In this document: positions 1 through 64,000 of the stretch, piece by piece | Numbering within the stretch: position 1 is the first letter of the stretch | Layout of the letters: each line of letters starts with the position of its first letter | From: an uncultured Thermoleophilia bacterium | Lineage (GTDB): Bacteria > Actinomycetota > Thermoleophilia > UBA2241 | NCBI GenBank assembly: GCA_963702475.1 | Contig: CAVPCT010000005.1 | Span: 288,001-352,000, forward strand | Length of the DNA stretch: 64,000 nucleotides | Reading direction: 5' to 3' | Translations under genes and position numbers: made by a program | Notes under the pieces: model-generated | The model's input: only the letters and a program-made list of their open reading frames with translations | Database searches by the model: none | What the model was told of the DNA's origin: nothing

Positions 1-1
1 C

Positions 2-334
2 GTGAACGGCGTCGTGGGCCTCATCCACCGCCACGGCGGCCTCGCCGTGGCAGCCCACATCGACCGCCGCAGCTTCGGCGTGATCGGCCAGCTCGGCTTC
101 TTTCCCGATGAGGCGGGCTTCGACGCCGTGGAGGTGTCACGGCACGTGGGCCCCGGTGACGAGGCCGAAGCGCCGTTCCTGGAGCACAGCCTGCCCCTGG
201 TGCACTCGTCGGACGCGCACTATCTGGCCGACATCGGCGCCGCCCGCACGGCGGTGCGCTGCGAGCGCCCCGGCTTCGCCGAGCTGGCCCTGGCGCTCGC
301 CTGCCGCGACGGGAGGGGACTCGGCGATGCATGA
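2..334 (+). CDS. PHP-domain phosphoesterase (5' partial), hydrogenase-locus associated
   Basis: AAHIDR and SSDAH metal-binding motifs of the PHP family; overlaps next gene. Confidence 0.8.
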   Translation: MNGVVGLIHRHGGLAVAAHIDRRSFGVIGQLGFFPDEAGFDAVEVSRHVGPGDEAEAPFLEHSLPLVHSSDAHYLADIGAARTAVRCERPGFAELALALACRDGRGLGDA

Positions 335-821
335 CCTCTCCCTCTACCTGCTCGACATCCTCGAGAACTCCGTGCGCGCTGGAGCCACGGTGATCGCCAC
401 GCGCATCACCGCCGACCGTGTCGCCGGGACACTGGCGATCGACGTACAGGACGACGGCCCTGGGCTGCCGGTGCAGCCGGAGGCCGCCCTGGACCCGTTC
501 TTCACGACCAAGGAGCGCAAGAAGACCGGCCTCGGCCTCAGCCTCTTCCGGCAGGCGGCCGAGGAGGCCGGCGGCGGCCTCACCGTGGGCCGCTCGGCCG
601 AGCTCGGAGGCGTGCAGGTGCACGCCTGGCTCGGCCTCGACAACGTGGATCGGCCGCCGCTGGGCGACGTGGCGGCCAGCATCCTCACCATGGTCGCCAC
701 CAACCCGCAGATCGACTTCCGCGTGGACCTCACGGACGACGACGCGCATGTGGAGGTGCGCGGCAGCGAGCTGCCGGGAAGGCTCCCGACCCTCGTCGCC
801 TACCAGGAGGCCCTCACCTGA
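327..821 (+). CDS. HATPase_c (histidine kinase-like / anti-sigma-type) ATPase
   Basis: MHDLSLYLLDILENSVRAGA (N box), DDGPG (G1), DPFFTTK (F), GLGL (G2); no HisKA domain; typical of genes preceding hydCDBA operons. Confidence 0.85.
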   Translation: MHDLSLYLLDILENSVRAGATVIATRITADRVAGTLAIDVQDDGPGLPVQPEAALDPFFTTKERKKTGLGLSLFRQAAEEAGGGLTVGRSAELGGVQVHAWLGLDNVDRPPLGDVAASILTMVATNPQIDFRVDLTDDDAHVEVRGSELPGRLPTLVAYQEALT

Positions 822-903
822 TCCCGACCACCGACCCGCAGAACTCGGCAACCATGCCCTGCGAGCGCGACGGCTCGCAGCGACCCACGTGAAGGAGAGC
901 CGC

Positions 904-1443
904 ATGAATGAAGAAGTCAGAGGGTGCGCCTGCTGCACCGAGGAACCGACCGAGGAAGAGCTCCTCGAGCGCCTCGATGCGGTGATCGCCGACTACAAAG
1001 GCAAGCCCGGGGCGCTCATCCCGGTGCTGCAGCTTGCCCAGGGCATCTTCGGGTACCTGCCCGAGGTCGCCCTGAAGCACATCGCCAGGGAGCTCAAGAA
1101 GCCGTACAGCGAAGTGGCCGGCGTCGTGGGCTTCTATTCGTTCTTCACGACCGTGCCGCGCGGCAAGCACCTCATCCGCATCTGCCTCGGCACGGCCTGC
1201 TACGTGCGCGGCGGCGTCGCCGTCCTGGACGCCTTCAAGAAGCAGCTCGGCATCGATATCGGCGGCACCACCGAGGATCGCAACTTCTCGCTGGAGATCG
1301 GCCGCTGCTTCGGCGCCTGCGGCCTGGCCCCCGTGATCATGGTCGACGACGACGTGCACCACCGCGTCAAGCCCAAGCGCGTCAACGAGATCCTCGCGCA
1401 GTACGCCGTCGAGGAGCTCGTCCTGGCGGAGAGGAGCGCCTGA
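904..1443 (+). CDS. hydC: [FeFe]-hydrogenase 1 NuoE-like [2Fe-2S] subunit
   Basis: LIPVLQ...FGYLP, VVGFYSFF, CLGTAC and CFGAC motifs; RBS GAAGGAG before ATG 904. Confidence 0.93.
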   Translation: MNEEVRGCACCTEEPTEEELLERLDAVIADYKGKPGALIPVLQLAQGIFGYLPEVALKHIARELKKPYSEVAGVVGFYSFFTTVPRGKHLIRICLGTACYVRGGVAVLDAFKKQLGIDIGGTTEDRNFSLEIGRCFGACGLAPVIMVDDDVHHRVKPKRVNEILAQYAVEELVLAERSA

Positions 1444-1817
1444 TGGCCGACAGGATCACCAGCCCCGACCAGTTGAAGGCGCTGGCCGCCAAGGCCAAGG
1501 CCGACATCGACCTGCGTGAGGGGCGCAAGGAACGTCAAGTCACGGTGCACATGGGCACCTGCGGCATCGCCGCCGGCGCGCGCGGTGTCGTGGCCGCATT
1601 CATGACCGAGATGGCCGCCGCCGGCGTACAGGACGTGAGCCTGCACCAGTCGGGCTGCGCCGGTCTGTGCGAAGAGGAGCCCATGGCCACCGTCACCATG
1701 CCCGACGGCACCCTCTACCGCTACGGTCTCCTCGACGACGCCAAGGTGCACGCCATCGTCGAGCAGCACCTCGTGGGCGGCATCCCGGTCGACGCGTACC
1801 TCATCCAGCAGAGCTGA
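1443..1817 (+). CDS. hydD: Thioredoxin-like (2Fe-2S) ferredoxin subunit (HydD/HndB-like)
   Basis: VHMGTCGIAAGAR, SGCAGLCEEEP; TGATG overlap with hydC. Confidence 0.85.
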   Translation: MADRITSPDQLKALAAKAKADIDLREGRKERQVTVHMGTCGIAAGARGVVAAFMTEMAAAGVQDVSLHQSGCAGLCEEEPMATVTMPDGTLYRYGLLDDAKVHAIVEQHLVGGIPVDAYLIQQS

Positions 1818-1834
1818 AGGCGAGTGAACTGACT

Positions 1835-4800
1835 ATGGCTGATGTGAGAAGTCAACTGCTGATCTGCACCGGCGGCGGCTGCATCGCCTCGGGCGCGCTG
1901 GAGGTGAGCGAGGCCATGCGTGCCGAGCTCGTCAAGCGCGAGCTCGCGGGCGAGGTGGGCGTCATCGAGACCGGTTGCCTGGGCCCGTGCGTGCAGGGCC
2001 CCGTGGCGCTCGTCTATCCGGACGGCGTCTTCTACCAGAACGTGCACGTCGAGGACGTGCCGGAGATCGTCGAGGAGCACCTGCTCAAGGGCCGCATCGT
2101 CGAGCGCCTCGTGAGCCACGCCCCCGGTACGGACCGCACCCAGGCGGAGATGGACGACATCCCGTTCTTCAACCGCCAGGTCAAGATCGTGCTGCGCAAC
2201 AGCGGCATCATCGACCCCCTCAAGATCGACGAGTACATCGCCCGTGAGGGCTACCAGGCCCTGGCCAAGGTGCTCACCGAGATGACGCCCGAGCAGGTCG
2301 TGGAAGAGGTCCTGGCGTCCGGCCTGCGCGGTCGCGGCGGCGCCGGGTTCCCCACCGGCATGAAGTGGAAGTTCGCGCAGCAGCAGGACAACGACACCAA
2401 GTACATCCTCTGCAACGCCGACGAGGGCGACCCCGGGGCGTTCATGGACCGCTCGGTGCTGGAGGGCGACCCGCACTCGCTCATCGAGGGCATGGTCATC
2501 GGCGCCTTCGCCATCGGCGCGCACCAGGGCTACGTGTACGTGCGCGCCGAGTACCCGCTGGCCGTGGAGCGCCTCAACCACGCCCTCGGCCAGGCGCGCG
2601 AGTACGGCCTGCTGGGCGACGACATCATGGGCAGCGGCTTCGCCTTCGACCTCGAGATCCGCATGGGGTCGGGCGCCTTCGTGTGCGGCGAGGAGACCGC
2701 GCTCATGACCTCCATCGAGGGCAACCGCGGTGAGCCACGCCCGCGCCCGCCGTTCCCGGCGGTCTCGGGCCTCTGGGGCAAGCCCAGCGTCCTCAACAAC
2801 GTGGAGACCTTCGCCAACATCGCGCCGATCATCCTCAAGGGCGCCGCGTGGTACGCCAGCACCGGTACCGAGCAGAGCAAGGGCACCAAGGTGTTCGCGC
2901 TCGGCGGCAACGTGCTGCACACCGGCCTCGTCGAGGTCCCGATCGGCATGCAGCTCGGCGAGCTCATCTTCGAGGTCGGCGGCGGCATCCCGAACGGCAA
3001 GGAGTACAAGGCCGCCCAGCTCGGCGGTCCCTCCGGCGGCTGCATCCCCAAGGAGCACCTCAACGTCCCCGTCGACTACGCCACCCTCCAGGCGCTCGGC
3101 GCCATCATGGGCTCCGGCGGCATCATCGTCATGGACGAGGACACCTGCATGGTGGATATCGCCCGCTTCTTCCTGGAGTTCACGCAGGAGGAGAGCTGCG
3201 GCAAGTGCCCGCCCTGCCGCGTCGGCACCAAGCGCATGCTCGAGATCGTCGAGCGGATCACGCGCGGTGAGGGCGAGGAGGGCGACATCGAGCGCCTCGT
3301 GGCCCTCGGCGAGACCATCAGCCAGACCGCCCTCTGCGGCCTCGGCCAGACGGCGGCCAACCCCGTGCTGAGCACCATCCGCCACTTCCGCCACGAGTAC
3401 GAGGCCCACATCAAGGACAAGTACTGCGAGGCCGGCGTCTGCTCGACGATGTTCAAGGCGCGCTGCTCCAACGCGTGCCCGGCGAGCGTCAACATCCCCG
3501 GCTTCGTGAGCCTCGTGGGCGAGGAGCGCTACGACGAGGCCCTCAAGCTGCACCGCGAACGCAACCCGCTGGCCAGCATCTGCGCCCGCGTCTGCTTCCA
3601 CCCTTGCGAGAGCAAGTGCATGCGTTCCAGCCTCGACGGGGCCCTGGCCATCCGCCACGTCAAGCGCTTCATGGTCGAGCAGGAGAAGGAACCGCAGCTG
3701 CCGGAGATCATGGCCAGCGACGAGAACGCCGCCCGCAAGGTCGCCATCGTCGGCTCCGGGCCGGCCGGCCTCTCGGCCGCCTACTTCCTCGCCCGGCTGG
3801 GCTACAAGCCGGTCGTGTTCGAGGCCGAGCCCAAGGCCGGCGGCATGCTCGTCCAGGCCATCCCGGCCTACCGCCTGCCGCGCCACGAGCTCGAGCGCGA
3901 AGTCACGATGATCGAGGCCATGGGCGCACGCTTCGAGTACAACAAGGCGCTCGGCCGCGACTTCACCCTCAAGCAGCTCAAGGACGAGGGGTATGAGGCC
4001 GTGTTCGTGGCCGTCGGCGCCCCGCAGGGCATGGGCATCGGCGTGCCGGGCGAAGACGGCCCCGGCGTGTACGACGGCCTCTCCTTCCTCAAGCAGTACA
4101 ACGTCGACGGCAAGGGCGAGGTCGGCAAGAACGTGGTGGTGGTCGGCGGCGGCAACGCGGCCATCGACGCTGCCCGCACGGCCATCCGCCTGGGCGCCGA
4201 GAGCGTCAGGATCCTGTATCGCCGCACGCGTGCCGAGATGCCCGCGTGGGGCGAAGAAGTCGACGCCGCCGACATCGAGGGCATCGAGATCGTCACGCTC
4301 GTCGCCCCGGAGGAGATCCTCCGCGACGCGAGCGGCAAGGTCACCGGCGTGCGCTGCAGAGAAATGGCGCTCGGCGACTACGACAAGAGCGGCCGGCGCC
4401 GGCCGGTGGCAGGCCACAACCCGTCGTTCACGGTCGAAGCCGACACCGTGATCGCCGCCATCGGCCAGAAGCTCGACGCGCCGGCCATCCTGGACGGCAC
4501 CCCGGTCGAGCTCAACCGCTGGGGCTACCTCTCCGCCGACCCCGACACCGGCCAGACGTCCGCCGACTGGGTCTTCACCGGCGGCGACGCCGCCACCGGC
4601 CCGTCCTCGGTGGTCGAGGCCATCGGCGCCGGCGAGAAGGCGGCGGCCGGCATCGACCAGTTCCTCACCGGCGCGAACCACGCGTTCTGGCGCAGGGACA
4701 TCGAGCCGCCGACGTTCTTCGACCCCGACGCCGACCCCCAGCTCGTCGACCGCCACGCGGTGCACGAGCTGGCGGTGACCGACCGCATCAAGAACTTCGA

Positions 4801-4903
4801 CGAAGTCGAGATCAGCTGGGCCGCGGAGGTGGCACTCGCCGAGGCGAGACGCTGCCTGCGCTGCGACTACGGCAAGTACTCGCTCGCCAGCAAGGAGCGC
4901 TGA
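1835..4903 (+). CDS. hydB: [FeFe]-hydrogenase 1 NuoF-like diaphorase subunit fused to a GltD/NfnB-like FAD/NAD(P)H oxidoreductase domain (1022 aa)
   Basis: GRGGAGFPTG, NADEGDPGAFMDR, GAFVCGEET, ESCGKCPPCR; then CSNACP, CARVCFHPCESKC, GSGPAG, GGGNAAID...YRR, EARRCLRC. Confidence 0.92.
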   Translation: MADVRSQLLICTGGGCIASGALEVSEAMRAELVKRELAGEVGVIETGCLGPCVQGPVALVYPDGVFYQNVHVEDVPEIVEEHLLKGRIVERLVSHAPGTDRTQAEMDDIPFFNRQVKIVLRNSGIIDPLKIDEYIAREGYQALAKVLTEMTPEQVVEEVLASGLRGRGGAGFPTGMKWKFAQQQDNDTKYILCNADEGDPGAFMDRSVLEGDPHSLIEGMVIGAFAIGAHQGYVYVRAEYPLAVERLNHALGQAREYGLLGDDIMGSGFAFDLEIRMGSGAFVCGEETALMTSIEGNRGEPRPRPPFPAVSGLWGKPSVLNNVETFANIAPIILKGAAWYASTGTEQSKGTKVFALGGNVLHTGLVEVPIGMQLGELIFEVGGGIPNGKEYKAAQLGGPSGGCIPKEHLNVPVDYATLQALGAIMGSGGIIVMDEDTCMVDIARFFLEFTQEESCGKCPPCRVGTKRMLEIVERITRGEGEEGDIERLVALGETISQTALCGLGQTAANPVLSTIRHFRHEYEAHIKDKYCEAGVCSTMFKARCSNACPASVNIPGFVSLVGEERYDEALKLHRERNPLASICARVCFHPCESKCMRSSLDGALAIRHVKRFMVEQEKEPQLPEIMASDENAARKVAIVGSGPAGLSAAYFLARLGYKPVVFEAEPKAGGMLVQAIPAYRLPRHELEREVTMIEAMGARFEYNKALGRDFTLKQLKDEGYEAVFVAVGAPQGMGIGVPGEDGPGVYDGLSFLKQYNVDGKGEVGKNVVVVGGGNAAIDAARTAIRLGAESVRILYRRTRAEMPAWGEEVDAADIEGIEIVTLVAPEEILRDASGKVTGVRCREMALGDYDKSGRRRPVAGHNPSFTVEADTVIAAIGQKLDAPAILDGTPVELNRWGYLSADPDTGQTSADWVFTGGDAATGPSSVVEAIGAGEKAAAGIDQFLTGANHAFWRRDIEPPTFFDPDADPQLVDRHAVHELAVTDRIKNFDEVEISWAAEVALAEARRCLRCDYGKYSLASKER

Positions 4904-4906
4904 AGG

Positions 4907-6682
4907 ATGCCGACCCTTACCATTGACGGGATCCCTGTCGAGGTCCCTGAGGGCACCACGGTGCTCCAGGCCTCCCGGCAGGCAGGTGTGAAGATCCCCA
5001 CCCTGTGCTACCTGGAAGACGTCCAGTCCATCGGCGCCTGCCGCGTCTGCCTCGTCGAGGTGGAGGGCGCGCGCACGCTGGTCGCCTCGTGCAGCCAGCC
5101 CGCCACCGACGGCATGGTCGTCCACACCAACTCGGGCAAGGTCCGCGACGGCCGCCAGATGGTCCTCGAGCTCCTTCTCTCGGAGCACGACGGCGACTGC
5201 AAGATCTGCGGCCGCTCCGCCGACTGCGAACTCCGCACCCTGGCCGACGAGCTGGGCATCGGCGACCTGCGCTACGAAGGAGAAAAGACCTTCAGGATGA
5301 TCGACGAGAGCACCCCGGCGCTGATCCGTGACACCGGCAAATGCATCAGCTGCCGCCGCTGCGTGACGGTGTGCAACGAGGTCCAGGAAGTGGGCGGACT
5401 GTTCGCCCAGGGCCGCGGCTTCGCCACCCTCATCGGCCCGGCCTTCTCGCAGAACCTCAGCGACGTGGTCTGCGTGCAGTGCGGCCAGTGCGCCGCCGTC
5501 TGCCCCGTCGGGGCCATCCAGGAGCGCAACCAGATCGACGCGGTCTGGGATGCCCTGGACGACCCGACCAAAACGGTGATCGTGCAGACCGCGCCGGCCA
5601 TCCGCGCCGCCCTGGGCGAGTGCTTCGACTACCCGCCGGGCACGCTGGTGACCGGCAAGATGGTCGCGGCGCTGCGCCGCATGGGCTTCAACGCCGTGTT
5701 CGACACCGACTTCACCGCCGACCTCACCATCATGGAGGAGGGCACCGAGCTGCTCGTGCGCCTCAAGAAGGCGCTCGTCGACGGCGAGGAGGTCGCTCTG
5801 CCGCAGTTCTCCAGCTGCTCACCGGGCTGGATCAACTACATGGAGCACTTCAACCCCGACATGCTCGACTGCCTGAGCACCTGCAAGAGCCCGCAGCAGA
5901 TGTTCGGGGCGCTCGCCAAGACCTACTATGCCGAGAAGATCGGCGTGAAGCCGGAGGACATGATCGTCGTCTCCGTCATGCCCTGCACGGCCAAGAAGTA
6001 CGAGGCGGCGCGCCCGGAGATGAACGACAGCGGCGTGCGCGACGTGGATATCGTGCTCACCACGCGTGAGCTCGGCGCCATGATCAAGCAGGCCGGCATC
6101 GACTTCCGCGGCCTGCCCGACGAGCAGATGGACGCGCCGCTCGGCATGAGCACCGGCGCTGCCGACATCTTCGCCAACACCGGCGGCGTCATGGAGGCGG
6201 CTCTGCGCACGGCGTGGGCGATCGTCACCGACAGCAAGCCGTTCCCGTTCGCCGACCTGCATGTCAAACCCATCCAGGGACTCGAGGGCGTCAAGGCCGC
6301 GACCGTCAAGATCGAGGGCGCCAAGGGCGACTGGGCGTTTCTCGAGGGCGCCGACCTCAAGGTCGCCGTGGCCCACGGCCTCGGCAACGCGCAGAAGGTC
6401 ATCGACCAGGTCAAGAGCGGCGAGGCCGAGTACCACTTCGTCGAGGTCATGACCTGCCCCGGCGGCTGCATCGGCGGCGGTGGTCAGCCGCGGCTGACCA
6501 CCAACGAGGTGCGCAAGAAGCGCATGGAGGCCATCTACCGCGAGGACGAGGGCCGAGAGCTGCGCCAGTCGCACGAGAACCCCGCCGTGTGCGAGCTCTA
6601 CGAGGAGTACCTCGGGGCGCCGTGCGGCGAGATCTCGCACCACCTCCTGCACACCCACTACTTCGAGCACGACCGCGTCTGA
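4907..6682 (+). CDS. hydA: [FeFe]-hydrogenase 1 catalytic subunit (group A3-like)
   Basis: N-terminal 2Fe-2S, His-ligated and 2x[4Fe-4S] motifs; H-cluster motifs SSCSPGW, MPCTAKKYE, EVMTCPGGCIGGGGQP. Confidence 0.96.
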   Translation: MPTLTIDGIPVEVPEGTTVLQASRQAGVKIPTLCYLEDVQSIGACRVCLVEVEGARTLVASCSQPATDGMVVHTNSGKVRDGRQMVLELLLSEHDGDCKICGRSADCELRTLADELGIGDLRYEGEKTFRMIDESTPALIRDTGKCISCRRCVTVCNEVQEVGGLFAQGRGFATLIGPAFSQNLSDVVCVQCGQCAAVCPVGAIQERNQIDAVWDALDDPTKTVIVQTAPAIRAALGECFDYPPGTLVTGKMVAALRRMGFNAVFDTDFTADLTIMEEGTELLVRLKKALVDGEEVALPQFSSCSPGWINYMEHFNPDMLDCLSTCKSPQQMFGALAKTYYAEKIGVKPEDMIVVSVMPCTAKKYEAARPEMNDSGVRDVDIVLTTRELGAMIKQAGIDFRGLPDEQMDAPLGMSTGAADIFANTGGVMEAALRTAWAIVTDSKPFPFADLHVKPIQGLEGVKAATVKIEGAKGDWAFLEGADLKVAVAHGLGNAQKVIDQVKSGEAEYHFVEVMTCPGGCIGGGGQPRLTTNEVRKKRMEAIYREDEGRELRQSHENPAVCELYEEYLGAPCGEISHHLLHTHYFEHDRV

Positions 6683-6701
6683 GACGCGGCCGACCACGGT
6701 G

Positions 6702-6771
6702 CCGGCCGGCCCCCGCGGGGGCCGGCCGGGCCACCGGCGGGGCGGGGTGACCCTGAGCACCCCGCCCCGCC
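6702..6771 (+). terminator. Two tandem GC-rich hairpins after hydA1
   Basis: CCGGCCGGCCCCC/GGGGGCCGGCCGG (6702-6729) and GGCGGGGCGGGGTG/CACCCCGCCCCGCC (6736-6771). Confidence 0.6.
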
Positions 6772-6805
6772 ACCCCGCCCGGCGGGGACGGAGAAGGCGA
6801 CCGGC

Positions 6806-6811
6806 TATACT
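6806..6811 (+). promoter_or_regulatory. Candidate -10 element (TATACT) for the signalling operon
   Basis: AT-rich TANNNT hexamer in GC-rich DNA, 12 nt before ATG 6824 and just after terminator hairpins. Confidence 0.45.
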
Positions 6812-6823
6812 GGGAATGAACGC

Positions 6824-7243
6824 ATGACCGCTGAACACCTCATCCTCATCGTCGACGACGACTACGACTTCCTCGAGATGAACCGCTTCATCCTCGAGAA
6901 CGCCGGTTACAGGGTCGTCACCGCCACCAACCCCGCTGAGGCCGCGGCGCGCATCGACGAGGAGGCGCCCGACCTCGTCATCACCGACCTGATGATGACG
7001 AGCATCGACGCCGGCTTCGCGTTCTCGCTCGCGCTCAAGAGCGACCCGCGCACGGCCGCGGTGCCCGTGATCATCTCCACGTCCGTGAGCAGCGCCCTGG
7101 GCCTCGACTTCCACCCGCGGTCCGAGGCGGACCTGGCCAAGATGAACGTGGACGCCTACTTCGACAAGCCTATCGACGCGCAGGCGCTGCTCGCCAAGGT
7201 CGGCGAGCTGCTGTCGCGACGCGCCGAAGGACCCACCCGATGA
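6824..7243 (+). CDS. Single-domain response regulator (receiver)
   Basis: ILIVDDD, PDLVITDLMM, conserved T and KP; no output domain. Confidence 0.9.
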   Translation: MTAEHLILIVDDDYDFLEMNRFILENAGYRVVTATNPAEAAARIDEEAPDLVITDLMMTSIDAGFAFSLALKSDPRTAAVPVIISTSVSSALGLDFHPRSEADLAKMNVDAYFDKPIDAQALLAKVGELLSRRAEGPTR

Positions 7244-9291
7244 ACGAGGACAAAGTGGCTCTCCTTCCCCTGGTCACGACCATCGGCGAGAAGTGCCGCA
7301 CCTGCTACACCTGCGTGCGCGAGTGCCCGGCCAAGGCCATCCAGATCCTCGACGGGCAGGCCAGCGTCATCCAGACGCGCTGCATCGGCTGCGGCAACTG
7401 CGTCACCGTGTGCAGCCAGAACGCCAAGCAGGTGCTCAGCGGCATCGAAGATACGGAGCGCCTTCTGGCCGGGCCCGGACCGGTGGCTGCCATCGTCGCC
7501 CCGAGCTATCCGGCCGAGTTCACCGAGTGCGACACCGGCAGCCTCGTGGCCGCGCTCCGCGAGCTCGGCTTCGCCCAGGTGCACGAGGTCGGCTTCGGCG
7601 CCGACCTCGTGGCGGCCGAGTACCGGCGCCTGCTGGAGACCACCAGCGAGCGCTACGTCTCGACCCCGTGCCCTTCGGTGGTCAGCTTCGTGCGCAAGTA
7701 CCACCCGGACATGCTCGACCGCCTCGCCCCCATCGTCTCGCCCATGCTGGCCATCGCCCGCGTGCTGCACGCCAAGCACGGACCCGACCTCAAGATCGTG
7801 TTCATCGGGCCCTGCATCGCCAAGAAGGGCGAGGCCAGGTACGCGCAGTTCGAGGGTGAGGTGCACGCCGCCCTCACCTTCGTCGAGCTGCGGGCCATGT
7901 TCGCCGCCCGGGGCATCCCCCTGGCCTCGCACCAGGACGACGACGACTTCGACCCGCCGCACGGCAGCCTGGGCGCCCTCTTCCCCATCACGCGCGGCCT
8001 CTTGCAGGCCGCGGACCTGGACGAGGACCTGATGGAGGGCGACATCATCAGCGCCGACGGGCGCGCCAACCTCGCCGACGCCATCATCGACTTCGAGCAC
8101 GGCGAGACCGAGGCGCGCCTCCTCGACATCCTCTGCTGCGAGGGCTGCATCATGGGCGCCGGTTTCAGTACCGAGGCCCACGTCTTCGCGCGCCGCAAGG
8201 AGGTCAGCCGCGAGACCCGACGGCGCCAGCGCGACTTCGACCAGGCGGCCTGGGACGCGGCCGTGGCGGACTTCGCCGACCTCGACCTGAGCCGCACGTT
8301 CCAGCGCTATGACCAGCGCTTCGCCGACTCGCCCACCGACAAGCAGCTCAAGACCGTCCTCGCGCGCATGAACAAGCTCAGCGCGGTCGACGAGCTCGAC
8401 TGCGGCGCCTGCGGCTACGAGACCTGCCGCGACCACGCCGAGGCCGTGTGGCAGGGCCTCGCCGAGGTGGAGATGTGCCTGCCGTACGCGGTCGACGAGC
8501 TCCGCAAGACCGTGGACGAGCTGCAGGAGTCGAACCGCTCCCTGGAGACGACCAAAGAGGCGCTGGTCAAGAGCGAGAAGCTGGCCAGCATGGGTCAGCT
8601 CGCGGCCGGCATCGCCCACGAGGTCAACAACCCCCTCGGCATCCTGCTGCTGCACGCCAACCTGCTCCTCGAGGAGTGCCGGGTCGGAAGCCAGGAGGCC
8701 GACGACGTGAGCCTCATCGTCGACCAGGCGAACCGCTGCAAGAAGATCATCTCGGGGCTGCTGAACTTCGCGCGGCAGAGCCGCGTGGTCCGGCAGCCCA
8801 CCGACCTCAGCGCCCTCGTGCAGGAGGTGCTGCGCACCCTCCCCACCGACGAGGGCGTCGCGATCGCCGTCGACGACCGGCTGTCCGACCCCGTCGCCGA
8901 GGTCGACGCCGACCAGATCGTGCAGGTGCTCACCAACCTGCTCACCAACGCCCAGCACGCCATGCCCGACGGCGGCGCCATCACCGTCACCGTCGACGGC
9001 ACCGAGGAGAACGTCGTCCTCGCGGTCGCCGACGAGGGCTGCGGCATCCCCGAAGAGAACCTCGACAAGCTCTTCAGCCCGTTCTTCACGACCAAACAGG
9101 TGGGCAAAGGCACTGGTCTGGGCCTCGCCGTGAGCCACGGCATCGTCAAGATGCACCGCGGGCAGATCTCGGTGGAGTCCAACGCCGACCCCGCCAAGGG
9201 CCCCACGTACACCACGTTCACCATCGTCTTGCCGCGCTACGAGACCGAGCTCGGTGCGCCGGCCAGCCTGCAGGAGATCACGGAGAGCTGA
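7240..9291 (+). CDS. Sensory [FeFe]-hydrogenase-like domain + FeS domain + histidine kinase (group C / HydS-type)
   Basis: 2x CxxCxxCxxxC ferredoxin; divergent H-cluster motifs STPCPSV, GPCIAKKGE, DILCCEGCIMGAG; CGACGYETC FeS; AHEVNNPL H-box; N, G1, F, G2 boxes. Confidence 0.9.
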   Translation: MNEDKVALLPLVTTIGEKCRTCYTCVRECPAKAIQILDGQASVIQTRCIGCGNCVTVCSQNAKQVLSGIEDTERLLAGPGPVAAIVAPSYPAEFTECDTGSLVAALRELGFAQVHEVGFGADLVAAEYRRLLETTSERYVSTPCPSVVSFVRKYHPDMLDRLAPIVSPMLAIARVLHAKHGPDLKIVFIGPCIAKKGEARYAQFEGEVHAALTFVELRAMFAARGIPLASHQDDDDFDPPHGSLGALFPITRGLLQAADLDEDLMEGDIISADGRANLADAIIDFEHGETEARLLDILCCEGCIMGAGFSTEAHVFARRKEVSRETRRRQRDFDQAAWDAAVADFADLDLSRTFQRYDQRFADSPTDKQLKTVLARMNKLSAVDELDCGACGYETCRDHAEAVWQGLAEVEMCLPYAVDELRKTVDELQESNRSLETTKEALVKSEKLASMGQLAAGIAHEVNNPLGILLLHANLLLEECRVGSQEADDVSLIVDQANRCKKIISGLLNFARQSRVVRQPTDLSALVQEVLRTLPTDEGVAIAVDDRLSDPVAEVDADQIVQVLTNLLTNAQHAMPDGGAITVTVDGTEENVVLAVADEGCGIPEENLDKLFSPFFTTKQVGKGTGLGLAVSHGIVKMHRGQISVESNADPAKGPTYTTFTIVLPRYETELGAPASLQEITES

Positions 9292-9292
9292 C

Positions 9293-10558
9293 ATGGAACC
9301 GCTGGACGCGCAGCCGCACGAGTCGCTGATGGACCCCCAGCAGACCACGTTGCAGGTCGTGATGGTGGACGACGAAGAGGCGCTCTGCCTGGGCGTGCGC
9401 CGCATCATCGAGAAGTACAGGGTGCACGTGGCCGACGTGCTCGTAGACGCAAGCTACACGTTCCGGTACTTCACGAGCGGCGAGGACTTCCTCGCGTACC
9501 TGACCGACGGCGGAAGCGTCGATCTTCTTCTGCTCGACCTCAAGCTGCCCGGCGTCGGCGGCATGGACGTGCTCGACGCCCTCAGCAGCCAAGGCCGCGA
9601 GGTCCTCACCATCATGATCACGGCCTACGCCACGTTCGAGACGGCTGTGAAGGCCACAAAGCTCGGCGCCTACGACTTCCTCGCCAAGCCCTTCACGCCC
9701 GACGAGCTGCGCTACGCCCTGCGCAAGGCCACCAGCCAGCTCATCCTCAGCAAGCAGGCGCGCAAGCTGGCTGAGGAGAAGCGCCAGGTGCGCTTCAACT
9801 TCATCTCCGTGCTGGCACACGAGCTCAAGGCTCCGCTCAACGCCGTGGAGGGCTACCTGAACATCCTCAGGATGACGGAGCAGGACAAGAACCTGCAGAT
9901 GGTCGAGCGCAGCATCGTGCGCGTGGACGGCATGAAGAAGCTCATCAGCGACCTGCTGGACATGACGCGCATCGAGTCCGGCCAGCGCGAGCGCATCATC
10001 AAGCGACTCGACCTGGCCGAGCTCGCCAAGGCGTCGATGGAGCTGTTCGCCGTCGACGCCGAGCGCCGCGGCATCACCGTCACCCTCGAAGCCGACCCCG
10101 ACGTCGAGCTCATGGCCGACGCCGGCGAGGCTGAGATCGTGCTCAACAACCTCATCTCCAACGCCGTCAAATACAACCGCGACGGCGGCTCCGTCACCGT
10201 GAGGATCGACCGCACGGACGGCGGTGTGCGCGTCGCCGTGGCGGATACCGGTTTCGGCCTCACGCCGGAGGAGGCCGCCAAGCTCTTCAACGAGTTCACG
10301 CGCATCAAGAACGAGCACACGGTCAAGGTGCTCGGGAGCGGCCTCGGCCTCTCCACGGTGCGCAAGATCGCCAACATGTACGAGGGCGAGGCCACCGTGG
10401 AGAGCGAGGCCGGCGTGGGCAGCACGTTCACCGTGACCCTGCACGACGCGCGCGCGGACGGGTCGGCGCCGGTTGCGGACGCCGCCACCACCGACCCTGC
10501 CGCGGCGGCCGCCGCTCTGGCGGCCGCCGCGCTCGACCAGCCGGCTCCACCGGCCTGA
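9293..10558 (+). CDS. Hybrid receiver-histidine kinase
   Basis: N-terminal receiver (VDDE, LLDLKLP, KP); AHELKAPL H-box; NLISNAVKY, DTGFG, GSGLGL. Confidence 0.9.
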   Translation: MEPLDAQPHESLMDPQQTTLQVVMVDDEEALCLGVRRIIEKYRVHVADVLVDASYTFRYFTSGEDFLAYLTDGGSVDLLLLDLKLPGVGGMDVLDALSSQGREVLTIMITAYATFETAVKATKLGAYDFLAKPFTPDELRYALRKATSQLILSKQARKLAEEKRQVRFNFISVLAHELKAPLNAVEGYLNILRMTEQDKNLQMVERSIVRVDGMKKLISDLLDMTRIESGQRERIIKRLDLAELAKASMELFAVDAERRGITVTLEADPDVELMADAGEAEIVLNNLISNAVKYNRDGGSVTVRIDRTDGGVRVAVADTGFGLTPEEAAKLFNEFTRIKNEHTVKVLGSGLGLSTVRKIANMYEGEATVESEAGVGSTFTVTLHDARADGSAPVADAATTDPAAAAAALAAAALDQPAPPA

Positions 10559-10812
10559 CGGACTTCGCCCCATCGCGCAGCAAGAACGCCCGCATCACGC
10601 GAGAGAGAAAGGACGGTCGAGCCACCCGAAACGGAACCGTGACGCAAGCCGGACCACCACCAGCGCCCCTTCTCCCCGCCCCCTGTCGCCCCGCCCGGTC
10701 TGCCGGACGGTCGTCGTCACGGAGGCGCGGCGTCGTCGGGCCTGGCACACAAGCCTGGCGCACCTTGGAGGGGGCGCCGTGGGGAAACGCAGAGCACGAA
10801 AGGGAGTGTGCG

Positions 10813-11181
10813 GTGCCCAAGATCCTCATCGTTGACGACGATCCCGACATCGTCGAAGCCTGCCAGTTGGTCCTCGAGCGCGAGGGCTACGAGGTGTCCG
10901 GTGCGCCCAACCGCGCCGACGGCATGAACGCCATCGAGGGGGCCGCGCCGGACCTCCTCATCCTCGACGTGATGATGGAAGAGCCCGACGACGGCCTGCG
11001 GATGGCACGCGAGATCCGCAAGGCCGGCCACGCCTTCCCCATCATCATGCTCACCAGCGTCAACGCCGCCATGGGCCTCAACATCGACAAGGACGAAGAG
11101 ATGGTCCCGGTCGACGAGTTCCAGTCCAAACCGGTGGACCCGCAGACGCTGATCGCCAAGGTCCAGAAGCTGCTCGCGTAA
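10813..11181 (+). CDS. Single-domain response regulator (receiver)
   Basis: GTG start after AGGGAG; ILIVDDD, ILDVMM, LT, KP. Confidence 0.88.
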   Translation: MPKILIVDDDPDIVEACQLVLEREGYEVSGAPNRADGMNAIEGAAPDLLILDVMMEEPDDGLRMAREIRKAGHAFPIIMLTSVNAAMGLNIDKDEEMVPVDEFQSKPVDPQTLIAKVQKLLA

Positions 11182-11195
11182 GAGAGAGGACGTTC

Positions 11196-11717
11196 ATGCT
11201 CGTCACTCAGCAGGAGCAGCTCCGCGCCGAGGTCACCGCACTGGTGGACCAGCTCGGGCCGGGCCGGAGCTCTCTCATCCCGATACTCCAAGACGTCAAG
11301 TGGCGCTACCACGACATCGACACCGACGCGATGCAGATCATCGCCGACCTTCTGGACATCCATCCGGTCGAGGTCTACAGCGTCGCCACCTTCTACGCCT
11401 TCCTCGACCCGGACGCCCAGGGCGAGTTCGTCATCCGGCTCTGCAGCACGGTCTCGTGCGAGCTGGCCGGCAAGGACGCCATCGCCCGCCAGCTCGAGAC
11501 CGAGCTCGGCATCGCCTTCGGCGAGACCTCCGAGGACGGCCGCTTCACCCTCGACCACGCGGCCTGCATGGGCATGTGCGACCAGGGCCCGGCCCTGCTC
11601 GTCAATGACAGGGTCTACACCCGCGTCACGCCCGAGACCGTCCGCCAGATCGCGGCCGAGTGCCGCTCCGCCTACTCCGGCCACGCGGCCGAGCGCCAAG
11701 GGGGGTACCTCGTATGA
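11196..11717 (+). CDS. hydC: [FeFe]-hydrogenase 2 NuoE-like subunit
   Basis: LIPILQ, VATFYAF, CSTVSC, CMGMCDQGP. Confidence 0.88.
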   Translation: MLVTQQEQLRAEVTALVDQLGPGRSSLIPILQDVKWRYHDIDTDAMQIIADLLDIHPVEVYSVATFYAFLDPDAQGEFVIRLCSTVSCELAGKDAIARQLETELGIAFGETSEDGRFTLDHAACMGMCDQGPALLVNDRVYTRVTPETVRQIAAECRSAYSGHAAERQGGYLV

Positions 11718-12919
11718 GCATCGAGACTCAGGGGAACACCCTCACCTTCGCCTCCATCGACGCCGACGCCGGCCTCAGGGCCGCGCTCGCCATGTCACGG
11801 CCGGACATCATCGACACCGTGTCCGCCTCCGGCATGAAGGGCCGCGGCGGCGCCGGCTTCCCGACCGGGATGAAGTGGAACTTCGCCGGCTCGGAGAAGG
11901 GCGACGAGAAGTACGTCATCTGCAACGCCGACGAGGGCGAGCCCGGTACGTTCAAAGACCGCGTGATCCTCACCGAGTTCCCCGACCTGGTGTTCGCCGG
12001 CATGACCATCGCCGGACGCGCCATCGGAGCCTCGCTCGGTATCGTGTACCTGCGCGGCGAATACACCTACCTGCGCTCGCACCTCAACGCCGTGATCAAG
12101 AAGCGCCGCGCTGACGGGCTGCTCGGCGAGAACGTGGGCGGCGTGCAGGGCTTCGATTTCGACATCATCGTGGCCCTCGGCGCCGGCGCCTACGTGTGCG
12201 GCGAGGAGACCGCGCTCATCGAGTCGCTCGAGGGCTTCCGCGGCGAGCCCCGCAACCGTCCGCCGTTCCCGGTGGTGGCCGGCTTCCGCAACTGCCCCAC
12301 CACGGTGAACAACGTGGAGACGCTCGCCTCGGCGGCCTGCATCTTCGCCAAGGGCGTGGACTGGTTCAAGAGCTTCGGCACCGACCGCTCCACCGGCTTC
12401 AAGCTGTTCAGCATCTCCGGCGACTGCGAGAAGCCGGGCGTGTACGAGTTCCCGTTCGGCATCACCGTCGAGGACCTGCTCAAGGAGGTAGGCGGCGGCG
12501 ACGCCAAGGCAGTGCAGATCGGCGGTGCCTCCGGCACCTGTGTGCCGCGCACGGACTTCTCGCGACGCATGGCCTTCGAGGACATCCCCACCGGCGGGTC
12601 GGTCATCGTCTTCGGCCCCCGGTGCGACATGCTGGACGTGGCCGAGAACTTCCTCGAGTTCTTCGTGGACGAGTCCTGCGGTCAGTGCACCCCCTGCCGT
12701 CTCGGCAACGTCAAGATGCTCGAGGCCGTCCGCATGCTGAAAGACGGCACCTGCTCCGCCGAGTACGTCGCCGAGCTGCGCGAGCTGAACGTCACCATGC
12801 AGGTCGCCTCCAAGTGCGGCCTGGGCCAGACCAGCTCCAACGCCTTCATGTCCATCCTGGACCACTTCGGCGACGAGATCACCAACCGCGCCCCCCAGAC
12901 CGAGAGCGCGAGGAGCTGA
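11714..12919 (+). CDS. hydB: [FeFe]-hydrogenase 2 short NuoF-like diaphorase subunit (401 aa)
   Basis: GRGGAGFPTG, NADEGEPGTFKDR, GAYVCGEET, ESCGQCTPCR; lacks N-terminal 2Fe-2S and C-terminal ferredoxin domains; ATGA overlap. Confidence 0.9.
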   Translation: MSIETQGNTLTFASIDADAGLRAALAMSRPDIIDTVSASGMKGRGGAGFPTGMKWNFAGSEKGDEKYVICNADEGEPGTFKDRVILTEFPDLVFAGMTIAGRAIGASLGIVYLRGEYTYLRSHLNAVIKKRRADGLLGENVGGVQGFDFDIIVALGAGAYVCGEETALIESLEGFRGEPRNRPPFPVVAGFRNCPTTVNNVETLASAACIFAKGVDWFKSFGTDRSTGFKLFSISGDCEKPGVYEFPFGITVEDLLKEVGGGDAKAVQIGGASGTCVPRTDFSRRMAFEDIPTGGSVIVFGPRCDMLDVAENFLEFFVDESCGQCTPCRLGNVKMLEAVRMLKDGTCSAEYVAELRELNVTMQVASKCGLGQTSSNAFMSILDHFGDEITNRAPQTESARS

Positions 12920-12921
12920 GC

Positions 12922-14859
12922 ATGACCGAGAACCTGAGAAGCGACGTCAAGGGCCCGCGCATCCCGACCAGCCAGGTCGGCAGCCGGGTGCCCGTGGCCG
13001 ACAACCCCGAGGCGATCGGCGCGCTCGTCTCCGCGACCATCGACGGCATCGAGACCAAAGTGCCCTTCGGCATGACCATCCTCGACGCCGCCAAGTCCGT
13101 CGGCGTTGAGATCCCCACCCTGTGCCACCACCCCGACCTCAAGGTCGCCGGCGTGTGCCGCATGTGCGTGGTAGACATAGAGGGCCAGCGCACGCTGCAG
13201 GCCGCCTGCGTCTTCCCCATCGTCAACTCCATCAAGATCAACACACACACGCGCAAGGTGCGCAAGGCGCGCCGCCACGTGCTGCAGCTGCTCCTCAGCG
13301 AGCACTACGGCGAGTGCTACAGCTGCGTGCGCAACGGCAACTGCGAGCTGCAGACGCTGGCCGAGGAGTACGGCATCGACGAGTTCGTCTTCGGCCACCC
13401 CACGGAGCCGCTCTTCGACGAAGACCGCTCGAGCTACTCCGTGATGCGCGACATGAACAAGTGCATCAACTGCCGCCGCTGCGTGCGCACGTGCATCGAC
13501 CTCCAGGAGGTCGGCGTGCTGGAGGCCACGGGCCGCAGCGACAAGACCACCATCGCCACGTTCGAGGACATGCCGCTGGGCGAGGTCGTGTGCATCAACT
13601 GCGGGCAGTGCGTGAACCGCTGCCCCACCGGCGCCCTCTACGCCAAGGACGAGACCGACGCCGTGTGGGCCGCCATCGACGACCCCGAGAAGCACGTCGT
13701 CATCCAGACGGCACCCGCTCCGCGCTCGGCCATGGGCGAGATCTTCGGCCTCGAACCGGGCACGCCGGTCACCTTCGAGATGAACACCGCCCTGCGCCGC
13801 GCCGGCTTCGACAGCGTGTTCGACACCAACTTCACGGCCGACCTCACGATCATCGAGGAGGGCACGGAGCTCATCAAGCGTCTCTACGGCGCCGTCGTGC
13901 AGGGCGACACCTCGGTGGCCCTGCCGCAGTTCACCAGCTGCTCTCCGGGCTGGGTCAAGTATCTGGAGCACTTCTATCCCGAGTACCTGCCGAACGCCTC
14001 CTCAGCCAAGAGCCCCCAGCAGATGTTCGGCGCGCTCATCAAGACGTACTACGCCGAGAAGCAGGGCTGGGATCCGGCCACCATCGTGAGCTGCGCGCTC
14101 ATGCCGTGCTCGGCCAAGAAGTTCGAGTGCAACCGTCCCGAGATGCACGACTCGGGCTATAAGGATGTCGACTTCGGCCTCACCACGCGCGAGCTCGGCA
14201 AGATGTTCAAGGAGTCCGGCCTGCACGTGCCGAGCCTGCCGAAGAGCGACTTCGACGACCCGTTCGGAACCGCCACCGGCTCCGGCGTCATCTTCGGCGC
14301 CACCGGCGGCGTCATGGAGGCCGCCCTCCGCACCGTGCTCGAGATGGTCACCGGTGAGATGGTGGAGAGCATCTACGAGCACGGCGACATCATCCCCGTG
14401 CGCGGCTTCGAGGGCGTCAAGTACGCCGAGATCACCGTGCCCAAGGTGGGGCCGGTGCCCGAGATCATCGCGCACCTCATCCCCGACTGGGACTGGCTCA
14501 ACGGCGTCACCGTCAAGGTCGCGGTGGCCCACGGCACCGCCAACGCCAAGAAGGTCATGGACGACATCAAGGCCGGCGGCATGTTCAGCCAGTGCCACTT
14601 CATCGAGTTCATGGCCTGCCCGGGCGGCTGCCTGGGCGGCGGCGGCCAGCCGATCCCGACCAACGCCGACATCCGCGCGGCGCGGGCCAGGGCCATCTAT
14701 TCAGAAGACTCCGCGTACGCGGTGCGCAAATCACACGAGAACACGGCCGTACTGAGGACGTACGCGGAGTTCCTCACCGACGGCCCGTGCGGGCACAAGA
14801 GCCACGAGCTGCTGCACACGTCGTACACGGCGCGCGGCAAGTACATCCCGCAGAAGTAA
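12922..14859 (+). CDS. hydA: [FeFe]-hydrogenase 2 catalytic subunit
   Basis: FTSCSPGW, MPCSAKKFE, EFMACPGGCLGGGGQP; accessory FeS motifs. Confidence 0.95.
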   Translation: MTENLRSDVKGPRIPTSQVGSRVPVADNPEAIGALVSATIDGIETKVPFGMTILDAAKSVGVEIPTLCHHPDLKVAGVCRMCVVDIEGQRTLQAACVFPIVNSIKINTHTRKVRKARRHVLQLLLSEHYGECYSCVRNGNCELQTLAEEYGIDEFVFGHPTEPLFDEDRSSYSVMRDMNKCINCRRCVRTCIDLQEVGVLEATGRSDKTTIATFEDMPLGEVVCINCGQCVNRCPTGALYAKDETDAVWAAIDDPEKHVVIQTAPAPRSAMGEIFGLEPGTPVTFEMNTALRRAGFDSVFDTNFTADLTIIEEGTELIKRLYGAVVQGDTSVALPQFTSCSPGWVKYLEHFYPEYLPNASSAKSPQQMFGALIKTYYAEKQGWDPATIVSCALMPCSAKKFECNRPEMHDSGYKDVDFGLTTRELGKMFKESGLHVPSLPKSDFDDPFGTATGSGVIFGATGGVMEAALRTVLEMVTGEMVESIYEHGDIIPVRGFEGVKYAEITVPKVGPVPEIIAHLIPDWDWLNGVTVKVAVAHGTANAKKVMDDIKAGGMFSQCHFIEFMACPGGCLGGGGQPIPTNADIRAARARAIYSEDSAYAVRKSHENTAVLRTYAEFLTDGPCGHKSHELLHTSYTARGKYIPQK

Positions 14860-14876
14860 GGACGTCCGCATCGGTC

Positions 14877-14912
14877 GCGAGGGCGGGGCGCCGGACAGCG
14901 CCCCGCCCTCGC
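14877..14912 (+). terminator. Intrinsic terminator-like hairpin after hydA2
   Basis: Perfect 15-bp stem GCGAGGGCGGGGCGC/GCGCCCCGCCCTCGC with 6-nt loop, followed by TTCGCTT. Confidence 0.7.
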
Positions 14913-14935
14913 TTCGCTTAGACTAGACACAGCCT

Positions 14936-16294
14936 ATGGGCAAGCACTCACAGCAAACGCCACCCACCACCGCGCACTTCGTCGACCCGTTCCACGACGC
15001 GCAGGCGCTCACGCCGATCAGCGCCGACGAGCGCACCATCCTGCGCACCGTGAACCAGAAGATCGCGGCGCGGCCGAGTCTGCGCGCCATCGTCGACTAC
15101 CTCTTCGAGCACACCCAGGGCCTCATCCCCTGCGACCGCATCGGCCTGGCCTTCGTGGACGAGCGCCAGGAACGCGTTACCAGCTACTACAACCGCGCCT
15201 CGTACAGTCCGCTGTCGCTCGACAAGGACTACTCCGAGGCGCTCCAGGCCACGTCGCTGAGTGAGGTGCTGCGCCTGGGCCAGCCGCGCATCATCGGCAA
15301 CCTGGAGCTGTACTTCGAGACGCGGCCCAAGAGCCGGGCCACCCGGCGGCTGCTGACCGAGGGCGTGCGTTCAAACCTCACCTGCCCCCTGAGCGTGGAG
15401 GGCCGCGTGGTCGGCTTCATCTTCCGCAGCTCGCTGCGCACCTACGCCTACCGACCGCGCCACATCGAGCTGCAGATGGCCATCACCGAGCGGCTGAGCC
15501 AGGCCGTGGAGAAAGCGTGGCGCATCGAGCAGCTCGAGGAGATCAACCACGCCTACACGCAGATGCTCAGCTTCGTGAGCCACGAGCTCAAGAGCCCCGT
15601 TGCCTCCATGGTCACCGACGCGCAGCTCATGGCGGAGGGCTACCTCGGCGACGTGAGCGAGGCGCAACGCAAGAAGCTCGAGGGCGTCGTGCGCAAGGGC
15701 AAGTACCTGCTCGGGCTCGTCAACGAGTACCTCGACCTCGCCCGCGTGGAGGGTATGGAGCTGCGCAGCCAGCCGCGCTCGCGCGTCGCCATCAACAGCG
15801 AAGTGGTCCAAGACGCCGTCGAGCTGGTGCGGCCGCAGCTCGACGGGCGCGGCCAGGAGCTCATCGTATCGATGCCGGCGCAGAGCCCGGAGATGTGCTG
15901 TGACGTCACCTTGCTGCGCATCGCGCTCGTCAACCTCCTGGACAACGCGTCCAAGTACGGCAACGAGGGCGGCCGCGTCTGGCTCACCGTCGAGTACGCA
16001 CCGCAGGACTGGGCGCACCTGCCCAAGCTCAAGGTGAGCGTGAGAAACGAAGGGCCGGGCTTCGGCGAGGCCGAGAAGAACAAGCTGTTCCGGCGCTTCT
16101 CGCGCCTCGACGACCCGGCCCTGAAGACGCGCCGCGGCACGGGGGTCGGGCTGTACAACACCTGGCGCATCATCCAGCTCCACGAGGGGCGCATCAGCGC
16201 CGAGTCCAAGCAGGGCGAGTGGGCTGAGTTCAGTTTCGAGATATCGGCGGCGGCGGAATGTGCCTACACGCCGCCGGACCCAGAGAGGGTGTGA
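14936..16294 (+). CDS. GAF-domain sensor histidine kinase
   Basis: GAF-like N-terminus (DRIGLAF...SNLTCPL...VVG); SHELKSP H-box; NLLDNASKY, GTGVGL; no transmembrane helix. Confidence 0.88.
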   Translation: MGKHSQQTPPTTAHFVDPFHDAQALTPISADERTILRTVNQKIAARPSLRAIVDYLFEHTQGLIPCDRIGLAFVDERQERVTSYYNRASYSPLSLDKDYSEALQATSLSEVLRLGQPRIIGNLELYFETRPKSRATRRLLTEGVRSNLTCPLSVEGRVVGFIFRSSLRTYAYRPRHIELQMAITERLSQAVEKAWRIEQLEEINHAYTQMLSFVSHELKSPVASMVTDAQLMAEGYLGDVSEAQRKKLEGVVRKGKYLLGLVNEYLDLARVEGMELRSQPRSRVAINSEVVQDAVELVRPQLDGRGQELIVSMPAQSPEMCCDVTLLRIALVNLLDNASKYGNEGGRVWLTVEYAPQDWAHLPKLKVSVRNEGPGFGEAEKNKLFRRFSRLDDPALKTRRGTGVGLYNTWRIIQLHEGRISAESKQGEWAEFSFEISAAAECAYTPPDPERV

Positions 16295-16299
16295 CACGC

Positions 16300-17706
16300 A
16301 TGACCAGCGGGGCAGTAGCGGAGACCGGCAGCTTCATCGACGAGGGCGTCATCGACGACGCCTTGAAAGCAGCAGCGACCAAGGACGGCGCGCGCGTGCG
16401 CGAGATCTTCGCCAAGGCGCGCGAGCTCGGCGGCCTGGACATGGACGAGGTCGCCGTGCTCAGCTCGGTGAGCGACCCCGAGCTGCTCGGCGAGCTGTTC
16501 GCGGCGGCGCACGACGTCAAGGACGCCATCTACGGGGCGCGCCTCGTGCTCTTCGCCCCTCTGTACATCAGCAATCTGTGCAGCAACGACTGCCTGTACT
16601 GCGCCTTCCGCGTGAAGAACAAGGAGCTCAAGCGGAGAGCTCTCACCCAGGCCGAGATCAGGCACGAGGTCGAAATCCTCGTCGACCAGGGCCACAAGCG
16701 CATCCTGCTGGTGGCCGGCGAGTCGTATCCCAAGCAGGGCTTCGGCTACGTGCTCGACTCCATCAAGACCATCTACGACGTGAAGCGCGGCAACGGCGAG
16801 ATCCGCCGCGTCAACGTCAACGTGGCACCGCTCTCCGTCGACGACTTCCACGCGCTCAAGGCGACCGGCATCGGGACGTACCAGCTGTTCCAGGAGACCT
16901 ACCACCGCGACACCTACCAGCGCGTGCACGTGGGCGGCAAGAAGAAGGACTTCGACTGGCGCGTCACCGGGATGCACCGCGCCATGGAGGCCGGCATCGA
17001 CGATGTGGGCATCGGCGTGCTGTTCGGCCTGTTCGACTGGCGCTTCGAGATCCTCGCCATGCTGCAGCACATCCACGAGCTCGAGCGCGCCTACGGCGTC
17101 GGCCCGCACACCATCAGCCTGCCGCGCCTGGAGCCGGCCTCCGGCAGCTCCATGGCCGAGGAGCCGCCCATGCCGGTGAGCGATATCGACTTCCGCAAGA
17201 TCGTCGCCATCCTGCGCCTTGCGGTGCCGTACACCGGCATGATCATGAGTACCCGCGAGACCGCCAACATCCGCCGTGAGACCTTCGCCCTCGGCGTCAG
17301 CCAGATCAGCGGCGGCAGCCGCACCAACCCCGGCGGCTACGAGGAGGACGAGAAGTTCGACGCCGCCCAGTTCCAGCTCGGCGACCACCGCAGCCTGGAC
17401 GAAGTCATCCGCGACGTGGCCGAGCTCGGCTACGTACCCTCGTTCTGCACCGCCTGCTACCGCCTCGGCCGCACCGGCATGGACTTCATGGACCTGGCCA
17501 AGCCCGGCGACATCAAGCACCACTGCGACCCCAACGCGCTCAGCACGTTCGAGGAGTACCTGCTGGACTACGGTACAGAGCAGACCCGCGAGGTCGGCGA
17601 GAAGCTCATCTCCGAGAAGGTCGCCGAGATGGACCCGGTGCGCCGCGAGCACACCGAGAAGATGCTGGCCAAGGTGCGCGCCGGCAAGCGCGACGTGCTC
17701 TGCTGA
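16300..17706 (+). CDS. hydG: [FeFe]-hydrogenase H-cluster radical SAM maturase HydG
   Basis: LFAPLYISNLCSNDCLYC radical SAM motif; C-terminal PSFCTACYR...HCDPNAL auxiliary cluster motif. Confidence 0.96.
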   Translation: MTSGAVAETGSFIDEGVIDDALKAAATKDGARVREIFAKARELGGLDMDEVAVLSSVSDPELLGELFAAAHDVKDAIYGARLVLFAPLYISNLCSNDCLYCAFRVKNKELKRRALTQAEIRHEVEILVDQGHKRILLVAGESYPKQGFGYVLDSIKTIYDVKRGNGEIRRVNVNVAPLSVDDFHALKATGIGTYQLFQETYHRDTYQRVHVGGKKKDFDWRVTGMHRAMEAGIDDVGIGVLFGLFDWRFEILAMLQHIHELERAYGVGPHTISLPRLEPASGSSMAEEPPMPVSDIDFRKIVAILRLAVPYTGMIMSTRETANIRRETFALGVSQISGGSRTNPGGYEEDEKFDAAQFQLGDHRSLDEVIRDVAELGYVPSFCTACYRLGRTGMDFMDLAKPGDIKHHCDPNALSTFEEYLLDYGTEQTREVGEKLISEKVAEMDPVRREHTEKMLAKVRAGKRDVLC

Positions 17707-17767
17707 GCCGAAGCCGGCGCCGACGCACCCGCGACCCGCACAACCTGACCGCACGGGAGGACTCTCC

Positions 17768-18037
17768 ATGAAGGACGACGGCCACATCATCCTCGGTATC
17801 CACGTCACCGAGCGCCTGAAGAACGCCGTAGAGGTGCAGAAGGTGTTCAGCGAGTACGGCTGCAACATCAAGACGCGCATCGGCCTGCACGACGTGGACG
17901 ACAGGGCCTGCTCGCCGAGCGGCGTGGTGCTCATCGAGTTCTTCGGCGCCGCGGCCGAGGCCGACGCCATGACGGCCAAGCTCAACGAGGTCGAGGGCGT
18001 CGAGGTCAAGCAGATGGTGTTCGGGCACGACGCCTGA
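17768..18037 (+). CDS. Small ACT-like hydrogenase-system protein (TM1266-like)
   Basis: VQKVFSEYGCNIKTRIGLH motif, 89 aa, directly after hydG, RBS GGAGG. Confidence 0.75.
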   Translation: MKDDGHIILGIHVTERLKNAVEVQKVFSEYGCNIKTRIGLHDVDDRACSPSGVVLIEFFGAAAEADAMTAKLNEVEGVEVKQMVFGHDA

Positions 18038-18059
18038 GCAGACGGGAGGTCGGGGCACG

Positions 18060-19490
18060 GTGAACGGCGAGACGCGCATCGAGCACGACCTGCTCGGCGA
18101 GGTGGCCGTGCCGGCGCAGAGCCTGCACGGCGCCCACACCGAACGGGCGCTCGAGAACTTCCCGCTCGCCGGTGAGCCGGTGCACGGCGAGCTGGCGCGC
18201 GCCTTCGGCGCGGTCAAGCTCGCCTGCGCGCTCACCAACCGCGCCCTGGGCGCGTGGGCCGGCGACGACGCCAAGGCCGACGCCATCGAGCGCGCCTGCC
18301 GCGAGCTCGCCGACGGCCGGCTCGCGGCCGAGATCGTGGTCGACCGCCTGCAGGGCGGCGCCGGCACCAGCACCAACATGAACGTCAACGAGGTGCTGGC
18401 CAACCGCGCCCTGCACCTCCTCGGCGAGACGCCCGGCTCGTACGAGCGCGTCTCCCCCGCCGACGACATCAACCTGCACCAGAGCACGAACGACACCTAC
18501 CCGACCGCCCTGCGCCTTGCGGCCATCGAGCTGCTCCACGGGCTCGAGGAGCAGGTCGTGGCTCTCCAGGAGGCGTTCCAGGCCAAAGAGCAGGAGCTCG
18601 CCCACGTCGTCAAGGTCGGGCGCACGCAGTACCAGGACGCGGTGCTCACCACACTGGGCCGCGAGATGGGCGCCTACGCCGAGGCGCTGAACCGCGACCG
18701 CTGGCGCATCTACAAGTGCGAAGAGCGCCTCAGGGTCGTCAACCTCGGGGGCACGGCCATCGGCACCGGCTTCGCCGCCCCACGGCAGTACATCTTCCGC
18801 GTGGTCGACACGCTGCGCGAGCTCACGAGCGTCGGCTTCGCGCGCGCCGAGAACCTCATCGAGGCCACGCAGAACACCGACGTGTTCGTTGAGGTCTCCG
18901 GCATCCTCAAGGCGCACGCCATGACGCTGCTCAAGATCTGCGGCGACCTGCGATTGCTCAGCTCCGGGCCTGAGGCCGGGCTCGGTGAGATCCGCCTGCC
19001 GCGGCGGCAGGCGGGCTCGAGCATCATGCCCGGCAAGGTGAACCCGGTGATTCCCGAGGCCGTGAGCCAGGCGGCGCTCCTGGTGGCCGGCTACGACGCC
19101 ACCATCGCCGCCGCCTGCGGCCTCGGCAGCCTGGAGCTCAACGCCTTCTTGCCGCTCATCGCCGACTGCCTGCTGCAGAGCCTCTCGCTGCTGGCTCACA
19201 GCTGCGAGATCCTGCGGCGCTCCTGCGTGGAGGGCCTCGAGGCCGACGAGGAACGCTGCGCCGCGCACGTGCGCGCCTCCAGCGCGGCGGCCACCGCCCT
19301 GGTGCCGGAGATCGGCTACGAGGCGGCATCCGAGGTCGCTCGCGAGGCCGAGGAGACGGGCACGACGATCCGCGAGGTGGCTCTGGCGCGCGGCCTGCTC
19401 ACGGCCGAGACGTACGACGAGTTGCTCTCAGCCGAGGCCGTCTGCCGCCTCGGCACTCCACAGACGCGCGGCATCTCGGCGGAGACATGA
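18060..19490 (+). CDS. aspA: Aspartate ammonia-lyase
   Basis: RIEHDLLG, QGGAGTSTNMNVNEV, GRTQYQDA, GSSIMPGKVNP signature. Confidence 0.92.
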   Translation: MNGETRIEHDLLGEVAVPAQSLHGAHTERALENFPLAGEPVHGELARAFGAVKLACALTNRALGAWAGDDAKADAIERACRELADGRLAAEIVVDRLQGGAGTSTNMNVNEVLANRALHLLGETPGSYERVSPADDINLHQSTNDTYPTALRLAAIELLHGLEEQVVALQEAFQAKEQELAHVVKVGRTQYQDAVLTTLGREMGAYAEALNRDRWRIYKCEERLRVVNLGGTAIGTGFAAPRQYIFRVVDTLRELTSVGFARAENLIEATQNTDVFVEVSGILKAHAMTLLKICGDLRLLSSGPEAGLGEIRLPRRQAGSSIMPGKVNPVIPEAVSQAALLVAGYDATIAAACGLGSLELNAFLPLIADCLLQSLSLLAHSCEILRRSCVEGLEADEERCAAHVRASSAAATALVPEIGYEAASEVAREAEETGTTIREVALARGLLTAETYDELLSAEAVCRLGTPQTRGISAET

Positions 19491-19560
19491 CGGGCGCGCG
19501 GGCGACAGGCAAGGGGGCGGCCGGGCGAGACCCGTCCGCGCGGACGACGGAGGTGGCCGC

Positions 19561-20868
19561 ATGGGCCTGATGGACGCACCGAAAGGCATGCGGCTTCACG
19601 TGGGCATCTTCGGCCGCCGCAACGTCGGCAAGTCGAGCCTGCTCAACGCCATCACGCGACAGGAGGTCAGCATCGTCAGCGACTTCGCCGGCACCACGAC
19701 CGACCCTGTCGAGAAGCCCATGGAGCTGCTGCCGCTCGGCCCGGTGCTGTTCATCGACACCGCGGGCATCGACGACGTCGGCGTGCTCGGCGAGCTGCGG
19801 GCGAAGAAGACGACGCAGGTGTTCGACCGCACCGACCTGGGCGTGCTGGTCACGGAGGCCGGCAGCTGGGGCGAGTACGAGGACGGCATCCTCGACGAGT
19901 TCCTCGAGCGCAAGACCCCGGTCGTCGTGGTGTTCAACAAGAGCGACCTGGTGAGCCGGCCGGCGCCTGTGCCCCGCCTGGAGGCGCTCAAGATCAAGCC
20001 GGTGATGACGGCCGCCAGCGAGGGCCGCGGCGTGCTGGACTTCCGCCAGGCGCTGCTGGACGCGGCGCCGCCCGACTTCATCGACAACCCCACCATCCTC
20101 GGCGACCTCGTGAACACCGGCGAGCTCGCCGTGCTGGTGGTGCCCATCGACAAGGAGGCGCCGCGCGGTCGCCTCATCCTGCCGCAGGTGCAGAGCATCC
20201 GCGACCTCATGGACAGCGACGCGATGGCGCTCGTGGTGAAGGAGCGGGAGCTCCGCAACGCCATCGAGCGTCTCAACCGGCCGCCGCGGCTGGTGGTCAC
20301 CGACTCGCAGGCCTTTCTCAAGGTCGCCGCCGACACGCCGCCGGACGTGCCCATGACCAGCTTCAGCATCCTGTTCAGCCGCTTCAAGGGTGACCTGGTC
20401 AGCCAGGTCGAGGGCACGCTCGCCGTCGACGACCTCAGGAGCGGGGCCAACATCCTCATCGCCGAGGCCTGCAGTCACCATCCCATCGCCGAGGACATCG
20501 GCCGCGTCAAGATCCCCCGCTGGCTCACGCAGTACGTGGGCGGCAAGCTCAACATCGAGCACATGCAGGGTCACGACTTTCCCGAGGACCTCTCGCGCTG
20601 GGACCTCGTCGTGCACTGCGGCGGCTGCACCTTCAACCGCCGCGCGATGCTGGGGCGCATCATGCGCTGCCGGCAGCAGGGCGTGCCGATCACCAACTAC
20701 GGCCTGGTGATCGCCTTCAGCCTGGGCATCTTCGACCGCGCCCTGCAGCCGTTCCCGGCCGCGCTCGAGGCCTTGCGCGCGGCGCGGGCCAAGCGGGCCG
20801 GCCACCCGCCGGCGGAGCCGGTCACGGCCGGCCTGCCCGCGAACGCCGCCGTCGACGACCTGTGCTGA
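19561..20868 (+). CDS. hydF: [FeFe]-hydrogenase maturation GTPase HydF
   Basis: GRRNVGKSS P-loop, GTTTDPV, DTAG, NKSD; EACSHH...HCGGC FeS motif. Confidence 0.96.
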   Translation: MGLMDAPKGMRLHVGIFGRRNVGKSSLLNAITRQEVSIVSDFAGTTTDPVEKPMELLPLGPVLFIDTAGIDDVGVLGELRAKKTTQVFDRTDLGVLVTEAGSWGEYEDGILDEFLERKTPVVVVFNKSDLVSRPAPVPRLEALKIKPVMTAASEGRGVLDFRQALLDAAPPDFIDNPTILGDLVNTGELAVLVVPIDKEAPRGRLILPQVQSIRDLMDSDAMALVVKERELRNAIERLNRPPRLVVTDSQAFLKVAADTPPDVPMTSFSILFSRFKGDLVSQVEGTLAVDDLRSGANILIAEACSHHPIAEDIGRVKIPRWLTQYVGGKLNIEHMQGHDFPEDLSRWDLVVHCGGCTFNRRAMLGRIMRCRQQGVPITNYGLVIAFSLGIFDRALQPFPAALEALRAARAKRAGHPPAEPVTAGLPANAAVDDLC

Positions 20869-20917
20869 TCGCCGCCTCCGCACGCGCGGGCGGCGCCCGT
20901 CACGGGACGGGCGGCCG

Positions 20918-22018
20918 ATGAGCGCCGCCTCTCCCCCGCCCCTGGGCGTCGCCGACACGCTGACGCGCGAAGCCATCGAGCACTGGCTGCGCGAGGAGGA
21001 TGAGACGCAGCTCGAGATCCTGTGGGCCGCGGCGGACGAGACGCGGCGCCGCTACGTCGGCGACGCGGTCCACCTCCGCGGCCTCATCGAGCTCAGCAAC
21101 TACTGCGTGCGCGGCTGCACCTACTGCGGCATCCGCGCCGCCAACCGCGGCGTCGAGCGCTACCGCGTCTCCGAGGCCGTCGCGCTCGCCTGCGCTCGCC
21201 GCGCCGTCGACTTCGGCTACGGCACCCTCGTCATGCAGGCCGGCGAGGACTACGGCATCGAGACGGAGTGGCTGAGCCGCGTGCTCCGCCGCATCCGCGG
21301 CGAGACCTCCATCGCCGCCATCACGCTCAGCCTCGGCGAGCGTCCGGATGAGGACCTCGCCGCCTGGCGAGAGGCCGGCGCCGATCGCTACCTCCTGCGC
21401 TTCGAGACCTCCGACGCCGAGCTGTACCACCGCATCCACCCCGACCTGCCGGGACGCATCAGCGACCGCCTCGCCATCCTGCGCCGCCTGCACGAGCTCG
21501 GCTACGAGGCGGGGACGGGCATCATGGTCGGTATCCCCGGGCAGACGTGCCGCAGCATCGCCGACGACATCGAGTTGTTCCGCGGCTTCGACATGGACAT
21601 GATCGGCCTGGGGCCCTACCTGCCCCACCCGGCCACCCCCCTGGGGCAGGAGTTCGAACGGCGGCAGGCCGCAGGCGACTGGCCGCCGGACCAGGCGCCC
21701 AACAGCGAGCTCATGACCTGCAAGGTGCTCGCCCTCACGCGCCTCGCGCGACCCGACGCCAACCTGCCGGCCACCACGGCCCTGTCGCTCGCCGACAAGG
21801 CGGCGGGCCGCGCCCACGGCCTGCAACGCGGCGCCAACGTGGTGATGCCGAACCTCACGCCGGTCGAGGAGCGCCAGAAGTACGAGATCTACCCGGAGAA
21901 GGCGGCCGTGCACGAGACGGCCGAGGCGATCAACGCGAGCCTGATGGCGTTGCTGGACCAGCTCGGCAGGACGGTGGGCGCGGGCGCCGGCGGGCGTGGC
22001 GCCGTGCCCGGCGCCTGA
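20918..22018 (+). CDS. hydE: [FeFe]-hydrogenase radical SAM maturase HydE
   Basis: RGLIELSNYCVRGCTYCG, RYLLRFET, GANVVMPN, YEIYP. Confidence 0.94.
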   Translation: MSAASPPPLGVADTLTREAIEHWLREEDETQLEILWAAADETRRRYVGDAVHLRGLIELSNYCVRGCTYCGIRAANRGVERYRVSEAVALACARRAVDFGYGTLVMQAGEDYGIETEWLSRVLRRIRGETSIAAITLSLGERPDEDLAAWREAGADRYLLRFETSDAELYHRIHPDLPGRISDRLAILRRLHELGYEAGTGIMVGIPGQTCRSIADDIELFRGFDMDMIGLGPYLPHPATPLGQEFERRQAAGDWPPDQAPNSELMTCKVLALTRLARPDANLPATTALSLADKAAGRAHGLQRGANVVMPNLTPVEERQKYEIYPEKAAVHETAEAINASLMALLDQLGRTVGAGAGGRGAVPGA

Positions 22019-22032
22019 GCGGCGACGTGTGC

Positions 22033-22057
22033 GCGTGTGTCCGCACCGGACACGCGC
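22033..22057 (+). terminator. Hairpin after hydE
   Basis: GCGTGTGTCCG-cac-CGGACACGCGC stem with one G-U pair. Confidence 0.45.
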
Positions 22058-22118
22058 CACGAGGGTCCGGTGACCGGTAGCGTGCCCGGCCCGCTTCGGG
22101 TAGAATCCGTCTCCGCGT

Positions 22119-22195
<77 letters not shown>

Positions 22196-22290
22196 GTCTT
22201 CTTCTCCCTCGTCGCCCGGCGGCATGGCGGCGCGCCGCGATGTGACGACCGCCACCGGTCATCGGCGGCGCCACGGCACGACGACCTGCC

Positions 22291-22566
22291 TCACTCGGTG
22301 AGGCTCTCCTCGTCGTCCAGGAGCCTCGCGAACGCGTCCGGGTTGTAGCCCACGATGAACTCGTCGCCGATCTTGACGAAGGGGAAGGCGGCGGCGCCCC
22401 TGCCGAGCATCTCGTCGCGGATGCGCTCCTGCTCGTGCGCGTCGGCGAGGTCGTAGTCCACGTACAGGTACTTCACGCCGCGCTCGTCGAGGAATGCCCG
22501 GGCCGATCGCGACCACGGACACGTGCTCAGGGAGTATAGCTCCACCGTCTTGATCTGCTCGGTCAT
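22291..22566 (-). CDS. Glutaredoxin/NrdH-like protein (CPWS)
   Basis: VELYSLSTCPWS...FPFVKIGDEFIVGYN. Confidence 0.85.
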   Translation of the reverse strand: MTEQIKTVELYSLSTCPWSRSARAFLDERGVKYLYVDYDLADAHEQERIRDEMLGRGAAAFPFVKIGDEFIVGYNPDAFARLLDDEESLTE

Positions 22567-22588
22567 CTCGCCCTCCGTGGCGCAGGGA

Positions 22589-22846
22589 TCAAGCGGCCTT
22601 GAGGAGCCGCTCGAACGTCCCAGGGTCGTAGCCCTTGACCACGTGCCTGCCGATCTTCACGAAGGGGAACCCGTCGGCGCCGTGGCGGCGCATCTCCGCG
22701 GAGATCTTGCCCTGCAGGTCGGGGCCTGCCATATCGTACTCGATGACGAAGGCGTCCACGCCACGCTGCTTGAAGAACGCCTTGGTCTTCTTGCTCCACC
22801 CACAGGTGGTGAGCGAGTAGATGGTGACGGGGGGGTGCTTGGCCAT
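22589..22846 (-). CDS. Glutaredoxin/NrdH-like protein (CGWS)
   Basis: VTIYSLTTCGWS...FPFVKIGRHVVKGYD; RBS GGAGGAG; clear paralogue of its neighbour. Confidence 0.85.
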   Translation of the reverse strand: MAKHPPVTIYSLTTCGWSKKTKAFFKQRGVDAFVIEYDMAGPDLQGKISAEMRRHGADGFPFVKIGRHVVKGYDPGTFERLLKAA

Positions 22847-23056
22847 GCTGCTCCTCCGCGCGCCGCTGCCGGTTCCAGTGTGCATATACCCCGCCGTACA
22901 CTGTGCGCACTGCGACCTCGTCGCCGGAACCCGAAGGCGGGGGTCCGGCGAGGTCCAGACGGGGCGGAAGCGGGCGAGGCGACCGGCGGAGCGGCCGGGC
23001 ACGGTACCGGGCGACCGGCGGGAGTGGGACCCTGGGCACGACAGAAGGGTGGACTG

Positions 23057-24622
23057 GTGACGGAGCGGAGCGGACGCGTGGTGTTGCTGTGGCTGCGCCG
23101 CGATCTGCGGCTGACGGACAACGCCGCGCTGGGGGAGGCGGCCCGGGCCGCAGGCGCTGAGGGCCGCCTGCTTCCCGTCTTCGTCTGGGAGCCGCGGGAG
23201 CGGCGGCGCTGGGCGCCGGGCGCGGCGGCGCGCTGGTGGCTGGCGCGATCCCTGGCGGCGCTGGACGAAGACCTGCGACGTCGCGGTTCGCGGCTTGCGA
23301 CGTACACCGGCGATCCAACAGTGCTCGTCCCGGCGCTGGCCGCCACCACCGGTGCCGCCACTGTCGTCTGGGCCGCCGGCCTCGAGCCCGACGAGCACGC
23401 GGATGACATGGCGGTCGAACGCGCGCTGCGGAGCGCCGCCGTCGAACCCGTGCTCCTGCCTTCCGGCAACCTGCTCCTCGATCCGGCCGGCCCGCTGACC
23501 CGCGACGGTCGCCCGTACACGGTCTTCACGCCGTACTGGCGAGCGTGCCTGGGACGGCTGGAGGGGCCCGGGAGCCGCACGCCGCCACGGCCGGCGGCCG
23601 GCCCTCACGGCACAGCCGGCGCCTCCCTGCCGCCCGCGCCCGAACCGCCGACGGGGCCCTCGCCGGTCGGCGTACGCGCGCTTCTCGCCGAGACCGGCCA
23701 CGCTTGGGCCTCCCGCTTCGGCGAGGGGTGGCGACCCGGCGAGCCCGGGGCCCACGCCGCCCTTGCCGCCTTTCTCGACGACCGCCTCGCCGGGTACGCG
23801 ACCGACCGTGACCTCGTCGCCGAGACCGGCACGTCGCGCCTCTCGCCGCACCTGCACTGGGGCGAGCTCAGCGCGCGGCAGGTGTGGGACGGCGTGGCCG
23901 GCCGCCTTGCGGAGGCCGGCCTTGCGGTGGAGGCGGCCGTGGCCCCGGCAGGGCGCGACGAAGCGCACGCACCCGGCCTCAGCCGCTCGGCGGGAGCGTT
24001 CCTGCGGCAGCTCGGCTGGCGCGAGTTCGGCCATCATCTGCTTCATCACTTCCCCGAGACCCCCGAGCGTCCGCTGCACGAGAAGTTCGAGCTGTTCCCG
24101 TGGCGGGAGGATGCAGCCGCGCTCGACGCCTGGCGGCGCGGCCTGACCGGCTACCCGCTGGTCGACGCCGGCATGCGCGAGCTGTGGGCCACCGGCTGGA
24201 TGCACAACAGGGCCCGTCTCGTGACGGCGTCGTTCCTGGTCAAACACCTGCTGCTGCCCTGGCGCACGGGCGAGGAGTGGTTCTGGGACACTCTCGTGGA
24301 CGCCGACGTGGCCGGCAACGCCCTCGGCTGGCAGTGGGTGGCCGGGTCCGGGGCGGACGCGGCCCCGTACTTCCGCGTCTTCAACCCCGTGACCCAGGCC
24401 CGCCGGTACGACCCGGATGGGGCCTACCTGCGACGCTGGGTGCCGGAGCTGGCTGGGCTCGAGACCACCGCCATCCACGGGCCGTGGCTCGCCGGACCGC
24501 TCTCCCTGGCGGCCGGAGGCGTCGAACTCGGCACGACGTACCCAGGCCCACTCGTGGAGCACGGCAAGGCCCGCGCCCGCGCGCTCGCCGCGTACGACGT
24601 GATGCGTCACACCTCGTGTTGA
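23057..24622 (+). CDS. phrB: Deoxyribodipyrimidine photolyase (class I CPD photolyase)
   Basis: WLRRDLRLTDN, TSRLSPHLHWG, WREF, GLTGYPLVDAGMREL, GWMHNRAR, WQWVAG. Confidence 0.93.
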   Translation: MTERSGRVVLLWLRRDLRLTDNAALGEAARAAGAEGRLLPVFVWEPRERRRWAPGAAARWWLARSLAALDEDLRRRGSRLATYTGDPTVLVPALAATTGAATVVWAAGLEPDEHADDMAVERALRSAAVEPVLLPSGNLLLDPAGPLTRDGRPYTVFTPYWRACLGRLEGPGSRTPPRPAAGPHGTAGASLPPAPEPPTGPSPVGVRALLAETGHAWASRFGEGWRPGEPGAHAALAAFLDDRLAGYATDRDLVAETGTSRLSPHLHWGELSARQVWDGVAGRLAEAGLAVEAAVAPAGRDEAHAPGLSRSAGAFLRQLGWREFGHHLLHHFPETPERPLHEKFELFPWREDAAALDAWRRGLTGYPLVDAGMRELWATGWMHNRARLVTASFLVKHLLLPWRTGEEWFWDTLVDADVAGNALGWQWVAGSGADAAPYFRVFNPVTQARRYDPDGAYLRRWVPELAGLETTAIHGPWLAGPLSLAAGGVELGTTYPGPLVEHGKARARALAAYDVMRHTSC

Positions 24623-24727
24623 CGGTGCGGTCGTCCACGGCCGGGCGGCGATCAGGATAGGGGCAGCCGAGCCTGCAGGGACGACGCCGGTCGAAAGGGA
24701 GCGTCCCTGCCGCGCCCCCCAAGTCGC

Positions 24728-26543
24728 TCAGAACGACCGCGTCGGGCAGACCGCCGCCTCAGAGCCCTTCGTCTCGGTGTCGTGGGTTCCATCGTTGATG
24801 CACACGATGACTGCGGTCGACGACCGGTCCTCCGTGGACGACCAGTAGAAGACGCCCGCCGGGAAGACGTCGAACATCGCGCTGTATTCGGCGACCTTTT
24901 CGAGTTCCACCCGGCTCGGCAGGTACCAGTCGTCGTAGCCTCCGGCCGAGTAGGCCTCGCACTCCACGGCGGCTCCTCCCGAGCATCCCGGCTGGCCGAC
25001 GATAGCGGCGGTGTTGGCAGCGCCGGTCCCCAGACCCGAGCCGGTCGTGCCGACGGCCCGGGACGTGACAGTACTCCACGAGGCGTCAGGAAGGTCGACC
25101 TCGGCGACGATCAACCCGTGCGTCTCCCCTGCCACGTAGCCGCGATCGCCCGGCCGCAGGACGTAGGCGACGAACCCCCCCTGGTAGGAATCACCGATCT
25201 TCACAGGGCCGCCGCCGCTCAGCGAGACCGTGACGACGTAGTCCGCGGTCGAGGCGTCGGCGGCGGTGACGCGGTACGTCACCGGGTTCGTGAAGTCGTT
25301 CGTGGTGACGCCGCTCGTCTGGGGCACGCCGCCGACGCTCACCGACGCACCCGTCGTGGCGAACGTCGCCACGAGGTGCGCGCGGTCGGTCCCCGAAGGC
25401 ACGGTGACGGCGATGGTGTGCGCCGTCTCGTCGATCGTGCCGACGGCGGCCGGGCTGAGGCCCTGGAAGCTGAAGGCGGTGATGGCCTTGGCGGTGGAGG
25501 GGCCGCCCGCTCAGCGAGACCGTGACGACGTAGTCCGCGGTCGAGGCGTCGGCGGCGGTGACGCGGTACGTCACCGGGTTCGTGAAGTCGTTCGTGGTGA
25601 CGCCGCTCGTCTGGGGCACGCCGCCGACGCTCACCGACGCACCCGTCGTGGCGAACGTCGCCACGAGGTGCGCGCGGTCGGTCCCCGAAGGCACGGTGAC
25701 GGCGATGGTGTGCGCCGTCTCGTCGATCGTGCCGACGGCGGCCGGGCTGAGGCCCTGGAAGCTGAAGGCGGTGATGGCCTTGGCGGTGGAGGGGCCGCCG
25801 CTCAGCGAGACCGTGACGACGTAGTCCGCGGTCGAGGCGTCGGCGGCGGTGACGCGGTACGTCACCGGGTTCGTGAAGTCGTTCGTGGTGACGCCGCTCG
25901 TCTGGGGCACGCCGCCGACGCTCACCGACGCACCCGTCGTGGCGAACGTCGCCACGAGGTGCGCGCGGTCGGTCCCCGAAGGCACGGTGACGGCGATGGT
26001 GTGCGCCGTCTCGTCGATCGTGCCGACGGCGGCCGGGCTGAGGCCCTGGAAGCTGAAGGCGGTGATGGCCTTGGCGGTGGAGGGGAGGACGATACGGAAC
26101 CTCTGCGAGAGGCTGTAACGCCCCGGCCTGCCGTGGCGCAGGCCGCGTACTCGCCACGTGAGGTCCACGCCTGCCGGCAGCGGCACGCGGCTGGTCCAGG
26201 TGAGCTTGTGGATGCCCCTCTTCGTGAGGATGCGGTGGGACCCTTGGTGGATGACGAGCTCGTACCCCGTCGCATCCCGCGCGCGCGTCCACGAGAACTC
26301 GGGCATGGCGGAAGTCACGATGCCCGTCGGGTTCAGCGCCGCCGGCCGTCCGGGTCTGACACCCTTGCCGTCAGGCTCGGCGGCGGCACGCGGGTGAGCG
26401 GCGACCGGCGTGGCGCTTGTAACGGGCACCGCCCACAAGAACAGGAACAGGACGGCGGCCGTGGCCGTCAGGGCGCGACGGGTGGCCGACGTCCGCGTCG
26501 TGGCCGTGTGCGTCACCGCGGCGGCTGCAAGCCGTGCGTCCAT
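24728..26543 (-). CDS. Secreted protein: signal peptide, Ig/Fn3-like domain, three 97-aa beta-sandwich repeats, C-terminal DUF1566-like domain; +1 frameshift near 25507
   Basis: ATG 26543 with GGAGGTG RBS; hydrophobic N-terminus; repeats AKAITAFSF...YVVTVS; C-terminal DWYLPSRVEL...YWSST; one extra C at a repeat junction. Confidence 0.75.
25212..26085. repeat. Three near-identical 291-bp tandem coding repeats
   Basis: CTCAGCGAGACCGTG recurs at 25218, 25510 and 25801 (periods 292 and 291); units look identical by eye. Confidence 0.95.
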
Positions 26544-26669
26544 GACACCTCCCTCTTTGTCGACCGAGTGGAGTGGCACCCCACTCCCCGGCACTGCGCC
26601 GACATGCCATCCGAACTGTTCGACGTTCCCAACGGCCGACCTTGCGCCACACACGCAGACATGGTGACG

Positions 26670-27193
26670 ATCGGCCGCCCAAGCCCTTGTGTGTCCGGCC
26701 CCGGACCAGCGCGGTAGAGTCCTCTCCGTGCCCCAACGGCTACTCGTGCGACAGGCACGCGTGCACAAGGAAGGGGTGCCACGGCCACGTCCGAGAGACC
26801 CGTGGTCGTGGGGATCGACGTCGCCGAATAGGCACGCCCGCCAAGAGCGATGGCCTCGATGCCGGCGTGCGCACGGAGAGCGCCGCCGCGCTCGGGGCGC
26901 TCGTCGGGGTGGCGCCTTTCGCGCGAGAGTCGGGCGTCTGGCGGGCCCGCCGGCGCATCGCCGGCGGGCCGGCGCCGCTGCGCCGCACGCTCCACGTGGT
27001 GACGCTCACGGTGCCGCGCCTCAACCCGGTCATCCACGCCTTCTATGAGCGCCTGCTCGCGGCCGGCAAGCTCGAAAAGGTCGCCCTCGTGGCCTGCATG
27101 CGCAAGCCACTCACGGTTTTTCGACGCGATGGTCCGTGACGGCCGCCGTCTCACTCCGCAGCTTGTCCACGCCTGCCGTCCAGGACGGTTGCT
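26670..27193 (+). mobile_element. Internally deleted IS110-family element (transposase pseudogene)
   Basis: RBS, then VVVGIDVAE* (N-terminal RuvC-like motif) at about 26802-26831; C-terminal LVGVAPFARESG...RIAGG...FYERLLAAGK..KVALVACMRK; IS110-like right end CAGGACGGTTGCT; left boundary approximate. Confidence 0.75.
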
Positions 27194-27675
27194 CAGTCCA
27201 GCGCCAGGATCTCCGGCGCGAGCGGCTCGCTCATCCAGACCCTCGCACAGGTACGCGGCCGGCCGAAGCGCGCGTGGCCGGCCGAGCCCGGGTTCAGGAA
27301 GAGGGTCCGCCCCCGCCACTCGACCTTGGCGATGTGGGTGTGGCCGGTGACGACCAGATCGAAGCCCTCCGTGACCGGGTCGTGCCTGCCCATGAGGCTC
27401 TTGCCGATGTGGCACACGATGAGGCGGCGGCCGGCGACGGCGACCTGCGCCTCCCACGGGAGATCGATCTCGGTTGCGCCCGGAAGGTCGGTGTTGCCGG
27501 CGACCACCGTGAGGGGCGCGAGGGCACGCAGGCGCGAGAGGACGCCCGAGCCGACGTCGCCGGCGTGGACGATGTGCACGGCGCCGGCGAAGACCCCGTC
27601 GAGCTGCGGGTCGTAGTAGCCGTGCGTGTCGCTCACGACACCGATGAACGGCTGCTGTCCGGGGGGAGAGTCCAC
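27193..27675 (-). CDS. YfcE-family metallophosphoesterase
   Basis: VVSDTHG, HAGD, GNTD, GHTH, NPGS motifs; start uncertain. Confidence 0.85.
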   Translation of the reverse strand: MDSPPGQQPFIGVVSDTHGYYDPQLDGVFAGAVHIVHAGDVGSGVLSRLRALAPLTVVAGNTDLPGATEIDLPWEAQVAVAGRRLIVCHIGKSLMGRHDPVTEGFDLVVTGHTHIAKVEWRGRTLFLNPGSAGHARFGRPRTCARVWMSEPLAPEILALD

Positions 27676-27718
27676 GCCGGTAGGATACAGGAGGCACGGG
27701 CGGCTCGAGGAGGACGCG

Positions 27719-28438
27719 GTGAGAGGTCTGGCAGGCAAGCGCGTGGTCGTCACCGGCGGCACCAGCGGCATCGGGGCCGCCACGGCGGCGCGCTTTCGCG
27801 AGGAAGGATGCGACGTCGTGGTACTGGCACGCACGCCGGGGCCCGGCGTGACCGTCTGCGACGTTGCCGACCGCGGCCAGGTGGAGCAGGTCTTCGCGCG
27901 GCTGGAACGCCTCGACGTGCTCGTCGCGAACGCCGGCGTGAGCGAGCGCTGCGCGGCCGCCGACATCACGCCCGGGCAGTGGGCACGGGTGATCGGCACG
28001 AACCTGGACGGAGCCTTCTGGACGGCGCAGGCCGCCGCCGCGCGCATGCCCGCCGGCGGCGGCACGGTGCTCTTCACGGCCTCCACGAACGCGCTGGTCG
28101 GCTACCGCTACTACGCCGACTACAACGCGGCCAAGGCCGGTGTGGTGGCGCTGACCCGTTCGCTGGCGCTCGAGTGGGCGCCACGGGTGCGCGTGAACGC
28201 CGTGTGCCCCGGCTACGTGCTCACGCCGATGCAGGAGGCCGAGTACTCGCCGGAGATGCTGGCCGCGGTCAATGAGCGCATCCCGCTGGGGAGGCACGCG
28301 TGGCCCGAGGAGGTCGCGGGCCTGTTCGCCTACCTGGCCTCGGACGAGGCCGCCTACTTCACGGGCTCGGTGATCGTGATGGACGGCGGTGAGACCGCGG
28401 GGAGCGTGGTCAGCGGCCCCGGAGGACCCGGAGCCTGA
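27719..28438 (+). CDS. SDR family oxidoreductase
   Basis: TGGTSGIG, ANAG, YNAAK catalytic motif, VNAVCPG; RBS GAGGAGG. Confidence 0.92.
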   Translation: MRGLAGKRVVVTGGTSGIGAATAARFREEGCDVVVLARTPGPGVTVCDVADRGQVEQVFARLERLDVLVANAGVSERCAAADITPGQWARVIGTNLDGAFWTAQAAAARMPAGGGTVLFTASTNALVGYRYYADYNAAKAGVVALTRSLALEWAPRVRVNAVCPGYVLTPMQEAEYSPEMLAAVNERIPLGRHAWPEEVAGLFAYLASDEAAYFTGSVIVMDGGETAGSVVSGPGGPGA

Positions 28439-28550
28439 CACCGCCGCCGCGGCGGGCGGAGAGGCAAGCGTCCGAGGCAGCACACGAGCGCAGGTCGCGA
28501 GCCCCGTACGCTTTGCGCAGGTCCCGAGCCCCGTACGCGAGCGTGGCCCG

Positions 28551-30373
28551 TCAAGGGACCAGTGTGCCGCCCTGGGAGTCAGTCGGCGTGACCGGCTTCT
28601 TGGGTTTGGAGGGCAAGTCGCCGGCGGGGGCGCTGCCGCCCTTGTCCGGCGTCGCATCCCTGATGCCGCCAAGCTCGTTGGACGGGTCGACGGCGGAGGG
28701 GGCGGGCTCGTTCGAGGACGCCGAGGAGGAGCCCGCGCGGGACGCCGGCGCCCCGCTCGCCGCCGGCGCCGCCGGCCGCGTGACGGCGACGGTGTGCTCA
28801 GGAGCCGCGCCGCCGGCCGAGTCGTTCTGAGCGGCGGCCAGCCGCACGCGCGCCTGCGCGCCCCGCACGAGCGCGACCAGCGTGTCGGTGTGTCCCTGGT
28901 CGCCGGGGCCTCTGCCTCCGATGGCGCGGAGCATGCGCATCGCGGTGCGCTTGGCGTCGTTCCACTCGCGCAAGGCGTCCGCGCCGGCTAGTCCGCCTCC
29001 GGCCAGCAGCAGACCGAGCTGCCTGACCTGTGCTGCCAGCTGAGGGTCGCCGGTGAGGACGGCCGCCCTGCGCAGGAGCCGGAGCTGGCGCCGCTGGCTC
29101 TCAACGCCCCGCATGTCCGCAGCCGCGGCGGCAGCCGCGCTCTGCTGCTCGGCGACCGTCGAGCTGACCGCGAGGTCGGTGGACGGCGCCGGCGAAGGCG
29201 TCGGCGCCGCTGCCGCGGCGACCTGGGGTGCAGCTGCCGGCGGCGCCGGGGGCACGACCCTGGAGGCCTGCACGCCGCCGTACGCCACCACCGACGTGGC
29301 CGCCAGGGCCACAACGGCGGCCTTGGCGACGCCGAGGCCGACGAACTTGGCGGCGATGCCGCCGGAAGCGCTCAGGACCGCGCTCGGCGAGGCGCCGAGC
29401 AACGGCGCGGCGGCGGAGACGGCGGCGCCCGACGACGCGGCCGCGGCAGACGAGGCGGCGCCTCCTGCGGCCGCTCCGCCGGTGGGCGCCCGCTGGCCGC
29501 CGCGCCGGTCTTGGCGCCGGCGAGCCCGGCGGCCGCGAGGCCGCCGTGGGCGCCGAACAGCGACGGCGCCGCCACGAGCGGCAGGACGAGCGCGAGGCCC
29601 GCCTTCGTCTCGCCGTGCCACGATGAGACCACTGCGGCGCACGGCTCGCACGAGCGCGCGTGCTCGAGGATCCGGCGTCGCTGTGCCGGGCTCAGGCGGC
29701 CGCCGACGGCGGCGGCAGCGGCCCGCTCGGCGTAGCGACACACGTGTGCTTCTTGTTCTTCGGCGACGAGCGCGCTGTACGTCCGCCTGAAGGAGTGCCG
29801 TGCACGGAAGAGCAGGATCTCGGACGACGCCCGTGAGATACCGAGCGTGTCGGCGATATCGGTGTGCGTGAGCCCGTGGACGTCCTTGAGCACGAGCGCC
29901 GCCTGCTGGCGCGGCGAGAGGGACGCGAGGCTGTCCGAGAAGAGGCGCGCCATCTCGCGGCGCTCGCCCTCGTCGCCCGGGACCGTGCCGGCAAGCTCCT
30001 CGGCGTCCTCGACAGGTACGGGCCTGCGGCTCGCCGCCCTGAGGTGGTCCCAGCAGGTGTTGACGGTGACCCGGTAGAGCCACGCCCACAGGTGCAGCTC
30101 GCCCTGCATCTCAGGGATGCGCCGGTACGCTTTGAGGAAGACGTCCTGGGCGACGTCGCGGGCTTCCTCACGGTCGCGGACCAACCGGTACGCGAGACTG
30201 AACACGGCGTTCTGGTAGTCGCTCACGAGTTCGTCGAACGCCTCGGGGCGCTGCGCCCTAAGCGCCTCCACGAGCCGCGCGTCCTGCCGGGGCTGAGGAC
30301 GCGCCCCCTCCTCCACCACGGACAGCCTCGGGCGGTGCGGGGCCAAACGAGTATCGTCGGGTTTGACTGCCAT
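28551..30373 (-). CDS. ECF sigma factor fused to a zinc-binding anti-sigma (HxxxCxxC) domain, TM helix and Pro/Ala-rich extension; frameshift near 29490
   Basis: Sigma2 (EARDVAQDVFLKAY, WLYRVTVN) and sigma4 (LSPRQQAALVL...LFRAR); HARSCEPC; reading continues in the 28551..30089 frame if one G is added to a G run. Confidence 0.7.
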
Positions 30374-30788
30374 CCTCCACCCTCATGAACGCTGCCGGCG
30401 CACCAACCTTAGCACCGCAAACGGCGCTGACGCCTCCCGAACCTCCTGCCGGGCTGCCGCGTGAGGCCGGCTGCGCCGCCTCCGTGGCGCCGCCCTGCCC
30501 TCAGAGGAGGAAGAAGATGCCGAGGCTGTATCCCGTTCCCACTGGTGTTGTCACCGATATCGGGCCGTTCGCAGTCACTCCGGGCGCTCGACGGCGTGCC
30601 CGACGATATGCCCACCTGCTTCTGTTGTCGGCAGGGCGCATCGCAGCTTGAAGTGCCGGTGTTGTCTGCACACTGCACATCTGTCTTCGCCAACGAACGA
30701 CGGCCCGGCGCCTCTTTCACACGGTCTTCATCTTGCTCGCGTATCCTTGGCGCCTGGCGTACGACCCAACGACGAGGTGGATCTGACC

Positions 30789-31757
30789 ATGGACTGTCCG
30801 GAATGCGGCTTCGACGCGGGCGAGGCCAACTTCTGCCCGGAGTGCGGCAACGACCTGAGAGGACTCGACGACGGCCTGCCGGAGCCCGGCGTCTGTCCCG
30901 AGTGCGGGACCGACGCCGGTGACGCGAAGTTCTGCCCGGAGTGCGGCCACCGACTGGCGGACGCGCCGCCGGCGCCGCGCGGCGCGCGGCCGGCCCCGGC
31001 GCCCCCGGCGCGGGCGCAGCGCGCCTCCGAGGCAGCCGACGAGGCGGCCTCCGGCAAGAGTCGCCAGCAGCGCCGCCAGGCGGAGCGCCGGGCGGCGCAG
31101 AAAGCGGCCCGGCACCAGCACGCGCCGGCAGCTGCGCCCGCGGCGCGCCCTGCCGCCTCAGGACGCACCCTCTGGCTGATCTGGGGCGGCTTCGCCGTCG
31201 CCGCCGTGGTCGTCGTGCTGATCGTCGTCGGCCTGGGCCGCGGCGACGGCACGAGTGGCGGCTCCGCCGAGGCGCCGAGCGGCGGCGGCTCCGTCCCCGC
31301 CGTCACGGCCGACACCGCCGGCTCCTACACGGAGCTAGTCGCGCGCGCCAACGGCCTCTACGACCAGGGCAGCGCTGCGTTCCAGAACAACGACGCCACG
31401 GGCGGCCAGACGTACTTCGCCGCGGCCGCCAAGGTGTACGCGGCCGCCTGGAAGAAGCAGTCCGACGACCCCAATGTGGGCACCGACTTCGCCACCTCGC
31501 TCTTCTACTCCGGCCAGACCGACAAGGCCCTCACGCAGGTGGATGAGGTGCTGGCGGCCAGTCCGGACTTCCAGACGGCGCACCTGAACAGGGGCATCTT
31601 CCTCAAGACGGCGGCGCAGGACGCGACCGACGCCGGGGACGCCGAGACGGCCGAGCAGCTGCTGGCCGACGCCAAGGCGTCACTCGAGAAGGCCGTCAGC
31701 ATCGACGCCGGCTCGGACCCCGGCCAGCGCGCCGCTGAGGAACTGGAGAGTCTGTGA
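30789..31757 (+). CDS. Double zinc-ribbon, single-TM, TPR-like membrane protein
   Basis: Four CPECG motifs; hydrophobic helix LWLIWGGFAVAAVVVVLIVVG; TPR-like helices. Confidence 0.8.
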   Translation: MDCPECGFDAGEANFCPECGNDLRGLDDGLPEPGVCPECGTDAGDAKFCPECGHRLADAPPAPRGARPAPAPPARAQRASEAADEAASGKSRQQRRQAERRAAQKAARHQHAPAAAPAARPAASGRTLWLIWGGFAVAAVVVVLIVVGLGRGDGTSGGSAEAPSGGGSVPAVTADTAGSYTELVARANGLYDQGSAAFQNNDATGGQTYFAAAAKVYAAAWKKQSDDPNVGTDFATSLFYSGQTDKALTQVDEVLAASPDFQTAHLNRGIFLKTAAQDATDAGDAETAEQLLADAKASLEKAVSIDAGSDPGQRAAEELESL

Positions 31758-31838
31758 TGCGGGAGACGCCGGTCGCCTGACGGCCGCCGGCGCCGCGGTT
31801 CAGCGTCCCGGCGCGGCGGTGGTGGTTCCCTGTCGCGG

Positions 31839-32156
31839 TCACGCCGACGCCAGCATCCGCCGCGGGGCGGGCTGCGCGGGAGCCGGCACGAGCGCCGCAG
31901 CCGCGGTCACGCGGCACAGCCGGCAGACGCACGCGTCCGCGTGCCGCCACCCGAACTCTATGCCGACCTGCCGCTCGAGCACCGAAGCCGACAGCGGCGA
32001 GGGATGTGCGCCTGTGCGCAGAAGATCCGGCCAGTCCCGCAAGTCGAAGAGCTGGCCGCGCCGGTAGAGCAGCGCCTCGCCGTACTCGAAGAAGTACGCC
32101 GGACGACCGCTCTCGCGGACCTCCGCGAGCGACAGGATCGTGCGCCTCACCTCCAT
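31839..32156 (-). CDS. Hypothetical protein with a C-terminal H-x3-C-x-C-x2-C motif
   Basis: Globular-looking composition, plausible codon usage, WRHADACVCRLC. Confidence 0.5.
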   Translation of the reverse strand: MEVRRTILSLAEVRESGRPAYFFEYGEALLYRRGQLFDLRDWPDLLRTGAHPSPLSASVLERQVGIEFGWRHADACVCRLCRVTAAAALVPAPAQPAPRRMLASA

Positions 32157-32359
32157 GTCGGCAGTGTTCCCACCGTTCGGTGACGACAACAGTGTTAGAC
32201 CGACATGCAAGCGGGAGGTCCTCGTCGGGCACGGGGCTACGCGTCCCCCACCGCGATGGACGGCGGTACGGCGGTGCCTCGGCTTCGTGGTCGTGGAGAC
32301 GGTCTACCGGCAGGCGAGAGGGACGGAACGCACGGCGAGAGACGAACTGCTGATAAGAG

Positions 32360-32436
32360 TGGTAGCGGCGGTAGGACTCGAACCTACGACACGCGGATTA
32401 TGATTCCGCTGCTCTGACCAGCTGAGCTACGCCGCC
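32360..32436 (-). tRNA. tRNA-Met (anticodon CAT, elongator type)
   Basis: GGCGGCGTAGCTCAG...GCGGA-atCATaa-TCCGC...GGTTCGAGTCC...ACCA; G1-U72 pair and no initiator GGG/CCC anticodon stem. Confidence 0.93.
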
Positions 32437-32656
32437 ACGCGGGGATGCATACGGTACCACAGGCGAACGGGGACGCTCAATCCACGGCCGGTCCGAGTGG
32501 CCTGACCCGGAACGGGGTTCGGACCAGCGTTCGGGACCGCACGGCCCGAGGTCGTCTGCGGCATCTCCGGGCGCGCCCGGCACATCACCAGCCGCCATGT
32601 CCCCGAAGGCGCCCGGCACGGTCGGAGGGGCCGCCGGCGGCCGCCCTCGCGCACGG

Positions 32657-32685
32657 TTGAAAGCGCTCCGGCTTTGGGCTAGGAT
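32657..32685 (+). promoter_or_regulatory. Housekeeping-sigma promoter of the tRNA-Tyr/tRNA-Thr operon
   Basis: TTGAAA-N17-TAGGAT, 12 nt before tRNA-Tyr. Confidence 0.7.
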
Positions 32686-32697
32686 TCCTCGGCTCCC

Positions 32698-32782
32698 GGG
32701 GGAGTGCCCGAGTGGTTAAAGGGGGCGGACTGTAAATCCGTTGGCGCAGCCTACCCAGGTTCAAATCCTGGCTCCCCCACCA
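32698..32782 (+). tRNA. tRNA-Tyr (anticodon GTA)
   Basis: GCGGA-ctGTAaa-TCCGT arm, long variable arm, CCA end. Confidence 0.97.
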
Positions 32783-32786
32783 GCAG

Positions 32787-32862
32787 GCCCGGTTAGCTCA
32801 GTCGGCAGAGCACCTCCATGGTAAGGAGGGGGTCCGCGGTTCGAATCCGCGACCGGGCTCCA
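32787..32862 (+). tRNA. tRNA-Thr (anticodon GGT)
   Basis: CCTCC-atGGTaa-GGAGG arm, GGTTCGAATC, CCA end. Confidence 0.97.
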
Positions 32863-33006
32863 GTCTCTCCCCCACCTCTCTCGTTTCTCTCCGCCGCACG
32901 CTCCTCACGCCGCCCCGTCGGGGGAGACGCCGTGGTCCCCGCTGCACCGGGTGTGGGCGACCTGCGGCAAGCACGAGGCCCTGGACGAGGCGGGCTCCGA
33001 GTGCCA

Positions 33007-34431
33007 CTAGGCCATCGGGATGCTCGTGCTCGCGCAGGCCTGAGCAGCCTCGGACCCCGCGGCCTCGCCCGCGGCGGCGGCGCCGGCCGACGACACGCTG
33101 CCGCAGACGGTGCCGGCCAGCAAGAGCGGCACGCCGCCGGGCAGACGGTGACGGGCGACGCCGTCTGCCGCCGGCGGCGCAGCCGCGACGACAGGCTCGA
33201 GCACGAACGCGCCGGCGGCGAGCGCCTGTCTCACCAGCTCGTCGGCCGCGAGGCCGCCCGCGGCCACGCACACGAGGTCGCACGTGAGGCGCACGCACCG
33301 GCGTCCGGCGCCGCCCGGGCCCTCGAGCGCGAGCGTCGCGGCCCGCACCGAGACACGCCCGTGGGCGCGTAAGTCGCGCACACCGCCGAAGACCGGCGCG
33401 GGCGGACCGGTGGCGGCGCGTGCGGACCCGAGCGGCTCGCGTCCGCCGGCGCGCAAGTCGGCGACGGCGACCACCTCCACGCCTCCCGCGGCGAGCTCGG
33501 CGGCCAGCACGTAGCCGTCGTCGCGGTCGGTGACGACGAGGGCTCGACGACGCGCGAGCGCGCCGCAGCGCAGCAGGCGGCGCGCGGCTCCGCAAGCGAG
33601 GACGCCGGGCAGGTCGCCGCCGCGGAACGGCGGGATCCGCTCGTGCACTCCCGTGGCCAGGACCACGGCGGCGGGCTCCACAAGCAGCAGGTCGTCGCCG
33701 GCGACCACGGCGAGGACGCCCTCCTCGTACCAGCCGGCGACCTCCGCGCCGGTCAGCACGCGGAGACCCCCTCCCCGCGCCAGCTCGCCGACGCGCGTCC
33801 GCAGGCGCCGCGGCTCGGGGCCGTCGACGGCGCGCCCGCCGAGGAGCGGGTGACGCTCCACCAGCAGCGTCGGCGCGCCTGCGCCGGCGGCCGCCACGGC
33901 GGCGCTCATGCCGGCGACCCCTCCCCCGGTCACGACCACGCCGCCGCGCACGCGCTCGAGCCGCGCCCGCGCCAGCAGCCGCGCAGCCGCCTCGCGCTCC
34001 GGCAGGGCGGTCTGCCCCGCGGCGCGGGCCAGGACGCGTTCCGCCACGTGCCAGGCGCGCGGCGAACGCCGGAACCACGAGTAGTAGAAGCCGGCGTGCA
34101 GCAGGGGCGCGGCAAGCTCCGCCGCGCGCCCCAGGTCTGCGCCGGCCGACGGCCACCCTCCTTCCCGCTCGACCGCCATGCCCTCGCGCACCGGCGTGAT
34201 GCACGTGCGCACGCCGGGGAGCCCGTCCACGCGCATGGCGCAGCACGAGCACGTCCCGTTACCGCAGCGTACGCCTCGGGGGCGGTGGAACTTCGACGAC
34301 CGCCCGAACACCCGCAGCCCGTGTGCGGTCAGGGCCGCGGCCACGGTCACACCCTCGGGCGCCGTGAGCGTCCGACCTTCGAACCTGAACCGCACCAGCG
34401 GTACGCCGGGGTCGGCGGAGCCGCGCATCAC
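33007..34431 (-). CDS. Sarcosine oxidase alpha / proline dehydrogenase alpha-like subunit (2Fe-2S + FAD)
   Basis: FGRSSKFHRPRGVRCGNGTCSCC, GGGVAG, LATGVHERIPPF. Confidence 0.8.
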   Translation of the reverse strand: MMRGSADPGVPLVRFRFEGRTLTAPEGVTVAAALTAHGLRVFGRSSKFHRPRGVRCGNGTCSCCAMRVDGLPGVRTCITPVREGMAVEREGGWPSAGADLGRAAELAAPLLHAGFYYSWFRRSPRAWHVAERVLARAAGQTALPEREAAARLLARARLERVRGGVVVTGGGVAGMSAAVAAAGAGAPTLLVERHPLLGGRAVDGPEPRRLRTRVGELARGGGLRVLTGAEVAGWYEEGVLAVVAGDDLLLVEPAAVVLATGVHERIPPFRGGDLPGVLACGAARRLLRCGALARRRALVVTDRDDGYVLAAELAAGGVEVVAVADLRAGGREPLGSARAATGPPAPVFGGVRDLRAHGRVSVRAATLALEGPGGAGRRCVRLTCDLVCVAAGGLAADELVRQALAAGAFVLEPVVAAAPPAADGVARHRLPGGVPLLLAGTVCGSVSSAGAAAAGEAAGSEAAQACASTSIPMA

Positions 34432-35651
34432 CCCTCCTCCCCCGCGGACACGACCAGAGACGGCTCATGGATGAGCCTGCCCTCGCGCAGACGGTCGATG
34501 GTGAACGGCGCCAGCAGCTCCGGAGTCCTGCCGGTGGCGATCAGCTCCCCGAGCAGCGCGCCGGCGGCCGGGGCGCCCATGAACCCGTACACCCAGCCGC
34601 AGTCGAGGTAGAAGCCGTCGAGCTCGGGCACGGGCCCGAGCACCGGCGCCACGTCCTCGGCCTGGGTGCACACGCCGGCCCAGTGCCGCATGAGGCGGAC
34701 CCCGGCGAGGGACGGGAGCAGGCGCGTGAACTTGGCGGCCATGTCGCGCGCGCCCGCCAGCGATGCGCGCAGGTCCTGCTCCTCCCGGACGGGCACCGGT
34801 TCGGTGCCTCCGACGATCTCGCCGCGCGTAGTCTGATGGCAGTACGCGAGGTGGCGCGGCGAGCTGAGAGCGGGGCGGAGGAACGGCCGCAGGGGCTCGG
34901 TGACCATGGCCTCCAGGACGTAGGTGCGCAGCGGCACCTCGACGCCGGCCAGGCGGGCGACGCCGGCAGCGTGGCCGCCGGCGGCGTCCACCACCAGCGG
35001 CGTCGCGACGTGGCCGCGGCTGGTGCAGACCCCGGTCACGCGGCCGGCGACGGTCTCCACCGCGGTCACCTCGGTGCACGGGTGGACCTCGGCGCCGAGT
35101 CCGGCCCCGGCCCGGATGTAGCCCCACACCACGGCGTCGTGATGGGCGAACCCGGCGTCCGGCTGGTACATGGCGCCGCGGACCTGGCCGGGGGCCAGCG
35201 CCGGCGCCAGCTCGAGGGTCTCGGCGGCGCCGAGCACGCGCGTGCGCAGGCCGAGCGCACGCTGCATGCGCACGTGACGCTCGAAGGCGGCGACCTCGTC
35301 GTCGCTCGCCGCGAGCACCGCGTAGCCGGCCGCCGTGAACAGCACGTTGAAGTCCAGCTCGGCGGACAGCGTGCGCCAGCGCCGCAGGCTCTCGTCGAAC
35401 AGGCCCATCCACTCCTTCGAGGCGAAGGCCGAGCGGATGAGCTCGCCGTTGCGGCCGCTGGCGCCGGCGCCGGGGTACGCCGCGTCGAGGACGGCGACGC
35501 GGCCGACGCCCCGGCGCGCCAGTTCGTGCGCGACGGCCAGCCCCTGCACACCCGCCCCGATGACGACCACGTCGTAGGCGCGCCGGAGCGCGCCGGTGCA
35601 GGCGCCGGGGACGACCCTACCGCCGGGCATGACCCGGTCACGGACGCTCAT
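34428..35651 (-). CDS. FAD-dependent amine/imine oxidase (sarcosine oxidase beta / DAO family)
   Basis: YDVVVIGAGVQG, GASGRNG, AHHD, EAMVTEP, WAG, GW.YGFMGAPA. Confidence 0.85.
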   Translation of the reverse strand: MSVRDRVMPGGRVVPGACTGALRRAYDVVVIGAGVQGLAVAHELARRGVGRVAVLDAAYPGAGASGRNGELIRSAFASKEWMGLFDESLRRWRTLSAELDFNVLFTAAGYAVLAASDDEVAAFERHVRMQRALGLRTRVLGAAETLELAPALAPGQVRGAMYQPDAGFAHHDAVVWGYIRAGAGLGAEVHPCTEVTAVETVAGRVTGVCTSRGHVATPLVVDAAGGHAAGVARLAGVEVPLRTYVLEAMVTEPLRPFLRPALSSPRHLAYCHQTTRGEIVGGTEPVPVREEQDLRASLAGARDMAAKFTRLLPSLAGVRLMRHWAGVCTQAEDVAPVLGPVPELDGFYLDCGWVYGFMGAPAAGALLGELIATGRTPELLAPFTIDRLREGRLIHEPSLVVSAGEEG

Positions 35652-35934
35652 CGCCGCCTTCGCCCGCGCCGGCCGCCAGCGTACCCAGCCGCACCGGCCA
35701 CAGCGGCGGACGCACCGGCGGAGCCGGCACGTCCGCCGGATCCCGCCCCGTCAGCTCGGCGAGGAGCAGGCGCACGGCCTCGCCGCAGCTCTTGCCCTGG
35801 CACGGCCCGGTGAACGCGCCGGTGAACCGTTTGAGCGTCTCGACGTCGGCGTAGCCGGCGGCGACGGCGCGCCGCACATCTCCGGCGGTCACGTCACGGC
35901 AGAGGCAGAGGATGACCCTGTCGTCCATCGTCAC
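35638..35934 (-). CDS. BFD-like [2Fe-2S]-binding protein
   Basis: ILCLCRDVT...LKRFTG..TGPCQGKSC...RPP. Confidence 0.85.
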   Translation of the reverse strand: MTMDDRVILCLCRDVTAGDVRRAVAAGYADVETLKRFTGAFTGPCQGKSCGEAVRLLLAELTGRDPADVPAPPVRPPLWPVRLGTLAAGAGEGGDERP

Positions 35935-35979
35935 CTCAGGGGTCGACGGTGCGTCCCGGTCGCCCGCCTCCGCGACACG

Positions 35980-37164
35980 TCAGTACGCGCAGGTCAGGGT
36001 CGCGTCCACGTGGATGTCGCGGCGGTTGCACTCGGCGAAGTACGCCTCGGGCGGGATACAGGCCTCGCCGCCGAACGCGCCGCGCTCTGTGATCACGCCA
36101 CGCCCGAGCAGCAGCACCGTCACGGCCGAGAGGAACCCCACCGTGAACGCCCCGCACGACATGTCCCACGGCGGGTACGGGTGCTGGATGCTCTCGAGGC
36201 GGTAGTCCTGCAGCTGCCCGTCCCTGGTACCGCGCACGTCCACGCGCAGCACCTTGTGGTCGTCGGGTCTCGGCGGCGGGCCTGCGGCGGCCGCCTCCTT
36301 CAGCGACTCCTCCACCAGCTTCATGAGCAGGGCGCGCGGGACGACCTCCACCCCGTCCACCCCCAGCGGCTCCTTGCCGGCCAGGCCGAGCTCCACCACG
36401 AAACGCAGCTTGTCCTCGAACGCCTTGGGCAGCGACAGCTGGAAGCTCACCTCGCGGATGCCCTTGTCGCGGAACGACACGGGGATCGTCTGCGGCTCGG
36501 AGTGGATCGTGTAGAAGCAGGTCTGCGTGCCGACCGGCTCCGGGAAGTCGATGACCTCGGCGCCGGAGAACGGCGTCATCTCGCACCAGTCGCCGTCCTT
36601 GAAGATCCACGGGTCCATCATGAACTCGTTGAGAAGGGTGTCGAGAGAATACGGGGGGACGAGAGGCGCCCAGGCCGGCGCGAAGTTGACGATGCCGTCG
36701 CGGATCCTGACCCATTCGACGGTGTCCAGGCGGAGCGACGCATACCGCGCCATCACGTTGACGATTCCGGGCGCCGAGCCCGAGCCGCAGACCGCCGTGA
36801 GCCCGGCGGCCTCGAACCGGTCGTGCATCTCGAGCTGCTTCTTCGCCCAGTGGAAGAGGCCGCCCATATCGGTGTAGTGGCACCCGGCGGCGAGGCACGC
36901 CTCCATGATGCCCTCGTTGAAGTAGGGCAGCGTGGCGTTGAGACAGACGTCGATGCCGTCGAGCGCCGTCGCCGTGGCGGCGCGGTCGGTGACGTCCACG
37001 ACCGCCTGGGAGACCTTGGCGGCATCGAGAGCCTCCACGCGACCGCGCAGCGCGGTCGCGTCGGCGTCCGCCAGAAGGAGCGCCTCGACCTCGTCGTTCT
37101 CCACGAGCTCACGCACGGCGCCCTGCGCCATCTTGCCGGCGCCGCCCATCACGCAGACCTTCAC
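35980..37164 (-). CDS. Saccharopine dehydrogenase family oxidoreductase
   Basis: GGAGKMA Rossmann motif, YFNEGIMEACL, HYTDMGG, GSAPG, HSEP. Confidence 0.8.
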   Translation of the reverse strand: MKVCVMGGAGKMAQGAVRELVENDEVEALLLADADATALRGRVEALDAAKVSQAVVDVTDRAATATALDGIDVCLNATLPYFNEGIMEACLAAGCHYTDMGGLFHWAKKQLEMHDRFEAAGLTAVCGSGSAPGIVNVMARYASLRLDTVEWVRIRDGIVNFAPAWAPLVPPYSLDTLLNEFMMDPWIFKDGDWCEMTPFSGAEVIDFPEPVGTQTCFYTIHSEPQTIPVSFRDKGIREVSFQLSLPKAFEDKLRFVVELGLAGKEPLGVDGVEVVPRALLMKLVEESLKEAAAAGPPPRPDDHKVLRVDVRGTRDGQLQDYRLESIQHPYPPWDMSCGAFTVGFLSAVTVLLLGRGVITERGAFGGEACIPPEAYFAECNRRDIHVDATLTCAY

Positions 37165-37369
37165 GGAGCCCTCCTCTCCCGGGAAGCCGCCGCCGAGCCC
37201 CCCTCCGGGGGCAGGGCGGCGGCTGCTGCTGTCGCCTCGACGCTAGCACCCGGACTCGGCGACGGGCAAGGTCGGCGGCGAGAGGACGGGAAGCGCTCGG
37301 CCGCGCCGCCGAGCGCGCCGCCGGCCGCGTCTCAGCGCGCGACGACGAGCCGCCGGCCGCCGCGCCCGC

Positions 37370-38245
37370 TCAGCCCGGGCAGCGGAACTGGAAGTCGTCC
37401 TTGTAGTAGACCTCGCCGCACTCCGGGCAGCGCAGCTCGTACCAGTACCCGATGGCCACGCCGTGACGCTCGCAGAAGCGGATGCGGGCAGCCAGGACCT
37501 CGAGCTCGCTGCTGCCGCAGGCCATGCAGGTGAGGAGCACGTCGTCACCCAGGTCGTAGGCCTGCTCCAGCCGCTGCATGGCCCCGGTCGCGCCCTGATG
37601 GGCCGGCAGCTCGGCCTCGTGGGCGCAGGCGTCGTTCGCCTTGGGCACCTCGTGGACGTCGAGCGCCGTCACGAGCCCGGGGAGAAAGGCCAGCCTGAGA
37701 CCCTGGGAGCGCAGGTACCCCTGGAACGCGCAGTGGCCGCGGCGCTCACCGAACAGCTTGCACTCGTGCTGGGTGACCAGAGCACGTCGCGCGACGTAGC
37801 AGCGCATGTCGAGGTGGTCCACCTCCACCGGCTCCACGTGCACCGAGCGCGGCCGGCCGCGGCCGCGGCGGTAGTCGGCCGGCTGGACCAGGGAGAGGCA
37901 GCCGAGCGTGGGATCGGACTCGAGCGCCGCGACGGCGCGCTCGAGCCAGCCGGGCTCGAACTGGAGGGTGTCGTCCACCCGCACCAGGTAGTCCCCTTCC
38001 ACCATGTGGAAGGCGCGGTCGAGGCCGCAGTGCGTGCCGTGGCGGTCGCCGTTGTCGAGCTGGATGGCGTCCACGCGACCGCGCAGGTACTGCCGCACCA
38101 GGTAGGTGGCCACCATCTCGTCGGCGTCGTCGGCGAAGACCACGACGCCAGCGGGCCTGTCCACCGTCTCACGCACCCCACGCAGCACCGTCCGCAGGGC
38201 TGCGACGCCGTGGCTGGTGTGTACGACGATGCCTGCGCTGCTCAC
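37370..38245 (-). CDS. GT2-like fold protein with a C-terminal Cys-rich zinc-ribbon domain
   Basis: YLVRVDDT..FEPGWLER (GT-A-like); CMAC...CERH...CPEC; start uncertain. Confidence 0.55.
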   Translation of the reverse strand: MSSAGIVVHTSHGVAALRTVLRGVRETVDRPAGVVVFADDADEMVATYLVRQYLRGRVDAIQLDNGDRHGTHCGLDRAFHMVEGDYLVRVDDTLQFEPGWLERAVAALESDPTLGCLSLVQPADYRRGRGRPRSVHVEPVEVDHLDMRCYVARRALVTQHECKLFGERRGHCAFQGYLRSQGLRLAFLPGLVTALDVHEVPKANDACAHEAELPAHQGATGAMQRLEQAYDLGDDVLLTCMACGSSELEVLAARIRFCERHGVAIGYWYELRCPECGEVYYKDDFQFRCPG

Positions 38246-38389
38246 GACCGGCCCTCGCCGGCCGGCAGACTTCCGGTACTGTGCCCGCTCGCCCTCACGG
38301 GCCTAATTATCTCTGCGTGTGAAGGAGAGCACAAGTGGGCGCACCGCGGCGCGCCCTGAGACTCGGACGGCGGCCGCGGCCCCGAGCCG

Positions 38390-39058
38390 TCAGTCGAGCC
38401 CGACCAGGCCTTCCCTGATCGCGTACTTCACGAGGTCGGTGACCTTGTGGAGCTTGAGCTTCTCCATGATGTTGCCGCGGTGCGTCTCGACGGTCTTGCG
38501 GCTGAGACACAGCAGATCGGCGATGTCCTGGTTGGAGTTGCCCTCGGCGATGAGCTTGAGGACCTCCCGCTCCCGGGCCGTGAGCTCCTCCGCGGGGCGG
38601 AACGAGACCGGGTCGTGCACGCGCGCCAGGTAGTCGTTCAGTACTGTCTCCAGAGCGGACGGCTGCAGCACCTGCGAGCCCCCCATCACGGCGCGGATGG
38701 CGGAGATGAGCTCCTCCGTGGACACCGTCTTGAGGAGGTACCCGCTGGCGCCGGCCTGCACGAGGCGCAGCACGCAGTCTTTGCGGTCGTTGCGCGTGAG
38801 CGCCAGCACCTTGATGTGAGGGTAGCGGCGCAGCACCGACCCCGTGAGCTCGAGGCCGTTCATGCGCGGCATGATGGTCTCGGTGACGATGACGTCGGGG
38901 TGGGTGGCGCCGACCACGCGGAGAGCCTCGAGGCCGTCGGGCGCCTCGCCCACCACCTCGATGTCGGGCTGCGCGTCGAGCAGGGCTTTGACGCCCTGTC
39001 GCTCGATGGCGTGGTCGTCCACGAGCAGGACGCGGATGGTGACTCCCACGCCGTTCAC
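38390..39058 (-). CDS. NarL/LuxR-family response regulator with Glu at the phospho-acceptor position
   Basis: VLLVDDH, PDVIVTETIMP, GYLLK; LTAREREVL...SRKTVETHR HTH; RBS GAGGAGG. Confidence 0.9.
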   Translation of the reverse strand: MNGVGVTIRVLLVDDHAIERQGVKALLDAQPDIEVVGEAPDGLEALRVVGATHPDVIVTETIMPRMNGLELTGSVLRRYPHIKVLALTRNDRKDCVLRLVQAGASGYLLKTVSTEELISAIRAVMGGSQVLQPSALETVLNDYLARVHDPVSFRPAEELTAREREVLKLIAEGNSNQDIADLLCLSRKTVETHRGNIMEKLKLHKVTDLVKYAIREGLVGLD

Positions 39059-39250
39059 ACGACCCCTCCTCTGCGCGACGAGCCCGTCCCCCTGGGCCGC
39101 CGCCCGTCGGGTAGCTCCACTCCATGTGATTCTAGGTGCAAGCACCTAGCCGCAGCAAGGGTGATGGCCCGAGGCGCGCGTAGGGGCGGCCGCGGCCCCG
39201 TCTTTCCGCCGCGGCCCCGGCGTCGCCGCCCCGACCACGATCGCGCGCCG

Positions 39251-39652
39251 TCACCTCACCTTGACAGTCACGACCTCGGAGGTGTTCGCCGTCGACTGGC
39301 GTGTCACGCGCACGCGCAGCTCGTAGAGGCCCTTCTTGGCCGGCGACTTCCACTTGAGCGAGTAGGCGCCGTTCGTGAGGTTCTCGGAGGCGGCGTTCCT
39401 CCACGCCTTCTTGGAGGCGAGCCTGTACTGCAAGGTGGCCTTCACGGTGTGTGTCGGCGGGACGGCCTCGGCCCCCACCACCGTGATGGTCTTGCGTGCC
39501 TTGACCACCGACGGCGCGTCGATGGACACGGCCGTCATGTGGCACAGCGCCGTCGTCGCCCCGGTGCGCGGCGCTCCGACGACGGCGAACGCCAGGACGG
39601 CGACGGTCAGCACGACGGCGGCCGCGGTGAGCCCTGTGAGCATGCCCTTCAT
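39251..39652 (-). CDS. Small secreted basic beta-sandwich protein
   Basis: Signal-like N-terminus; Lys-rich beta-strand pattern ending VVTVKVR. Confidence 0.7.
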   Translation of the reverse strand: MKGMLTGLTAAAVVLTVAVLAFAVVGAPRTGATTALCHMTAVSIDAPSVVKARKTITVVGAEAVPPTHTVKATLQYRLASKKAWRNAASENLTNGAYSLKWKSPAKKGLYELRVRVTRQSTANTSEVVTVKVR

Positions 39653-39736
39653 GCGTCTCCCCCTCTTCTCCCTGCGGCGCGTGCGCGCCGCGCCCAGCGA
39701 CACCATCGTAGCGCGACCGGCGGGGGCGGCGCCGTT

Positions 39737-39765
39737 TTGCGCCCAGCCACGCGTTGCCCTAGAAT
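39737..39765 (+). promoter_or_regulatory. Promoter of tRNA-Thr(CGT)
   Basis: TTGCGC-N17-TAGAAT. Confidence 0.65.
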
Positions 39766-39784
39766 CCCTAGGCTTGTTTCGTGG

Positions 39785-39860
39785 GCCGACGTAGCTCAGC
39801 TGGCAGAGCACATCACTCGTAATGATGGGGTCCGGGGTTCGATTCCCCGCGTCGGCTCCA
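39785..39860 (+). tRNA. tRNA-Thr (anticodon CGT)
   Basis: CATCA-ctCGTaa-TGATG arm, GGTTCGATTC, CCA end. Confidence 0.97.
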
Positions 39861-39963
39861 GTTTCTTTCCTGCTGCACCGGTGCTACACGGGGCTTTCGC
39901 GTGTCTCGCTTGCCTTCCCTTTCGTACCAGAGATGCCACGCTGCCCACATCTGCCACTTGCGG

Positions 39964-40659
39964 TCACTTCACTACGAGCGTGTTGCGGCCCACGGAAACC
40001 TGCGCGTTGCCCGTTCTGTCGATGGCCATCACGAGCCACCGGTACCGGCCCTTCGGCAGGCAGATCTTCTTCTTGAAGCTTGTCAGAGCGTTGATCTCCG
40101 TCCGCCCAACGAGGTAGCTGGCCACGCGCTTCCCGTGCTTCTTCAGCACGATGCGAACGATATCTGCGTCGCTCCCCTTGTCCCGCACCTTGAACCGAAA
40201 CGTGGCAGCCCCGTGCCGCCGGACCTTGACCGCATACGGGGCCTTCGTTGCCGGACCCGTGGTATCCAGGGCCAGGTACAACCCCATCTCTCCCGCTGCG
40301 TACACCTCGTTGCCTTCCGAGTCCACGTACCGGGCGAAGACCGTGTGGAGCGATCCCTGCTCGCCGGCAACGGTGAACGTCACGGAGTCCGCGAACGGCA
40401 CCCACGAGGCCTGGTCGACGTTGTACTGGGGTATCAGACCCTTATCGTTCGGGGCCCTCAGGGTGTTGCGAGGCCCGCACCAGTCGTAGTAGATGGTCTC
40501 GTCGCCTGCCTCGACGTAGATGCCGCCGAAGCCCATGCTCATGCCGGTGGCGTCCCAGGAATCGTCTTCGGCCGCCGCTGCGGCACAGTAAGTACCGAAG
40601 ATCACGGTGAGCAGGAGGAGTGTAGGGAGGAATGCCCCGACCCTGGCTCGCTGCGACAT
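39964..40659 (-). CDS. Secreted protein with a basic C-terminal Ig-like domain
   Basis: Signal peptide ending AAAAA-E; C-terminal DTTGPATKAP...GRYRW...D.TGN...LVVK; RBS GAGGGGG. Confidence 0.75.
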   Translation of the reverse strand: MSQRARVGAFLPTLLLLTVIFGTYCAAAAAEDDSWDATGMSMGFGGIYVEAGDETIYYDWCGPRNTLRAPNDKGLIPQYNVDQASWVPFADSVTFTVAGEQGSLHTVFARYVDSEGNEVYAAGEMGLYLALDTTGPATKAPYAVKVRRHGAATFRFKVRDKGSDADIVRIVLKKHGKRVASYLVGRTEINALTSFKKKICLPKGRYRWLVMAIDRTGNAQVSVGRNTLVVK

Positions 40660-40984
40660 GTGCCCCCCTCAGTCGGCCAGCCTACTCTAGCACCTTCGCA
40701 GAGGTGACGATCTCCCAACAGGGCTGCTTCCCCGAGAGATGGGTCATGCCAAGGATACGAGACTCCCGGCAGGAGCACGGCCGTGAACGGGAGGCTGTTG
40801 TCCGCCGGGCGCACCACGCGGCCACCGCAGTCAGGCGGAGTCTTCGCGGTGCTTCACGCGCCGTTGTCAGGTGACCACCCCACGCCCGTCTGAGGCCCTC
40901 ACCCCATGTTCCCGATAGGGGTGTTGTGTCGTACTACACGGTGAGAGTCGTGTGGAGCGGCTCCAGTCAAAGAAAGGGGGCGTC

Positions 40985-41128
40985 ATGAGTGGCTGGGTTA
41001 TCCTGGCGTGGCTCGGCGTCACCGCCATCACCATTCTCCGGATCGCGCTCATCGTAGGCCTCGTGGCCATCGCAGTGCTGGTCGTGAGGGGCGTCTGGCG
41101 TTACCACATGGCACAGCCTATGTCCTGA
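40985..41128 (+). CDS. 47-aa hydrophobic membrane protein (absent from ORF track)
   Basis: AGAAAGGGGG RBS, ATG, then MSGWVILAWLGVTAITILRIALIVGLVAIAVLVVRGVWRYHMAQPMS, TGA. Confidence 0.55.
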   Translation: MSGWVILAWLGVTAITILRIALIVGLVAIAVLVVRGVWRYHMAQPMS

Positions 41129-41558
41129 CGGGCCGTCGTCGACGCCGGCGGAGCAGGCGACCACCACCTGCCCGCCCCCGTCACGTCCCGCCCCATCGTG
41201 CTCCACACGCGGCCGGTGGGTGAGAGAGCTTCCTCACCCGCCGGCCGCTTCTTCGTCTGACGGCGCGAGCGCCGAACGGCACCGTTATGCTGCCAAGCGG
41301 GTAGACCCGCTCTCGAAGGTGCTCCTGACATGCGCTGCACGCACGGGAGGCCATGATCCGCCGGGGCACGACGCGGCCACCACTGCCTGGCGGGGAGCCA
41401 CTGGTGAGACCGGCCCGAGGGCCGGTCTCGCTTCGTTCCGGGCGGGCCGGCGGCCGGGAGCTGTCGAGACCGCGGGACGAAGGAGGCGGCGATGGCGGAG
41501 CCTTCCTGCCGGACGTCGGCAGCATCCCAATCCACACGCGAGATCGCAGGGGAAGCAG

Positions 41559-41870
41559 ATGAGCGAGCACCTTGAGAGGTACCTCGGAGGCTGGCGCAGC
41601 GGGGACCCGGACATGATCCTGAACGCCTGCGCCGACGACTTCGTCATCGACGACGCCGTGGAAGGGCGCTTCAGCAAGGCCGAGTTCGGCTCGTACTGGG
41701 GCGTGCAGCCTGAAGCGGCCATCGAGTTCAGCGACGTCGTCTCCGAGGAGAGCGACGGACAGGTGACCCAGTGGGGTTGGTGGACCCAGGCGTCGCAGAC
41801 GGGCTCCTTCATGAACAAGGCGGACCGCGACGGCGTGCACCTGACCAGGGTCACCTACTTCACGCGGTAG
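41559..41870 (+). CDS. SnoaL/NTF2-like protein
   Basis: YLGGWRSGDPDMILNACADDFVIDD pattern; RBS AGGGG; ends in TAG. Confidence 0.7.
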   Translation: MSEHLERYLGGWRSGDPDMILNACADDFVIDDAVEGRFSKAEFGSYWGVQPEAAIEFSDVVSEESDGQVTQWGWWTQASQTGSFMNKADRDGVHLTRVTYFTR

Positions 41871-41988
41871 TCGAGGATCGGGCCGGCGAGGCGGGAGCGC
41901 CCATCGCCGGCCCGGCCTTCTGGTCGACCCCGGTGCGGCCCGGGCGCTCGCAGGTGCGCCCGGGCCCCACGCCGCGACAGCCGCCCGC

Positions 41989-43559
41989 TCAGCGTTTCAC
42001 CCGGAACGTCTTCGTGTTGCTCCTGCCCGCGGACGTGGTCACGGTGACCTTCACCTTGCCGATCTTGGCCTTCGCCGGCACGCGGCAGGTGATGCGCTTG
42101 TCGGTCCACGAGAGGTACGCGGTGCACTTCTTGCCGCCGAACTTGACGTAGCTGCTTCCTCTGGGGCTCCCGAAGAGGAGGCCGCTCACCACCACCACCG
42201 CCTTGCGCTTGCCGGCCGAGGGCGAGAGTCTGAGGACCATCGGCCGCGGGGCGTCGCCGCCGGTGATGGTCGCGAGGATCAGGCCGCCGCTCCCCACCAC
42301 GAGGCCGTGCTTGGCGTCGGCGAAGTCGATGGCGCCGAAGTCGGCGGTCGAGCCCGTCGTCTGGGGCTTCCAGGTCGTGCCGCCGTTCCCGGTCACGAGG
42401 ATGGTGCCGCCGCGGCCGGTCGCCCACCCGAGCTTCGTCCCGAACGAGGTCACGGACGTGAGGTCGGTCGTCGTCCCGGACGACTGTCCCTTCCACGTGG
42501 TGCCGCCGTTGCCGGTCACGAGGATGGTGCCGCGGTCGCCCACGGCCCAGCCCACCGAGTCGTGGGTCATCGTGACCGACGTCAGGTCGGCGAGCGTCCC
42601 GGACGACTGCGTCGTCCACGTGGAGCCACCGTCGTCCGTGGCGATCACGGTGCCGTCTTCGCCCGCGGCCCAGGCGTGGGTCGAGTCCGTGCACGTGACG
42701 GCGTCGAGGTGCGCCGACGTGCCCGACTCCTGCGGCTTCCACGTGTCGCCTCCGTCGCGGGTCACGACGACCGTGCCGTCGTCGCCGACGGCCCAGGCGG
42801 TCGCGCCGCTCGCGGTCACGGAGGTGAGGTCGCCGGCGGTGCCGGCAGGCGCCTTGTCCCACGTCGAGCCGCCGTTGGAGGTGACCACGACGGCGCCGCT
42901 GTCTCCCACGGCCACGCCGTGCACGGCGTCGATGAAGACGACGGAGCGCAGGTCGGCCGTGGTGCCGGACGTCTGGGGACGCCAGGTGGCGCCGGCGTCG
43001 GCGGTGACGAGCACGGTGCCGCCGTCGCCCACGGCCCAGCTCTTCGTCGTGCTCACGACGGCCGTCGCGCGGAGCGTCTGCGTCGTGCCCGACTGCTGTC
43101 GCGGTCCAGCCGCCTGCGGCCGTGCCGGTGACGGTGAAGCTCGCGGCGCTGGTGGTGCTGCCGAAGGACGTGGTCACCGAGATGCGGGCCCGACGTGGCG
43201 CCGGCGGGCACGGTGCACTCGAGCTGCGTGAACGGCGAGACGTGCACGCTGGTCGCGAGCGTGCCGTTGAAGCGCACCTGAGTGTCGACGGCGAACCAGT
43301 AACCCTTCACGGTGACGAGGGTGCCCACGGGCCCACTGGTCGGCGAGAAGCCCTCGATGACCGGCGGCTCCAGCGGGACGGAGGAGAGCGTGGACGGGGC
43401 GCCGGCCGCGGGACCAGGCGGGGCGGCGGGACCGGCGCGCAGCGCCGCGGCGCCGCCCGCCGCGACCAGTGACACCACGACGAGCGCGATGACAAGCGCC
43501 GGGACGCCCGCTCGACGCCTCCGGGCCGTCGCGTGACAGGACGATGCAGTCCGGGTCAT
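41989..43559 (-). CDS. Secreted IPT/TIG + YCF48-like beta-propeller + IPT/TIG protein, with two +1 frameshifts (near 43187 and 43099)
   Basis: Signal peptide; FSPTSGPVGTLVTVKG (TIG); repeated WAVGD.GT...T.DGG.TW..Q.SGT (BNR/YCF48); removing one base at each site gives GRISVTT and WTAQQSGTTQTL. Confidence 0.75.
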
Positions 43560-43686
43560 GGCTCCCCTCCCTCGCCGGGCGAGGCCGAACGCCATCGGCC
43601 GGGCCCCGTGGCCTTCCACACTCGTGTTGTGTCCGCGACGGCGCCTTCGCGAAACGCCCAAGGCGAGGAGCCCGCTGTCGCCGGCC

Positions 43687-45156
43687 TCAGCCGACGCCGT
43701 GCCGGCGGTCGGCCTCCGCGACGATCGCACGCATCTGCGCGGCGACGTCGGGGTCGACGGGCTCGCACCGGTGTGACTCGAGCAGCTCCAGCGCCCGCTC
43801 GCGGGCGCGCTGCGCCAGGTCGGTCGAGCCCTGCGCCTGCCAGTCGTCGCGCACGCGACGGTCGAGCAGGTCGGAGCGGCTGAGGTCGCGCATGTGGCGC
43901 AGCGTGGAGTCGAGGGAGAGGAAGTCGCCGGACGAGCCGACCGCGGCGATGTCGTCCGCGGCGAGGCTCTCTTCGTCGACGCGGACGCCACCCACGGCCA
44001 TCTTGATCATGTGGGCGATCTCGTCGTCCATGACGAGCTGGCCGAAGTCGAAGGCCACGCCCGACTCGATCATCCCCGCACCGTAGATCTGGTTGGCCCC
44101 TGCCAACGCAGCCAGCAAGCCGGTGAGGGTCTTCTCGTGCCCCGCCTGGGCGTCGCCGAGCTTCGCGTCCGTCTACAACCCCGCCACGAAGCTGGGGAGG
44201 CCGTAGCGCCGCGCCAGCTGCGCGACGGCGGCGCTGATCACGGCGAGCTCGGGCGAGCCGACCGCGGCGGTGGCGAGTCTGAGGTCCATCGCGGTGGTGG
44301 ACGACCCGTAGACCATCGGGCACCCTCGCTCGGTGAGCTGCGCCAGCACGATGCTGCCGAGCACCTCGGCGTTGTGCGTCACCAGCGTGCCCGCCAGCGT
44401 GACCGGCGACGAGCCGCCGGCCATGGCCATGCTGACGACGGTGTTGGACATGCCGGAACGCGCCGCCTCGATGATGACCTCGGTGGCGTCGCGCGGCAGC
44501 TGCAGCGGGCTGACGGGGCACACGCCGAAGCCGACGAGCGGGCGGCGACGCAGCTCGTCCTCGCCGCCCGCGAGCACCCGGGCCATCGCCACGATGGCGC
44601 GCACGTCCTCCGCCGTCGTCGCCTCGCTGCCCACCGGCTTGGTGGTCTCGTGGACGGCCTCCTGCCACTTGTGCAGGCTGGCGGTGGCCGCCGGGACGTC
44701 CTCCGCTCCGACCGCCGACTCGTAGGCGTCCATACTGTCCAGGGCGTCGACCAGACGCGCCACCTCGCGCACGTCCCCGATGCCCGGTTTGCGGTACTCC
44801 CCCGTGCGCGGGTCGACGAGCATGATGCCCTCGTCGAAGTTGGAGAAGTGGACGCTGCCGGCCTCGAGCACCACGTCGTCAGCTGGGTCGCGGCCGCACA
44901 GGTGGACGGCTGGCGGACACGCGGCCACCGCGTCCTCAACGATGTGCGGAGGGATGCGCACCGTGCGCGACCCGCGGTCCACGCGACAGCCTCCGTCGGC
45001 GAAGAGGTCGAGCGGCTCGTCGTCCTCCACGAACAGGCCGGTGCGCTCCAGGACCTCGAGCGTGGCGAGGTGGATGTGGTCGATGTCGGCTTCGCTGAGG
45101 ACGTCGAGCCTCAGACCCGGGCTCCCCGGCCGGCCGGACTGCAGCGGGCGTTTCAC
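43687..45156 (-). CDS. mttB: Trimethylamine:corrinoid methyltransferase with in-frame amber (pyrrolysine, codon 328); 489 aa with read-through
   Basis: MttB fold throughout; LPSFVAGL-TAG-TDAKLGDAQAGHEKTLT...AGANQIYGAGM matches the Pyl-containing MttB motif; TAG at 44173-44175; same frame continues to TGA 43687. Confidence 0.93.
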
Positions 45157-45205
45157 GGAGCGCCTCCCTCGTGGTCGGTGGTGGTGAGGTGAGCAGCCGC
45201 GCCGG

Positions 45206-46711
45206 TCACGCGCGCGCCGCCTCGTCGGCGGCGGCCACGAGGCGACGCAGCTCGCGCTGCGCGTCGTCGCCGAGCGGCTCCGGCCGGTAGTGGTCCAAGA
45301 TGTCCCCGGCGCGCTCGCGCGCAACCTCGACGGCGTCGCGGAAGTGGCGCCCGTCGGCGGCGACCTCCTGCGTGATGGCGCGCACCACCGAGGTACGCAT
45401 GTGCCGCCGCGTGTGCACGTGGCCGAGGAAGTTGCCGCCCGGGCCGACCGCGGCGATGGCCTCGAGAGCGAGCGCCTCCTCGTCGGCCGCGACGTCGAGG
45501 AACGCCGCGCGGGCGCGGTGGTAGAGGTCGTCGTCCAGGATCAGGTCCTCGGGCGCGAACACCGTGAAGGTGCCGTGCAGACCGATACCGGTGTAGGTCT
45601 CGCAGCCGTCCAGCGGGAGCTGCAGGAGCTGCGAGGCCTGTTCCACGCCGTGCTGCCAGGTGCCGGGCTCGGTGGCGTCGGTGCCGCCGAAGGCGCCCAG
45701 CGCCGGCAGACCGAAGGCGTGCAGCAGCTCGGTCGCCAGGAAGCGGCAGCGGTCCTCGAGCGGCGCGGACAGCGTGAGCGCGCTCCGCGGGTCGGCGTAG
45801 CTGCTCATGATCGACCCCCACACCGGCGCGCCCGGCGCCGCCAGCTGGTGGAGCACGGCGGCGGCCACGATCTCGGCGGCGCCCACCACCAGGGCGCCGG
45901 CCGGCGTGGCCGGGGCCGTGGTGCCCAGGGTCGGCATGGTCACGTAGCACACGGGGATGCCGGCCTCCGCGAACACCAGTCCGGCGCCGGTGCCGTCGTC
46001 GTCGAGGACGAGCGGCGACACCGTCCCGATGAGGTCGCTGAGCGCTGAGGGAGCGCCGACGCCGCGTGCGTCAGCGACCACAGCGGCCATCTCCACGGCG
46101 CAGCGCGCCAGCGTCTCTCCCTGCACCATGCCCATCAGGTGTTTGGTCGTGTTGTTCCAGCCCGCCTCGAGCTCGTGCACCTGCGCGGCGGGGCCGCAGT
46201 CGCCGGCGCCCACAGTGGGCCACCAGAACGCGATGGACCCGAGGTAGTCCTGCATGCGCGTGACGCCGGCGAGGTCGGCCTTGGTGGACGGGCGCGGCTC
46301 GCCGGTGTGCCGGTCGACGACGTGGGTGCCGCTGCCGTCGGTGGTGCCGTAGGTCTCGCCGGAGGCGAGATCCAGGTCGGTGAGGCCGTCGCGCGAGCCC
46401 AGCACGAAGGTGCGCGGGGCGAGCGCCAGCGACTCCTGGACGAGCCGGCGCGGCAGCCGCACGAGGCCGGAGGCCTCGTCCACGTCCGCGCCGGCCTTCG
46501 CGAACAGCTTGAGGCCCTTGCGCGAGCGGCACTTGACGCCGGTGCCGGCGAGGACGGCGAACGTCGCGTCCAGGTACGGCACCAGCCTCTCCGCGTCGTG
46601 CACCTGCAGGCGGAACTCGGACCGCAGGGGCGCCAGCGGCTGCCTGCGCAGCCGCTGGGCGCCCGGCGCCGTCACGCCCGACGGTCCGGCGTCGGTCGCT
46701 CCGGCGCTCAC
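45206..46711 (-). CDS. MttB-superfamily methyltransferase (non-pyrrolysine)
   Basis: AGADVDE..GLVRLP...LALAPRTFVL, VSPL, LGTTAPATPAGALV; AFGGTDA at the Pyl-equivalent site. Confidence 0.88.
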   Translation of the reverse strand: MSAGATDAGPSGVTAPGAQRLRRQPLAPLRSEFRLQVHDAERLVPYLDATFAVLAGTGVKCRSRKGLKLFAKAGADVDEASGLVRLPRRLVQESLALAPRTFVLGSRDGLTDLDLASGETYGTTDGSGTHVVDRHTGEPRPSTKADLAGVTRMQDYLGSIAFWWPTVGAGDCGPAAQVHELEAGWNNTTKHLMGMVQGETLARCAVEMAAVVADARGVGAPSALSDLIGTVSPLVLDDDGTGAGLVFAEAGIPVCYVTMPTLGTTAPATPAGALVVGAAEIVAAAVLHQLAAPGAPVWGSIMSSYADPRSALTLSAPLEDRCRFLATELLHAFGLPALGAFGGTDATEPGTWQHGVEQASQLLQLPLDGCETYTGIGLHGTFTVFAPEDLILDDDLYHRARAAFLDVAADEEALALEAIAAVGPGGNFLGHVHTRRHMRTSVVRAITQEVAADGRHFRDAVEVARERAGDILDHYRPEPLGDDAQRELRRLVAAADEAARA

Positions 46712-48120
46712 CGCGGCACCGCCCCTCTGCGCGTCCTGACCAGGGAGCTGCGCTCACGGAACCGGTCCACGCAGTTGATGGGCAGGTCGAGAAGGTCGGC
46801 GATGTTCATCTTGGCCTCCATCGCCGTCGCGGCACCCGGGAACGGGGCCTCGGAGTCGATGATCCTGCCGAGGCCCAGCTCGCCGCGGACCTCCTGCATC
46901 GCCACGCAGTCGGAGAGGTCGGCGATGCTCACGCCGAGCCTCTCGGCCACCACACGCTTCGCCTCCGGGAGCCGCAGTCCCCGCGTCATCTGCATGCGCG
47001 CCACCAGGTCTCCGGCGGCGCGTAGCCCGTTCATCCCGCAGGCTGTCGCGTGAGCGCTGGGCATCCCGAAGATGTCGCCTGTACCCACCTACAACCCGTC
47101 CACGCGCAGCAGATCGACGAAGGCGCGCCCCACACGCGACACGGCGTCCACGGGCGGGCAGACGCTCATGGGCACGCCGCCGACCCCCATCCCGGCGTTG
47201 ACGTGCACGGGGATGCTCGCTGCGGCCACGCAGGGCTTGAGGATCGTGGCCGCGCGGGCCACGTTCCAGGCCACGGAGTGCGTGGTGTTGACGTTGACGC
47301 AGGGGCCGAAGATGGTGGCGCCGGCCTGCTCGACCACGCGCAGCTGGTCGTGAGGCCACAGGCCGGCCAGGCGCACGCCGTCGAACTCGAGCCGCCCGTG
47401 CATCCCCAGCACGAACTCGGAGGCCATGCCGACCTCGATGCTCATGGTGGGGAAGTCGCGGCGCAGCGCGCGCACCACCTCGAGCACGGCCAGGAACTCG
47501 GCGTCGCCGGCCGCGCCGCTGGTGTCGAAGTCCAGACCGTCGGCGCCGGCCTCCCAGAGCCTCTCGGCGACGTGGCGCATGTCGGCGGTCGCGTAGGCGA
47601 CCGCCGCCTCCTGCGCCTCACGCGCCTCGTCGGCACGGCCCTGCGGCAACAGCTCGGACCAGTTCGGCACGGGGCCGTCCGGCATCGAGTACCGCCCGAG
47701 GTCGGCCTGCGACCCGTAGTGCAGCGGCATCGTGAGCCGGTGCTGGGCGTCGTGCATGGCCTGGGCCTCGCCGGCGACCACTTTGGCGGCGGCGTTGTAG
47801 CAGTAGTCCTGGTGGAACAGCTCGCCGGAGTCGGCGCCGAGCATCTGCTCGTAGATCACAAGGCCGTCGATGCGCTCGTTCTGCTGCGTGCCGGTGCCGT
47901 CGTAGCTCAGGACGACCTCCTCGCCGATGTCCACGGCCGAGAAGCGCGCGGGAGAGGCGAAGATGTCGAGCAGGTGGTCGAGCTCCGCGGCGTCGAGCGG
48001 CTCGACCTTGGCCCGTTTCGCGCCGAGCGCCGAGCCCTCTTCGAGGTCGGCGCGCAGCTCGGAGCGCGTGAGGTGGACGAGCGCGCCGTCTCCCATCCTC
48101 GTCGGGATCTTCACTTCCAT
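46708..48120 (-). CDS. mtbB: Dimethylamine:corrinoid methyltransferase with in-frame amber (pyrrolysine, codon 344); 470 aa with read-through
   Basis: TRMGDG, FDTSGAAGDAEF, GMASEFVLGMHG, GMGVGGVPM, VDGL-TAG-VGTGDIFGM...RAAGDLVARMQ...EAK; TAG at 47089-47091; downstream TGA overlaps next GTG start. Confidence 0.93.
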
Positions 48121-48192
48121 GAGCGTGCTCTCCCCTCCGGCTGAGCTGCGGGACCGGTCAGCGCACACACAACCCCAGTCCGGCCGCCCGCT

Positions 48193-48257
48193 CAAGAGCG
48201 GACGCAAGGTTTGCCCAAGAATCGGCGGTGGCGGCGCGCGATCCAGGCCCGGATACT
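48193..48257 (+). promoter_or_regulatory. Candidate operator AGGTTTGCCCAAGAATCGGC (48207-48226) with GATACT -10-like box
   Basis: Exact 20-nt copy at 50982-51001; CAAG repeats at 48193, 48205 and 48216; GATACT 25 nt downstream. Confidence 0.7.
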
Positions 48258-48306
48258 CCGTCTCAACGACTGTGCCGGCCGCGGCCGGCGGACGAAAGGG
48301 GCGCCC

Positions 48307-49725
48307 GTGGCGCGTGCGCGCATCCAGTACCTGTCGCCTCGGGAGAGCGACTTCATCCACGAGCAGACGCTGGAGCTCCTGGCGCGAGTGGGCGTCGCCT
48401 ACAACTCACCCAGGGCGCTCGACGTGCTGGAGGCAGCCGGCGTGGAGGTCGACCGGGAGAAGCTCACCGCGAAGCTCGGCTGGGAGGTGATCGAAGAGGC
48501 GCTCCGCACCGTGCCCGGACGAGTGCTGCTGGCCGGGCGGCTCCCCGAGCACGACCGCGTGCTCGGCGACGGCCGGCTGGTCACCACGAGTGACGGCATG
48601 ACCACGTACGTGCTGGACGAGCCCGGCGGCGCCCGCCGCGAGGGCACCGCCGCCGACCTGGCCACCGTCACCCGGCTCTGCGACGCGCTCGACGAGATCG
48701 ACGTGGTGTGGCCCTCGCCGCAGGCCGGCGACGTGGACGCCTGGATGATGCCGCTGGTGATGCAGGCGACGGTGGTGCGCAACACCGGCAAGCACGTGCA
48801 GGACGAGGTACGCACCCCGGAGATGGTCGAGCCGATCCTGGCGGTGTACGAGGCGGCCGCGGGCGCGACGCTGCGCGAGCGCCCGGTGTTCTCGGTGACG
48901 AACTGCACGATCGCGCCGCTGCAACACGACCGCGAGATGACGGAGGCCGGCCTGGAGCTTGCGGCACGCGGCGTGCCCATCTTCGTGCTGCCCATGCCCC
49001 AGGCCGGTACGACAGGGCCCATGACCCTGCTCGGCACCTGCATCGTGCACATGGCCGAGCTGCTCTCGGCGGTCGTGCTCTACCAGCTGGCCGTGCCCGG
49101 CTGCCCGCTCATCGCCGGGGTCGGGGCCGCCGTGGCCGACATGCGCAGCGGCGGCTACATCTCGGCGGCGCCCGAGATCGGCCTCATCAACCTGATCTGC
49201 CTCACGATGAGCAAGCGCTACGGGCTGCTCACGCAAGCCACGGGGATCTCGCCCGACGCCAAGGTGAGCGACTTCCAGGCGGGCTCGGAGGGCGGCATGA
49301 CGGGGCTCGTGGCCGCCCTCGCCGGCGCCGACTCGCTCATCGCCGCCGGCAGTCTGGACGGCGTACAGTGCTCGAGCCTCGCCAAGCTGGTGCTGGACGA
49401 CGACCAGCTCGGCGCCATCCGCCGCTACCTGCGCGAGGACCCCATCGACAAGACGGCGGCGCTCATGGACGACATCCTCGAGGTCGGCATCGGCGGCCAC
49501 TTCCTCGCGCGCCGCAGCACCCGCCACGCCGCGCGCACGGAGGTCTGGCGGCCGCGCGTGTTCCAGCGCGGGAGCTACGCCGAGCTGGCCGGTCGGTCGG
49601 TGGTGCAGGCGGCCGCCGAGCGCGCCGAGGAGCTGCTGGCGACGCACGACGCGCCGCCGCTCGCGCCCGCGGCCGAGGCGGCGATCGCCGAGGTACTGGC
49701 GGCCTGGGAGGCGCGCCGGCCCTGA
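48307..49725 (+). CDS. MttB-superfamily methyltransferase (non-pyrrolysine)
   Basis: IHEQTLELLARVGV, IAPLQHD, AGTTGPMTLLG, DMRSG...APE, TGISPDAK, GIGGHFL. Confidence 0.9.
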   Translation: MARARIQYLSPRESDFIHEQTLELLARVGVAYNSPRALDVLEAAGVEVDREKLTAKLGWEVIEEALRTVPGRVLLAGRLPEHDRVLGDGRLVTTSDGMTTYVLDEPGGARREGTAADLATVTRLCDALDEIDVVWPSPQAGDVDAWMMPLVMQATVVRNTGKHVQDEVRTPEMVEPILAVYEAAAGATLRERPVFSVTNCTIAPLQHDREMTEAGLELAARGVPIFVLPMPQAGTTGPMTLLGTCIVHMAELLSAVVLYQLAVPGCPLIAGVGAAVADMRSGGYISAAPEIGLINLICLTMSKRYGLLTQATGISPDAKVSDFQAGSEGGMTGLVAALAGADSLIAAGSLDGVQCSSLAKLVLDDDQLGAIRRYLREDPIDKTAALMDDILEVGIGGHFLARRSTRHAARTEVWRPRVFQRGSYAELAGRSVVQAAAERAEELLATHDAPPLAPAAEAAIAEVLAAWEARRP

Positions 49726-49815
49726 CCCCGTCAGTGGGCACTGGGCCGTCGGCCGCGGGCGCGGCGCCCGCCCCGGCAGGCGGCCGTTCCTTCGACACGC
49801 CGGCGGGCGCCGCCG

Positions 49816-50898
49816 TCAGCCCAGGCGCAGTAGCGCCTGGGCAGCCGCGGCGGCGACCAGACGGAGCACGCGCTCCTCCTGGCCGCCCGCCGCACGTGGC
49901 AGGGCGACGCGCAGTACCAGTTTCCCCACGGGCGTGACCTCCTCGGCCTCCACCAGCCCGGCCGCGTCCGCGGTGTCGCGCCACCTCCCGCGCGCGACCG
50001 CTCCTTCGTCGCGCGCGCGGCCGGTCAGGTCGTCCCACTCCGCCTCCGCCGACGCGCCACCGAGGGCGCGGCACGCGAGGGCGGCGGCGGCGGCCAGCAC
50101 CTCGTCCACCGTGCGGCCGGCCACGAGCTCCGGGAGGCCGGCCACGACCGCGTCCACCGCGCTCGCCAGCAGCCGGCCGTCGGCGTCGCTGCGCGCGAGG
50201 CGGGCGAAGGTGCCCGCGTTCTGCAGCGCCACCGCGGCGAGGCCCGCGAGGGCGCGCGCGAGGCGCAGCTCCTGGTGCGTGAAACGACGCTCCCTGAGGT
50301 GGTCGTACACCTCGAGCGTGCCGACCGTGCGCCCCGCGAACACGAGCGGCACCACGAGGAGCGTCTTGTCGCCCCACTGGCGCATGATGGCGGTCTCCGC
50401 CGGGTCCGCCGCCGGGTCGCTCACCGTGATGACCCCGAGCTCCTGCACCTCGACCAGGCGGTGCGTGAAGGGGAAGCCCTTCAGCGAGTACGGGTTCCAG
50501 TCGGCTATGCGCTGCCCGTTGCGGTCGTAGTCCGCCAGCACCGACACGACGTCCGTCTCGGGGTCGTACTCCGACACGGCGCAGAAGTGACAGTCCAGCG
50601 TGGCCGTGACGCGCCGTGCTATCTCGCCGAGCAGCTCGGGCAGGTCGAGCCGGCTGGTGAGCGCCACGGAGGCGTCCACGAGGGTGTCGACCTCGCGCTC
50701 GCGGGCGAGGCGCGCGGCGGCCTGGTCGCTCGCCGCGACGAGCGTGGCGAGCTCGTCCACGTCCTCGCGCCGCATGCGCCGGTGACCGCCGGCCGTGCGG
50801 ATGCAGGGGAGGAAGCCCGAGTCGGTCCAGCGACGGATGGTGTCGGGCGAGACGCCCAGCCGGCGGGCCGCGAGCTGCACGCTCAGGTACACGGACAT
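49816..50898 (-). CDS. Excisionase/BldC-like (MerR-type HTH_17) DNA-binding protein with a GAF domain
   Basis: YLSVQLAARRLGVSPDTIRRWTDSGFLPCIRTAGGHRR; GAF region LTSRLDLPELL...LLVVPLVFAGRTVGTL...F...ELRLARALA. Confidence 0.88.
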   Translation of the reverse strand: MSVYLSVQLAARRLGVSPDTIRRWTDSGFLPCIRTAGGHRRMRREDVDELATLVAASDQAAARLAREREVDTLVDASVALTSRLDLPELLGEIARRVTATLDCHFCAVSEYDPETDVVSVLADYDRNGQRIADWNPYSLKGFPFTHRLVEVQELGVITVSDPAADPAETAIMRQWGDKTLLVVPLVFAGRTVGTLEVYDHLRERRFTHQELRLARALAGLAAVALQNAGTFARLARSDADGRLLASAVDAVVAGLPELVAGRTVDEVLAAAAALACRALGGASAEAEWDDLTGRARDEGAVARGRWRDTADAAGLVEAEEVTPVGKLVLRVALPRAAGGQEERVLRLVAAAAAQALLRLG

Positions 50899-50904
50899 GG
50901 GCGC

Positions 50905-50933
50905 AAGCTAGTCGCAAAGCCGGAGGGGGTCAA
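50905..50933 (-). promoter_or_regulatory. Consensus promoter giving a probable leaderless mRNA for the HTH-GAF regulator
   Basis: Minus strand TTGACC-N17-TAGCTT, then 6 nt to ATG 50898; no RBS. Confidence 0.7.
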
Positions 50934-50969
50934 CAGCGCGACGGCGCGGGCCCCGGCGCCCCGGCCCGA

Positions 50970-51032
50970 CAAGAGCCTGCGAGGTTTGCCCAAGAATCGG
51001 CTCTTACACGCCCCGTGCCCCGTGCGCATACT
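50970..51032 (+). promoter_or_regulatory. Second copy of the operator AGGTTTGCCCAAGAATCGGC (50982-51001) with CATACT -10-like box
   Basis: Identical 20-mer, preceded by CAAGAGC as at 48193; CATACT again 25 nt downstream. Confidence 0.7.
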
Positions 51033-51066
51033 GCGGCGACGCAGCCGGGGATCACACTGAGGGAGG

Positions 51067-52587
51067 GTGCACGTGGAACTGACGACCGCGAGCCAGACCG
51101 CCGCCCGGAGCCAGGGCCTCAAGCGCACCAGCGTCCGCCTTCTCACGGTGTTCTTCATGATCTACATCCTCGTCTCGGGCGGGTCGTTCGGCATAGAGGA
51201 CATGGTGTCATGGTCCGGCCCGGGCCTCACGATCCTGCTGCTCATGGTGCTGCCGATCGTCTGGAGCTTGCCCATGGCGCTGGTCGCGAGCGAGTTGGGG
51301 TCGGCGCTGCCCGGCGAGGGCGGCTTCTACATCTGGGCGCGGCGCGGGCTCGGCGACTTCTGGGGATTCCAGACCGCCTGGTGGTGGACCCTCTCCATCT
51401 TCGTGGACTCGTCGGTCTACGTCGTCCTGGCCGTCGGCTACCTGCAGAACTGGCTGGGCTTCGGACAGCTCTGGTTCTACGTCACCTGCTGGGCGATCAT
51501 CGCCGTGTTCACACTCGTCAACGTCTTCGGGGTCAAGCTGGTGGCACTCAGTTCGACCGTCTTCTCGGTGCTGATCATCGCGCCGTTCCTCGTGCTGATC
51601 GTGGTCGGCCTGGCGAAGTGGCAGTTCAACCCCCTGACGCCGGTGACGCCGCCGGGCGTACCGTTCTTCGGCACCAACGGCGCCCTCGGCCTCGGGCTGG
51701 CCATCGGCGTGTGGATGTACTCCGGCTACGAGTCCATGTCCACGCTTTCGGGAGAGATCCGCGATCCCCAGCGCGTGATCCCGCGCGCGCTCCTGCTCGC
51801 GGTGCCGTTCATCATCGCCATGTACGTGCTGCCCACGGTGGCCGCCCTGGCCGGCTACGGCCAGTGGGACATGTGGGCGACAGACGCCGGCGACGGCTAC
51901 GTCTCGTTCGTGGAGATCGGCAGGGCCCTCGGCGGCTCCGCGCTCGGCGTCGCGCTGCTGGCGTCGGCCCTGCTCGGCAACCTGGCGCTGTACCTGGACT
52001 ACCTGGCCTCGGGCGCGCGCCCACTCTTCGCACTCTCTACCGATCGCCTCTTCCCCGCCGCGGCGTCTCGCGTCAGCAGGCGGTTCGGTACGCCGGTCGT
52101 GGCCATCCTGCTGATGGCCGGGCTGAACGCCGTTCTCATCGTCGGACCGTTCCGGAACCTGGTGGTGATCGACGTGATCCTGTTCACGGCGTCGTACGTG
52201 CTGATCTTCATCGCCGCGGTCGCTCTGCGCGTGAAGGAGCCCGGGCTAAGAAGGCCGTTCCGCGTGCCGCTGGGGACAAAGGGCATGGCGCTCATGGTGG
52301 CACCGCCCATCGCCATCGTGCTCTTCACGATCTACGTGAACGCCATCGACCGCAGCACGGAGATCCTCGGCGTCACCGGCTTCCGGGTGCTGGGCATCGA
52401 CGTGGGCTGGTACGGCATCGGCGGCTTCCTCGCGCTGGCCTCCGGACCGGTGTGCTACCTGGCCTTCCGCCGCGCGTTCGGCGGACCGGCCACGCCGGCG
52501 GCGCAAGCCGGCGACGACGAGCTGGCGGCGCTCGCGGCGGCCGCCGAAGACGGGGACGACGAGGCCGGCCCAGGAGCGCTCGCATGA
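51067..52587 (+). CDS. APC-family amino acid/amine permease
   Basis: About 12 hydrophobic helices; SGGSFGIED, SELGSALPGEGGFYIW, YSGYE, GEIRDP, RPFRVP; start may be 51073. Confidence 0.9.
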   Translation: MHVELTTASQTAARSQGLKRTSVRLLTVFFMIYILVSGGSFGIEDMVSWSGPGLTILLLMVLPIVWSLPMALVASELGSALPGEGGFYIWARRGLGDFWGFQTAWWWTLSIFVDSSVYVVLAVGYLQNWLGFGQLWFYVTCWAIIAVFTLVNVFGVKLVALSSTVFSVLIIAPFLVLIVVGLAKWQFNPLTPVTPPGVPFFGTNGALGLGLAIGVWMYSGYESMSTLSGEIRDPQRVIPRALLLAVPFIIAMYVLPTVAALAGYGQWDMWATDAGDGYVSFVEIGRALGGSALGVALLASALLGNLALYLDYLASGARPLFALSTDRLFPAAASRVSRRFGTPVVAILLMAGLNAVLIVGPFRNLVVIDVILFTASYVLIFIAAVALRVKEPGLRRPFRVPLGTKGMALMVAPPIAIVLFTIYVNAIDRSTEILGVTGFRVLGIDVGWYGIGGFLALASGPVCYLAFRRAFGGPATPAAQAGDDELAALAAAAEDGDDEAGPGALA

Positions 52588-54023
52588 GGGCGCGGCTCGA
52601 GATCCTGACCGCCGGGGAGCGCGCCCAGGTCCACGAGCGCACCCTGGGGGTGCTCGAGCGGACGGGGATGCGCTGCGACTCGATCGAGGGTCGCCGGATC
52701 CTCGCCGACGCCGGCGCCCGGGTGGACGAACACACCGGCGTCGTGCGCTTTCCGGCGGTGCTCGTCGAGCAGGCGCTGGCGCAGGCGCCGAAGGCGTTCA
52801 CGCTCGGAGGCCGCCGTCCCGGCTGGAGGTTCGCCCTCTGTGAGGGCGAACAGACCCTGCTCGCCGACGGCGGCGCCACCGCCGTGTTCGACAGCGCGAC
52901 CGGCGAGCGACGGCCACCGACCCGCGGCGACTGGCTGGCGGCCACGCGCATCCTCGACGCGCTCGACGAGGTCGGCCTCTACTGGTGCCCGACGGACTAC
53001 CCGGCGGACTACGAGCGCGCCGGCGGCTTCGTGCGCTACTACGCGGACGCGTTCGCCACCTTCGGCAAGCACGTACAGGACTCGTTCGGCACGCCCGAGC
53101 TGGCGCCGTGGCTCGGCGAGGTCCTCGAGGCGGTGTTCGGCGGCCGCGCGCGCGTGCGCGACCTGCGGCCGCTCTCGTTCCTCATCACGCCGGCCTCTCC
53201 GCTCACCATCGAGCGCAACTACACGGACTCGTGGCTCGCGCTGCGGGACTACCGGTTGCCGGTCGCCATCATGCCGATGCCGCTGCAGGGGGCGACGGCG
53301 CCGGGCAGCCGGCTGGGCACCCTGCTGGCCGCCAACTGCGAGACCCTGGGCACGCTCTGTCTGGTGCAGGCCGCGGCGCCGGGCACGCCCGTCATCTACG
53401 CGCCGGTCGTGGCCACGATGGACCCGCGCACCGGGCTGTACGCCGCCGGCGCCGTGGAGCACGCCGTGCTCTGCGCCGCCGGCACGGAGATGGCCCGGTT
53501 CTACGGCCTGCCGGCCGAATCCTCGGGCTTCTGCACGCAGACCCACGAGCCTGACCTGCAGACCGCCTGGGAGAAGGCCAACGGCGCCCTGCTCGTCACG
53601 CTCTCCGACCCCGACATCCTGGTCGGGCCGGGGCTGCTGGCGGGCGCGACGGTGCTGTGCCTCGAGCAGCTCGTGCTCGACGTGGCGGAGTGGCGCCTGG
53701 CACGCCAGGCGCAGACGGGCATCCCGGTGCGCGACGACCTCTGGCTCGACGACGTGCTCGACCGCGTCGGGGCCGGCGGCTCGTTCCTCTCCGCGCGCTC
53801 CACGCGTGCCAACGCGCGCGGGGGCGAGGAGTGGCGCCTCGGCGACCTCGGCTTCCACGGCAGCCACGACGCGTGGCGCGCGGCCGGCGCGCCGACGACG
53901 CTGCAGTACGCGCGAGAACGTGTCACGGAGATCCTCGCCGCGCACCAGCCGGTGCCCTTCGACGACGACGTCACCGCTGCGCTCGCGGAGCTCCAACGGC
54001 GGGCCGACGCAGCCGACGCGTGA
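52584..54023 (+). CDS. MttB-superfamily methyltransferase (non-pyrrolysine)
   Basis: VHERTLGVLERTG, GVVRFP, ASPL, GATAP, DPRTG, EMARFYGLP, QTAWEK; ATGA overlap with the permease. Confidence 0.9.
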   Translation: MRARLEILTAGERAQVHERTLGVLERTGMRCDSIEGRRILADAGARVDEHTGVVRFPAVLVEQALAQAPKAFTLGGRRPGWRFALCEGEQTLLADGGATAVFDSATGERRPPTRGDWLAATRILDALDEVGLYWCPTDYPADYERAGGFVRYYADAFATFGKHVQDSFGTPELAPWLGEVLEAVFGGRARVRDLRPLSFLITPASPLTIERNYTDSWLALRDYRLPVAIMPMPLQGATAPGSRLGTLLAANCETLGTLCLVQAAAPGTPVIYAPVVATMDPRTGLYAAGAVEHAVLCAAGTEMARFYGLPAESSGFCTQTHEPDLQTAWEKANGALLVTLSDPDILVGPGLLAGATVLCLEQLVLDVAEWRLARQAQTGIPVRDDLWLDDVLDRVGAGGSFLSARSTRANARGGEEWRLGDLGFHGSHDAWRAAGAPTTLQYARERVTEILAAHQPVPFDDDVTAALAELQRRADAADA

Positions 54024-54033
54024 GCTGCGGACG

Positions 54034-54092
54034 GTCGTCCGGGCGCACGAGACGGGTGGCCCACGGGCCACCGGGACGTGCGCCCGGACGAC
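54034..54092. terminator. Long nested hairpin between convergent genes
   Basis: 16-bp outer stem GTCGTCCGGGCGCACG/CGTGCGCCCGGACGAC plus inner GGTGGCCC/GGGCCACC. Confidence 0.6.
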
Positions 54093-54120
54093 AGCGGCTC
54101 GCTCGCTGGCGCGCGCCGGG

Positions 54121-54516
54121 TCAGGCGTGCTCGGCGTGCACCCCGATGCGGTTGCCCTCGCTGTCCCGGAAGAAGCCCATGCGGCCGACCATCTCCCCCA
54201 TGTCCTGCACCGGCATGAGGATCTCGCCGCCGGCGTCGGCGGCCCGCTGCAGCATGCCGTCCGGATCGCCGTTGCTCTGGAGGTAGATGGTGCACCCGTC
54301 GAGGCTCGGCCTGGTGTCGGTGACCGCGGCGAGATCGAACGCGACGGGGCCCGGGCCTTCCGCGTCCGCCGACTCGCCTTCGTCGGGACCCGGCAGTGCG
54401 ATACCGTCCATGCCGGGCACCTTCACGAACGGGCGCTGGAGCACGGCGGAGTAGAACGCGATGGCGCGGTCGAGATCTGTGACCGGGATGTCGGCCCAGA
54501 CGATGAGGTTCTCCAT
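54121..54516 (-). CDS. VOC (glyoxalase-like) family protein
   Basis: WADIPVTDLDRAIAFY...AGGEILMP...FRDSEGNRIG. Confidence 0.9.
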   Translation of the reverse strand: MENLIVWADIPVTDLDRAIAFYSAVLQRPFVKVPGMDGIALPGPDEGESADAEGPGPVAFDLAAVTDTRPSLDGCTIYLQSNGDPDGMLQRAADAGGEILMPVQDMGEMVGRMGFFRDSEGNRIGVHAEHA

Positions 54517-54677
54517 GGTGACGCCTCCGTCACGAGAGTCGTGGACGACCGGCGCCGCTGAGCGGCGCCGGACAGTGGCTGATGACCTCGGTACTCTTCC
54601 CCCCGAGCCAGGGATTCAGGCCCGAGGCCGGCAGGCCCGGCCCGGCAGGCGAGGCGGGCGGGCCGGGACCGGCGACG

Positions 54678-55064
54678 TCAGCCCGGCGGGTTCTCGACGA
54701 TGTACAGCAGGTTCCCGTCCGGGTCGCGCAGCGAGAACATGGGCGGCGCTCCCTCGACGCGCAGCAGACCGGTACCCATGTCGACGCCCAGACCCTGCAG
54801 TTCGGCGTAGGCGGCGCCCGCGTCGCCCGTCGTCAGGCGGATGCCGGTGTCGACGCCGCCGCGGTCCGGCCCATGGGCCAGAGCGATGGTGGTGGACGAG
54901 CCACACGGCGCCACCTCGATCCACCGCCGGCCCCCGCCGAACGTCACGTCCACGCGTTTCTCGAAGCCGAGCGTACCCACGTAGAACTCGAGCGCCCGGT
55001 CCTGGTCCGTCACAGGGACGGCGACCGTGCGCAGTGCGGTGATGTGCGTGGTGATCTCGGGCAT
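54678..55064 (-). CDS. VOC (glyoxalase-like) family protein
   Basis: VPVTDQDRALEFYVGTLGFE...LRDPDGN; RBS GGAGG. Confidence 0.88.
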   Translation of the reverse strand: MPEITTHITALRTVAVPVTDQDRALEFYVGTLGFEKRVDVTFGGGRRWIEVAPCGSSTTIALAHGPDRGGVDTGIRLTTGDAGAAYAELQGLGVDMGTGLLRVEGAPPMFSLRDPDGNLLYIVENPPG

Positions 55065-55269
55065 CACGACCTCCCCGGGGTGAGCAGACACGGGAGAGAT
55101 ACCCGGCGGGGCGTGAAGGGGCACCCCCGCGGCGAAGAGCGACCGCTGCAGCCGCGACCGGTGTGTGCCGCCGCGGCCGGCTGCGAAGCGTCCGTGGGCG
55201 AGACCGTCAGGGCGAAGAAGAAGGTCGCGAGGCACGCCAGCCGGCGCCCCGGCGGAGCGCCGGCGTAGC

Positions 55270-56079
55270 TCAGCAAGCGTCCGGCCGCGGCAGCCAGATG
55301 GTGTCGTCGGCGGGCCCGCCGACGCCCTCGCGCCCGTTTCCGTCCAGACTCGCCACCCAGGCGCACAGGTAGGCGTCCAGCTTGTCGTGACGGGCGCCGA
55401 AGGCGACGTCGTCGAGGGCGGCCGCCACGGGAGGGCCCGGCCAGCCGGTGCGCAGGGCGACGGCGGCGAGACGGTCGTCCAGGCCGCCGCGCGTGAGCTT
55501 GCGCTGCCCGGCGGCTCCCAGCACCAGGCCGACCGCGTGTGGGAACGTCTCCAGACACTCCCACTCGCGCTGCAGACGTGCGAACAGCGCAAAGCCGGCG
55601 AGCATCCACAACCTGTTGGCGTGCGGGAGCCGGGCGGCGGAGACCCCTGCCGCGAGATGCCGGCGGACCTCTTTGCGCATCCGCGTCCACGCCGCCTCGT
55701 CCGGCGTCGGGTAGAACGGGATGCCGCGGGCCGTGAGGCCGACCTCGCTCACGCGGCGCCCGCCGGAAGGCGCAGGGCCGCGCGGCGCGTCGACGGCCAC
55801 GCGGCGGATGGTCACGCCGAACGCGGTCTCGAGGGCACGCAGGTACGCGGCGGCCGCGGCGGCGAAGGCGAGCGTCGCCGCGACGTCCAGCGCCACGGCC
55901 GCGTTGCCGATGCCCCGAGGAGGCCGCACGGCAGCGCCGCGGAGCGGCAGCGGCAGCAGCCGGCCCGCGTCGCGTACGCAGACGCACACGGGCAGACGTT
56001 TCGCCCGCGCCACGGCGACGTCGATACCGGCGAACGCGTCGCGGCGGCCGGCGGGCCGCCCGCCCCCGGCCGCCGTCAC
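55270..56079 (-). CDS. DUF429-like (RNase H-fold) protein
   Basis: FAGIDVA, VAVDAP, LETFPHA, HDKLDAYLCA; start uncertain. Confidence 0.7.
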   Translation of the reverse strand: MTAAGGGRPAGRRDAFAGIDVAVARAKRLPVCVCVRDAGRLLPLPLRGAAVRPPRGIGNAAVALDVAATLAFAAAAAAYLRALETAFGVTIRRVAVDAPRGPAPSGGRRVSEVGLTARGIPFYPTPDEAAWTRMRKEVRRHLAAGVSAARLPHANRLWMLAGFALFARLQREWECLETFPHAVGLVLGAAGQRKLTRGGLDDRLAAVALRTGWPGPPVAAALDDVAFGARHDKLDAYLCAWVASLDGNGREGVGGPADDTIWLPRPDAC

Positions 56080-56083
56080 CGGA

Positions 56084-56506
56084 TCACGCCCTGAGGACCA
56101 GCTTGCCCGCCACGGCATCGACCAGCACGCGGTCGCCGTCCTTGACCGCTTCGTAGAAGGCCGGATCGGCACGGTCCACGAGCGGCACGTCCATGACGAT
56201 GGCGCCGGAGACGAGCACGGTGTCGGGCGCCGCCACGATGATGGCCGCCGGCGCTTTGCCGTTCTTCATGAGCTTGTAGAGCCCGTCGGCCTGCACCACG
56301 GAGCTGCCCTTGCCCGACGGCATCACCAGCACCTTGCCGGCGATGTTGCGGCCGTTGATATCGTGCGGGTGCTCCACCACGACGCCGCTCTCGTACTCGA
56401 CGAGGTAGAAGCACACGGCGTCCCTGGAGATGACGACCTCGCCCTCGGCGACCCCCTCGGAGAGGGACCGGCAGCCGAACTCGCGCTCGGTACCCACCTG
56501 GCTCAC
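56084..56506 (-). CDS. Aconitase X small (swivel, DUF126) subunit
   Basis: GVAEGEVVIS, IAGKVLVMPSGKGSSV, GKAPAAII, IVMDVPLVD. Confidence 0.88.
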   Translation of the reverse strand: MSQVGTEREFGCRSLSEGVAEGEVVISRDAVCFYLVEYESGVVVEHPHDINGRNIAGKVLVMPSGKGSSVVQADGLYKLMKNGKAPAAIIVAAPDTVLVSGAIVMDVPLVDRADPAFYEAVKDGDRVLVDAVAGKLVLRA

Positions 56507-57720
56507 GTCGTCACCTCCCCCTTGACGGCGGCTTCGATGGCCTCCCGGAGCGGGCGGATCATGAAGTCCGTCTTGTTGATCTGGTGGTAGTAGGCGCACT
56601 TGGGCGAGTCGGTGACTCCCGTGGCGCCGTAGATGGGGCCCCAGCAGGGCGGCACGTCGATGCAGGTGTCGGCGACGACGTGCCCGCCGGCCCGCCGGAT
56701 GACGTTCAGGTAGCCCATCCGGTCCGCCAGCTCCCTGGTGAGCGAGCTGGTGAGGATCCATGCCGGCACCGCCAGGTGCCGGCCGTCGAGCACCTCGGCG
56801 ATCTCCGCGACCTGGCGGATGGAGAGGTGCGGGCAGCCGAACATGGCGAAGTCGATCTTGCCCGGGCGCCCGCAGACGGCCTCCCGGGCCGCGTCGATGT
56901 CGGCGTCGGCGATGACGACCGTCTCGAGCACTTCGTTGCCGCCGAACGCGGCCTCGAGCGTCGGCGCCTCCGGGGTGATGCCGGGGATGTGGTACATGGA
57001 GACACAACCCGAGGTGTTGAGCTCGGCGCCGAACTGCAGGAAGCCCTCGGGCGTCGGCCGGGCCTCGATCCCGGTGAACACCGGCACCTCGAGGCCCTTG
57101 TACTTCATCGGGTAGGCCCAGCCGAGCAGGGTCCAGTCGAAGTCGTCGCGGACCTCGGTGCGCACCTCGACGAGGACCCGGCCCTTGCGCTCGTCGTCGA
57201 GCAGCAGGCCGTACTCGGGCACCACGCCCGTGACCGCCGCGCACAGGGCGCTGTGCGCCGACTCGCGGTTCGTGCGCGCGCCGATCACCGAGTTCACGTA
57301 CGGAGTCGCGCTCGACTCGGAGAAGGCGATGACCTCGCCGAACGCGGGCACGTTCTTCTCCAGGCCCGGCGCGCAGTCCAGCGTCATGGTGGCGCCGATC
57401 TTCGTGTAGGCGGCATTGGTCTGCGACACGATGTCCAAGCCGGCCTGCGGGATCTCCCACAGGTGCTCGTCGAGGTACTTCAGGTCGATGCTCGGGTTCA
57501 CGGTCGGCGACACCCTGCAGCGCGCCCCACCGTCCACCAGCTTGCTCACGAACCACAGGTCGGCGTCCTGGGCGCTCAGCGCCACATGGGCGCGGGTGAT
57601 GGGCACCATACGCTCGGCGTCGAACGCCTTGCCCACGCCCACCTGTACGCGCATGGCGAGCGCCACGCCTTCACCGTGCTCGCCGTCCAGCATGCTCTGC
57701 TCGAGACTCGTCAACTCCAC
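56503..57720 (-). CDS. Aconitase X large (DUF521) subunit
   Basis: LTSLEQSMLDGEHG, ESSA...NSVIGARTNRE, YHIPGITPEA, GCPHLS, DTC, TDSPKCAYY. Confidence 0.9.
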   Translation of the reverse strand: MELTSLEQSMLDGEHGEGVALAMRVQVGVGKAFDAERMVPITRAHVALSAQDADLWFVSKLVDGGARCRVSPTVNPSIDLKYLDEHLWEIPQAGLDIVSQTNAAYTKIGATMTLDCAPGLEKNVPAFGEVIAFSESSATPYVNSVIGARTNRESAHSALCAAVTGVVPEYGLLLDDERKGRVLVEVRTEVRDDFDWTLLGWAYPMKYKGLEVPVFTGIEARPTPEGFLQFGAELNTSGCVSMYHIPGITPEAPTLEAAFGGNEVLETVVIADADIDAAREAVCGRPGKIDFAMFGCPHLSIRQVAEIAEVLDGRHLAVPAWILTSSLTRELADRMGYLNVIRRAGGHVVADTCIDVPPCWGPIYGATGVTDSPKCAYYHQINKTDFMIRPLREAIEAAVKGEVTT

Positions 57721-57985
57721 TGCGGCTCTCCCTTCCCGCGGCCTCTGCCGGGACGTCCCCATCATCCCCCCGGCCTCCCGCAGGTCAACGGGCACGCCGG
57801 GCGCGGTCCTCAGGGGTGGACACCAACCGCGGCAGAAGGGGGGCCGACCGCCGTCATCGACGTTCCACATATGGGACCATGCGCCCGAGACCCTTGCACT
57901 CGCCTGCGGGCGCTCGTCATATCCTCGTATGGCGAGGATGTCGGCGGCCGACGGGCGCCGTCGGCGGGGGCCACAGGGGAGACCC

Positions 57986-58015
57986 TTGCTTGTGGTATGG
58001 ACCAGCATGCATACT
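57986..58015 (+). promoter_or_regulatory. Candidate promoter with an embedded GntR/FadR-like palindrome TGGT-N4-ACCA
   Basis: TTGCTT-N18-CATACT with TGGTATGGACCA (57993-58004) in the spacer. Confidence 0.45.
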
Positions 58016-58131
58016 GACTCAGGGGCACCGGCCGCAGGGGGCTGCGCGCCGGGTCGGAGACCACGCCGCGCGACCCCGGCCTCTCCACACCAAGACCCAC
58101 CCGCTCGGACGAGCCGTACGAAGGAGGACCT

Positions 58132-59763
58132 GTGACAGGCAACGAACCCACGCACAGCGAGGGGATCCTGAAGACGCCGCTCACGCGCCGCCAGATCCTC
58201 GGCGGAGCCGCCGCGTTCGCCGGGGCGGCGGCGCTCGGCCCGCTCGCCTCCGCCTGCGGCAGCGAGGAGAGCTCCGGCGGCGAGTCCGCGTCCGCCAGCC
58301 CTTCGGCGGCAGCCGGACCCCAGAAAGGCGGCGACCTCGTCGCCGGCATCTACACCGGGTCCGCCAAGGATTCCTACGACCCGCACCGGCTCGCCTACGA
58401 GCCGGAGATCGTCGCGGGCTACCAGCTGTACGACGGGCTGATGACGTTCACGCCCGACTACAAGATCACCCCCGCGCTGGCCGAGGAGGTCACGCCGAGC
58501 GCGGACGCCATGACCTGGACGGCTAAGCTCAAGTCAGGTCTGGTGTTCTCGGACGGTTCTCCGGTGAACGCGGACGCCGTGGTGTGGAGCATCAAGCGCA
58601 TCCTCGACCCCAAGTTCCCCGGCAACAGCGCCGAGATGTTCGTGGGGCTCACGCAGAGCGGCGTACGCAAGGTCGACGACCTCACCGTGGAGTTCGCCCT
58701 GGACACGCCCAACGCCGTGTTCCCCGAAGCGCTCGCCTCCCGCGAGAGCAACATCGTCCCCTCCACCTGGACGGTGGAGAAGCCCGTCGGCAGCGGCCCG
58801 TTCACCCTCAAGAGCTGGACGGCCGGGCAGCAGATGGAGTTCCTCCCGAACCCCAACTACTGGGGTGAGGGGCCCTACGTCGACTCCCTGACGGTCATCG
58901 AGTACCCGGAGCCCACGGCGCGCCTCAACGCCCTGCTCAGCGGGCAGATCGACTGGGCCGGCTACATGGACGGCGCCCAGCTGCAGACCATCCAGAGCAC
59001 GCCCGGGTACGCCGCCTGGCAGACCAAGAACGGCGGCTGGTTCCCGTTCACCATGCGCATCGACGTCAAGCCGTTCGACGACGTCAAGGTGCGCCAGGCG
59101 ATGCGCCTCATCGTCGACCGCGACCAGATGATCGCGCAGGCCTACAACGACCTGGGCTGGGCCGGCAACGACATGTACGCCGTGTACGACCCTGGCTATC
59201 CGGCCGGCCTGCCGCAGCGCACCCAGGATCTCGAGCAGGCCAAGTCGCTGCTCAAGCAGGCCGGACAGGAGAACCTCGCCGTCGAGCTCGTGTGCTCGGA
59301 CGGCGTCGGCGCCGGCACCGTGAACGCCGCCGCCGTGTTCTCCCAGCAGGCCAAGGGCGCAGGCGTGGACATCAAGGTCCGCAAGGTCGACTCAAGCGTC
59401 ATGTACGGCGACGAGTACCTCAAGTGGCCGTTCGCCATGGACTACTGGGGCACGCGCAACTACCTGCCGCAGACCTCCATGGGCACCACCGACGGGGCGC
59501 CGTACAACGAGACCCACTGGCCGGGCCCGTACACCAACTGGCTCGATCTCGTGAACGAGGCCTGGAAGACCACCGACGAGGCCAAGCGCAACGAGCTGGT
59601 CACCGAGGCCTCCACCATCGAGTACAACGAGGGCGGCTACATCGTGTGGTCGTACAACATCTCGTCGGACGGCTACAGGGACGCGATCGGCGGCATGGTG
59701 CACGACGTGTTCGGCGGCTCGTCCATCGGCTACCGGTACCACCTGCTGTACTACAAGGCCTGA
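58132..59763 (+). CDS. ABC transporter substrate-binding protein family 5, Tat-exported lipoprotein
   Basis: TRRQIL twin-arginine and LASAC lipobox; LYDGL, FSDGSP, GSGPF, PFDDVKVRQAM. Confidence 0.92.
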   Translation: MTGNEPTHSEGILKTPLTRRQILGGAAAFAGAAALGPLASACGSEESSGGESASASPSAAAGPQKGGDLVAGIYTGSAKDSYDPHRLAYEPEIVAGYQLYDGLMTFTPDYKITPALAEEVTPSADAMTWTAKLKSGLVFSDGSPVNADAVVWSIKRILDPKFPGNSAEMFVGLTQSGVRKVDDLTVEFALDTPNAVFPEALASRESNIVPSTWTVEKPVGSGPFTLKSWTAGQQMEFLPNPNYWGEGPYVDSLTVIEYPEPTARLNALLSGQIDWAGYMDGAQLQTIQSTPGYAAWQTKNGGWFPFTMRIDVKPFDDVKVRQAMRLIVDRDQMIAQAYNDLGWAGNDMYAVYDPGYPAGLPQRTQDLEQAKSLLKQAGQENLAVELVCSDGVGAGTVNAAAVFSQQAKGAGVDIKVRKVDSSVMYGDEYLKWPFAMDYWGTRNYLPQTSMGTTDGAPYNETHWPGPYTNWLDLVNEAWKTTDEAKRNELVTEASTIEYNEGGYIVWSYNISSDGYRDAIGGMVHDVFGGSSIGYRYHLLYYKA

Positions 59764-59787
59764 GCCGGCCTCGACCGGCCGGAGTGA

Positions 59788-59826
59788 GCCGAGGGCCCGG
59801 CGCGCTGCGCGCGCCGGGCCCTCGGC
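59788..59826. terminator. Bidirectional terminator-like hairpin
   Basis: 18-bp perfect stem GCCGAGGGCCCGGCGCGC/GCGCGCCGGGCCCTCGGC between convergent genes. Confidence 0.7.
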
Positions 59827-59878
59827 CGTCAGGGCGGCGGGCGGCGGCAGAGCCGAGGCGCCGCCTCCACCCGCCCCA

Positions 59879-61072
59879 TCACTCGTACCGCAGGGCCATG
59901 GTCGGCTCTACCGAGGCGGCCTGCACGGCCGGGCCGAGCCCGGCCAGGATGCCGACCGCGGCGGCCACGACCAGGGCGAGCGTCACCGTGAGCGCCGAGA
60001 ACGCCGGCGCCACGTCAAGGGCGGAACCGCCGATGTACGCGGCGCCGATCCCGATGCCCAGACCCAGCACGCCGCCGATGATGCTCGTCACCACGGCGTA
60101 GATCAGGAACTCCATGACGATGTCGCGCCGCGTCGCCCCGACGGCGCGCCGCACACCGATCTCGCGGGTACGCTCGCGCACGGTCACCAGCATGACGTTG
60201 GCCACGCCGATGCCGCCCACCACGAGGCTGATGGCGGCGATCGCCGCCATCAGCCCCGTCAGCGTCTTCGTGCTCGACGACACCGCCGAGGCGATGGAGC
60301 TGGCGTTGACGACCTGGAAGTCGTTCTGGTCTGTCGTCGCCAGACCGCGCTCCGAACGCAGCGTGCTCTCCACGGCCGACGTGAAGGTGTCCACCGCGTC
60401 CGCGTCGGCCTGCACGCGGATGGTCGAGATCTCCGGATGGTAGGAGACCAGCGTGCCCTCGATGGCGGTGAGCGGCACGATGATGCTGTCGTCCACAGAC
60501 GCGAAGGCGATGCCGCCCTGCGAGTCGAGCACGCCGACCACGGTGAACGGCTGGCCGCCCACCTTGACCGTCTCACCGAGCGCGCGCAGCGGCGTGAGCT
60601 CCAGGTTCTCGCAGGTCGTCGACCCGAGCACCGCCACCGGAAGCGCGTTGTCCACCTGGAACCGGCTGAAGAAGGCACCCGCGACCACGGTCAGGTGGTT
60701 GATGGTCCTGAAGCCGGGAAAGGTGCCGGTCACGGTGGCGTTGACGGTGGTCGACCCGGACGTCACGGAGGCGTTGGTGTCCACCGTGTAGACGGTCTTC
60801 TTCACGCCGGGCGTGTCGTCGATCGCCGCGAGGTCGCTCGACGAGAGCCCCGACGAGCTCGACGAGAACCTGCTGGCCTGCACCGTGATGGTGTCCGTAC
60901 CGAACGCGTTGAACCGGTCCTCGACGGCCTTGGTGGAACCGCCGCCGATGGCAGTCAGCGCCACCACCGCACCCACGCCGATGACGATGCCGAGAATGGT
61001 CAGCACCGCGCGCAGCGGGTTGGCCCGCAGGCTCGAGAAGGCGAGACGCAGCGACTCGAGGAAGACGATCAC
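59879..61072 (-). CDS. MacB-like ABC transporter permease
   Basis: RAVLTILGIVIGV, ISLVVGGIGVANVMLVTVRERTREIGVRRAVGA, ALRYE. Confidence 0.93.
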   Translation of the reverse strand: MIVFLESLRLAFSSLRANPLRAVLTILGIVIGVGAVVALTAIGGGSTKAVEDRFNAFGTDTITVQASRFSSSSSGLSSSDLAAIDDTPGVKKTVYTVDTNASVTSGSTTVNATVTGTFPGFRTINHLTVVAGAFFSRFQVDNALPVAVLGSTTCENLELTPLRALGETVKVGGQPFTVVGVLDSQGGIAFASVDDSIIVPLTAIEGTLVSYHPEISTIRVQADADAVDTFTSAVESTLRSERGLATTDQNDFQVVNASSIASAVSSSTKTLTGLMAAIAAISLVVGGIGVANVMLVTVRERTREIGVRRAVGATRRDIVMEFLIYAVVTSIIGGVLGLGIGIGAAYIGGSALDVAPAFSALTVTLALVVAAAVGILAGLGPAVQAASVEPTMALRYE

Positions 61073-62653
61073 TGACTACCGCCCTGCAGCACCGGCGGCG
61101 TCCCCTGCGGCATGCCACCCGCCGGCGGCCCGCCGGCGCCGTTGAGCACGCTGCCGAGGCCGGAGCGCTCCGAGCGGCTCGTCGACGTGCCCTCGACGTA
61201 CTGTCCGGTGACGACGGTCTCGCCCTCGGCGAGACCGCTCGTGACTCTCCGTGTACGACGAGGTGGCCATGCCGGTCTCCACCTGGCGGACGACCGGCAC
61301 GCCGTTCTGCATCACCCGGACATAGGACGTGCTCGAGGTGCCCGTCACCGCGCTGGTCGGCACGAGCAGCACGTCGCTGTGCTCCTCGAGCACGATCTCG
61401 AGCGTGCCGGTCATCCCGGAGCGGGCCACGGAGGGCAGCTCCTCAGGGCGTATGGTGATGGTGTACTGGGTGGAGCCCGAGGACGAGCTTCCCAGGGACG
61501 ACGAGGAGGAGGACGCCGGCTCGTCGGAGATCGCGGTGATGACCCCGGTGAACGCCTGGTCGGTGTACCCGTCGATGGTCATCTGCGCCTTCTGCCCGAC
61601 CTTCAGCTGCCCGAGGTCGCTCTGGCCCACCAGGGCCTGTGCTTCGAGAGCTGTCGGGGCGCTGATCGTCGCGAGCTGAGTGCCGCCGCCGACACGGCTG
61701 CCCAGCGTCACACCCCACGAGGAGAGCGTCGACCCGTCGGGCATCCACACGAAGCGATCCACGTCCACGACGCCGGTCTTGCTCATGCCGTTGTCGGCCT
61801 GCCACTTCTTGTACGCGCTCTCGGTGGCCGCGGTGAACCTCCCGTTGACCTTGCCGTCGTAGTAGCCCTCGTCCCTGAGGGAGCGCTGGAGCACGGCGAC
61901 GTTGACGCGCTGGTCGCCCGACGAGAGGTCGGTGGAGAGGTCCTTCCACAACGGGGCGGAGCTGACGAAGGCGTACACGCCCTTGCCCGACACGGTGAGG
62001 AGCCGCTGCAGCGTGTGCGGCATGCCGCCCTCCTTGGCCACCAGGCGTGTGACGATGCCGCTGAGGCCGGACGATACCGACGTGGACGTGGCGGCGCTGC
62101 CGGTGGAGGCCGCCGCGGAGGACGCGCCTCCACTGCTCGCCGTCATGCCGCCGCTCACGCCGCCGGAGAACGAGCCCCCGGAGGACTGGCTCGGCGAGGG
62201 GACCGGCACCGAGCTCCCGCTCGGCGACGGCCTCACCGTCGGAGTGGCGGTGGGCGTGGGCGTCGCGGTGGGCTCCACGCTGGCCGACGAGCTCGGGCTC
62301 GGCGAGCTCACGTCGAACGACGCGAAGAGCGTCGCGGCCCCGGCCGTCCCCGAGGAGCTGGTCGCGGCGCCCGTCGCACTCCCGCCGTCGGCGGAGCTGT
62401 CGGAGCTCGACGAGCTCCCCGAGAGCGAGATGGCGGAGACGCCGCCGTCGGAGGCCAGCGTGAAGTCGGACTCCACCGTCTGTGAGATCGTCCCCGCAGT
62501 CACCGTCGACGTGAGATACCTCACGGCGCCCGTGGTGTCACGGCCGACGAACCACCACACGCCGCCGCCCGCGGCCGCAGCCAGGGCGACGACGACCAGG
62601 GCCAGGAGCCACCAGCGCTTGCGCTTCCTCTTGCCTGCTGTCGCCGCACTCAC
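61069..62653 (-). CDS. Membrane-fusion (HlyD/MacA-like) adaptor with a peptidoglycan-binding domain; +1 frameshift near 61247
   Basis: N-terminal TM; VAVLQRSL...GYY.G...G.FT..T..A.KKWQ (PG-binding); LKVGQKA, VPTSAV; corrected frame gives EVTSGLAEGETVV and a TGA overlapping the permease GTG. Confidence 0.8.
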
Positions 62654-63576
62654 TGGTACCCTCCTCCGGCCTGGCCGGCGCCGCCCGCCTGGCTCTCTCC
62701 GCCGCCGGTCTCGCCGGCGCCCGGGAACGACCGGTACCAGACGACGCTCTCGCCCTCGCTCAGCCCGGAGACGATCTCCGACTGACTCCCCGACTGCTGT
62801 CCCACCTGCACGGTGCGGGTCTCGATCTTGCCGTCGGTCATCACGTCGACGGTGGCGGAGCTCCCGCTGCCCTTGATGGCGGCAGTCGGGATCACGATGA
62901 CGTCCGCGGCCAGCACCTGCGTCTCGATGGCCGCGAGACCGCTGGTGTCGGCGGCGACGTCGGCCTGGGCCTCGTCCAGGCGGATGGTCGCCGTGACCGT
63001 GCCGTCGGCATTGGCCTCGACGGCGGTCACGGTGCCCGGTGTACCCCGCTCCCCGAGGTCTCCGCTCAAGCCCCCTCCGGGAGAGCCGCCCTGCCCGGGC
63101 TGGGGCATGCCGCTCTGGCCCGGCTGAGGCATGCCGCTGCCCTGCGGCACGGGCATGCCGCTCGGCGCGCCCTGTGACATGCCGCTGGCGCCAGGCTCAG
63201 GCATACCGCTCGGCGCGCCCTGCGGGAAGTCGCCGCGCGCGCCCATCAGCATGACCGTGGCGGACTGTCCCTCGGCCACGGCGGAGGCGCTCTCCGCCGG
63301 CACCGTGGCCTCCACGACCGCCTCGTCGCCGAGTGAGGAGACCCTCACAGGCGCGACGATGCTCTCGGTGAGGTCGCCGCGCTCCACTCTGGTGAGCACC
63401 TGCATGGCGGTCGGCGCGACCTGGCCGGGCTGCGCAGCGCCGTCCTGCGCGCCGCTCGAGCCGCAGGCGGCGACCGCCGTGGCGAGCGCCGCCACGGCGA
63501 CTCCCGCGACGATCGCTCCCGTCATCTTGGTGCGCCCGCCCCGTCGGAGGCCGCGGCGCCTGCTGAACGGCTTCAT
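62650..63576 (-). CDS. Second MacA-like adaptor, probable lipoprotein
   Basis: VAAC lipobox; VERGDL; IPTAAI...VQVG...EIVSGLSEGESV. Confidence 0.75.
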   Translation of the reverse strand: MKPFSRRRGLRRGGRTKMTGAIVAGVAVAALATAVAACGSSGAQDGAAQPGQVAPTAMQVLTRVERGDLTESIVAPVRVSSLGDEAVVEATVPAESASAVAEGQSATVMLMGARGDFPQGAPSGMPEPGASGMSQGAPSGMPVPQGSGMPQPGQSGMPQPGQGGSPGGGLSGDLGERGTPGTVTAVEANADGTVTATIRLDEAQADVAADTSGLAAIETQVLAADVIVIPTAAIKGSGSSATVDVMTDGKIETRTVQVGQQSGSQSEIVSGLSEGESVVWYRSFPGAGETGGGESQAGGAGQAGGGYQ

Positions 63577-64000
63577 ACGTGAGCCTCCGAGTAGGTCGCG
63601 TGGTCGTGCAGTCTTCCTTCGCCGAGCACCAGCCGCCGATCGGCGTGCTCGGCCACGTCTTCTTCGTGCGTGATCATGAAGATGGTGCGGCCCTCCGCGT
63701 GGAGTCTGTCCAGGATCTCCAGCACCTCCGCCGTGGCCGTGAGGTCCAGGTTGCCGGTGGGCTCGTCCACCAACAGCACCTCGGGGTCGCCCACCAGGGC
63801 CCTGGCGATGGCGACGCGCTGCATCTGCCCGCCGGAGAGCTCACTGGGGTCGTGGTCGGCGCGGTCGCCGAGCCCGACCGAGACGAGCGCCTCGCGAGCC
63901 CGCTCGAGGCGCTCCTTGCGCCGCATGCCGCGGTACACGAGCGGCGTGGCGACGTTCTCCAGGGCCGTCGTGCGGGGCAGCAGATTGTGCAGCTGGAAGA
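63573..64000 (-). CDS. ABC transporter ATP-binding protein, LolD/MacB type (5' partial)
   Basis: [33 protein letters not shown]. Confidence 0.93.

Follow-up and report, generated by a model that had tools for sequence, protein, structure and literature searches.

Bacterial SECIS elements start about 11 nt after the UGA and are bound by a dedicated elongation factor. In Streptomyces, the bldA tRNA-Leu(UAA) acts on TTA codons through their rarity, with no fixed position required, and classical E. coli work of the 1990s attributes stop-codon context effects to the P-site codon or its tRNA and to the last residues of the nascent peptide. For pyrrolysine (Pyl), the described elements are the PYLIS regions (RF01982 in mtmB, RF02509 in mtbB and RF02510 in mttB), 100-nt cis-RNA regions that start at the Pyl UAG, as they do at this locus. 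The available portions of PMC3639795, PMC12626013 and bioRxiv 10.1101/2024.09.30.615893 disagree on whether PYLIS matters; those of the latter two hold that Pyl insertion needs no cis element and state that, for the choice between stop and Pyl, neither a sequence cue of broad conservation nor a validated mechanism is known, and the available portion of Have et al. 2013 (PMC3639795) describes mttB as lacking significant structure. As indicated by the accessible text of each source, silent changes in the two codons before the UAG alter tRNA-Pyl suppression in mammalian cells (PMC8216290), tRNA-Pyl-mediated incorporation in a 64x64 context screen depends strongly on which codon precedes TAG (bioRxiv 10.64898/2026.04.16.718949), and termination defects vary with the P-site tRNA isoacceptor (bioRxiv 10.1101/2024.05.29.596377).

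Two pyrrolysine genes and their PYLIS regions

The window, a 64,000-nucleotide stretch of a Thermoleophilia genome of 70% GC, carries two methylamine methyltransferase genes on its minus strand, each interrupted by one in-frame TAG. The trimethylamine methyltransferase gene mttB (43687..45156, minus strand) is assigned by a Pfam profile match to PF06253 (E 2e-94, 316.9 bits against a cut-off of 25), and its TAG (44175-44173, minus strand), residue 328 of the translated frame, aligns to the Pyl position of M. barkeri MttB, Pyl334 (PDB 7XCM, ...vagSkSdak...). The dimethylamine methyltransferase gene mtbB (46708..48120, minus strand) matches PF09505 Dimeth_Pyl above the Pfam cut-off (E 1.1e-160, 535.6 bits), with its TAG (47091-47089, minus strand) at residue 344, inside a D-G-x-O-x-G-x-G-D motif common to 77 loci of other genomes. 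Between them lies a Pyl-free MttB-family paralogue (45206..46711, minus strand; PF06253, 171.5 bits) that has no TAG, TTG or hairpin at the matching columns.

Both ambers are genuine pyrrolysine codons, and the Thermoleophilia host possesses the Pyl machinery. Specifically, the source genome encodes tRNA-Pyl(CUA) at C3:641046, a PylS C-terminal domain (PylS_Cterm, 314.6 bits against a curated cut-off of 178.15) and PylB (438.1 bits against 348.2), and it holds 26 Pyl-position TAGs in mttB, mtbB and mtmB copies. The window mttB matches PYLIS_3 (RF02510) at 44076..44175 on the minus strand, scoring 70.3 bits (gathering score 38, E 2.3e-13), while mtbB matches PYLIS_2 (RF02509) at 46992..47091 on the minus strand with 63.2 bits against 36 (E 6.4e-14); the mtmB loci match PYLIS_1 (RF01982). 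UAG also ends about one in seven of the long ORFs of this genome (420 of 2404, or 404 of 3089 when read-through-like cases are left out), so the same codon must be read both as stop and as pyrrolysine.

Codon choice upstream of the pyrrolysine UAGs

The first-pass annotation had noted that the two TAGs share 14 of 16 nucleotides of upstream context, and this match holds between ttCGTGGcgGGGTTGTAG (44188-44173, minus strand) and cgCGTGGacGGGTTGTAG (47104-47089, minus strand). The GGG TTG that it pointed out before both TAGs is indeed unusual for the genome, where GGG-TTG makes up 128 of 9395 Gly-Leu pairs (1.4%); across the 2404 long ORFs, GGC and GGG supply 66% and 18% of Gly codons, and CTC plus CTG and TTG supply 92% and 3.2% of Leu codons. 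Its caveat that part of the match is forced by the protein was also borne out. The CGTGG portion does not exceed chance: it arises from a Val GTG and a next codon that starts with G, forced or coincidental, and the -4 codon varies among mtbB orthologues (commonest in 86 rows including CTC 19, CTG 15, TGC 14, GTC 9 and GTG 7). What remains of the proposed upstream nucleotide context under selection is one codon, TTG or TTA, plus a purine at nt -1, the base directly before the Pyl TAG; the 16-nt motif as such does not stand.

In each of the three methylamine methyltransferase families, in several bacterial phyla and at any GC, a leucine that precedes Pyl takes the codon TTG and rarely TTA. The TTG at -1 is synonymously constrained both in mttB (44176..44178, minus strand), where it occupies the P site when the UAG is in the A site, and in mtbB (47092..47094, minus strand). 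Within the source genome, Leu before a Pyl TAG is TTG in 16 of 17 cases and CTG in one, with TTG or TTA in all 7 mttB genes that have Leu there; by comparison, Leu before TAC, TAT, TGG, TCG, TTC or TGC is TTG in 3-6%. The 86-row mtbB alignment, spanning at least 6 phyla, contains 85 Leu at this position (TTG 77, TTA 4, CTG 4), while the 19 other conserved Leu columns have 1-8 TTG apiece and TTG makes up 6.3% of all other Leu. The 77 mtbB loci of other genomes (Thermoleophilia, Spirochaetota, Dehalococcoidia/Chloroflexota, Aminicenantes, delta-/Proteobacteria and Firmicutes) divide into 72 TTG, 2 TTA and 3 CTG. This preference extends over phyla and over GC3 from 0.33 to 0.99; in the low-GC subset (GC3 <= 0.65, n=14), TTG stands at -1 in 13 and CTG in one, against an 18% TTG background.

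Among the 236 columns tested in mtbB, the -1 column shows the strongest synonymous bias (G 330), and it requires 6 parsimony codon changes on the tree as opposed to 15-28 in 18 other Leu columns. A search pattern that left the -1 codon free recovered, by hand count among the 135 matches listed from 49 other genomes, mttB genes with Leu at -1 spelled TTG in 62, TTA in 2 and CTN in none, and mtmB has TTG in 5 and TTA in 2 of 7 other genomes, with no other Leu codon. Pyl-free paralogues with Leu in the matching column read CTC, CTC and CTG (MttB) and CTC (MtmB). As most sequences are related Thermoleophilia MAGs and their paralogues, the raw counts overstate independence. The synonymous constraint on the -1 TTG is strong and reflects purifying selection on synonymous sites of TAG-bearing genes, and the constrained sites are tied to these genes and absent from Pyl-free paralogues.

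The Gly codon at -2 behaves differently from the Leu codon. GGG at this position is enriched yet varies freely: it is enriched and not fixed in mttB (44179..44181, minus strand) and not constrained in mtbB (47095..47097, minus strand). By hand count of the matches listed, mttB genes with Leu at -1 use GGG 50, GGC 11, GGA 3 and GGT 0 (n=64) over an 18% GGG background, and the 86 mtbB rows have GGG 40, GGC 32, GGT 12 and GGA 2; the 23 parsimony changes of this column fall within the range of other Gly columns (12-32). Varied Gly and Leu codons in orthologues had been named as evidence against a conserved context; in mtbB the Gly codon indeed varies, whereas the Leu codon hardly does. Ala-type mttB genes favor GGT over GGC at -2 (64 of the 68 matches listed). 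This choice is not a tRNA effect, because one tRNA-Gly reads both codons, and part of the constraint must consequently act on the mRNA.

TTG at -1 is not universal, which limits the first-pass annotation's inference that such a context marks the UAGs to be read through. Thermoleophilia mttB subfamilies place Ala there (GCG in 68 of the 68 matches listed), and others Gln, Met or Tyr; Gly (GGA/GGG) or Thr appears in mttB of other phyla, judged by eye from a loose pattern that gave about as many control matches as real ones. In M. barkeri, the residue before Pyl, read from solved structures, is Val in MtmB1 and Ser in MttB. The four mtbB genes with CTG at -1 look intact. In the search for archaeal genes, a scan across phyla detected mtbB in just 2 of 401 genomes, and the protein matches were all close N-terminal fragments, 327-365 aa long.

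Two further occurrences of TTG before TAG were set aside. An excess before terminal TAGs (TTG 6, CTG 20, CTC 4; TTG 3 of 151 before TGA), which resembled a general TTG-TAG link, is probably an ORF-calling artefact, since the sequence following five of the six has the codon signature of an antisense frame and the C-terminal peptides are of low complexity, and an additional Pyl gene candidate with GGG TTG TAG at C3:479334 lies in a repetitive, antisense-like frame.

Hairpins downstream of the UAGs

About 66-96 nt past the UAG, inside the PYLIS_2 or PYLIS_3 region, each of the two families keeps a small hairpin of its own, closed by an A-G-R-N tetraloop and preserved by compensatory substitutions. 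The GTTGGC-aggg-GCCAAC hairpin noticed earlier about 70 nt past the mttB amber is present at 44107-44092 (minus strand) and conserved with covariation. It spans codons +22.3 to +27.3 as a 6-bp stem (G-UUG-GC / GCC-AAC) with an A-GGN tetraloop, and its 5' end lies 68 nt after the first base of the TAG. Pair (23.1,27.2) is paired in 47 of 47 sequences (UA 40, CG 7), as is pair (23.3,26.3) (GC 42, AU 4, GU 1), and the loop reads AGGN in 46 of 47. Overall, 96.1% of cells are paired, a level reached by 0 of 500 shuffles; the fold has -12.5 kcal/mol (z -2.81), and all six pairs together occur in no Pyl-free paralogue.

The mtbB hairpin (46995..47024, minus strand; codons +22.2 to +32.1) comprises 5 + 7 bp with an A-GAY tetraloop at 47011-47008, its outer stem starting 67 nt after the first base of the TAG. 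Here 94.4% of cells are paired and 59 double-change cells stand against 22.5 in shuffles, reached by 0 of 500, with a fold of -22.6 kcal/mol (z -4.14). Third-position pair (23.3,30.3) takes all six combinations (CG 30, GC 25, AU 6, UA 3, GU 3, UG 2), and all 86 rows have GGA at codon +26. The idea that GGAGAYCTGGTG in mtbB is an internal Shine-Dalgarno with a GTG restart site was abandoned, as the third-position covariation shows a hairpin. The covariation check suggested for downstream folds yields compensatory changes in both genes. The atypical downstream codons that the first-pass annotation had listed separate accordingly: in mttB, TTG(+23) and GCA(+24) are part of the conserved hairpin, whereas GGT ACA of mtbB and GCT and TTG(+19) of mttB are unconserved. 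A ribosome with the UAG in its A site does not extend far enough to contact either hairpin.

A candidate P-site cue and its relation to known systems

Four elements enter the joint explanation, whose chances we put at about even on the basis of the sequence comparisons: genuine Pyl TAGs, a selected TTG/TTA with its purine, family hairpins and a P-site UUR effect on UAG decoding. For the last of these, our best guess is a bias in UAG decoding exerted by the P-site codon or by tRNA-Leu(UUR). The UUR codon would act in the ribosomal P site while the UAG occupies the A site, where the codon itself or the peptidyl-tRNA-Leu(UUR) would give Pyl-tRNA an advantage over release factor 1 and favor insertion; alternatively, it might stabilize the ribosome during slow UAG decoding. 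The hairpins could then add a second, family-specific modulation. A more ambitious version is tentative and somewhat doubtful, namely that a P-site UUR Leu may be a bacterial cis determinant that favors Pyl-tRNA over RF1, convergent in three non-homologous families, and may, together with the A-G-R-N tetraloop hairpins that follow at about 70-95 nt, constitute the first sequence-specific signal separating Pyl UAGs from the many true UAG stops of these genomes. Such a cue may even drive the choice of Leu at -1, because M. barkeri has Val or Ser there. Extended codon-anticodon pairing was discarded as a mechanism, as tRNA-Pyl has A at 37 and 38, which cannot pair with G at nt -1.

It is unlikely, by our estimate, that the -1 TTG instead belongs to an RNA structure or another mRNA-level element, such as local pairing around the UAG, with no P-site tRNA effect. 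The hairpins fully explain the downstream rare codons (mttB TTG and GCA), selection of GGT over GGC in Ala-type mttB acts on the mRNA, and the single-sequence fold of the window mtbB pairs CGGGUUGU with ACAGCCUG about 45 nt downstream, but that partner of the -1 codon is unconserved in the orthologue alignment, and RNAalifold leaves the codon essentially unpaired. Moreover, the 4 CTG and 4 TTA exceptions have no compensating column within 60 codons on either side, the exception scan, consensus fold and single-sequence fold together gave no conserved pairing partner for the -1 codon, and the same codon recurs in three unrelated gene contexts.

A rare-codon pause or a regulatory-tRNA checkpoint of the bldA/TTA type, in which TTG is kept for its rarity in high-GC genomes and slows or gates the ribosome one codon ahead of the UAG, is improbable. 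Low-GC mtbB genes use TTG for 18% of other Leu yet for 13 of 14 at -1, the constraint is specific to one position, and GCG, used with Ala at -1, is not rare; these observations stand against the scarcity of TTG in the source genome (3.2% of Leu codons), its one tRNA-Leu(CAA) gene found and the minor status of GGG, GGT and GGA at -2. Least probable, and disfavored, is the absence of any upstream selection, with the match arising from shared V-x-G-L residues, ancestry or transfer of Pyl genes, and CTAG avoidance. CTAG avoidance does account for the few NNC codons before TAG (C at nt -1 in 20% before terminal TAG against 52% before TGA; CTCTAG 92 occurrences against CTGTAG 551), many rows are paralogues or close relatives, and the CGTGG portion is indeed chance or protein-forced. 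However, CTAG avoidance would lead to CTG, 14 times as common as TTG, and not to TTG itself, the -1 column is unsaturated amid saturated synonymous sites, Pyl-free paralogues carry CTC or CTG, and the preference persists across phyla and the full GC3 range.

One upstream codon that withstands strong GC pressure in several phyla and three unrelated families provides a concrete candidate cue, cheaply testable through one synonymous base change, TTG to CTG. It may serve Pyl gene annotation and context design for tRNA-Pyl genetic code expansion; should TTG have no effect on decoding, a very strong synonymous constraint would still call for explanation. Together, TTG and hairpin hint that the mRNA carries a signal for Pyl recoding, for which none is usually held to be necessary.

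The literature searched contained no statement on the codon before a Pyl UAG and no earlier report of a natural Pyl gene keeping a particular upstream codon. The downstream regions are already catalogued as PYLIS_2 and PYLIS_3; the upstream TTG constraint falls outside the Rfam models, as these begin at the UAG. The PYLIS_2 consensus contains the mtbB hairpin, which the covariation supports, while the PYLIS_3 structure line lacks the covarying mttB hairpin; the latter also contrasts with the account of mttB in the available portion of Have et al. 2013 (PMC3639795). Like bacterial SECIS/SelB, the present system combines a coding-region mRNA hairpin downstream of a recoded stop with synonymous constraint. 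In contrast to SECIS, neither hairpin lies immediately 3' of the recoded stop, their starts falling 66-69 nt after the UAG, an upstream codon is the added cue, and we know of no dedicated factor for Pyl hairpins. The likeness to bldA lies in a rare UUR Leu codon in particular genes of a high-GC actinobacterium, but here the codon occupies a single set position and persists in low-GC phyla that use it commonly. The proposal comes close to stop-codon context effects, in which the codon 5' of the stop shifts competition between release factor and suppressor tRNA, and whereas engineered tRNA-Pyl contexts are laboratory effects, here natural Pyl genes keep a particular upstream codon.

Amber codons and pyrrolysine machinery

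The minus-strand mttB and mtbB genes of the window each carry an in-frame TAG (44175–44173 and 47091–47089), which the window sequence places in the contexts ttCGTGGcgGGGTTGTAG (44188–44173) and cgCGTGGacGGGTTGTAG (47104–47089), respectively. With the TAG read through, the mttB frame gives a 489-residue MttB (PF06253, E 2e-94) and the mtbB frame a 470-residue MtbB (PF09505, E 1.1e-160), and one Pyl-free MttB paralogue lies between them. Two additional MttB-family genes occupy the plus strand at 48316–49701 and 52530–54002; all gene calls are heuristic ORFs. The genome (4.3 Mb, 70% GC), in which the window covers positions 288001–352000 of contig C5, encodes a Pyl decoding set comprising tRNA-Pyl(CUA), the C-terminal domain of PylS at 314.6 bits and PylB at 438.1 bits, each protein match exceeding its curated cut-off. 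According to PMC10805028, peatland Actinobacteriota express Pyl-encoding mttB and mtbB.

Profile matches in this genome number 75 for the MttB family, 16 for MtbB and 5 for MtmB, many with a single in-frame TAG. The MttB superfamily is very strongly expanded, about 15 of the 75 matches bearing a TAG at the Pyl position; mtbB is represented by seven full-length genes plus fragments, and mtmB by one Pyl-type and four Pyl-free genes. Split or extra TGA/TAG-bearing mtbB/mttB copies lie at 362180–363436 and 363540–365009 on contig C5, 37364–38577 on C7 and 76–1430 on C4. The split or interrupted copies are probably pseudogenes or assembly breaks, and TTG TAG is still present at their Pyl site. Additionally, a tRNA-Sec(UCA) gene is located at C3:167171–167268, so the bacterium seems to incorporate the 21st amino acid as well as the 22nd.

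Codons preceding the amber codon

The first-pass annotation had proposed the 14-of-16-nt match between the two amber contexts as a possible cis signal for Pyl insertion. The background for this match was codon use in 2404 long ORFs of the genome, picked by their GC-by-position pattern, in which glycine is GGC in 66% and GGG in 18% of cases and leucine is CTC or CTG in 92% and TTG in 3.2%. Here 128 of 9395 Gly-Leu pairs are spelled GGG-TTG, which makes its independent appearance twice by chance very unlikely. The CGTGG part of the match is not special, consisting of Val GTG and then a G-starting codon, with a −4 codon that is free to vary among orthologues.

Within the genome, 26 TAGs occupy Pyl positions, a tally that leaves out two other TAG rows judged not to be Pyl sites. 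GGG stands at −2 in 15 of them, and leucine at −1 in 17, as TTG in 16 and CTG in one; the non-leucine −1 codons are GCG, CAG, ATG, TAC and also TTC. Pyl-free paralogues with leucine in this column use CTC, CTC and CTG in MttB and CTC in MtmB. Because TTG makes up only 3–6% of leucine codons preceding TAC, TAT, TGG, TCG, TTC or TGC, the preference is not accounted for by a T or TA coming next. Terminal TAGs are unreliable controls. ORFs apparently ending in TTG TAG (C1:229607, C3:445283, C5:605016, C5:1046250 and C5:30830) have low-complexity C-termini, and the sequence after them carries the codon signature of an antisense strand; these are probably shadow ORFs, TTGTAG being the complement of C-TAC-AA in an opposite-strand gene.

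Among other genomes, mtbB occurs in only 2 of 401 in a phylum-wide sample, and the second of these (62% GC) has GGG TTA TAG in both copies. A protein-pattern scan with one genome per species, using patterns far from the Pyl site, gave 77 distinct mtbB loci from the best 80 of 572 relatives, covering Thermoleophilia and other Actinomycetota, Spirochaetota, Dehalococcoidia/Chloroflexota, Aminicenantes, delta-/Proteobacteria and Firmicutes; the −1 codon in these is TTG in 72, TTA in 2 and CTG in 3. Joining them to the copies of both mtbB genomes gives an 86-row set, in which rows L001 and L075 represent one gene and, as in the other sets, many rows are paralogues or come from related MAGs. Its −1 column holds TTG in 77 rows, TTA in 4, CTG in 4 and TTC in 1, against 1–8 TTG in each of 19 other conserved leucine columns and 6.3% over all other leucines, and it is the strongest synonymous outlier among the 236 conserved columns scanned. 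In a maximum-likelihood tree of the proteins, 6 codon changes suffice for the −1 column, compared with 15–28 in 18 other leucine columns. The −2 glycine column changes 23 times, like other glycine columns (12–32), so GGG at −2 is unconstrained in mtbB. Thus, of the two codons that the first-pass annotation had expected to stay fixed among orthologues, the glycine codon varies and the leucine codon hardly does.

For mttB, 50 genomes were scanned with a pattern leaving the −1 codon free, giving at least 202 rows, 150 of them listed; the 135 listed rows outside this genome were counted by hand. Leucine at −1 is TTG in 62, TTA in 2 and CTN in none, and alanine is GCG in 68; the remaining 3 rows have other −1 codons, one being probably spurious. 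The 30 fetched loci are consistent with these counts. GGT precedes the alanine codon in 64 of the 68 listed rows, although it represents only about 9% of glycine codons, and precedes TTG in none of the 64 listed. GGT at −2 of Ala-type mttB is therefore a second synonymous constraint. Ala-type copies in the window's own genome are found at C6:933–968, C7:36688–36723 and C4:179940–179975.

For mtmB, seven other genomes were compared: five have TTG at −1 and two have TTA. In mttB of Spirochaetota, Chloroflexota and delta-proteobacteria, −1 is Gly (GGA/GGG) or Thr, and one Eubacteriales mttB reads GGT TTG TAG, both judged by eye from a pattern that gives many chance hits; in M. barkeri the residue before Pyl is Val in MtmB1 and Ser in MttB. 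These other residues reduce the rule, in the bacterial DNA compared, to two regularities: a purine directly before the TAG and, where the residue is leucine, UUR instead of CUN. Avoidance of CTAG accounts for the scarcity of NNC codons before TAG, but predicts CTG, not TTG.

Hairpins downstream of the amber codon

The mtbB scan revealed a second cluster of synonymous bias spanning codons +25 to +29 (GCY GGA GAY CTG GTG), where all 86 rows have GGA and 84 have CTG. This stretch folds into a hairpin at 47024–46995 on the minus strand, with A-GAY as its loop and clear third-position covariation. Specifically, the pair between the third positions of codons 23 and 30 after the TAG is CG in 32 rows, GC in 28, AT in 6, TA in 3, GT in 3 and TG in 2, and that between codons 24 and 29 is CG in 45, TG in 15, GC in 11, TA in 6 and AT in 3. 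Over 80 distinct rows, 94.4% of cells are paired and double-change cells number 59, where shuffles give 22.5; slid registers lower pairing to 32–46%.

The small mttB hairpin pointed out earlier (44107–44092, minus strand) is likewise conserved with compensation, and the covariation that had been suggested as a check on downstream folds is present in both genes, none of 500 shuffles reaching the observed pairing in either. In mttB, 96.1% is paired over 38 rows, including the spurious locus L148. Both tested positions are paired in 47 of 47 rows: the first base of codon 23 with the second of codon 27 (UA 40, CG 7), and the third base of codon 23 with that of codon 26 (GC 42, AU 4, GU 1). Among high-GC rows, GCA is found in all 36 and TTG in 31 of 38; in all 7 CTG rows, AGC or GGC replaces AAC and restores the pair. 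Among Pyl-type copies of the genome, 11 of 15 keep all six pairs and 4 keep five, whereas 0 of 40 Pyl-free paralogues keep six, their loop codon being GCC instead of GCA.

Both hairpins lie about 66–96 nt downstream of the UAG and share an A-G-R-N tetraloop (47011–47008 and 44101–44098, minus strand), in mttB as AGGN in 46 of 47 rows. The first A of this loop hardly ever changes in either, even though it falls on a third position that is free to vary. The same tetraloop at a similar distance in unrelated genes could reflect a shared trans-acting partner.

Origin of the constraint and relation to known Pyl elements

Collectively, the −1 leucine codon, the −2 GGT of Ala-type mttB and the hairpins are under site-specific purifying selection, and all are tied to TAG-bearing genes. 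RNA pairing as the reason for keeping TTG would fit the minimum-energy fold of the window mtbB, in which CGGGUUGU (codons −2 and −1 together with the first base of the UAG; 47098–47091) pairs with ACAGCCUG (about 47047–47040, minus strand); this partner is not conserved among orthologues, however, and no conserved pairing partner for the −1 codon was found, which argues against it. A rare-codon pause is argued against by the persistence of TTG in low-GC genomes: in mtbB with GC3 ≤ 0.65 (n = 14), −1 is TTG in 13 and CTG in 1 despite 18% TTG at other leucines, so rarity is not decisive. Extended pairing of −1 with tRNA-Pyl is ruled against by A37 and A38 of that tRNA.

The −1 codon may instead act from the ribosomal P site. 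GGT and GGC are read by one tRNA-Gly, so the choice of GGT cannot be a tRNA effect and part of the signal must lie in the mRNA itself. The hairpins might tether a factor, stabilise the mRNA when the region is untranslated or influence Rho, none of these being preferred.

Pyl genes and PYLIS regions are already known. PMC12626013 and bioRxiv 10.1101/2024.09.30.615893 hold that no conserved cue is known, and a literature search for a conserved UUR codon upstream of the Pyl UAG found no published note. Codons preceding UAG affect tRNA-Pyl in engineered systems, as PMC8216290 and bioRxiv 10.64898/2026.04.16.718949 describe; the E. coli context screen in the latter favours large hydrophobic residues and Gln upstream for one monomer. 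Natural −1 residues at Thermoleophilia Pyl sites are Leu, Met, Gln, Tyr, Phe and Ala, of which the first five resemble that favoured set. Among the Rfam families, the mtmB loci exceed the PYLIS_1 gathering score in 2 of 7 cases and fall below it in 5. The region downstream of the mttB TAG matches PYLIS_3 (70.3 bits, gathering 38) and that of mtbB PYLIS_2 (63.2 bits, gathering 36). Have et al. 2013 (PMC3639795) report no significant structure in mttB, and the PYLIS_3 consensus is without the mttB hairpin, whereas that of PYLIS_2 includes the mtbB hairpin.

Follow-up and report, generated by a model that had tools for sequence, protein, structure and literature searches.

Does the amber-interrupted trimethylamine methyltransferase gene in this stretch of DNA, a 64-kb window that we analyzed as a whole, encode one protein with pyrrolysine (Pyl) at its catalytic position, or does translation end at the UAG? 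The gene, mttB, a Pyl-type trimethylamine:corrinoid methyltransferase, occupies 43687..45156 on the minus strand and comprises 489 codons including the UAG. It runs from a GTG start at 45156 to a TGA stop whose final base is 43687. Direct reading of the sequence shows a Shine-Dalgarno-like GGGAGG 6 nt 5' of the GTG (45163..45168, minus strand), and the start agrees with the N-termini of two relatives, P0002 and P0004. The minus-strand translation, ...LPSFVAGL*TDAKLGDAQAGHEKT..., contains a single internal stop. This is the TAG at codon 328 (44173..44175, minus strand), which reads ggg ttg TAG acg gac with the TAG at 44175..44173. Beyond it lie 161 sense codons and the TGA (43687..44172, minus strand). 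This bears out the first-pass annotation, where a TAG at this codon and about 160 further codons had been described. GC3 is 0.93 upstream and 0.94 downstream of the TAG, so both parts look coding.

The translated product belongs to the Pyl-type MttB family. It scores 658.2 bits on NCBIfam TIGR02369, the equivalog model for Pyl-type MttB (cut-off 525), covering profile positions 2-469 of 469, and 316.9 bits on Pfam MTTB. Methanosarcina barkeri MttB (PDB 7XCL, 7XCM, 7XCN; described in Li et al. 2023, PMC9842639) is of the same fold family and aligns with it end to end, at 385-387 bits and ~50% identity to 7xcl/7xcm over residues 12-485 (a 474-residue alignment). In this alignment the UAG falls in the column that holds X (Pyl334) in 7xcl_A, and the frame runs on to a normal C-terminus. 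The two proteins differ in that the window host is bacterial whereas M. barkeri is archaeal, and in the residue before Pyl, which is Leu (UUG) in the window gene and Ser in M. barkeri. The glycine betaine methyltransferase MtgB of Desulfitobacterium hafniense (PDB 2QNE, 9YCE) shares the superfamily and the TIM-barrel fold, but its Pyl column is filled by a sense codon and its substrates are quaternary amines. Since mttB scores 387 bits against MttB and 222 bits against MtgB, we rejected an assignment to the non-Pyl MtgB type.

The amber codon is also conserved. Our comparison set comprised 39 related loci from metagenome-assembled genomes (MAGs) labelled Thermoleophilia, Actinomycetes or Actinomycetota. 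TAG stands at the same mttB codon in all 38 loci that cover the site, 37 of them with a clade A copy; the remaining locus, L038, ends at residue 124 and was excluded from the count. The alignment with Pyl334 and the same-codon TAG in 38/38 related loci confirm that this reading frame with its in-frame TAG is real and reflects more than chance, and that the TAG sits at the catalytic Pyl position of trimethylamine methyltransferases, as had been proposed from the sequence at first pass. Of the 37 clade A copies, 30 continue after the TAG with 161-162 open codons up to the stop. Against these 30 complete copies, dN/dS is 0.28-0.41 downstream of the TAG and 0.29-0.47 upstream, and identity is 67-76% downstream and 67-74% upstream. 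Purifying selection acts on both sides of the codon.

The observations named beforehand as ones that would speak against recoding include relaxed selection after the TAG and a sense codon at this position in close relatives. The values above are equal on the two sides, so the first is not seen. Nor is the second: among the best 120 database matches, 86 end exactly one residue before the mttB UAG codon, at 63-100% identity (288-330 aa, 80 of them being 327 aa long), and the other 34, which have a sense codon in its place, all lie at 47-59% identity. All relatives of at least 63% identity among these 120 matches thus stop there.

We consider it very likely that mttB encodes a full-length, 489-residue Pyl MttB, and that a tRNA(Pyl)/PylRS pair, with its genes at another place in the genome, inserts pyrrolysine at the UAG of codon 328. 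By analogy with M. barkeri, trimethylamine would add to the pyrroline imine of Pyl328, with the equivalents of Tyr364, Met249 and Gly372 positioned to support the reaction. The methyl group would then go to a corrinoid protein in its Co(I) state, and dimethylamine would leave; the operon also encodes, two genes upstream, the Pyl-type MtbB, which could demethylate this product. The corrinoid protein, a reductive activase, a methyl-corrinoid:tetrahydrofolate transferase and pylTSBCD would all have to act in trans.

Alignment maps the three M. barkeri residues to Tyr358, Met243 and Gly366 of mttB. The aligned Pyl-type relatives keep all three, apart from a disrupted copy in locus L034. In M. barkeri MttB, Tyr364 is described as a proton relay to the Pyl imine, and the Y364F variant as losing most activity (PMC9842639). 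The Tyr that activates Pyl is lost in sense-codon relatives (Phe in P0005, Ala in P0012), and the residue at their Pyl column is Trp, Leu or Ser.

One part of the active site departs from the M. barkeri enzyme. Gly110 and Thr111 form a cis-peptide there; Gly110 is reported to be 100% conserved, and the pair fully conserved, in 66 Pyl-type MttBs (PMC9842639). The window protein instead carries Asp108-Glu109, within the motif NFDEG. This motif occurs in all 86 amber-ended proteins among the best 120 matches and in 0 of the 34 full-length ones; one group of NFDEG-type amber genes ends in LPSYIAGA. Because the contact in the structure is made by a main-chain carbonyl, we read Asp108-Glu109 as a variant within the family and as no ground for excluding the protein from it. 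As far as our literature searches show, Asp-Glu in place of Gly110-Thr111 in the clade of mttB is new. It is conceivable, though rather unlikely, that the variant sets apart an enzyme whose substrate or way of activating Pyl has changed. Two Pyl-mttB clades, with NFDEG and TFGEG respectively, co-occur in 7 related loci.

The operon contains a second amber-recoded gene, as the first-pass annotation had also stated. It is mtbB (46708..48120, minus strand), for a Pyl-type dimethylamine methyltransferase, with the in-frame TAG at 47091..47089; the product scores 534.8 bits on Pfam Dimeth_PyL and 433.4 bits on TIGR02368 (cut-off 369.1). The analysis thus supports a Pyl-type MttB with a TAG at its catalytic site, in one operon with a Pyl-type mtbB. 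Between the two lies a non-Pyl gene of the MttB superfamily (45206..46711, minus strand; Pfam MTTB 171.5 bits; TIGR02369 253.5 bits, under the cut-off of 525), whose GTG start overlaps the mtbB stop (GTGA). The proposed order mtbB(Pyl)-mttB(non-Pyl)-mttB(Pyl) therefore stands. It is tempting to read this order as successive demethylation of trimethylamine to dimethylamine to monomethylamine, as was done initially, but the order is no evidence for such a sequence. With only 32% identity to the mttB product and a Gly in place of Pyl, the middle gene product probably acts on a different substrate. mtmB is absent among the window ORFs scanned with Pfam, so monomethylamine would be the end product or be handled elsewhere. 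A promoter and terminator scan of 43000-48600 found none.

Further genes of the superfamily lie beyond mtbB. A divergent non-Pyl member (48211..49725, plus strand) scores 252.7 bits on Pfam MTTB and 332 bits on TIGR02369, below the cut-off, and has Ser at the Pyl column. The third non-Pyl member (52584..54023, plus strand) scores 203.6 and 303.6 bits, the latter also below the cut-off, and has Cys at that column; its start is approximate, an ATG overlapping the stop of the preceding permease gene. All three MttB paralogues thus fall at 253-332 bits on TIGR02369, under 525. The permease (51067..52587, plus strand) is of the APC family for amino acids or amines, its best named model being ethanolamine permease, far under that model's cut-off. 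On domain matches, the gene at 49816..50898 (minus strand) encodes a MerR-type helix-turn-helix protein with a GAF domain, a candidate regulator of the cluster, and a homologue of it adjoins MttB-family genes in locus L034.

How, then, could the UAG be decoded if the machinery is not at hand? Scans of the window ORFs and sequence (ARAGORN, Rfam, Pfam, NCBIfam) found no pylT, pylS or pylBCD; the window's 5 tRNAs called by ARAGORN are all ordinary, with no tRNA(Pyl) among them, and the 39 related loci yielded no tRNA. The radical-SAM genes of the window were considered as PylB and rejected, as they are HydG and HydE. A corrinoid protein and an activase are likewise absent from the 64-kb window (Pfam; tblastn with the relatives' proteins, best E-value 0.22 or worse). 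The claim made at first pass that these partners and the pyl genes are missing from the window is therefore correct.

These absences lend themselves to another reading, in which mttB and mtbB are relics, intact and recently conserved, of an organism that has lost its Pyl machinery or corrinoid partners, so that translation stops at codon 328 and the operon is idle. In its favor, the 64 kb contain no pyl, corrinoid or activase genes, though many relatives keep mttC right after mttB. In those relatives the corrinoid protein encoded directly 3' of mttB has 208 aa and scores 194 bits on TIGR02370, under its cut-off of 215.3, and the window has no such adjacent mttC, a further difference from M. 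barkeri. The lineage also still uses TAG as an ordinary stop: 2 Pfam-supported window genes terminate with it, as do 84 of the 348 strongly coding ORFs (24%) that lie away from the Mtt clusters in the related loci, so read-through at codon 328 must compete with termination.

A wider view of the relatives makes the missing genes less telling. The cognate corrinoid gene adjoins Pyl-type mttB or mtbB (its ORF cluster has members in 27 of the 39 loci), and 12 loci carry a RACo/AcsV-type activase. In 12 of the 39 loci, the stretch up to 10 kb from mttB lacks a corrinoid gene too, which means that trans-acting partners are common. In Acetohalobium arabaticum, D. hafniense and Bilophila wadsworthia, UAG is both a stop and the Pyl codon of methylamine methyltransferases, and the pyl genes often sit close to those for these enzymes. 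The present lineage resembles these bacteria in that TAG is undepleted as a stop, and it differs from them in phylum (they belong to the Firmicutes and Desulfobacterota) and in the placement of pyl genes. In the 39 related loci, the search for pyl genes took in the ORFs lying up to 10 kb from mttB, one representative per ORF cluster, and turned up none; the simple GC3-based caller used there may miss small or frameshifted genes. The absence of pyl genes near mttB is thus uninformative. Decay is also hard to reconcile with a frame that continues after the TAG with no further stop or frameshift, at a GC3 of 0.94 and with dN/dS as low as upstream, and the mtbB frame in the same operon is likewise intact. 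We regard an idle, relic operon as improbable.

Less probable still is that the TAG is a true stop, through a split gene or a nonsense mutation, and that the 327 N-terminal residues work alone or with a separately started C-terminal part. Standard gene callers do give a 327-aa protein (P0001), and the frame offers a TTG 19 codons past the TAG. Against this, the stop falls exactly on the catalytic Pyl position, and the active-site residues Tyr358 and Gly366 are encoded downstream of it. In addition, the 18 codons from the UAG to the first possible restart, untranslated in such a model, are 83% identical to the relatives, the best conserved of three stretches compared. The restart itself is not fixed: the first in-frame start is codon 347 in the window, versus codon 351 in 33 of 36 related clade A sequences.

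We give least credence to read-through with some other residue, through a general amber suppressor or genome-wide reassignment of TAG to sense: the Trp, Leu and Ser of the sense-codon relatives are each one base change from TAG, and archaea that read every TAG as Pyl are reported in a preprint (bioRxiv 10.1101/2024.09.30.615893), but Pfam-supported genes here end in TAG at their expected ends (e.g., the HlyD-like gene 61076..62653, after which the next gene starts 3 nt later), mttB keeps the Pyl-activating Tyr that P0005 and P0012 have lost, and the enzyme chemistry is described as requiring the pyrroline ring (PMC9842639).

If codon 328 is read as Pyl in competition with termination, does the message carry a signal for it? 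Some hints point that way. The codon before the UAG is TTG in 37/37 clade A sequences (36 loci and the window), and UUG also precedes the UAG in all 7 clade B copies examined. Both TTG and GCA are rare in the window, at 2.3% of its Leu codons and 4.4% of its Ala codons, respectively. The unusual conservation of rare codons around the UAG, including the invariant preceding UUG, is new as far as our searches show. At 66 nt past the UAG, the rare UUG and GCA are fixed, and a small hairpin, GUUGGC-AGGG-GCCAAC, is predicted to form on them (44092..44107, minus strand; RNAalifold, A2 columns 84-99). Its sequence is identical in 19 of 20 sequences, and only 4 of 52 pairs in the RNAalifold prediction change on both sides. 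Synonymous divergence (pS) just after the UAG is 0.10-0.12 within clade A, versus 0.334 gene-wide, and 0.05 within clade B, versus 0.28. In both Pyl-mttB clades, each taken by itself, the lowest pS of the whole gene is precisely that of the codons immediately following the UAG.

Other results do not add to these hints. Neither between the clades nor for the window against either clade does pS dip after the UAG, so the window mttB has no share in the synonymous-constraint signal. Matches to Rfam PYLIS models begin exactly at the UAG in both genes (PYLIS_3 in mttB, 44076..44175, minus strand, 70.3 bits with a gathering score of 38; PYLIS_2 in mtbB, 63.2 bits). The models have few pairs (only ~8 in PYLIS_3), and shuffled versions of the 120 nt after the mttB UAG fold about as well as the real sequence (z = -0.20; 76 of 200 equal or better). 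For these reasons we rejected the PYLIS_3 match as evidence of RNA structure and read it as conserved coding sequence. From the fixed UUG, the UUG/GCA hairpin and the pS minimum, one might propose that Pyl-type mttB mRNAs of the Thermoleophilia carry a sequence signal around the UAG that favors Pyl insertion over termination. We hold this to be rather unlikely, a tentative idea at most. The UAG codon context offers a testable handle on how bacteria distinguish Pyl codons from stops.

The host is most likely an anaerobic, high-GC (71%) actinobacterium of the class Thermoleophilia; a [FeFe]-hydrogenase gene set with HydE, HydF and HydG in the window is taken as support for an anaerobic lifestyle. 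Pyl-type mttB in high-GC, soil-type actinobacteria is uncommon, yet it has already been reported. Actinobacteriota MAGs from Stordalen Mire, of the same phylum, are described as expressing the same amber-interrupted gene pair, mttB and mtbB (Ellenbogen et al. 2023, PMC10805028). A PylSc/PylRS from a "Thermoleophilia bacterium" MAG, from the class to which the window's nearest genomic relatives belong, appears in the supplement of Guo et al. 2022 (PMC9630628), whose survey counts just two Actinobacteria among 81 bacterial genomes that encode PylRS. The genes in these two reports were recognised by truncation at the amber codon, and we liken them to ours by description rather than by sequence comparison.

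Genetically encoded pyrrolysine is rare in bacteria, and the window adds a clean case of two amber-recoded genes in one operon. With 39 related loci from Thermoleophilia, Actinomycetes and Actinomycetota MAGs, the trait may be widespread in the class Thermoleophilia. If the genes are active, these bacteria would consume trimethylamine and dimethylamine, which are also substrates of methylotrophic methanogens. There is a lesson for annotation as well: standard gene callers split both mttB and mtbB, and the 86 amber-ended proteins among the best 120 matches are fragments that end before the Pyl codon. In a quick tree, mttB pairs with P0002 (SH-aLRT 100) within an all-amber clade (98); elsewhere, amber-ended and sense-codon forms interleave, many of these forks being weak. 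P0002 is a close relative of mttB, at 89% identity.

Read through its amber codon, mttB runs from 45156 to 43687 on the minus strand, and direct translation gives 489 codons with a single in-frame TAG at 44175..44173 (codon 328). The gene starts with GTG at 45156, with GGGAGG ahead of it at 45168..45163, and continues for 161 codons past the TAG to a TGA stop. On retranslation we recovered the same flanking peptide that the first-pass annotation had given, LPSFVAGL-TAG-TDAKLGDAQAGHEKT. Third-position G+C is 0.93 upstream of the TAG and 0.94 downstream, so both halves look coding (the window as a whole is 71% G+C). The read-through protein aligns end to end with Pfam MTTB (316.9 bits), and NCBIfam TIGR02369, the equivalog model for pyrrolysine-containing trimethylamine methyltransferase, gives it 658.2 bits, over the curated cut-off of 525. 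The top match among solved structures is Methanosarcina barkeri MttB (7xcm/7xcl, 385-387 bits, residues 12-485), whereas the glycine betaine enzyme MtgB (2qne/9yce) reaches only 222 bits. In the alignment with M. barkeri MttB, the TAG sits opposite pyrrolysine (Pyl), shown as X at residue 334 of chain 7xcl_A. The model score and the position of the TAG bear out the earlier reading of the gene as a Pyl-type MttB. Judged from sequence, then, a Thermoleophilia-like actinobacterium here has a predicted pyrrolysine-type mttB together with a pyrrolysine-type mtbB.

The partner, a pyrrolysine-type dimethylamine methyltransferase gene (48120..46708, minus strand), lies upstream of mttB on the same strand and is itself interrupted by an in-frame TAG at 47091..47089; it matches Pfam Dimeth_PyL with 534.8 bits and TIGR02368 with 433.4 bits (cut-off 369.1). 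It is joined to the middle, non-Pyl gene by a GTGA in which the mtbB stop and that gene's GTG start overlap, 49 bases separate the middle gene from mttB, and a scan of the operon region found no terminator-like site. Thus the proposed order of mtbB (Pyl), mttB-family (non-Pyl) and mttB (Pyl) is real. The middle gene (45206..46711, minus strand), with Gly at the Pyl column, is one of three window paralogues of mttB; the others, on the plus strand, have Ser (48211..49725) and Cys (about 52584..54023). All three score 253-332 bits on TIGR02369 (cut-off 525) and are 31-34% identical to mttB, and they are ordinary non-Pyl members of the MttB superfamily. In relatives, ORFs of the N-terminal part of mtbB end in TAG in seven cases, and the C-terminal part comes next in the inspected loci whose sequence extends that far.

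We compared the best 120 database matches to the MttB protein at the Pyl column. Eighty-six are fragments of 288-330 amino acids (80 of them exactly 327), 63-100% identical, that end one residue ahead of the Pyl codon. The other 34 are full length and have a sense codon at that position, in most cases for Trp or Leu. The first-pass annotation had asked whether close relatives have a sense codon at this site; among these 120 matches, only proteins of 47-59% identity do. The full-length relatives include P0005, P0012, P0015, P0022, P0033 and P0048, whose residues at this column are Leu, Trp or Ser, all of them one base change away from TAG. Two are labelled Actinomycetes and Thermoleophilia bacterium, several have Phe or Ala in place of the Tyr364 equivalent, and in a quick tree the amber and sense forms are interleaved.

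A scan of one genome per species gave 39 related mttB loci, all from metagenome-assembled genomes labelled Thermoleophilia, Actinomycetes or Actinomycetota; their G+C is 67-71%. Every locus long enough to include the site, 38 in all, has the TAG there (L038 stops at residue 124). The 45 amber-bearing copies form two clades: clade A, which includes the window gene, has the motif FVAGL-O (O, pyrrolysine) and occurs in 37 loci, and clade B, with YVAGL-O-GDSK, occurs in 8. Seven loci carry both (L004, L010, L011, L014, L021, L030 and L034), and L036 carries clade B only. Clade B copies read YVAGL-TAG-GDSKLFDAQ, have the motif TFGEG, and in several loci adjoin mtbB and a TetR/BetI-type regulator.

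The segment after the TAG is under no relaxed selection, another point on which the earlier reading could have failed. Of the 37 clade A copies, 30 remain open past the TAG for 161-162 codons before a stop; three others run off the end of the locus and four are broken earlier. These breaks may be assembly indels, since the neighbouring corrinoid gene in L008 is frameshifted too. Against the 30 complete copies, mttB has a dN/dS of 0.29-0.47 upstream of the TAG and 0.28-0.41 downstream, with identities of 67-74% and 67-76%. Identity to relatives is 83% over the first 18 codons past the TAG, even though these precede any in-frame restart codon; neither of the other two segments compared is as high. 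Together these results rule out both a decaying gene and a split gene.

The available text of Li et al. (2023, PMC9842639) names Pyl334, Tyr364, Met249, Gly372 and a Gly110-Thr111 cis-peptide in M. barkeri MttB, and describes Gly110 as conserved in all 66 Pyl-type MttBs aligned. Tyr364, Met249 and Gly372 have their equivalents in Tyr358, Met243 and Gly366 of the window protein, but Gly110-Thr111 is replaced by Asp108-Glu109. The corresponding motif, NFDEG, separates the 120 best matches cleanly: all 86 amber-ended proteins have it and all 34 full-length proteins lack it. In clade B, and in further clusters of ~327 amino acids that are more distant, the motif is F-G-E-G or similar instead. Since the structural contact is made by a main-chain carbonyl, we treat Asp-Glu as a clade-specific variant rather than failed family membership, though it is a real difference. 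The finding would gain interest if the variant changes the enzyme's chemistry.

The UAG also has an unusual context. The rare Leu codon UUG (2.3% of Leu codons in the window) directly precedes it in all 37 clade A sequences (36 loci and the window) and all 7 aligned clade B sequences, which would be of further interest if it is a true recoding signal. Within each clade, synonymous sites diverge least immediately past the UAG, with no such dip between clades A and B. A hairpin, GUUGGC-AGGN-GCCAAC, lies 66 nt past the UAG and is formed by UUG351, unchanged in 19 of 20 aligned sequences, and the rare GCA352 (20 of 20). Rfam PYLIS_3 matches mttB (70.3 bits) and PYLIS_2 matches mtbB (63.2 bits), each beginning exactly at its UAG. 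These models contain few pairs and the window sequence folds no better than shuffles; we take the matches to reflect conserved coding sequence only.

TAG is not reassigned genome-wide, because ordinary genes end in it: two Pfam-supported genes in the window (33007..34431 and 61076..62653) and, in the related loci, 84 (24%) of the 348 strongly coding ORFs that are not part of an Mtt cluster. Pyl insertion would thus have to compete with termination, as it does in other Pyl-using bacteria. One of the two window genes, HlyD-like (61076..62653, minus strand), is followed 3 nt on in the same frame by a MacB-like permease gene (59879..61072, minus strand), and read-through of its TAG would fuse the two.

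As the first-pass annotation had noted, the window offers no corrinoid protein, activase or pyl genes. None of its ORFs matched PylS, PylB, PylC, PylD, a B12-binding protein or an activase in Pfam scans (the two radical-SAM genes are HydG and HydE), there are five ordinary tRNAs and none with a CUA anticodon, and tblastn with the relatives' corrinoid and activase proteins gave a best E of 0.22. Of the 39 related loci, 27 have an ORF cluster that includes a 208-aa corrinoid protein, encoded in many of them directly 3' of mttB, and 12 have a RACo/AcsV-type activase. Across all 39, the ORFs called within 10 kb of mttB include no pyl gene, and no tRNA was detected there, so in this lineage the Pyl machinery would be encoded elsewhere.

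The accessible portions of Guo et al. (2022, PMC9630628) count 81 bacterial PylRS-encoding genomes, two of them Actinobacteria, and list in the supplement PylSc proteins of 'Thermoleophilia bacterium' and 'Actinobacteria bacterium'. The available text of Ellenbogen et al. (2023, PMC10805028) has metagenome-assembled Actinobacteriota genomes expressing Pyl-type mttB and mtbB, recognised via amber-codon truncation. In the accessible parts of the literature on pyrrolysine or mttB in Thermoleophilia, Actinobacteriota and Actinobacteria, we found no description of the NFDEG variant or the UUG-UAG context.

The window holds several other features. A large [FeFe]-hydrogenase region (418..22018, plus strand) points to an anaerobic lifestyle; it comprises a NuoE/NuoF-like and HydA set, electron-bifurcating in appearance, a second HydA, a hydrogenase-like histidine kinase, several response regulators and the maturases HydG, HydF and HydE. 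An operon at 33007..37164 (minus strand) encodes saccharopine-dehydrogenase-like, sarcosine-oxidase A3-like 2Fe-2S, DAO-family FAD oxidase and FAD/2Fe-2S oxidoreductase proteins and resembles an opine or amine oxidase system; DAO-family and saccharopine-dehydrogenase-like genes adjoin MttB-family genes in related loci too. A c-di-GMP-II-GAG riboswitch aptamer (RF03169, 41337..41424, plus strand; 56.8 bits, gathering score 40) overlaps the beginning of ORF 41220..41870, which has no family match. Just downstream of mttB, a BNR/Asp-box and IPT/TIG surface-protein gene (41989..43500, minus strand) is apparently split between the frame of ORF 43053..43991, which has the signal-peptide-like N-terminal part, and 41989..43056, which has the remainder; the split may reflect a frameshift or an assembly indel.

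The MttB superfamily is much expanded: a single cluster takes in 251 ORFs or fragments of ORFs from the window and the 39 loci. In the loci these genes accompany amino-acid-type ABC transporters and agmatine-deiminase-like genes, and a PRK07046-type transaminase gene comes after the corrinoid gene among them. In nine of the 39 loci a non-Pyl MttB-family gene is immediately adjoined by a gene with a YbaK/ProX-type aminoacyl-tRNA deacylase domain (for example, L001:11484-11954, L002:17975-18445, L004:18576-19049 and L010:18225-18842), an odd neighbour for a methyltransferase island in a putatively Pyl-decoding lineage.

Follow-up and report, generated by a model that had tools for sequence, protein, structure and literature searches.

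The window analysed here, a 64-kb stretch of DNA with a G+C content of 71.0%, contains a minus-strand gene set whose first member is a dimethylamine methyltransferase gene (mtbB) with an in-frame TAG, followed by a non-pyrrolysine paralogue of the MttB superfamily and by a trimethylamine methyltransferase gene (mttB) with a TAG of its own. The second amber gene lies 1.5 kb downstream of mtbB, and the set is flanked by two further non-pyrrolysine MttB paralogues, a MerR/GAF regulator and an APC permease. The features of the locus, in the coordinates of the window, are the following.

46708-48120, minus strand: mtbB, full read-through coding sequence of 470 amino acids with the putative pyrrolysine at codon 344 (translation, PF09505 and TIGR02368)
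47089-47091, minus strand: in-frame TAG at the pyrrolysine column of the family (TIGR02368 halves, PYLIS_2 positions 1-3, TAG of two relatives, homologue ends)
46992-47091, minus strand: match to Rfam RF02509 PYLIS_2 (mtbB), 100 nt counted from the UAG (63.2 bits against a gathering score of 36, model positions 1-100)
46708-46711, minus strand: GTGA in which the mtbB stop and the start of the following gene overlap (sequence; ATGA counterpart in a relative)
45206-46711, minus strand: non-pyrrolysine MttB-superfamily methyltransferase, 501 amino acids, no in-frame stop (PF06253, E 2.3e-50; TIGR02369, 253.5 bits, below the cut-off of 525)
43687-45156, minus strand: mttB, pyrrolysine-type trimethylamine methyltransferase with an in-frame TAG at 44173-44175 (TIGR02369, 658.2 bits against a cut-off of 525)
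48211-49725, plus strand: non-pyrrolysine MttB-superfamily methyltransferase, divergently transcribed (PF06253, E 5.5e-75; TIGR02369, 332 bits, below cut-off)
49816-50898, minus strand: regulator with a MerR-type HTH and a GAF domain (Pfam GAF_2, HTH_17, MerR_1)
51067-52587, plus strand: APC-family amino acid/amine permease (AA_permease_2, E 4.8e-45; matches to NCBIfam models of amino acid and ethanolamine permeases, each below its cut-off)
52584-54023, plus strand: third non-pyrrolysine MttB-superfamily methyltransferase (PF06253, E 3.3e-60; TIGR02369, 303.5 bits, below cut-off)

The mtbB frame starts at ATG 48120-48118, upstream of which lies a Shine-Dalgarno-like stretch (GGAGGGGA), and runs through 343 sense codons, the last of which encode VDGL, to TAG 47091-47089; from there it continues with VGTGDIFGM... 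for 126 sense codons up to the TGA stop at 46710-46708. An earlier, sequence-only reading of this DNA had joined the two ORFs into one gene, and both its coordinates and the peptides it quoted around TAG 47089-47091 matched the ORFs and their translation exactly. The same reading had argued that the overlap of the TGA with GTG 46711-46709, the start of the downstream ORF at 45206-46711, only makes sense if ribosomes reach 46708. The overlap is present, and an ATGA after mtbB in the closest relative, from a metagenome-assembled genome (MAG) labelled Thermoleophilia, is its counterpart; this arrangement is compatible with translational coupling but is not proof of it. The two strands of the window together contain 326 TAG, 33 TAA and 1369 TGA trinucleotides, and because stops are rare at 71% G+C, an open frame past the TAG is by itself weak evidence.

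To assign the read-through protein we used the family profiles PF09505 and TIGR02368, which stand in for a direct alignment with Methanosarcina MtbB. Residues 6-456 matched positions 4-462/463 of PF09505, nearly end to end (535.6 bits, E 1.1e-160), and the complete protein passed the cut-off of the NCBIfam equivalog TIGR02368 (433.4 against 369.1 bits), whereas the N-terminal and C-terminal parts scored separately at 311 and 101.5 bits, both below it. The pre-TAG piece by itself covered TIGR02368 positions 6-355 and the post-TAG piece positions 357-464 of 466 (E 4.2e-29), so that the halves abut and exactly one profile position, that of the TAG, is left between them. The union of the two ORFs and their assignment to MtbB thus both held, and the family evidence indicates that 46708-48120 is a real dimethylamine methyltransferase gene. 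A sequence search of the PDB returned no relative of MtbB and no solved MtbB structure. An AlphaFold2 model of the read-through protein (mean pLDDT 69, pTM 0.75) placed residue 344 in a strand formed by residues 342-346, directly followed by residues 346-367 with pLDDT below 50, and was too weak for placing pyrrolysine in an active site; Foldseek comparison of this mediocre model with the PDB gave three weak matches at E ≤ 0.001 (TM 0.28-0.42), all of them TIM-barrel enzymes, namely two homocysteine methyltransferases and a dihydropteroate synthase.

Several lines of evidence place the TAG at the pyrrolysine column of the family, as the sequence-only reading had proposed. Besides the gap between profile positions 355 and 357, TAG 47091-47089 aligned with positions 1-3 (UAG) of PYLIS_2 and shared its alignment column with the TAG of both relatives that we recovered from a genome collection by scanning with six exact 8-residue patterns: L002 (JBKQWK010000043.1), the Thermoleophilia-labelled MAG mentioned above, with 79% identity in MtbB, and L001, a MAG labelled delta proteobacterium, with 59% identity. 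The O-x-G-x-GD context that had been noted after the TAG likewise agrees with the PYLIS_2 consensus, which translates as UAG-I-G-V-G-D. In M. barkeri MtbB the pyrrolysine is presumably residue 356. Protein collections showed the same boundary: the best 120 of 1316 database homologues were all 327-365 amino acids long, covering 70-73% of the query, and all 29 N-terminal homologues that were aligned, drawn from these best 120 of 1316, stop at query residue 343, one before the TAG. Among the matches listed in a search of 1.84 billion representatives with the C-terminal part, 146 of 150 were proteins of at most 278 amino acids; these tail matches are mostly separately called small ORFs, the expected product of a family-wide in-frame stop. 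The other four of the 150 matches listed were at least 427 amino acids long. One, P0160, is an uninterrupted distant homologue (463 amino acids, 35% identity) with Trp at the TAG column; P0273 loses similarity repeatedly along the alignment, and the matches of P0206 and P0219 are split into 12 and 9 short stretches. A word-indexed search with the C-terminal part retrieved only four proteins (P0122-P0125, 258-823 amino acids), of which P0122 and P0125 run through the TAG column but lose local similarity there, as would frameshifted assemblies. TAG also serves as the ordinary terminator of 2 of the 46 family-supported genes in the window, and UAG is therefore not globally reassigned.

Comparison with L002 revealed a dN/dS of 0.108 over the 126 post-TAG codons and 0.212 over the 343 pre-TAG codons, with 2.0 and 2.4 for the same bases in the two alternative frames. 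Judged by this codon comparison, the 126 codons past the TAG are under purifying selection and the mtbB tail is translated. The corresponding values against L001 (0.65 and 0.61, with off-frame controls of 0.92 and 1.48) were uninformative and were left out of the selection argument. The PYLIS_2 match probably reflects, for the most part, conservation of the coding sequence: helix 1 contains five non-canonical pairs in the window, and only the distal hairpin of the stretch, some 70-95 nt past the UAG, recurs in the window, L002 and L001. As a functional hairpin the element has no statistical support, with a folding z-score of -1.22 for the 100 nt and 18 of 200 shuffles folding equally well or better.

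In mttB, Rfam PYLIS_3 matched positions 44076-44175, beginning on the TAG (70.3 bits), and alignment with the M. barkeri MttB chain 7xcm_A put the TAG on residue 334 (Pyl334), with Tyr364 kept; the GTG start at 45156 is a choice among start candidates, and the start of the third non-pyrrolysine paralogue is likewise uncertain (ATG 52584 or GTG 52452). The MerR/GAF gene is a candidate regulator of the methyltransferase cluster and the APC permease a candidate substrate importer. Together, mtbB, mttB, the paralogues, the regulator and the permease mark this locus as one for the demethylation of methylated amines. With its [FeFe] hydrogenases and their maturases, the organism is an anaerobe.

Next, we looked for the pyrrolysine machinery and the partner proteins of MtbB. 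ARAGORN and Rfam (at gathering scores and also at E values up to 1) detected five ordinary tRNAs but no CUA-anticodon tRNA in the 64-kb window, and none of three [CT]TCTA[AG] anticodon-loop-like sites in the window looked tRNA-like by eye. Pfam searches of the 128 window ORF translations yielded no PylS-, PylC- or PylD-like match, nor a B12-binding corrinoid protein, a RamA-type activase or a methylcorrinoid methyltransferase; such partner proteins are also missing from the L001 and L002 loci, and the corrinoid protein and the methylcorrinoid methyltransferase may be encoded elsewhere in the genome. Two radical-SAM/BATS genes were considered as PylB candidates and rejected, that at 16258-17706 scoring 533 bits with HydG and that at 20918-22018 scoring 301 bits with HydE, both well over the respective cut-offs, as against 86 and 105 bits with PylB (cut-off 348). 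The tRNA predictions for L002 included an odd 95-nt 'tRNA-Asp(atc)' at 210-304.

On this evidence we consider it likely, with a probability of about 0.8, that 46708-48120 is one mtbB gene whose codon 344, UAG, is read as pyrrolysine. Here we infer not only the inserted residue but also the substrate, the partner proteins and the host taxon. Decoding of the UAG would most likely depend on PylRS and an amber-suppressor tRNA(Pyl) that it charges, the genes for both presumably lying elsewhere in the genome, and the product would be a 470-residue enzyme whose active site contains pyrrolysine. If it works like its archaeal counterparts, dimethylamine would be bound and activated by the pyrroline imine of this residue and would give up a methyl group to Co(I) in a cognate corrinoid protein; a second methyltransferase would carry the methyl group onward, in a bacterium presumably to tetrahydrofolate.

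The window without pyl genes, a tRNA-CUA or a corrinoid protein could also suit a dead gene, in which the TAG is a true stop, no pyrrolysine system exists and the 126 codons are what is left, untranslated, of an mtbB gained by horizontal transfer. Decayed copies do exist, for example a second mtbB in L001 that breaks off about 28 codons past its TAG. However, the post-TAG dN/dS lies below that of the N-terminal part, with off-frame values above 2, the C-terminal part still spans nearly the whole remainder of the profile, the window and L002 both keep the stop/start overlap downstream of mtbB, and mttB, the other amber gene, is no less intact; we therefore regard a dead gene as improbable. Just as improbable is a UAG read through as a canonical residue, by another suppressor or by near-cognate decoding, to give an MtbB that lacks pyrrolysine. 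The Trp of P0160 at the critical column does show that a pyrrolysine-free form of the fold exists, but the TAG is kept, with no sense codon in its place, in lineages whose proteins are as little as 59% identical, the supplement of Guo et al. lists PylSc genes from MAGs of Thermoleophilia and other Actinobacteria (PMC9630628), and the chemistry assigned to these enzymes is described as requiring the pyrroline ring (PMC9842639).

A broader variant, to which we also give little credence, is a genome devoid of a pyl cassette in which both UAGs are decoded by another suppressor, as a canonical residue, or with pyrrolysine that is imported from neighbouring organisms and charged by an enzyme other than PylRS; if true, this would be a second natural way of reading the amber codons of mtbB and mttB. 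Least credible of all, to the point of being negligible, is that faulty sequencing or assembly turned an ordinary sense codon into TAG: two independent assemblies contain the same TAG, the aligned homologues end there without exception, and two database proteins that do cross the column, P0122 and P0125, look locally frameshifted.

The host probably belongs to Thermoleophilia (Actinomycetota), judging from the label of a single relative, L002, with its 79% identity in MtbB and its similar cluster. The sequence-only reading had called an actinobacterial host notable. Such a host is indeed plausible, but its novelty had been overstated: Ellenbogen et al. 2023 reported Actinobacteriota MAGs that show expression of mttB and mtbB genes encoding pyrrolysine, recognised by truncation in a report that mentions neither 'pylS' nor 'pylT' in its main text (PMC10805028), and Guo et al. 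2022 placed 2 of their 81 bacterial PylRS genomes in Actinobacteria, one of them labelled Thermoleophilia, with PylSc from 'Thermoleophilia_bacterium' and 'Actinobacteria_bacterium' genomes in the supplement (PMC9630628). It is also conceivable, if unlikely, that the gene is as described but sits in another high-GC anaerobic lineage that received the methyltransferase cluster by horizontal transfer. The next relative after L002 is labelled delta proteobacterium, the window contains no rRNA or ribosomal-protein marker, its G+C content exceeds that of L002 (65.9%), and bacterial pyl systems are patchy in distribution according to Guo et al. (PMC9630628). Against such a transfer stand the close MtbB match to a Thermoleophilia MAG, the pairing in L002, too, of mtbB(UAG) and mttB(UAG) with non-pyrrolysine MttB paralogues, and the expression of pyrrolysine-type mtbB and mttB by Actinobacteriota MAGs (PMC10805028).

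Under the standard code, mtbB would be annotated as a 343-amino-acid fragment and a short orphan ORF, like its relatives in protein collections, whereas the pyrrolysine reading would credit the organism with the capacity to demethylate both tri- and dimethylamine. The amber genes, together with the three non-pyrrolysine MttB paralogues and the [FeFe] hydrogenases, suggest an anaerobic actinobacterial methylotroph, a possible competitor of methylotrophic methanogens for methylamines. The novelty of this is modest and the locus opens no new question, as both the phenomenon and its occurrence in this phylum, in the form of pyrrolysine-type genes and PylRS, have been published. Yet putative genetic-code expansion is rare among Actinomycetota (2 of the 81 bacterial PylRS genomes listed in PMC9630628), and a 64-kb stretch in which two amber genes are intact can serve as a useful reference.

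Compared with known systems, the window mtbB resembles that of Methanosarcina in matching the family profile over its full length, in its in-frame UAG at the single pyrrolysine column of the family and in the O-x-G-x-GD that follows, and its 470 amino acids are close to the 466 positions of TIGR02368. It differs in its bacterial, high-GC host and in having neither an adjacent mtbC nor pyl genes within 64 kb; the final methyl acceptor in a bacterium presumably cannot be coenzyme M. With the pyrrolysine users of Firmicutes and Deltaproteobacteria the window shares amber-interrupted methylamine methyltransferases and a TAG that still ends some ordinary genes, while it comes from a different phylum and a pyl cassette was not found in its 64 kb; pyrrolysine-using bacteria have also been reported from the human gut (Kivenson & Giovannoni 2020, PMC7593587). 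MtbB has been described as having no significant sequence homology to MttB (PMC9842639). The window mttB aligned over residues 12-485 with M. barkeri MttB (PDB 7xcl, 7xcm, 7xcn; E 8.6e-115). The phylum-level setting is the same in L002 and in the Actinobacteriota MAGs described in PMC10805028. Gene order distinguishes the window from L002: in the latter, mtbB(UAG) is directly followed by mttB(UAG), whereas in the window a non-pyrrolysine paralogue lies between them, and L002, unlike the window, has a TetR/BetI-like gene upstream.

Translation of the window reproduced exactly the coordinates and peptides of the sequence-only reading, which had proposed that two open reading frames (ORFs) hide a single amber-interrupted dimethylamine methyltransferase gene, mtbB. 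The gene and the ORF behind it are laid out as follows.

48120 (−), ATG start of mtbB, with a GGAGGGGA stretch about 10 bases upstream
343 sense codons from the ATG at 48120 (−), pre-TAG part, ending ...VDGL
47091–47089 (−), in-frame TAG, read from the sequence
126 further sense codons in the same frame (−), post-TAG part, beginning VGTGDIFGM...
46710–46708 (−), TGA stop, overlapping the GTG (46711) of the next ORF as GTGA
45206–46711 (−), ORF downstream of mtbB, with its GTG start at 46711

Because the G+C content of the window is 71%, long open frames alone carry little weight, and homology and conservation must decide. The 470-residue read-through protein matched Pfam PF09505 (Dimeth_PyL) nearly end to end (profile positions 4–462 of 463, E = 1.1e-160) and scored 433.4 bits against the NCBIfam equivalog TIGR02368 (cut-off 369.1), which establishes its identity as MtbB. 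Taken alone, the pre-TAG half (positions 6–355, 311 bits) and the post-TAG half (positions 357–464, 101.5 bits, E = 4.2e-29) both stayed below this cut-off, and exactly one profile position, occupied by the TAG, lies between them. The reading of the two ORFs as one gene is upheld. The O-x-G-x-GD context claimed for the TAG is also present, as V-G-T-G-D in the window versus I-G-V-G-D in the Rfam PYLIS_2 consensus. We take the pyrrolysine of M. barkeri MtbB to be residue 356. We put the probability that mtbB is one gene whose codon 344, UAG, is read as pyrrolysine at roughly 0.8.

A search with the full-length protein returned 1316 proteins, the best 120 of which were 327–365 amino acids long and covered 70–73% of the query; all 29 homologues aligned from these 120 finish with DG[LY] at query residue 343. 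When the post-TAG part alone was searched exhaustively against 1.84 billion representatives, 187 proteins were found at E ≤ 0.001, and 146 of the 150 matches listed were separately called tails of at most 278 amino acids. By these comparisons the in-frame stop is a property of the MtbB family and no accident. One uninterrupted distant homologue (P0160; 463 amino acids, 35% identical) has Trp at the pyrrolysine column, which suggests that the family has a non-pyrrolysine branch. Similarity to P0273 was lost in several stretches, as in a frameshifted assembly, and that to P0206 and P0219 was spread over many short stretches. A word-indexed search with the post-TAG part among proteins of 258–823 amino acids found four, and in two of these (P0122 and P0125) similarity drops precisely around the pyrrolysine column.

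A genome-collection scan with six exact 8-residue patterns, and hence of short reach, found two related loci, L002 in a metagenome-assembled genome (MAG) labelled Thermoleophilia bacterium (MtbB 79% identical) and L001 (59% identical) in a MAG with the label uncultured delta proteobacterium. Both loci have the TAG in the same alignment column as the window, their PYLIS_2 matches begin on it, and their read-through proteins, at 425.5 and 418.7 bits, exceed the TIGR02368 cut-off. In the comparison of the window with L002, dN/dS was 0.212 over the 343 pre-TAG codons. It was 0.108 over the 126 post-TAG codons, versus 2.0 and 2.4 for the same post-TAG bases in the other two frames. The post-TAG part is thus translated; if the TAG were a true stop, the sequence behind it would not stay so conserved. 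The values against L001 (0.65 and 0.61) come from a locus too diverged and composition-biased for use. The GTGA had been read as coupling that only makes sense if ribosomes reach 46708: the overlap is present and recurs in L002 as ATGA, and it fits translational coupling, short of proof.

A second mtbB copy in L001 (7866–9017, +) has the TAG in place and ends about 28 codons later; it scores 316.6 bits, below the cut-off, adjoins a tRNA-Thr and is likely decayed. Upstream of mtbB in L002, ARAGORN called an odd 95-nt 'tRNA-Asp (atc)' (210–304, −) where Rfam has no tRNA; it is probably a false call.

Rfam RF02509 (PYLIS_2, the 100 nt after the mtbB UAG) matched 46992–47091 with 63.2 bits (gathering score 36), and its positions 1–3, consensus UAG, fall on the TAG. 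Most of this match reflects conservation of the coding sequence. Helix 1 contains five non-canonical pairs, and the folding energy of the 100 nt is −44 kcal/mol (z = −1.22), with 18 of 200 shuffles folding as well or better. About 70–95 nt after the UAG, a distal G+C-rich hairpin folds in all three sequences, a number that puts covariation beyond reach.

Window 46997–47022 (−), L002 ~2211–2236 and L001 ~10754–10779, distal hairpin, from folding

Visual comparison of the window with L001 shows one pair in which synonymous changes have altered both partners (n = 3 sequences). No sequence relative of MtbB was found in the PDB. In an AlphaFold2 model (36-row alignment; pLDDT 69, pTM 0.75), residue 344 lies in strand 342–346, which is followed by a low-confidence stretch, and Foldseek against the PDB gave three weak TIM-barrel methyltransferase-type matches at E ≤ 0.001 (TM 0.28–0.42). 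The predicted model is compatible with the expected fold, nothing beyond.

The product of 45206–46711 belongs to the MttB superfamily and has no in-frame stop (253.5 bits; Pyl-type cut-off 525). Other genes of the locus are the following.

43687–45156 (−), mttB, a second amber gene (pyrrolysine-type trimethylamine methyltransferase), TAG at 44173–44175; TIGR02369, 658.2 bits versus 525
48211–49725 (+), non-Pyl MttB paralogue, below the Pyl-type cut-off, no in-frame stop
49816–50898, MerR-HTH/GAF regulator
51067–52587, APC permease
~52584–54023 (+), non-Pyl MttB paralogue, below the Pyl-type cut-off, no in-frame stop

The amber mttB lies in the same operon as mtbB and was absent from the sequence-only reading. 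It matched Rfam PYLIS_3 starting on the TAG (70.3 bits). In its alignment to the M. barkeri MttB of known structure (7xcm_A, E = 8.6e-115), the TAG falls on residue 334 and Tyr364 is kept; PMC9842639 gives residue 334 as Pyl334 and describes the tyrosine as fully conserved. The L002 locus consists of the same components in a different arrangement, in which mtbB(UAG) is followed by mttB(UAG) and then by two non-Pyl paralogues.

In the proposed mechanism, tRNA(Pyl) and PylRS, encoded elsewhere, would insert pyrrolysine at codon 344, and the pyrroline ring of MtbB would activate dimethylamine, with methylation of Co(I) of a corrinoid partner; both steps are modelled on the archaeal system as summarised in PMC9842639. 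A further methyltransferase would then take over the methyl group, with tetrahydrofolate as the presumed acceptor in a bacterium. The preceding step, from trimethylamine to dimethylamine, may be supplied by the mttB of the same operon, and the three non-Pyl paralogues probably act on quaternary amines.

The 64-kb window contained no tRNA with a CUA anticodon (ARAGORN; Rfam at the gathering threshold and at E up to 1) and no PylS, PylB, PylC or PylD. Two BATS/radical-SAM proteins considered as PylB were rejected, being HydG and HydE. The 128 ORF translations scanned included no B12-binding corrinoid protein, no activase and no second methyltransferase, and the L001 and L002 loci likewise lack these genes. 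We infer decoding of UAG as pyrrolysine from the family, selection on the tail and the literature.

Among 46 family-supported genes of the window, 42 end in TGA, two in TAA and two in TAG; because TAG still ends genes, UAG has an ambiguous meaning in this host and has not been reassigned. The HlyD-like gene at 61076–62653 (−) ends in TAG and is followed in the same frame by a MacB/FtsX-type permease gene (59879–61072, −), so that read-through, meeting no intervening stop, would fuse the two proteins. TAG is likewise the stop of the sarcosine-oxidase-alpha-like gene at 33007–34431 (−), beyond which the frame stays open for 34 codons until the next stop; this gene belongs to an amine or opine oxidation cluster with soxB-like, SO_alpha_A3 and saccharopine-dehydrogenase-like genes.

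An actinobacterial pyrrolysine host had been expected to be notable, but the trait is already reported from the phylum. Guo et al. 2022 (PMC9630628) count 81 bacterial genomes with PylRS genes, 'two Actinobacteria' among them, and the supplement names 'Actinobacteria_bacterium_ADurb.BinA094' and 'Thermoleophilia_bacterium'. Ellenbogen et al. 2023 (PMC10805028) report expressed Pyl-type mttB/mtbB from Actinobacteriota MAGs; neither 'pylS' nor 'pylT' occurs in the main text. Our literature search on pyrrolysine in Thermoleophilia, Actinobacteriota or Actinomycetota found nothing further. Given these reports, mtbB adds another example of a known phenomenon, a new and well-preserved one of a trait that is rare in the phylum. 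The host is probably a member of the Thermoleophilia, an assignment taken from the label of a single relative, the MAG carrying L002.

Genes for three [FeFe]-hydrogenase proteins and for HydG, HydF and HydE lie in the left half of the window, and the host is therefore an anaerobe. These genes and one riboswitch are located as follows.

4907–6682 and 12196–14859, two further [FeFe] hydrogenases
7240–9291 (+), [FeFe]-hydrogenase large-subunit domain with HisKA and HATPase_c, from domain matches
16258–22018, HydG, HydF and HydE
41337–41424 (+), c-di-GMP-II-GAG riboswitch aptamer, 56.8 bits versus a gathering score of 40

The 7240–9291 product is a predicted fusion of a sensory hydrogenase with a histidine kinase, and response regulators surround its gene. 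Near the aptamer, the family-supported genes, which encode BNR/TIG-domain proteins, lie on the opposite strand.

Follow-up and report, generated by a model that had tools for sequence, protein, structure and literature searches.

Which factor switches on a bacterial cluster of corrinoid methyltransferase genes, and is a 20-nt sequence that occurs in two of its intergenic spacers the DNA site of the regulator encoded between them? The cluster lies in the 64-kb stretch of DNA analyzed here as a whole (the window). In passages of PMC10805028, peat Actinobacteriota MAGs are described as expressing methyltransferase genes, Pyl-encoding mttB and mtbB among them, which matters for the competition with methanogens over methylated amines. 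Literature searches found nothing in print on how these methyltransferase genes are regulated in bacteria. As far as those searches reach, the statement in an earlier, sequence-only reading of this locus that no regulator of this type has been described for Pyl methyltransferase genes also holds.

The repeated box and its gene neighborhood

The features of the cluster are collected in Table 1. Profile searches bore out the earlier gene calls, namely the divergent mtbB and MttB paralogue, the regulator, and the permease-MttB operon. Only the gene at 43687-45150 both exceeds the equivalog cutoff of TIGR02369 and has an in-frame UAG codon, and mtbB does the same for TIGR02368. The paralogues starting at 45206, 48307, and 52584 reach 253, 332, and 304 bits with TIGR02369, each below 525, lack an in-frame TAG, and have Gly, Ser, and Cys in the Pyl column; they are members of the MttB superfamily only (Pfam MTTB).

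Table 1. Features of the methyltransferase cluster and its two divergent spacers (window coordinates)
Feature	Position	Strand	Remarks
mttB, trimethylamine methyltransferase	43687-45150 (start approximate)	-	in-frame TAG (Pyl) 44173-44175; TIGR02369 658 bits, cutoff 525
Non-Pyl MttB-superfamily paralogue	45206-46711	-	start overlaps mtbB stop by 4 nt; Pfam MTTB
mtbB, dimethylamine methyltransferase	46708-48120	-	in-frame TAG (Pyl) 47089-47091; TIGR02368 433 bits, cutoff 369
CAAGAGC near box 1	48193-48199	+	7-nt gap to box 1; candidate third half-site
Box copy 1, AGGTTTGCCCAAGAATCGGC	48207-48226	+	mtbB/MttB-paralogue spacer; GCCGATTCTTGGGCAAACCT on the regulator's strand
GATACT, candidate -10 of MttB-paralogue promoter (inferred)	48252-48257	+	25 nt after box 1
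Non-Pyl MttB-superfamily paralogue	48307-49725	+	no in-frame TAG; Ser at Pyl position; Pfam MTTB 252 bits; TIGR02369 332 bits, cutoff 525
Regulator, 360 aa	49816-50898	-	HTH_17/MerR and GAF (Pfam)
Leaderless promoter of regulator, TTGACC-17 nt-TAGCTT-6 nt-ATG	50905-50933	-	TTGACC 50933-50928; TAGCTT 50910-50905
CAAGAGC near box 2	50970-50976	+	5 nt upstream of box 2
Box copy 2, same letters as copy 1	50982-51001	+	regulator/permease spacer
CATACT, candidate -10 of permease-MttB operon (inferred)	51027-51032	+	25 nt after box 2
APC-family permease (AA_permease_2)	51073-52587	+	profile search
Non-Pyl MttB-superfamily paralogue	52584-54023	+	its ATG overlaps the permease TGA (ATGA); Pfam MTTB

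The exact repeat on which the earlier reading was built stood up to scrutiny. The 20-mer AGGTTTGCCCAAGAATCGGC occurs twice on the plus strand of the 64-kb window, where no copy is expected, none of 100 shuffles contained any match, and no further match with up to three mismatches was found elsewhere in the 64 kb. Four exact repeats of the window are longer (21-27 nt), but all of them fall within coding sequence that is paralogous or repetitive in itself, in hydrogenase/NADH-oxidoreductase-type genes and a BNR gene; elsewhere in the window the 20-mer is the longest. The pattern CAAAC[CT]T occurs three times in the window, twice in the boxes and once within a gene at 15372. In the spacers at 48121-48306 and 50899-51072, box 1 stands 86 nt and box 2 83 nt from the minus-strand start codon, with 80 and 71 nt, respectively, to the start codon on the plus strand. 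The two sites precede unrelated genes (an MttB paralogue and a permease), and identity among the MttB paralogues is just 31-34%, so that a recent segmental duplication is not the source of the repeat.

The flanks of the two copies agree in part. The distance from the box to (G/C)ATACT is exactly 25 nt at both sites, as had been claimed, and ATACT occurs just six times on the plus strand of the whole window. CAAGAGC precedes both copies, but at unequal distances. C(A/G)AG direct repeats at intervals of 10-12 nt had also been proposed, and CAAG/CGAG does start at 48193, 48205, and 48216 (spacings 12/11) and at 50970, 50980, and 50991 (spacings 10/11), but the 10-nt halves of the non-palindromic 20-mer have 4/10 bases in common, so that, judged from the window by itself, the case for a direct repeat inside it is weak.

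The regulator and its family

The regulator consists of a BldC-type winged HTH (residues 1-55), a linker helix, a GAF domain (about 85-227), a long helix, and a second GAF/PHY-like domain (264-359). The HTH matches Pfam HTH_17 (PF12728; 45.8 bits, cutoff 27), TIGR01764 (47.3 bits, cutoff 28.8), and Pfam MerR_1 (41 bits), while its 45.2 bits with the NCBIfam model for BldC (NF033787 HTH_BldC) stay under the cutoff of 77. A sequence search of the PDB returned BldC (6ama/6amk, E 5e-7) and, as best match, the CarH-like 8jbs (E 6e-8). The GAF assignment rests on GAF_2 (PF13185; 53.1 bits, cutoff 28.6) and GAF (PF01590; 49.1 bits, cutoff 22.4), with which the predicted model (pLDDT 80.8) and Foldseek agree; the latter matched phytochrome GAF-PHY modules at an E value of about 1e-12, TM 0.45-0.5, and 9-15% sequence identity. 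The BldC-like HTH and GAF domain of the earlier reading are thereby confirmed, and the second GAF-like domain is an addition to it. With 360 aa and these two domains, the regulator departs from the small stand-alone domain without effector that marks the BldC family.

Structure prediction points to a parallel dimer as the probable form of the regulator, with the long helices joining the two chains. The predicted homodimer scored 0.57 compared with 0.01 for the best of three controls, at least 73% of contacts agreed between runs, and the partner pLDDT was at least 77. Of 30 benchmark proteins solved as pairs of one chain, 20 came up to that mark, as did 1 of the 23 solved as single chains; since the prediction used a self-made alignment, these counts apply only roughly. 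Resemblance to solved parallel GAF/phytochrome dimers may also have contributed to this result.

Judged by sequence, the regulator belongs to a large family in Thermoleophilia MAGs. The comparison set comprised 68 related loci (1,151,634 nt, or 2.3 Mb counting both strands), collected with two peptide patterns from the regulator family itself. HTH residues 5-42 are almost invariant among 89 family members, although the apparent invariance at the pattern motifs is inflated by this way of choosing loci; three long-branch rows of the quick family tree (L042_8722, L060_10001, and L053_10270) were left out of the conservation count. The near-invariant HTH fits one core box common to the family.

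Such a box is found. The leaderless promoter that had been noticed before the window's regulator is present, and the same architecture, TTGAC-N17-19-TANNNT-N5-8-start, occurs in 90 of 93 family regulator genes. GAACTT lies upstream of 48 of the 93 genes (1.24 expected), and AA(C/G)TT boxes stand at fixed positions upstream of the -35, with at least one box in 77 of 90 promoters and both in 63 of 90. Their positions form sharp peaks 13 and 36 nt before the -35, with the boxes 23 nt apart. An EM motif search gave the core GAA[CG]TT[GC].C with about 244 weighted sites and low information, insufficient for scanning by itself; paired and strict patterns were used instead. Only about 8 of the 120 double-box matches (2.3 Mb, both strands) lie away from regulator-adjacent spacers, and 87 of the 155 strict 8-mer boxes precede a regulator start by no more than 330 nt. 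The double-box pattern has a single match in the window, at 58611 inside a coding region, which was taken as chance.

By its letters, the window's 20-mer is a variant of the family AA(C/G)TT box (CGATTCTTGGGCAAACCT). It has the core AACCT where the family has T at the variant position in 95% of EM-weighted sites, and it lies 53 nt before the regulator -35 as against 13 or 36 nt in the family. GCCGATTCCTTGCGCAAACTT, which equals the window 20-mer with one indel, was found in a group with a divergent saccharopine-dehydrogenase-like gene and a permease. Family gene contexts include MFS transporters and saccharopine-dehydrogenase-like genes; no boxes were found before MttB-family genes near other family members.

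The closest comparison is with L003, the sole syntenic locus, which has the regulator, a divergent permease, and a non-Pyl MttB gene. Identity to the window proteins is 77% for MttB, 79% for the permease, and, for the regulator, 70% in the best segment and 57% over its full length. Three more proteins (P0002-P0004) at 75-80% identity may belong to further syntenic loci. Across the 1,151,634 nt of all 68 loci, the 20-mer is matched best, with 3 and 4 mismatches, at two places inside the permease-regulator spacer of L003, and only four matches with up to five mismatches exist in the 68 loci; conservation of the box in synteny, proposed earlier as a check, is thus found in this one locus. In a three-way alignment of both window spacers with the otherwise diverged L003 spacer, the sole strongly conserved block is CGATTCTT.G.CAAACCT. 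Box A of L003 is followed by AATACT, with ATACT 27 nt later compared with 26 nt in the window, and GAAGAC takes the equivalent place of CAAGAGC. The window and L003 regulators group in a clade of three rows (SH-aLRT 97, quick tree). L001, the third member, shows no box in its upstream sequence, of which 268 nt were available, and the four next relatives with a divergent MFS gene (L002, L004, L009, and L017) have no clear box; by eye, these four show a partial GGCGAA(C/T)CGG and a conserved GATA(C/G)(C/G)AT, with no confident alignment to the box. Canonical family boxes beside the regulator's own -35 are missing in all seven members of the window's clade.

Activation and its alternatives

The same box type adjoins this regulator family in dozens of related genomes, and the two boxes of the window are therefore probably binding sites of the adjacent regulator. 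Family box placement, the near-confinement of boxes to regulator spacers, and L003 together give the 20-mer good comparative support as its candidate site, in line with the sequence-only reading. A local autoregulated one-component layout, with the regulator beside its targets and a candidate site in the shared spacer, is seen in the window, in L003, and in the family. Our main reading, to which we assign a probability of about 0.5, goes further and takes the 20-mer as the predicted DNA site through which the BldC-HTH/two-GAF protein would activate the two plus-strand units in response to a ligand.

In each of the two divergent spacers, the regulator would occupy the box. The box may be read as two half-sites of about 10 bp, ATTCTTGGGC and AAACCTCGCA on the regulator's strand, with the nearby GCTCTTG perhaps a third, and it would lie at about -58 to -38 from the putative transcription start. 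Since the box lies 25 nt before a -10-like hexamer with no good -35 between the two, ligand-dependent activation is the most likely mode. A scan of 48050-51150 for E. coli-type consensus promoters and terminators gave no sites and also missed the conserved leaderless promoter, so that it counts neither for nor against the ATACT promoters. The reading of the ATACT hexamers as -10 elements is weak, as no -35 goes with them and AGTAT on the opposite strand looks like a -10 as well. The units activated would be the non-Pyl MttB paralogue (48307) and the operon of permease and non-Pyl MttB (51073), whose products together may take up and demethylate a methylated amine or quaternary amine. Binding could have effects, too, on the strong leaderless promoter of the regulator itself and on the divergent operon mtbB-mttB(Pyl).

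The "methylamine regulon" of the earlier reading is too specific a label. Directly downstream of the boxes, in the orientation that preserves the ATACT distance, stand a non-Pyl MttB paralogue and the operon of permease and non-Pyl MttB. The Pyl genes (mtbB and mttB) lie on the opposite strand at site 1 and showed no recognizable promoter, L003 keeps only the regulator, permease, and non-Pyl MttB, and other family contexts differ. Moreover, GAF residues (C106, D161, D165, E168, R202, and R204) are conserved across family paralogues in these differing contexts, which argues against a methylamine (TMA/DMA)-specific sensor; what is sensed may be a metabolite or nucleotide of general occurrence and not a pathway substrate.

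An opposite sign of control is unlikely but has several observations on its side. The regulator could bind the box as a repressor or architectural protein, by bending DNA, by polymerizing in the manner of BldC, or by looping the sites 2.8 kb apart, and so close the divergent promoters, including that of mtbB-mttB(Pyl), until a ligand releases it. In both divergent spacers the box is roughly central, BldC is reported in parts of PMC5859096 to distort DNA, and in the saccharopine-dehydrogenase-like group a spacer of about 230 nt is taken up by four boxes in the same sense. The minus-strand AGTAT is likewise -10-like and would place the box downstream of a minus-strand start; by eye, no TANNNT for an mtbB promoter lies between box and start codon. 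Against this, the box overlaps no recognizable core promoter, most family boxes lie immediately upstream of a consensus -35 and not over it, and the fixed 25 nt to ATACT together with the missing -35 is the usual picture of activation.

We think it quite improbable that another factor reads the box, which would then merely co-occur with the regulator gene; candidates would be a paralogous family regulator encoded elsewhere, a global regulator, or RNA polymerase itself (a UP-like element). Most genomes have two or more regulator paralogues with almost identical HTH, often in tandem, so that cross-talk is likely, and the window's clade is without canonical autoregulatory boxes. However, the box tracks the genes of this regulator family closely over 1.15 Mb, and neither another regulator gene in the cluster nor a second family member in the window was found.

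That the repeat is functionless, as the remnant of a promoter duplication or micro-conversion or as a copy of a dispersed repeat, is very improbable. Only two copies, identical to each other, are known, from the 64-kb window alone, but the identity of the two sites ends sharply at the box edges while the ATACT offset stays exact, and the box is kept in L003 despite a regulator only 57-70% identical and an otherwise diverged spacer. Within the window and the 68 related loci it is not scattered in the manner of a REP/MITE-like element, with two copies in 64 kb and, in the loci, matches beside regulator genes only, bar one with five mismatches. A role in RNA, where minus-strand transcripts would carry the box as a leader or riboswitch-like element, can hardly be credited even though the box would fall in the mtbB 5' leader if transcription began upstream of it, as Rfam at E values up to 1 matched nothing in either spacer (its sole match being a sub-threshold PYLIS_3 inside a non-Pyl paralogue) and the regulator is leaderless throughout nearly all of its family.

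A broader proposal is tentative and, taken as a whole, somewhat unlikely. Regulators with a BldC-type HTH and tandem GAF domains would assemble Thermoleophilia-wide on AA(C/G)TT arrays beside the leaderless promoters of their genes. Relocated to the divergent promoter in the window's clade, such an array would be the first known transcriptional switch of corrinoid methyltransferase genes in bacteria (those for non-Pyl MttB and perhaps the Pyl genes mtbB/mttB), with a methylated amine or related small molecule sensed via GAF. Since both the site (20 bp) and the protein are defined, the question can be put to the test without a culture of the organism, and the regular promoter and box layout of the family offers about 90 natural variants for working out the DNA code.

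Comparison with known systems

Classical MerR activators (SoxR, 2zhg; TipA, 2vz4) have an HTH distantly related to that of the regulator (E 0.05-0.1). MerR proteins bind a palindrome inside an over-long -35/-10 spacer of 19-20 bp; the window box, in contrast, is no palindrome and precedes the -35 position, and the spacer of the regulator's promoter is 17 nt.

CarH/LitR-type photoregulators (8jbs, 5c8d, and 3whp) resemble the regulator in having a related HTH fused to a C-terminal sensor module, and CarH proteins bind direct repeats. Their sensor, however, is a B12-binding domain and not GAF, and the HTH alone aligns with the regulator. The structure 8jbs is cited in PMC11796333.

In the predicted model, the regulator shares with GAF one-component regulators and tandem GAF/GAF-PHY modules the arrangement of two GAF-like domains on a long helical spine. 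Unlike in phytochrome GAF-PHY modules, no bilin binding is implied and the output is a BldC-type HTH.

BldC of Streptomyces (6ama, 6amk) has a comparable MerR-like winged HTH, with about 50% identity over 40 residues including the IRT.GGHRR motif. According to sections of PMC5859096, BldC binds head-to-tail to AATTxxxx(C) direct repeats, and the whiI site given there resembles both the family box GGAATTGCTCGAACTT and the candidate sites, which would likewise be direct repeats about one helical turn apart. The half-sites are 10-13 nt apart in the window and the boxes 23 nt apart in the family, a pattern consistent with head-to-tail binding. The core differs, being AA(C/G)(T/C)T in the regulator family and AATT for BldC, and BldC is a single domain of 68 residues without a sensor, whereas the regulator has 360 residues, two GAF-like domains, and a predicted dimer spine. 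Literature searches found no paper on a BldC-type HTH combined with a GAF sensor. What appears to be new here is the predicted union of a BldC-type winged HTH with two GAF-like domains, together with a family-wide leaderless promoter and putative boxes, and this joining of a BldC-type HTH to a ligand-sensing module would extend BldC direct-repeat binding from developmental to signal-responsive local regulators.

The repeat and its surroundings

Two exact plus-strand copies of the 20-mer AGGTTTGCCCAAGAATCGGC lie in the spacers between mtbB and a divergent MttB paralogue (box 1) and between the regulator and permease genes (box 2). No third copy with three or fewer mismatches was found in the 64-kb window, none of 100 shuffled sequences gave a match, and the 20-mer is the longest exact repeat of the window once paralogous coding DNA is set aside. 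It reads GCCGATTCTTGGGCAAACCT on the regulator's strand and has a G+C content of 55%, counted over 20 bases, against 71% for the window. The sequence-only reading had placed an exact 20-mer at two promoters, and this is borne out, as are (G/C)ATACT exactly 25 nt downstream (GATACT after copy 1, CATACT after copy 2; ATACT occurs only six times on the plus strand of the entire window) and C(A/G)AG direct repeats 10-12 nt apart (CAAG/CGAG spacings of 12/11 and 10/11 nt at the two sites). CAAGAGC does precede both copies, but the gap is unequal, 7 nt for copy 1 and 5 nt for copy 2. The 20-mer observation is confirmed.

The genes behind the two boxes are unrelated to each other, so recent duplication does not account for the repeat. 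mtbB, a non-Pyl MttB paralogue and mttB form a minus-strand operon-like row. The three non-Pyl paralogues score 253-332 bits, under the MttB equivalog cutoff, and have Gly, Ser or Cys in the pyrrolysine (Pyl) column; pairwise identity among the window's four MttB-family proteins is 31-34%. The window has neither pylT nor any pyl or corrinoid-protein gene. A sub-threshold Rfam match to PYLIS_3, the mttB pyrrolysine insertion element, falls inside a non-Pyl paralogue close to the would-be Pyl column and is probably a relic of common coding sequence.

Elsewhere in the window, a surface-protein gene holds three head-to-tail units, the result of a very recent triplication of a domain or else an artefact of assembly, a second gene holds six more divergent repeat copies, and an anaerobe-type hydrogen-metabolism block includes kinases as well as HydF-like and radical-SAM maturase genes.

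Features of the window and their positions
Feature	Position	Strand	Remarks
Box 1	48207-48226	+	exact 20-mer
Box 2	50982-51001	+	exact 20-mer
Regulator	49816-50898	-	360 aa
mttB	43687 to about 45150	-	in-frame TAG 44173-44175; TIGR02369 658 bits, cutoff 525
Non-Pyl MttB paralogue	45206-46711	-	next after mtbB in row
mtbB	46708-48120	-	in-frame TAG 47089-47091; TIGR02368 433 bits, cutoff 369
Non-Pyl MttB paralogue	48307-49725	+	
PYLIS_3 match	49249-49348		20.4 bits, gathering score 38, E 0.35
APC permease	51073-52587	+	beyond regulator gene
Third non-Pyl MttB paralogue	52584-54023	+	ATGA overlap with APC permease
Hydrogen-metabolism block	1520-22018		two [FeFe]-hydrogenase large subunits with Nuo51-like partners
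Hydrogenase-like domain fused to histidine kinase	6940-9291		within hydrogen block
Cadherin-like/DUF5018 surface-protein gene	25191-27005	-	
Triplicate in surface-protein gene	25215-26089		three 292-nt units, 99-100% identical
Operon-like row	33007-37242		sarcosine-oxidase alpha- and beta-like genes, saccharopine-dehydrogenase-like gene
BNR/YCF48-like and TIG-domain gene	41989-43056	-	
Repeats in BNR/YCF48-like gene	42326-43039		six copies, period about 123 nt, 71-75% identical

The regulator family and its promoter boxes

Relatives of the regulator numbered 466 at E <=1e-3, nearly all in Thermoleophilia/Actinomycetota metagenome assemblies, with HTH residues 5-41 near-invariant. A genome scan yielded 68 loci, about 60 of them true relatives, in which 92 family genes were located (93 with the window's gene). 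The arrangement TTGAC-N17-19-TANNNT-N5-8-start is found in 90/93 family genes, the window's included, and the leaderless consensus promoter proposed earlier for the regulator is thus a family trait. AA(C/G)(C/T)T boxes are far more frequent ahead of the -35 than expected (GAACTT in 48 of 93 upstream regions, 1.24 expected) and stand at fixed positions, 13 and 36 nt before it; both boxes occur in 63 of the 90 anchored promoters, at least one in 77 and none in 13. They are close to exclusive to regulator spacers: only about 8 of 120 double-box matches in 2.3 Mb (both strands) lie away from these, and 87 of 155 strict 8-mers are found in the 330 nt preceding a regulator start, the remainder being mostly intragenic.

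In most of the loci L005-L059 the regulators generally come as two paralogues in tandem on the same strand; both genes have a leaderless promoter and boxes of their own, and a gene for a DinG-like exonuclease-helicase often comes next. A third conserved upstream element, TT(T/A)nC(A/T)G(C/G) (e.g., TTTGCTGG, TTTCCAGCG), is present in 40/90 family promoters and precedes the second gene of tandem pairs too; in L005-L059 it lies 57-60 or 71-73 nt ahead of the regulator's -35. In L047-L055 and L060, a second same-sense box pair (e.g., GAACTTG-N-CGAAACTTGCTCG) stands some 180-250 nt ahead of the regulator, near where a divergent saccharopine-dehydrogenase-like gene starts, giving four boxes in one ~230-nt spacer. 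Another conserved motif near the divergent gene, CATG(C/G)TATC, was seen in L002, L004, L016, L023, L027, L030, L035, L040, L043, L053 and L056, and as CATCGTATC in L009 and L017. On the opposite strand it reads GATA(C/G)CATG (GATACGATG for the L009/L017 form), resembling a TA(C/G)(C/G)AT -10 and sharing GATAC with the window's GATACT.

Family neighbours in other genomes include MFS transporters, MttB-family genes, and saccharopine-dehydrogenase-like genes accompanied by an APC permease or MFS transporter, a neighbourhood that fits amine metabolism, broadly taken. Among the many GAF residues at least 95% conserved in 89 members from all contexts are C106, D125, R130, Y137, D161, P162, D165, E168, R173, E196, D199, R202 and R204, which suggests one common ligand instead of pathway-specific ones, part of the GAF invariance stemming from how loci were fetched. 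Saccharopine-dehydrogenase-like genes lie divergent to family regulators in L012 and L047; such a gene also stands in the window's sarcosine-oxidase row, in which no CAAAC(C/T)T box was found.

The box in the window's clade

In several family groups the distal box is extended in the same way as the 20-mer (GCCGATTCCTTGCGCAAACTT in the group defined by a divergent saccharopine-dehydrogenase-like gene plus permease, CGATGGTTCGGCAAACTT in one with a nearby MttB-family gene and MFS gene). The 20-mer is therefore not confined to the window's genome. Its core AACCT is a minority variant, T occupying that position in 95% of weighted sites.

The window's layout is kept only in the syntenic locus L003 (regulator 70%, divergent permease 79% and non-Pyl MttB 77% identical). 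In a quick tree search, the regulators of the window, L001 and L003 form a three-row clade (SH-aLRT 97) nested in a seven-row clade (SH-aLRT 99). The two best 20-mer matches across 1.15 Mb of related loci both fall in the L003 spacer; two others, with five mismatches each, lie beside the L060 family gene and in an unrelated Chloroflexi-type locus. Conservation in a syntenic locus, a check proposed with the original reading, was found here: L003 keeps the box with 3 and 4 mismatches, and its permease-proximal copy is followed by ATACT 27 nt on, compared with 26 nt in the window. The box is the sole well-conserved block in a three-way spacer alignment, GAAGAC standing upstream in L003 where the window has CAAGAGC.

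Canonical boxes beside the regulator's own -35 are absent in 7/7 members of the window's clade, the distance from box to -35 being 53 nt in the window and 45 and 99 nt in L003, and the box keeps its distance to the opposite-strand ATACT hexamer. We read this as a change of role, the box now serving the divergent operon instead of autoregulation. No box was found in the 268 upstream bases available for L001, and four MFS-linked relatives have no alignable box. By these comparisons, the 20-mer is well supported as a candidate operator of the regulator.

Regulator structure, mechanism and known systems

The regulator matches Pfam HTH_17, MerR and GAF. By sequence, its HTH is closest to the CarH-like cobalamin protein 8jbs and BldC 6ama/6amk (the latter about 50% identical over 40 residues, E 5e-7), with RacA and CarH next best. 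A BldC/excisionase-like HTH joined to GAF, as first described, agrees with the HTH_17, GAF and BldC-structure matches, although the score stays under the NCBIfam HTH_BldC cutoff. The AlphaFold model, built on an alignment of 34 rows (mean pLDDT 80.8, pTM 0.55), predicts a wHTH, an ill-defined linker, a GAF domain, a ~50-residue helix and a second α/β domain. In Foldseek, the two sensor domains resemble phytochrome GAF-PHY modules in architecture only (E about 1e-12, TM 0.45-0.5, 9-15% identity). Homodimer prediction scored 0.57 (best of three controls 0.01), with at least 73% contact agreement between runs and partner pLDDT of at least 77; the predicted interface comprises helices 70-82, 212-259 and 340-358. 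The mark was reached by 20/30 proteins solved as same-chain pairs and 1/23 single-chain proteins, counts that hold roughly only, an author-made alignment having been used as input. The pass may reflect likeness, because parallel GAF dimers have already been solved.

On our preferred reading, a dimer of the regulator binds the box much as BldC does its sites, probably head to tail over two or three half-sites. Bound from about -58 to -38, it would activate two promoters with a -10-like ATACT and no -35, those of a non-Pyl MttB paralogue and of the permease-MttB operon. The main rival is that the regulator represses these promoters or remodels their DNA; activation is what we infer from the layout. 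On the mtbB-mttB(Pyl) side no promoter was found, the consensus scan being silent across the entire region, and the methylamine scope first suggested probably needs narrowing to the non-Pyl MttB and permease genes.

The view that no regulator of this type had been described for Pyl methyltransferase genes agrees with our literature search, which found no paper on a BldC/excisionase-type HTH-GAF regulator of MttB/mtbB or pyrrolysine methyltransferase genes. According to PMC10805028, Pyl-encoding mttB and mtbB are expressed by Actinobacteriota MAGs in a thawing permafrost mire, so the enzymes are already known in such bacteria. The regulator itself combines known kinds, a BldC-type HTH and a GAF sensor. 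For BldC, PMC5859096 describes repeats of the form AATTxxxx(C); the whiI site given in that paper resembles the family box.
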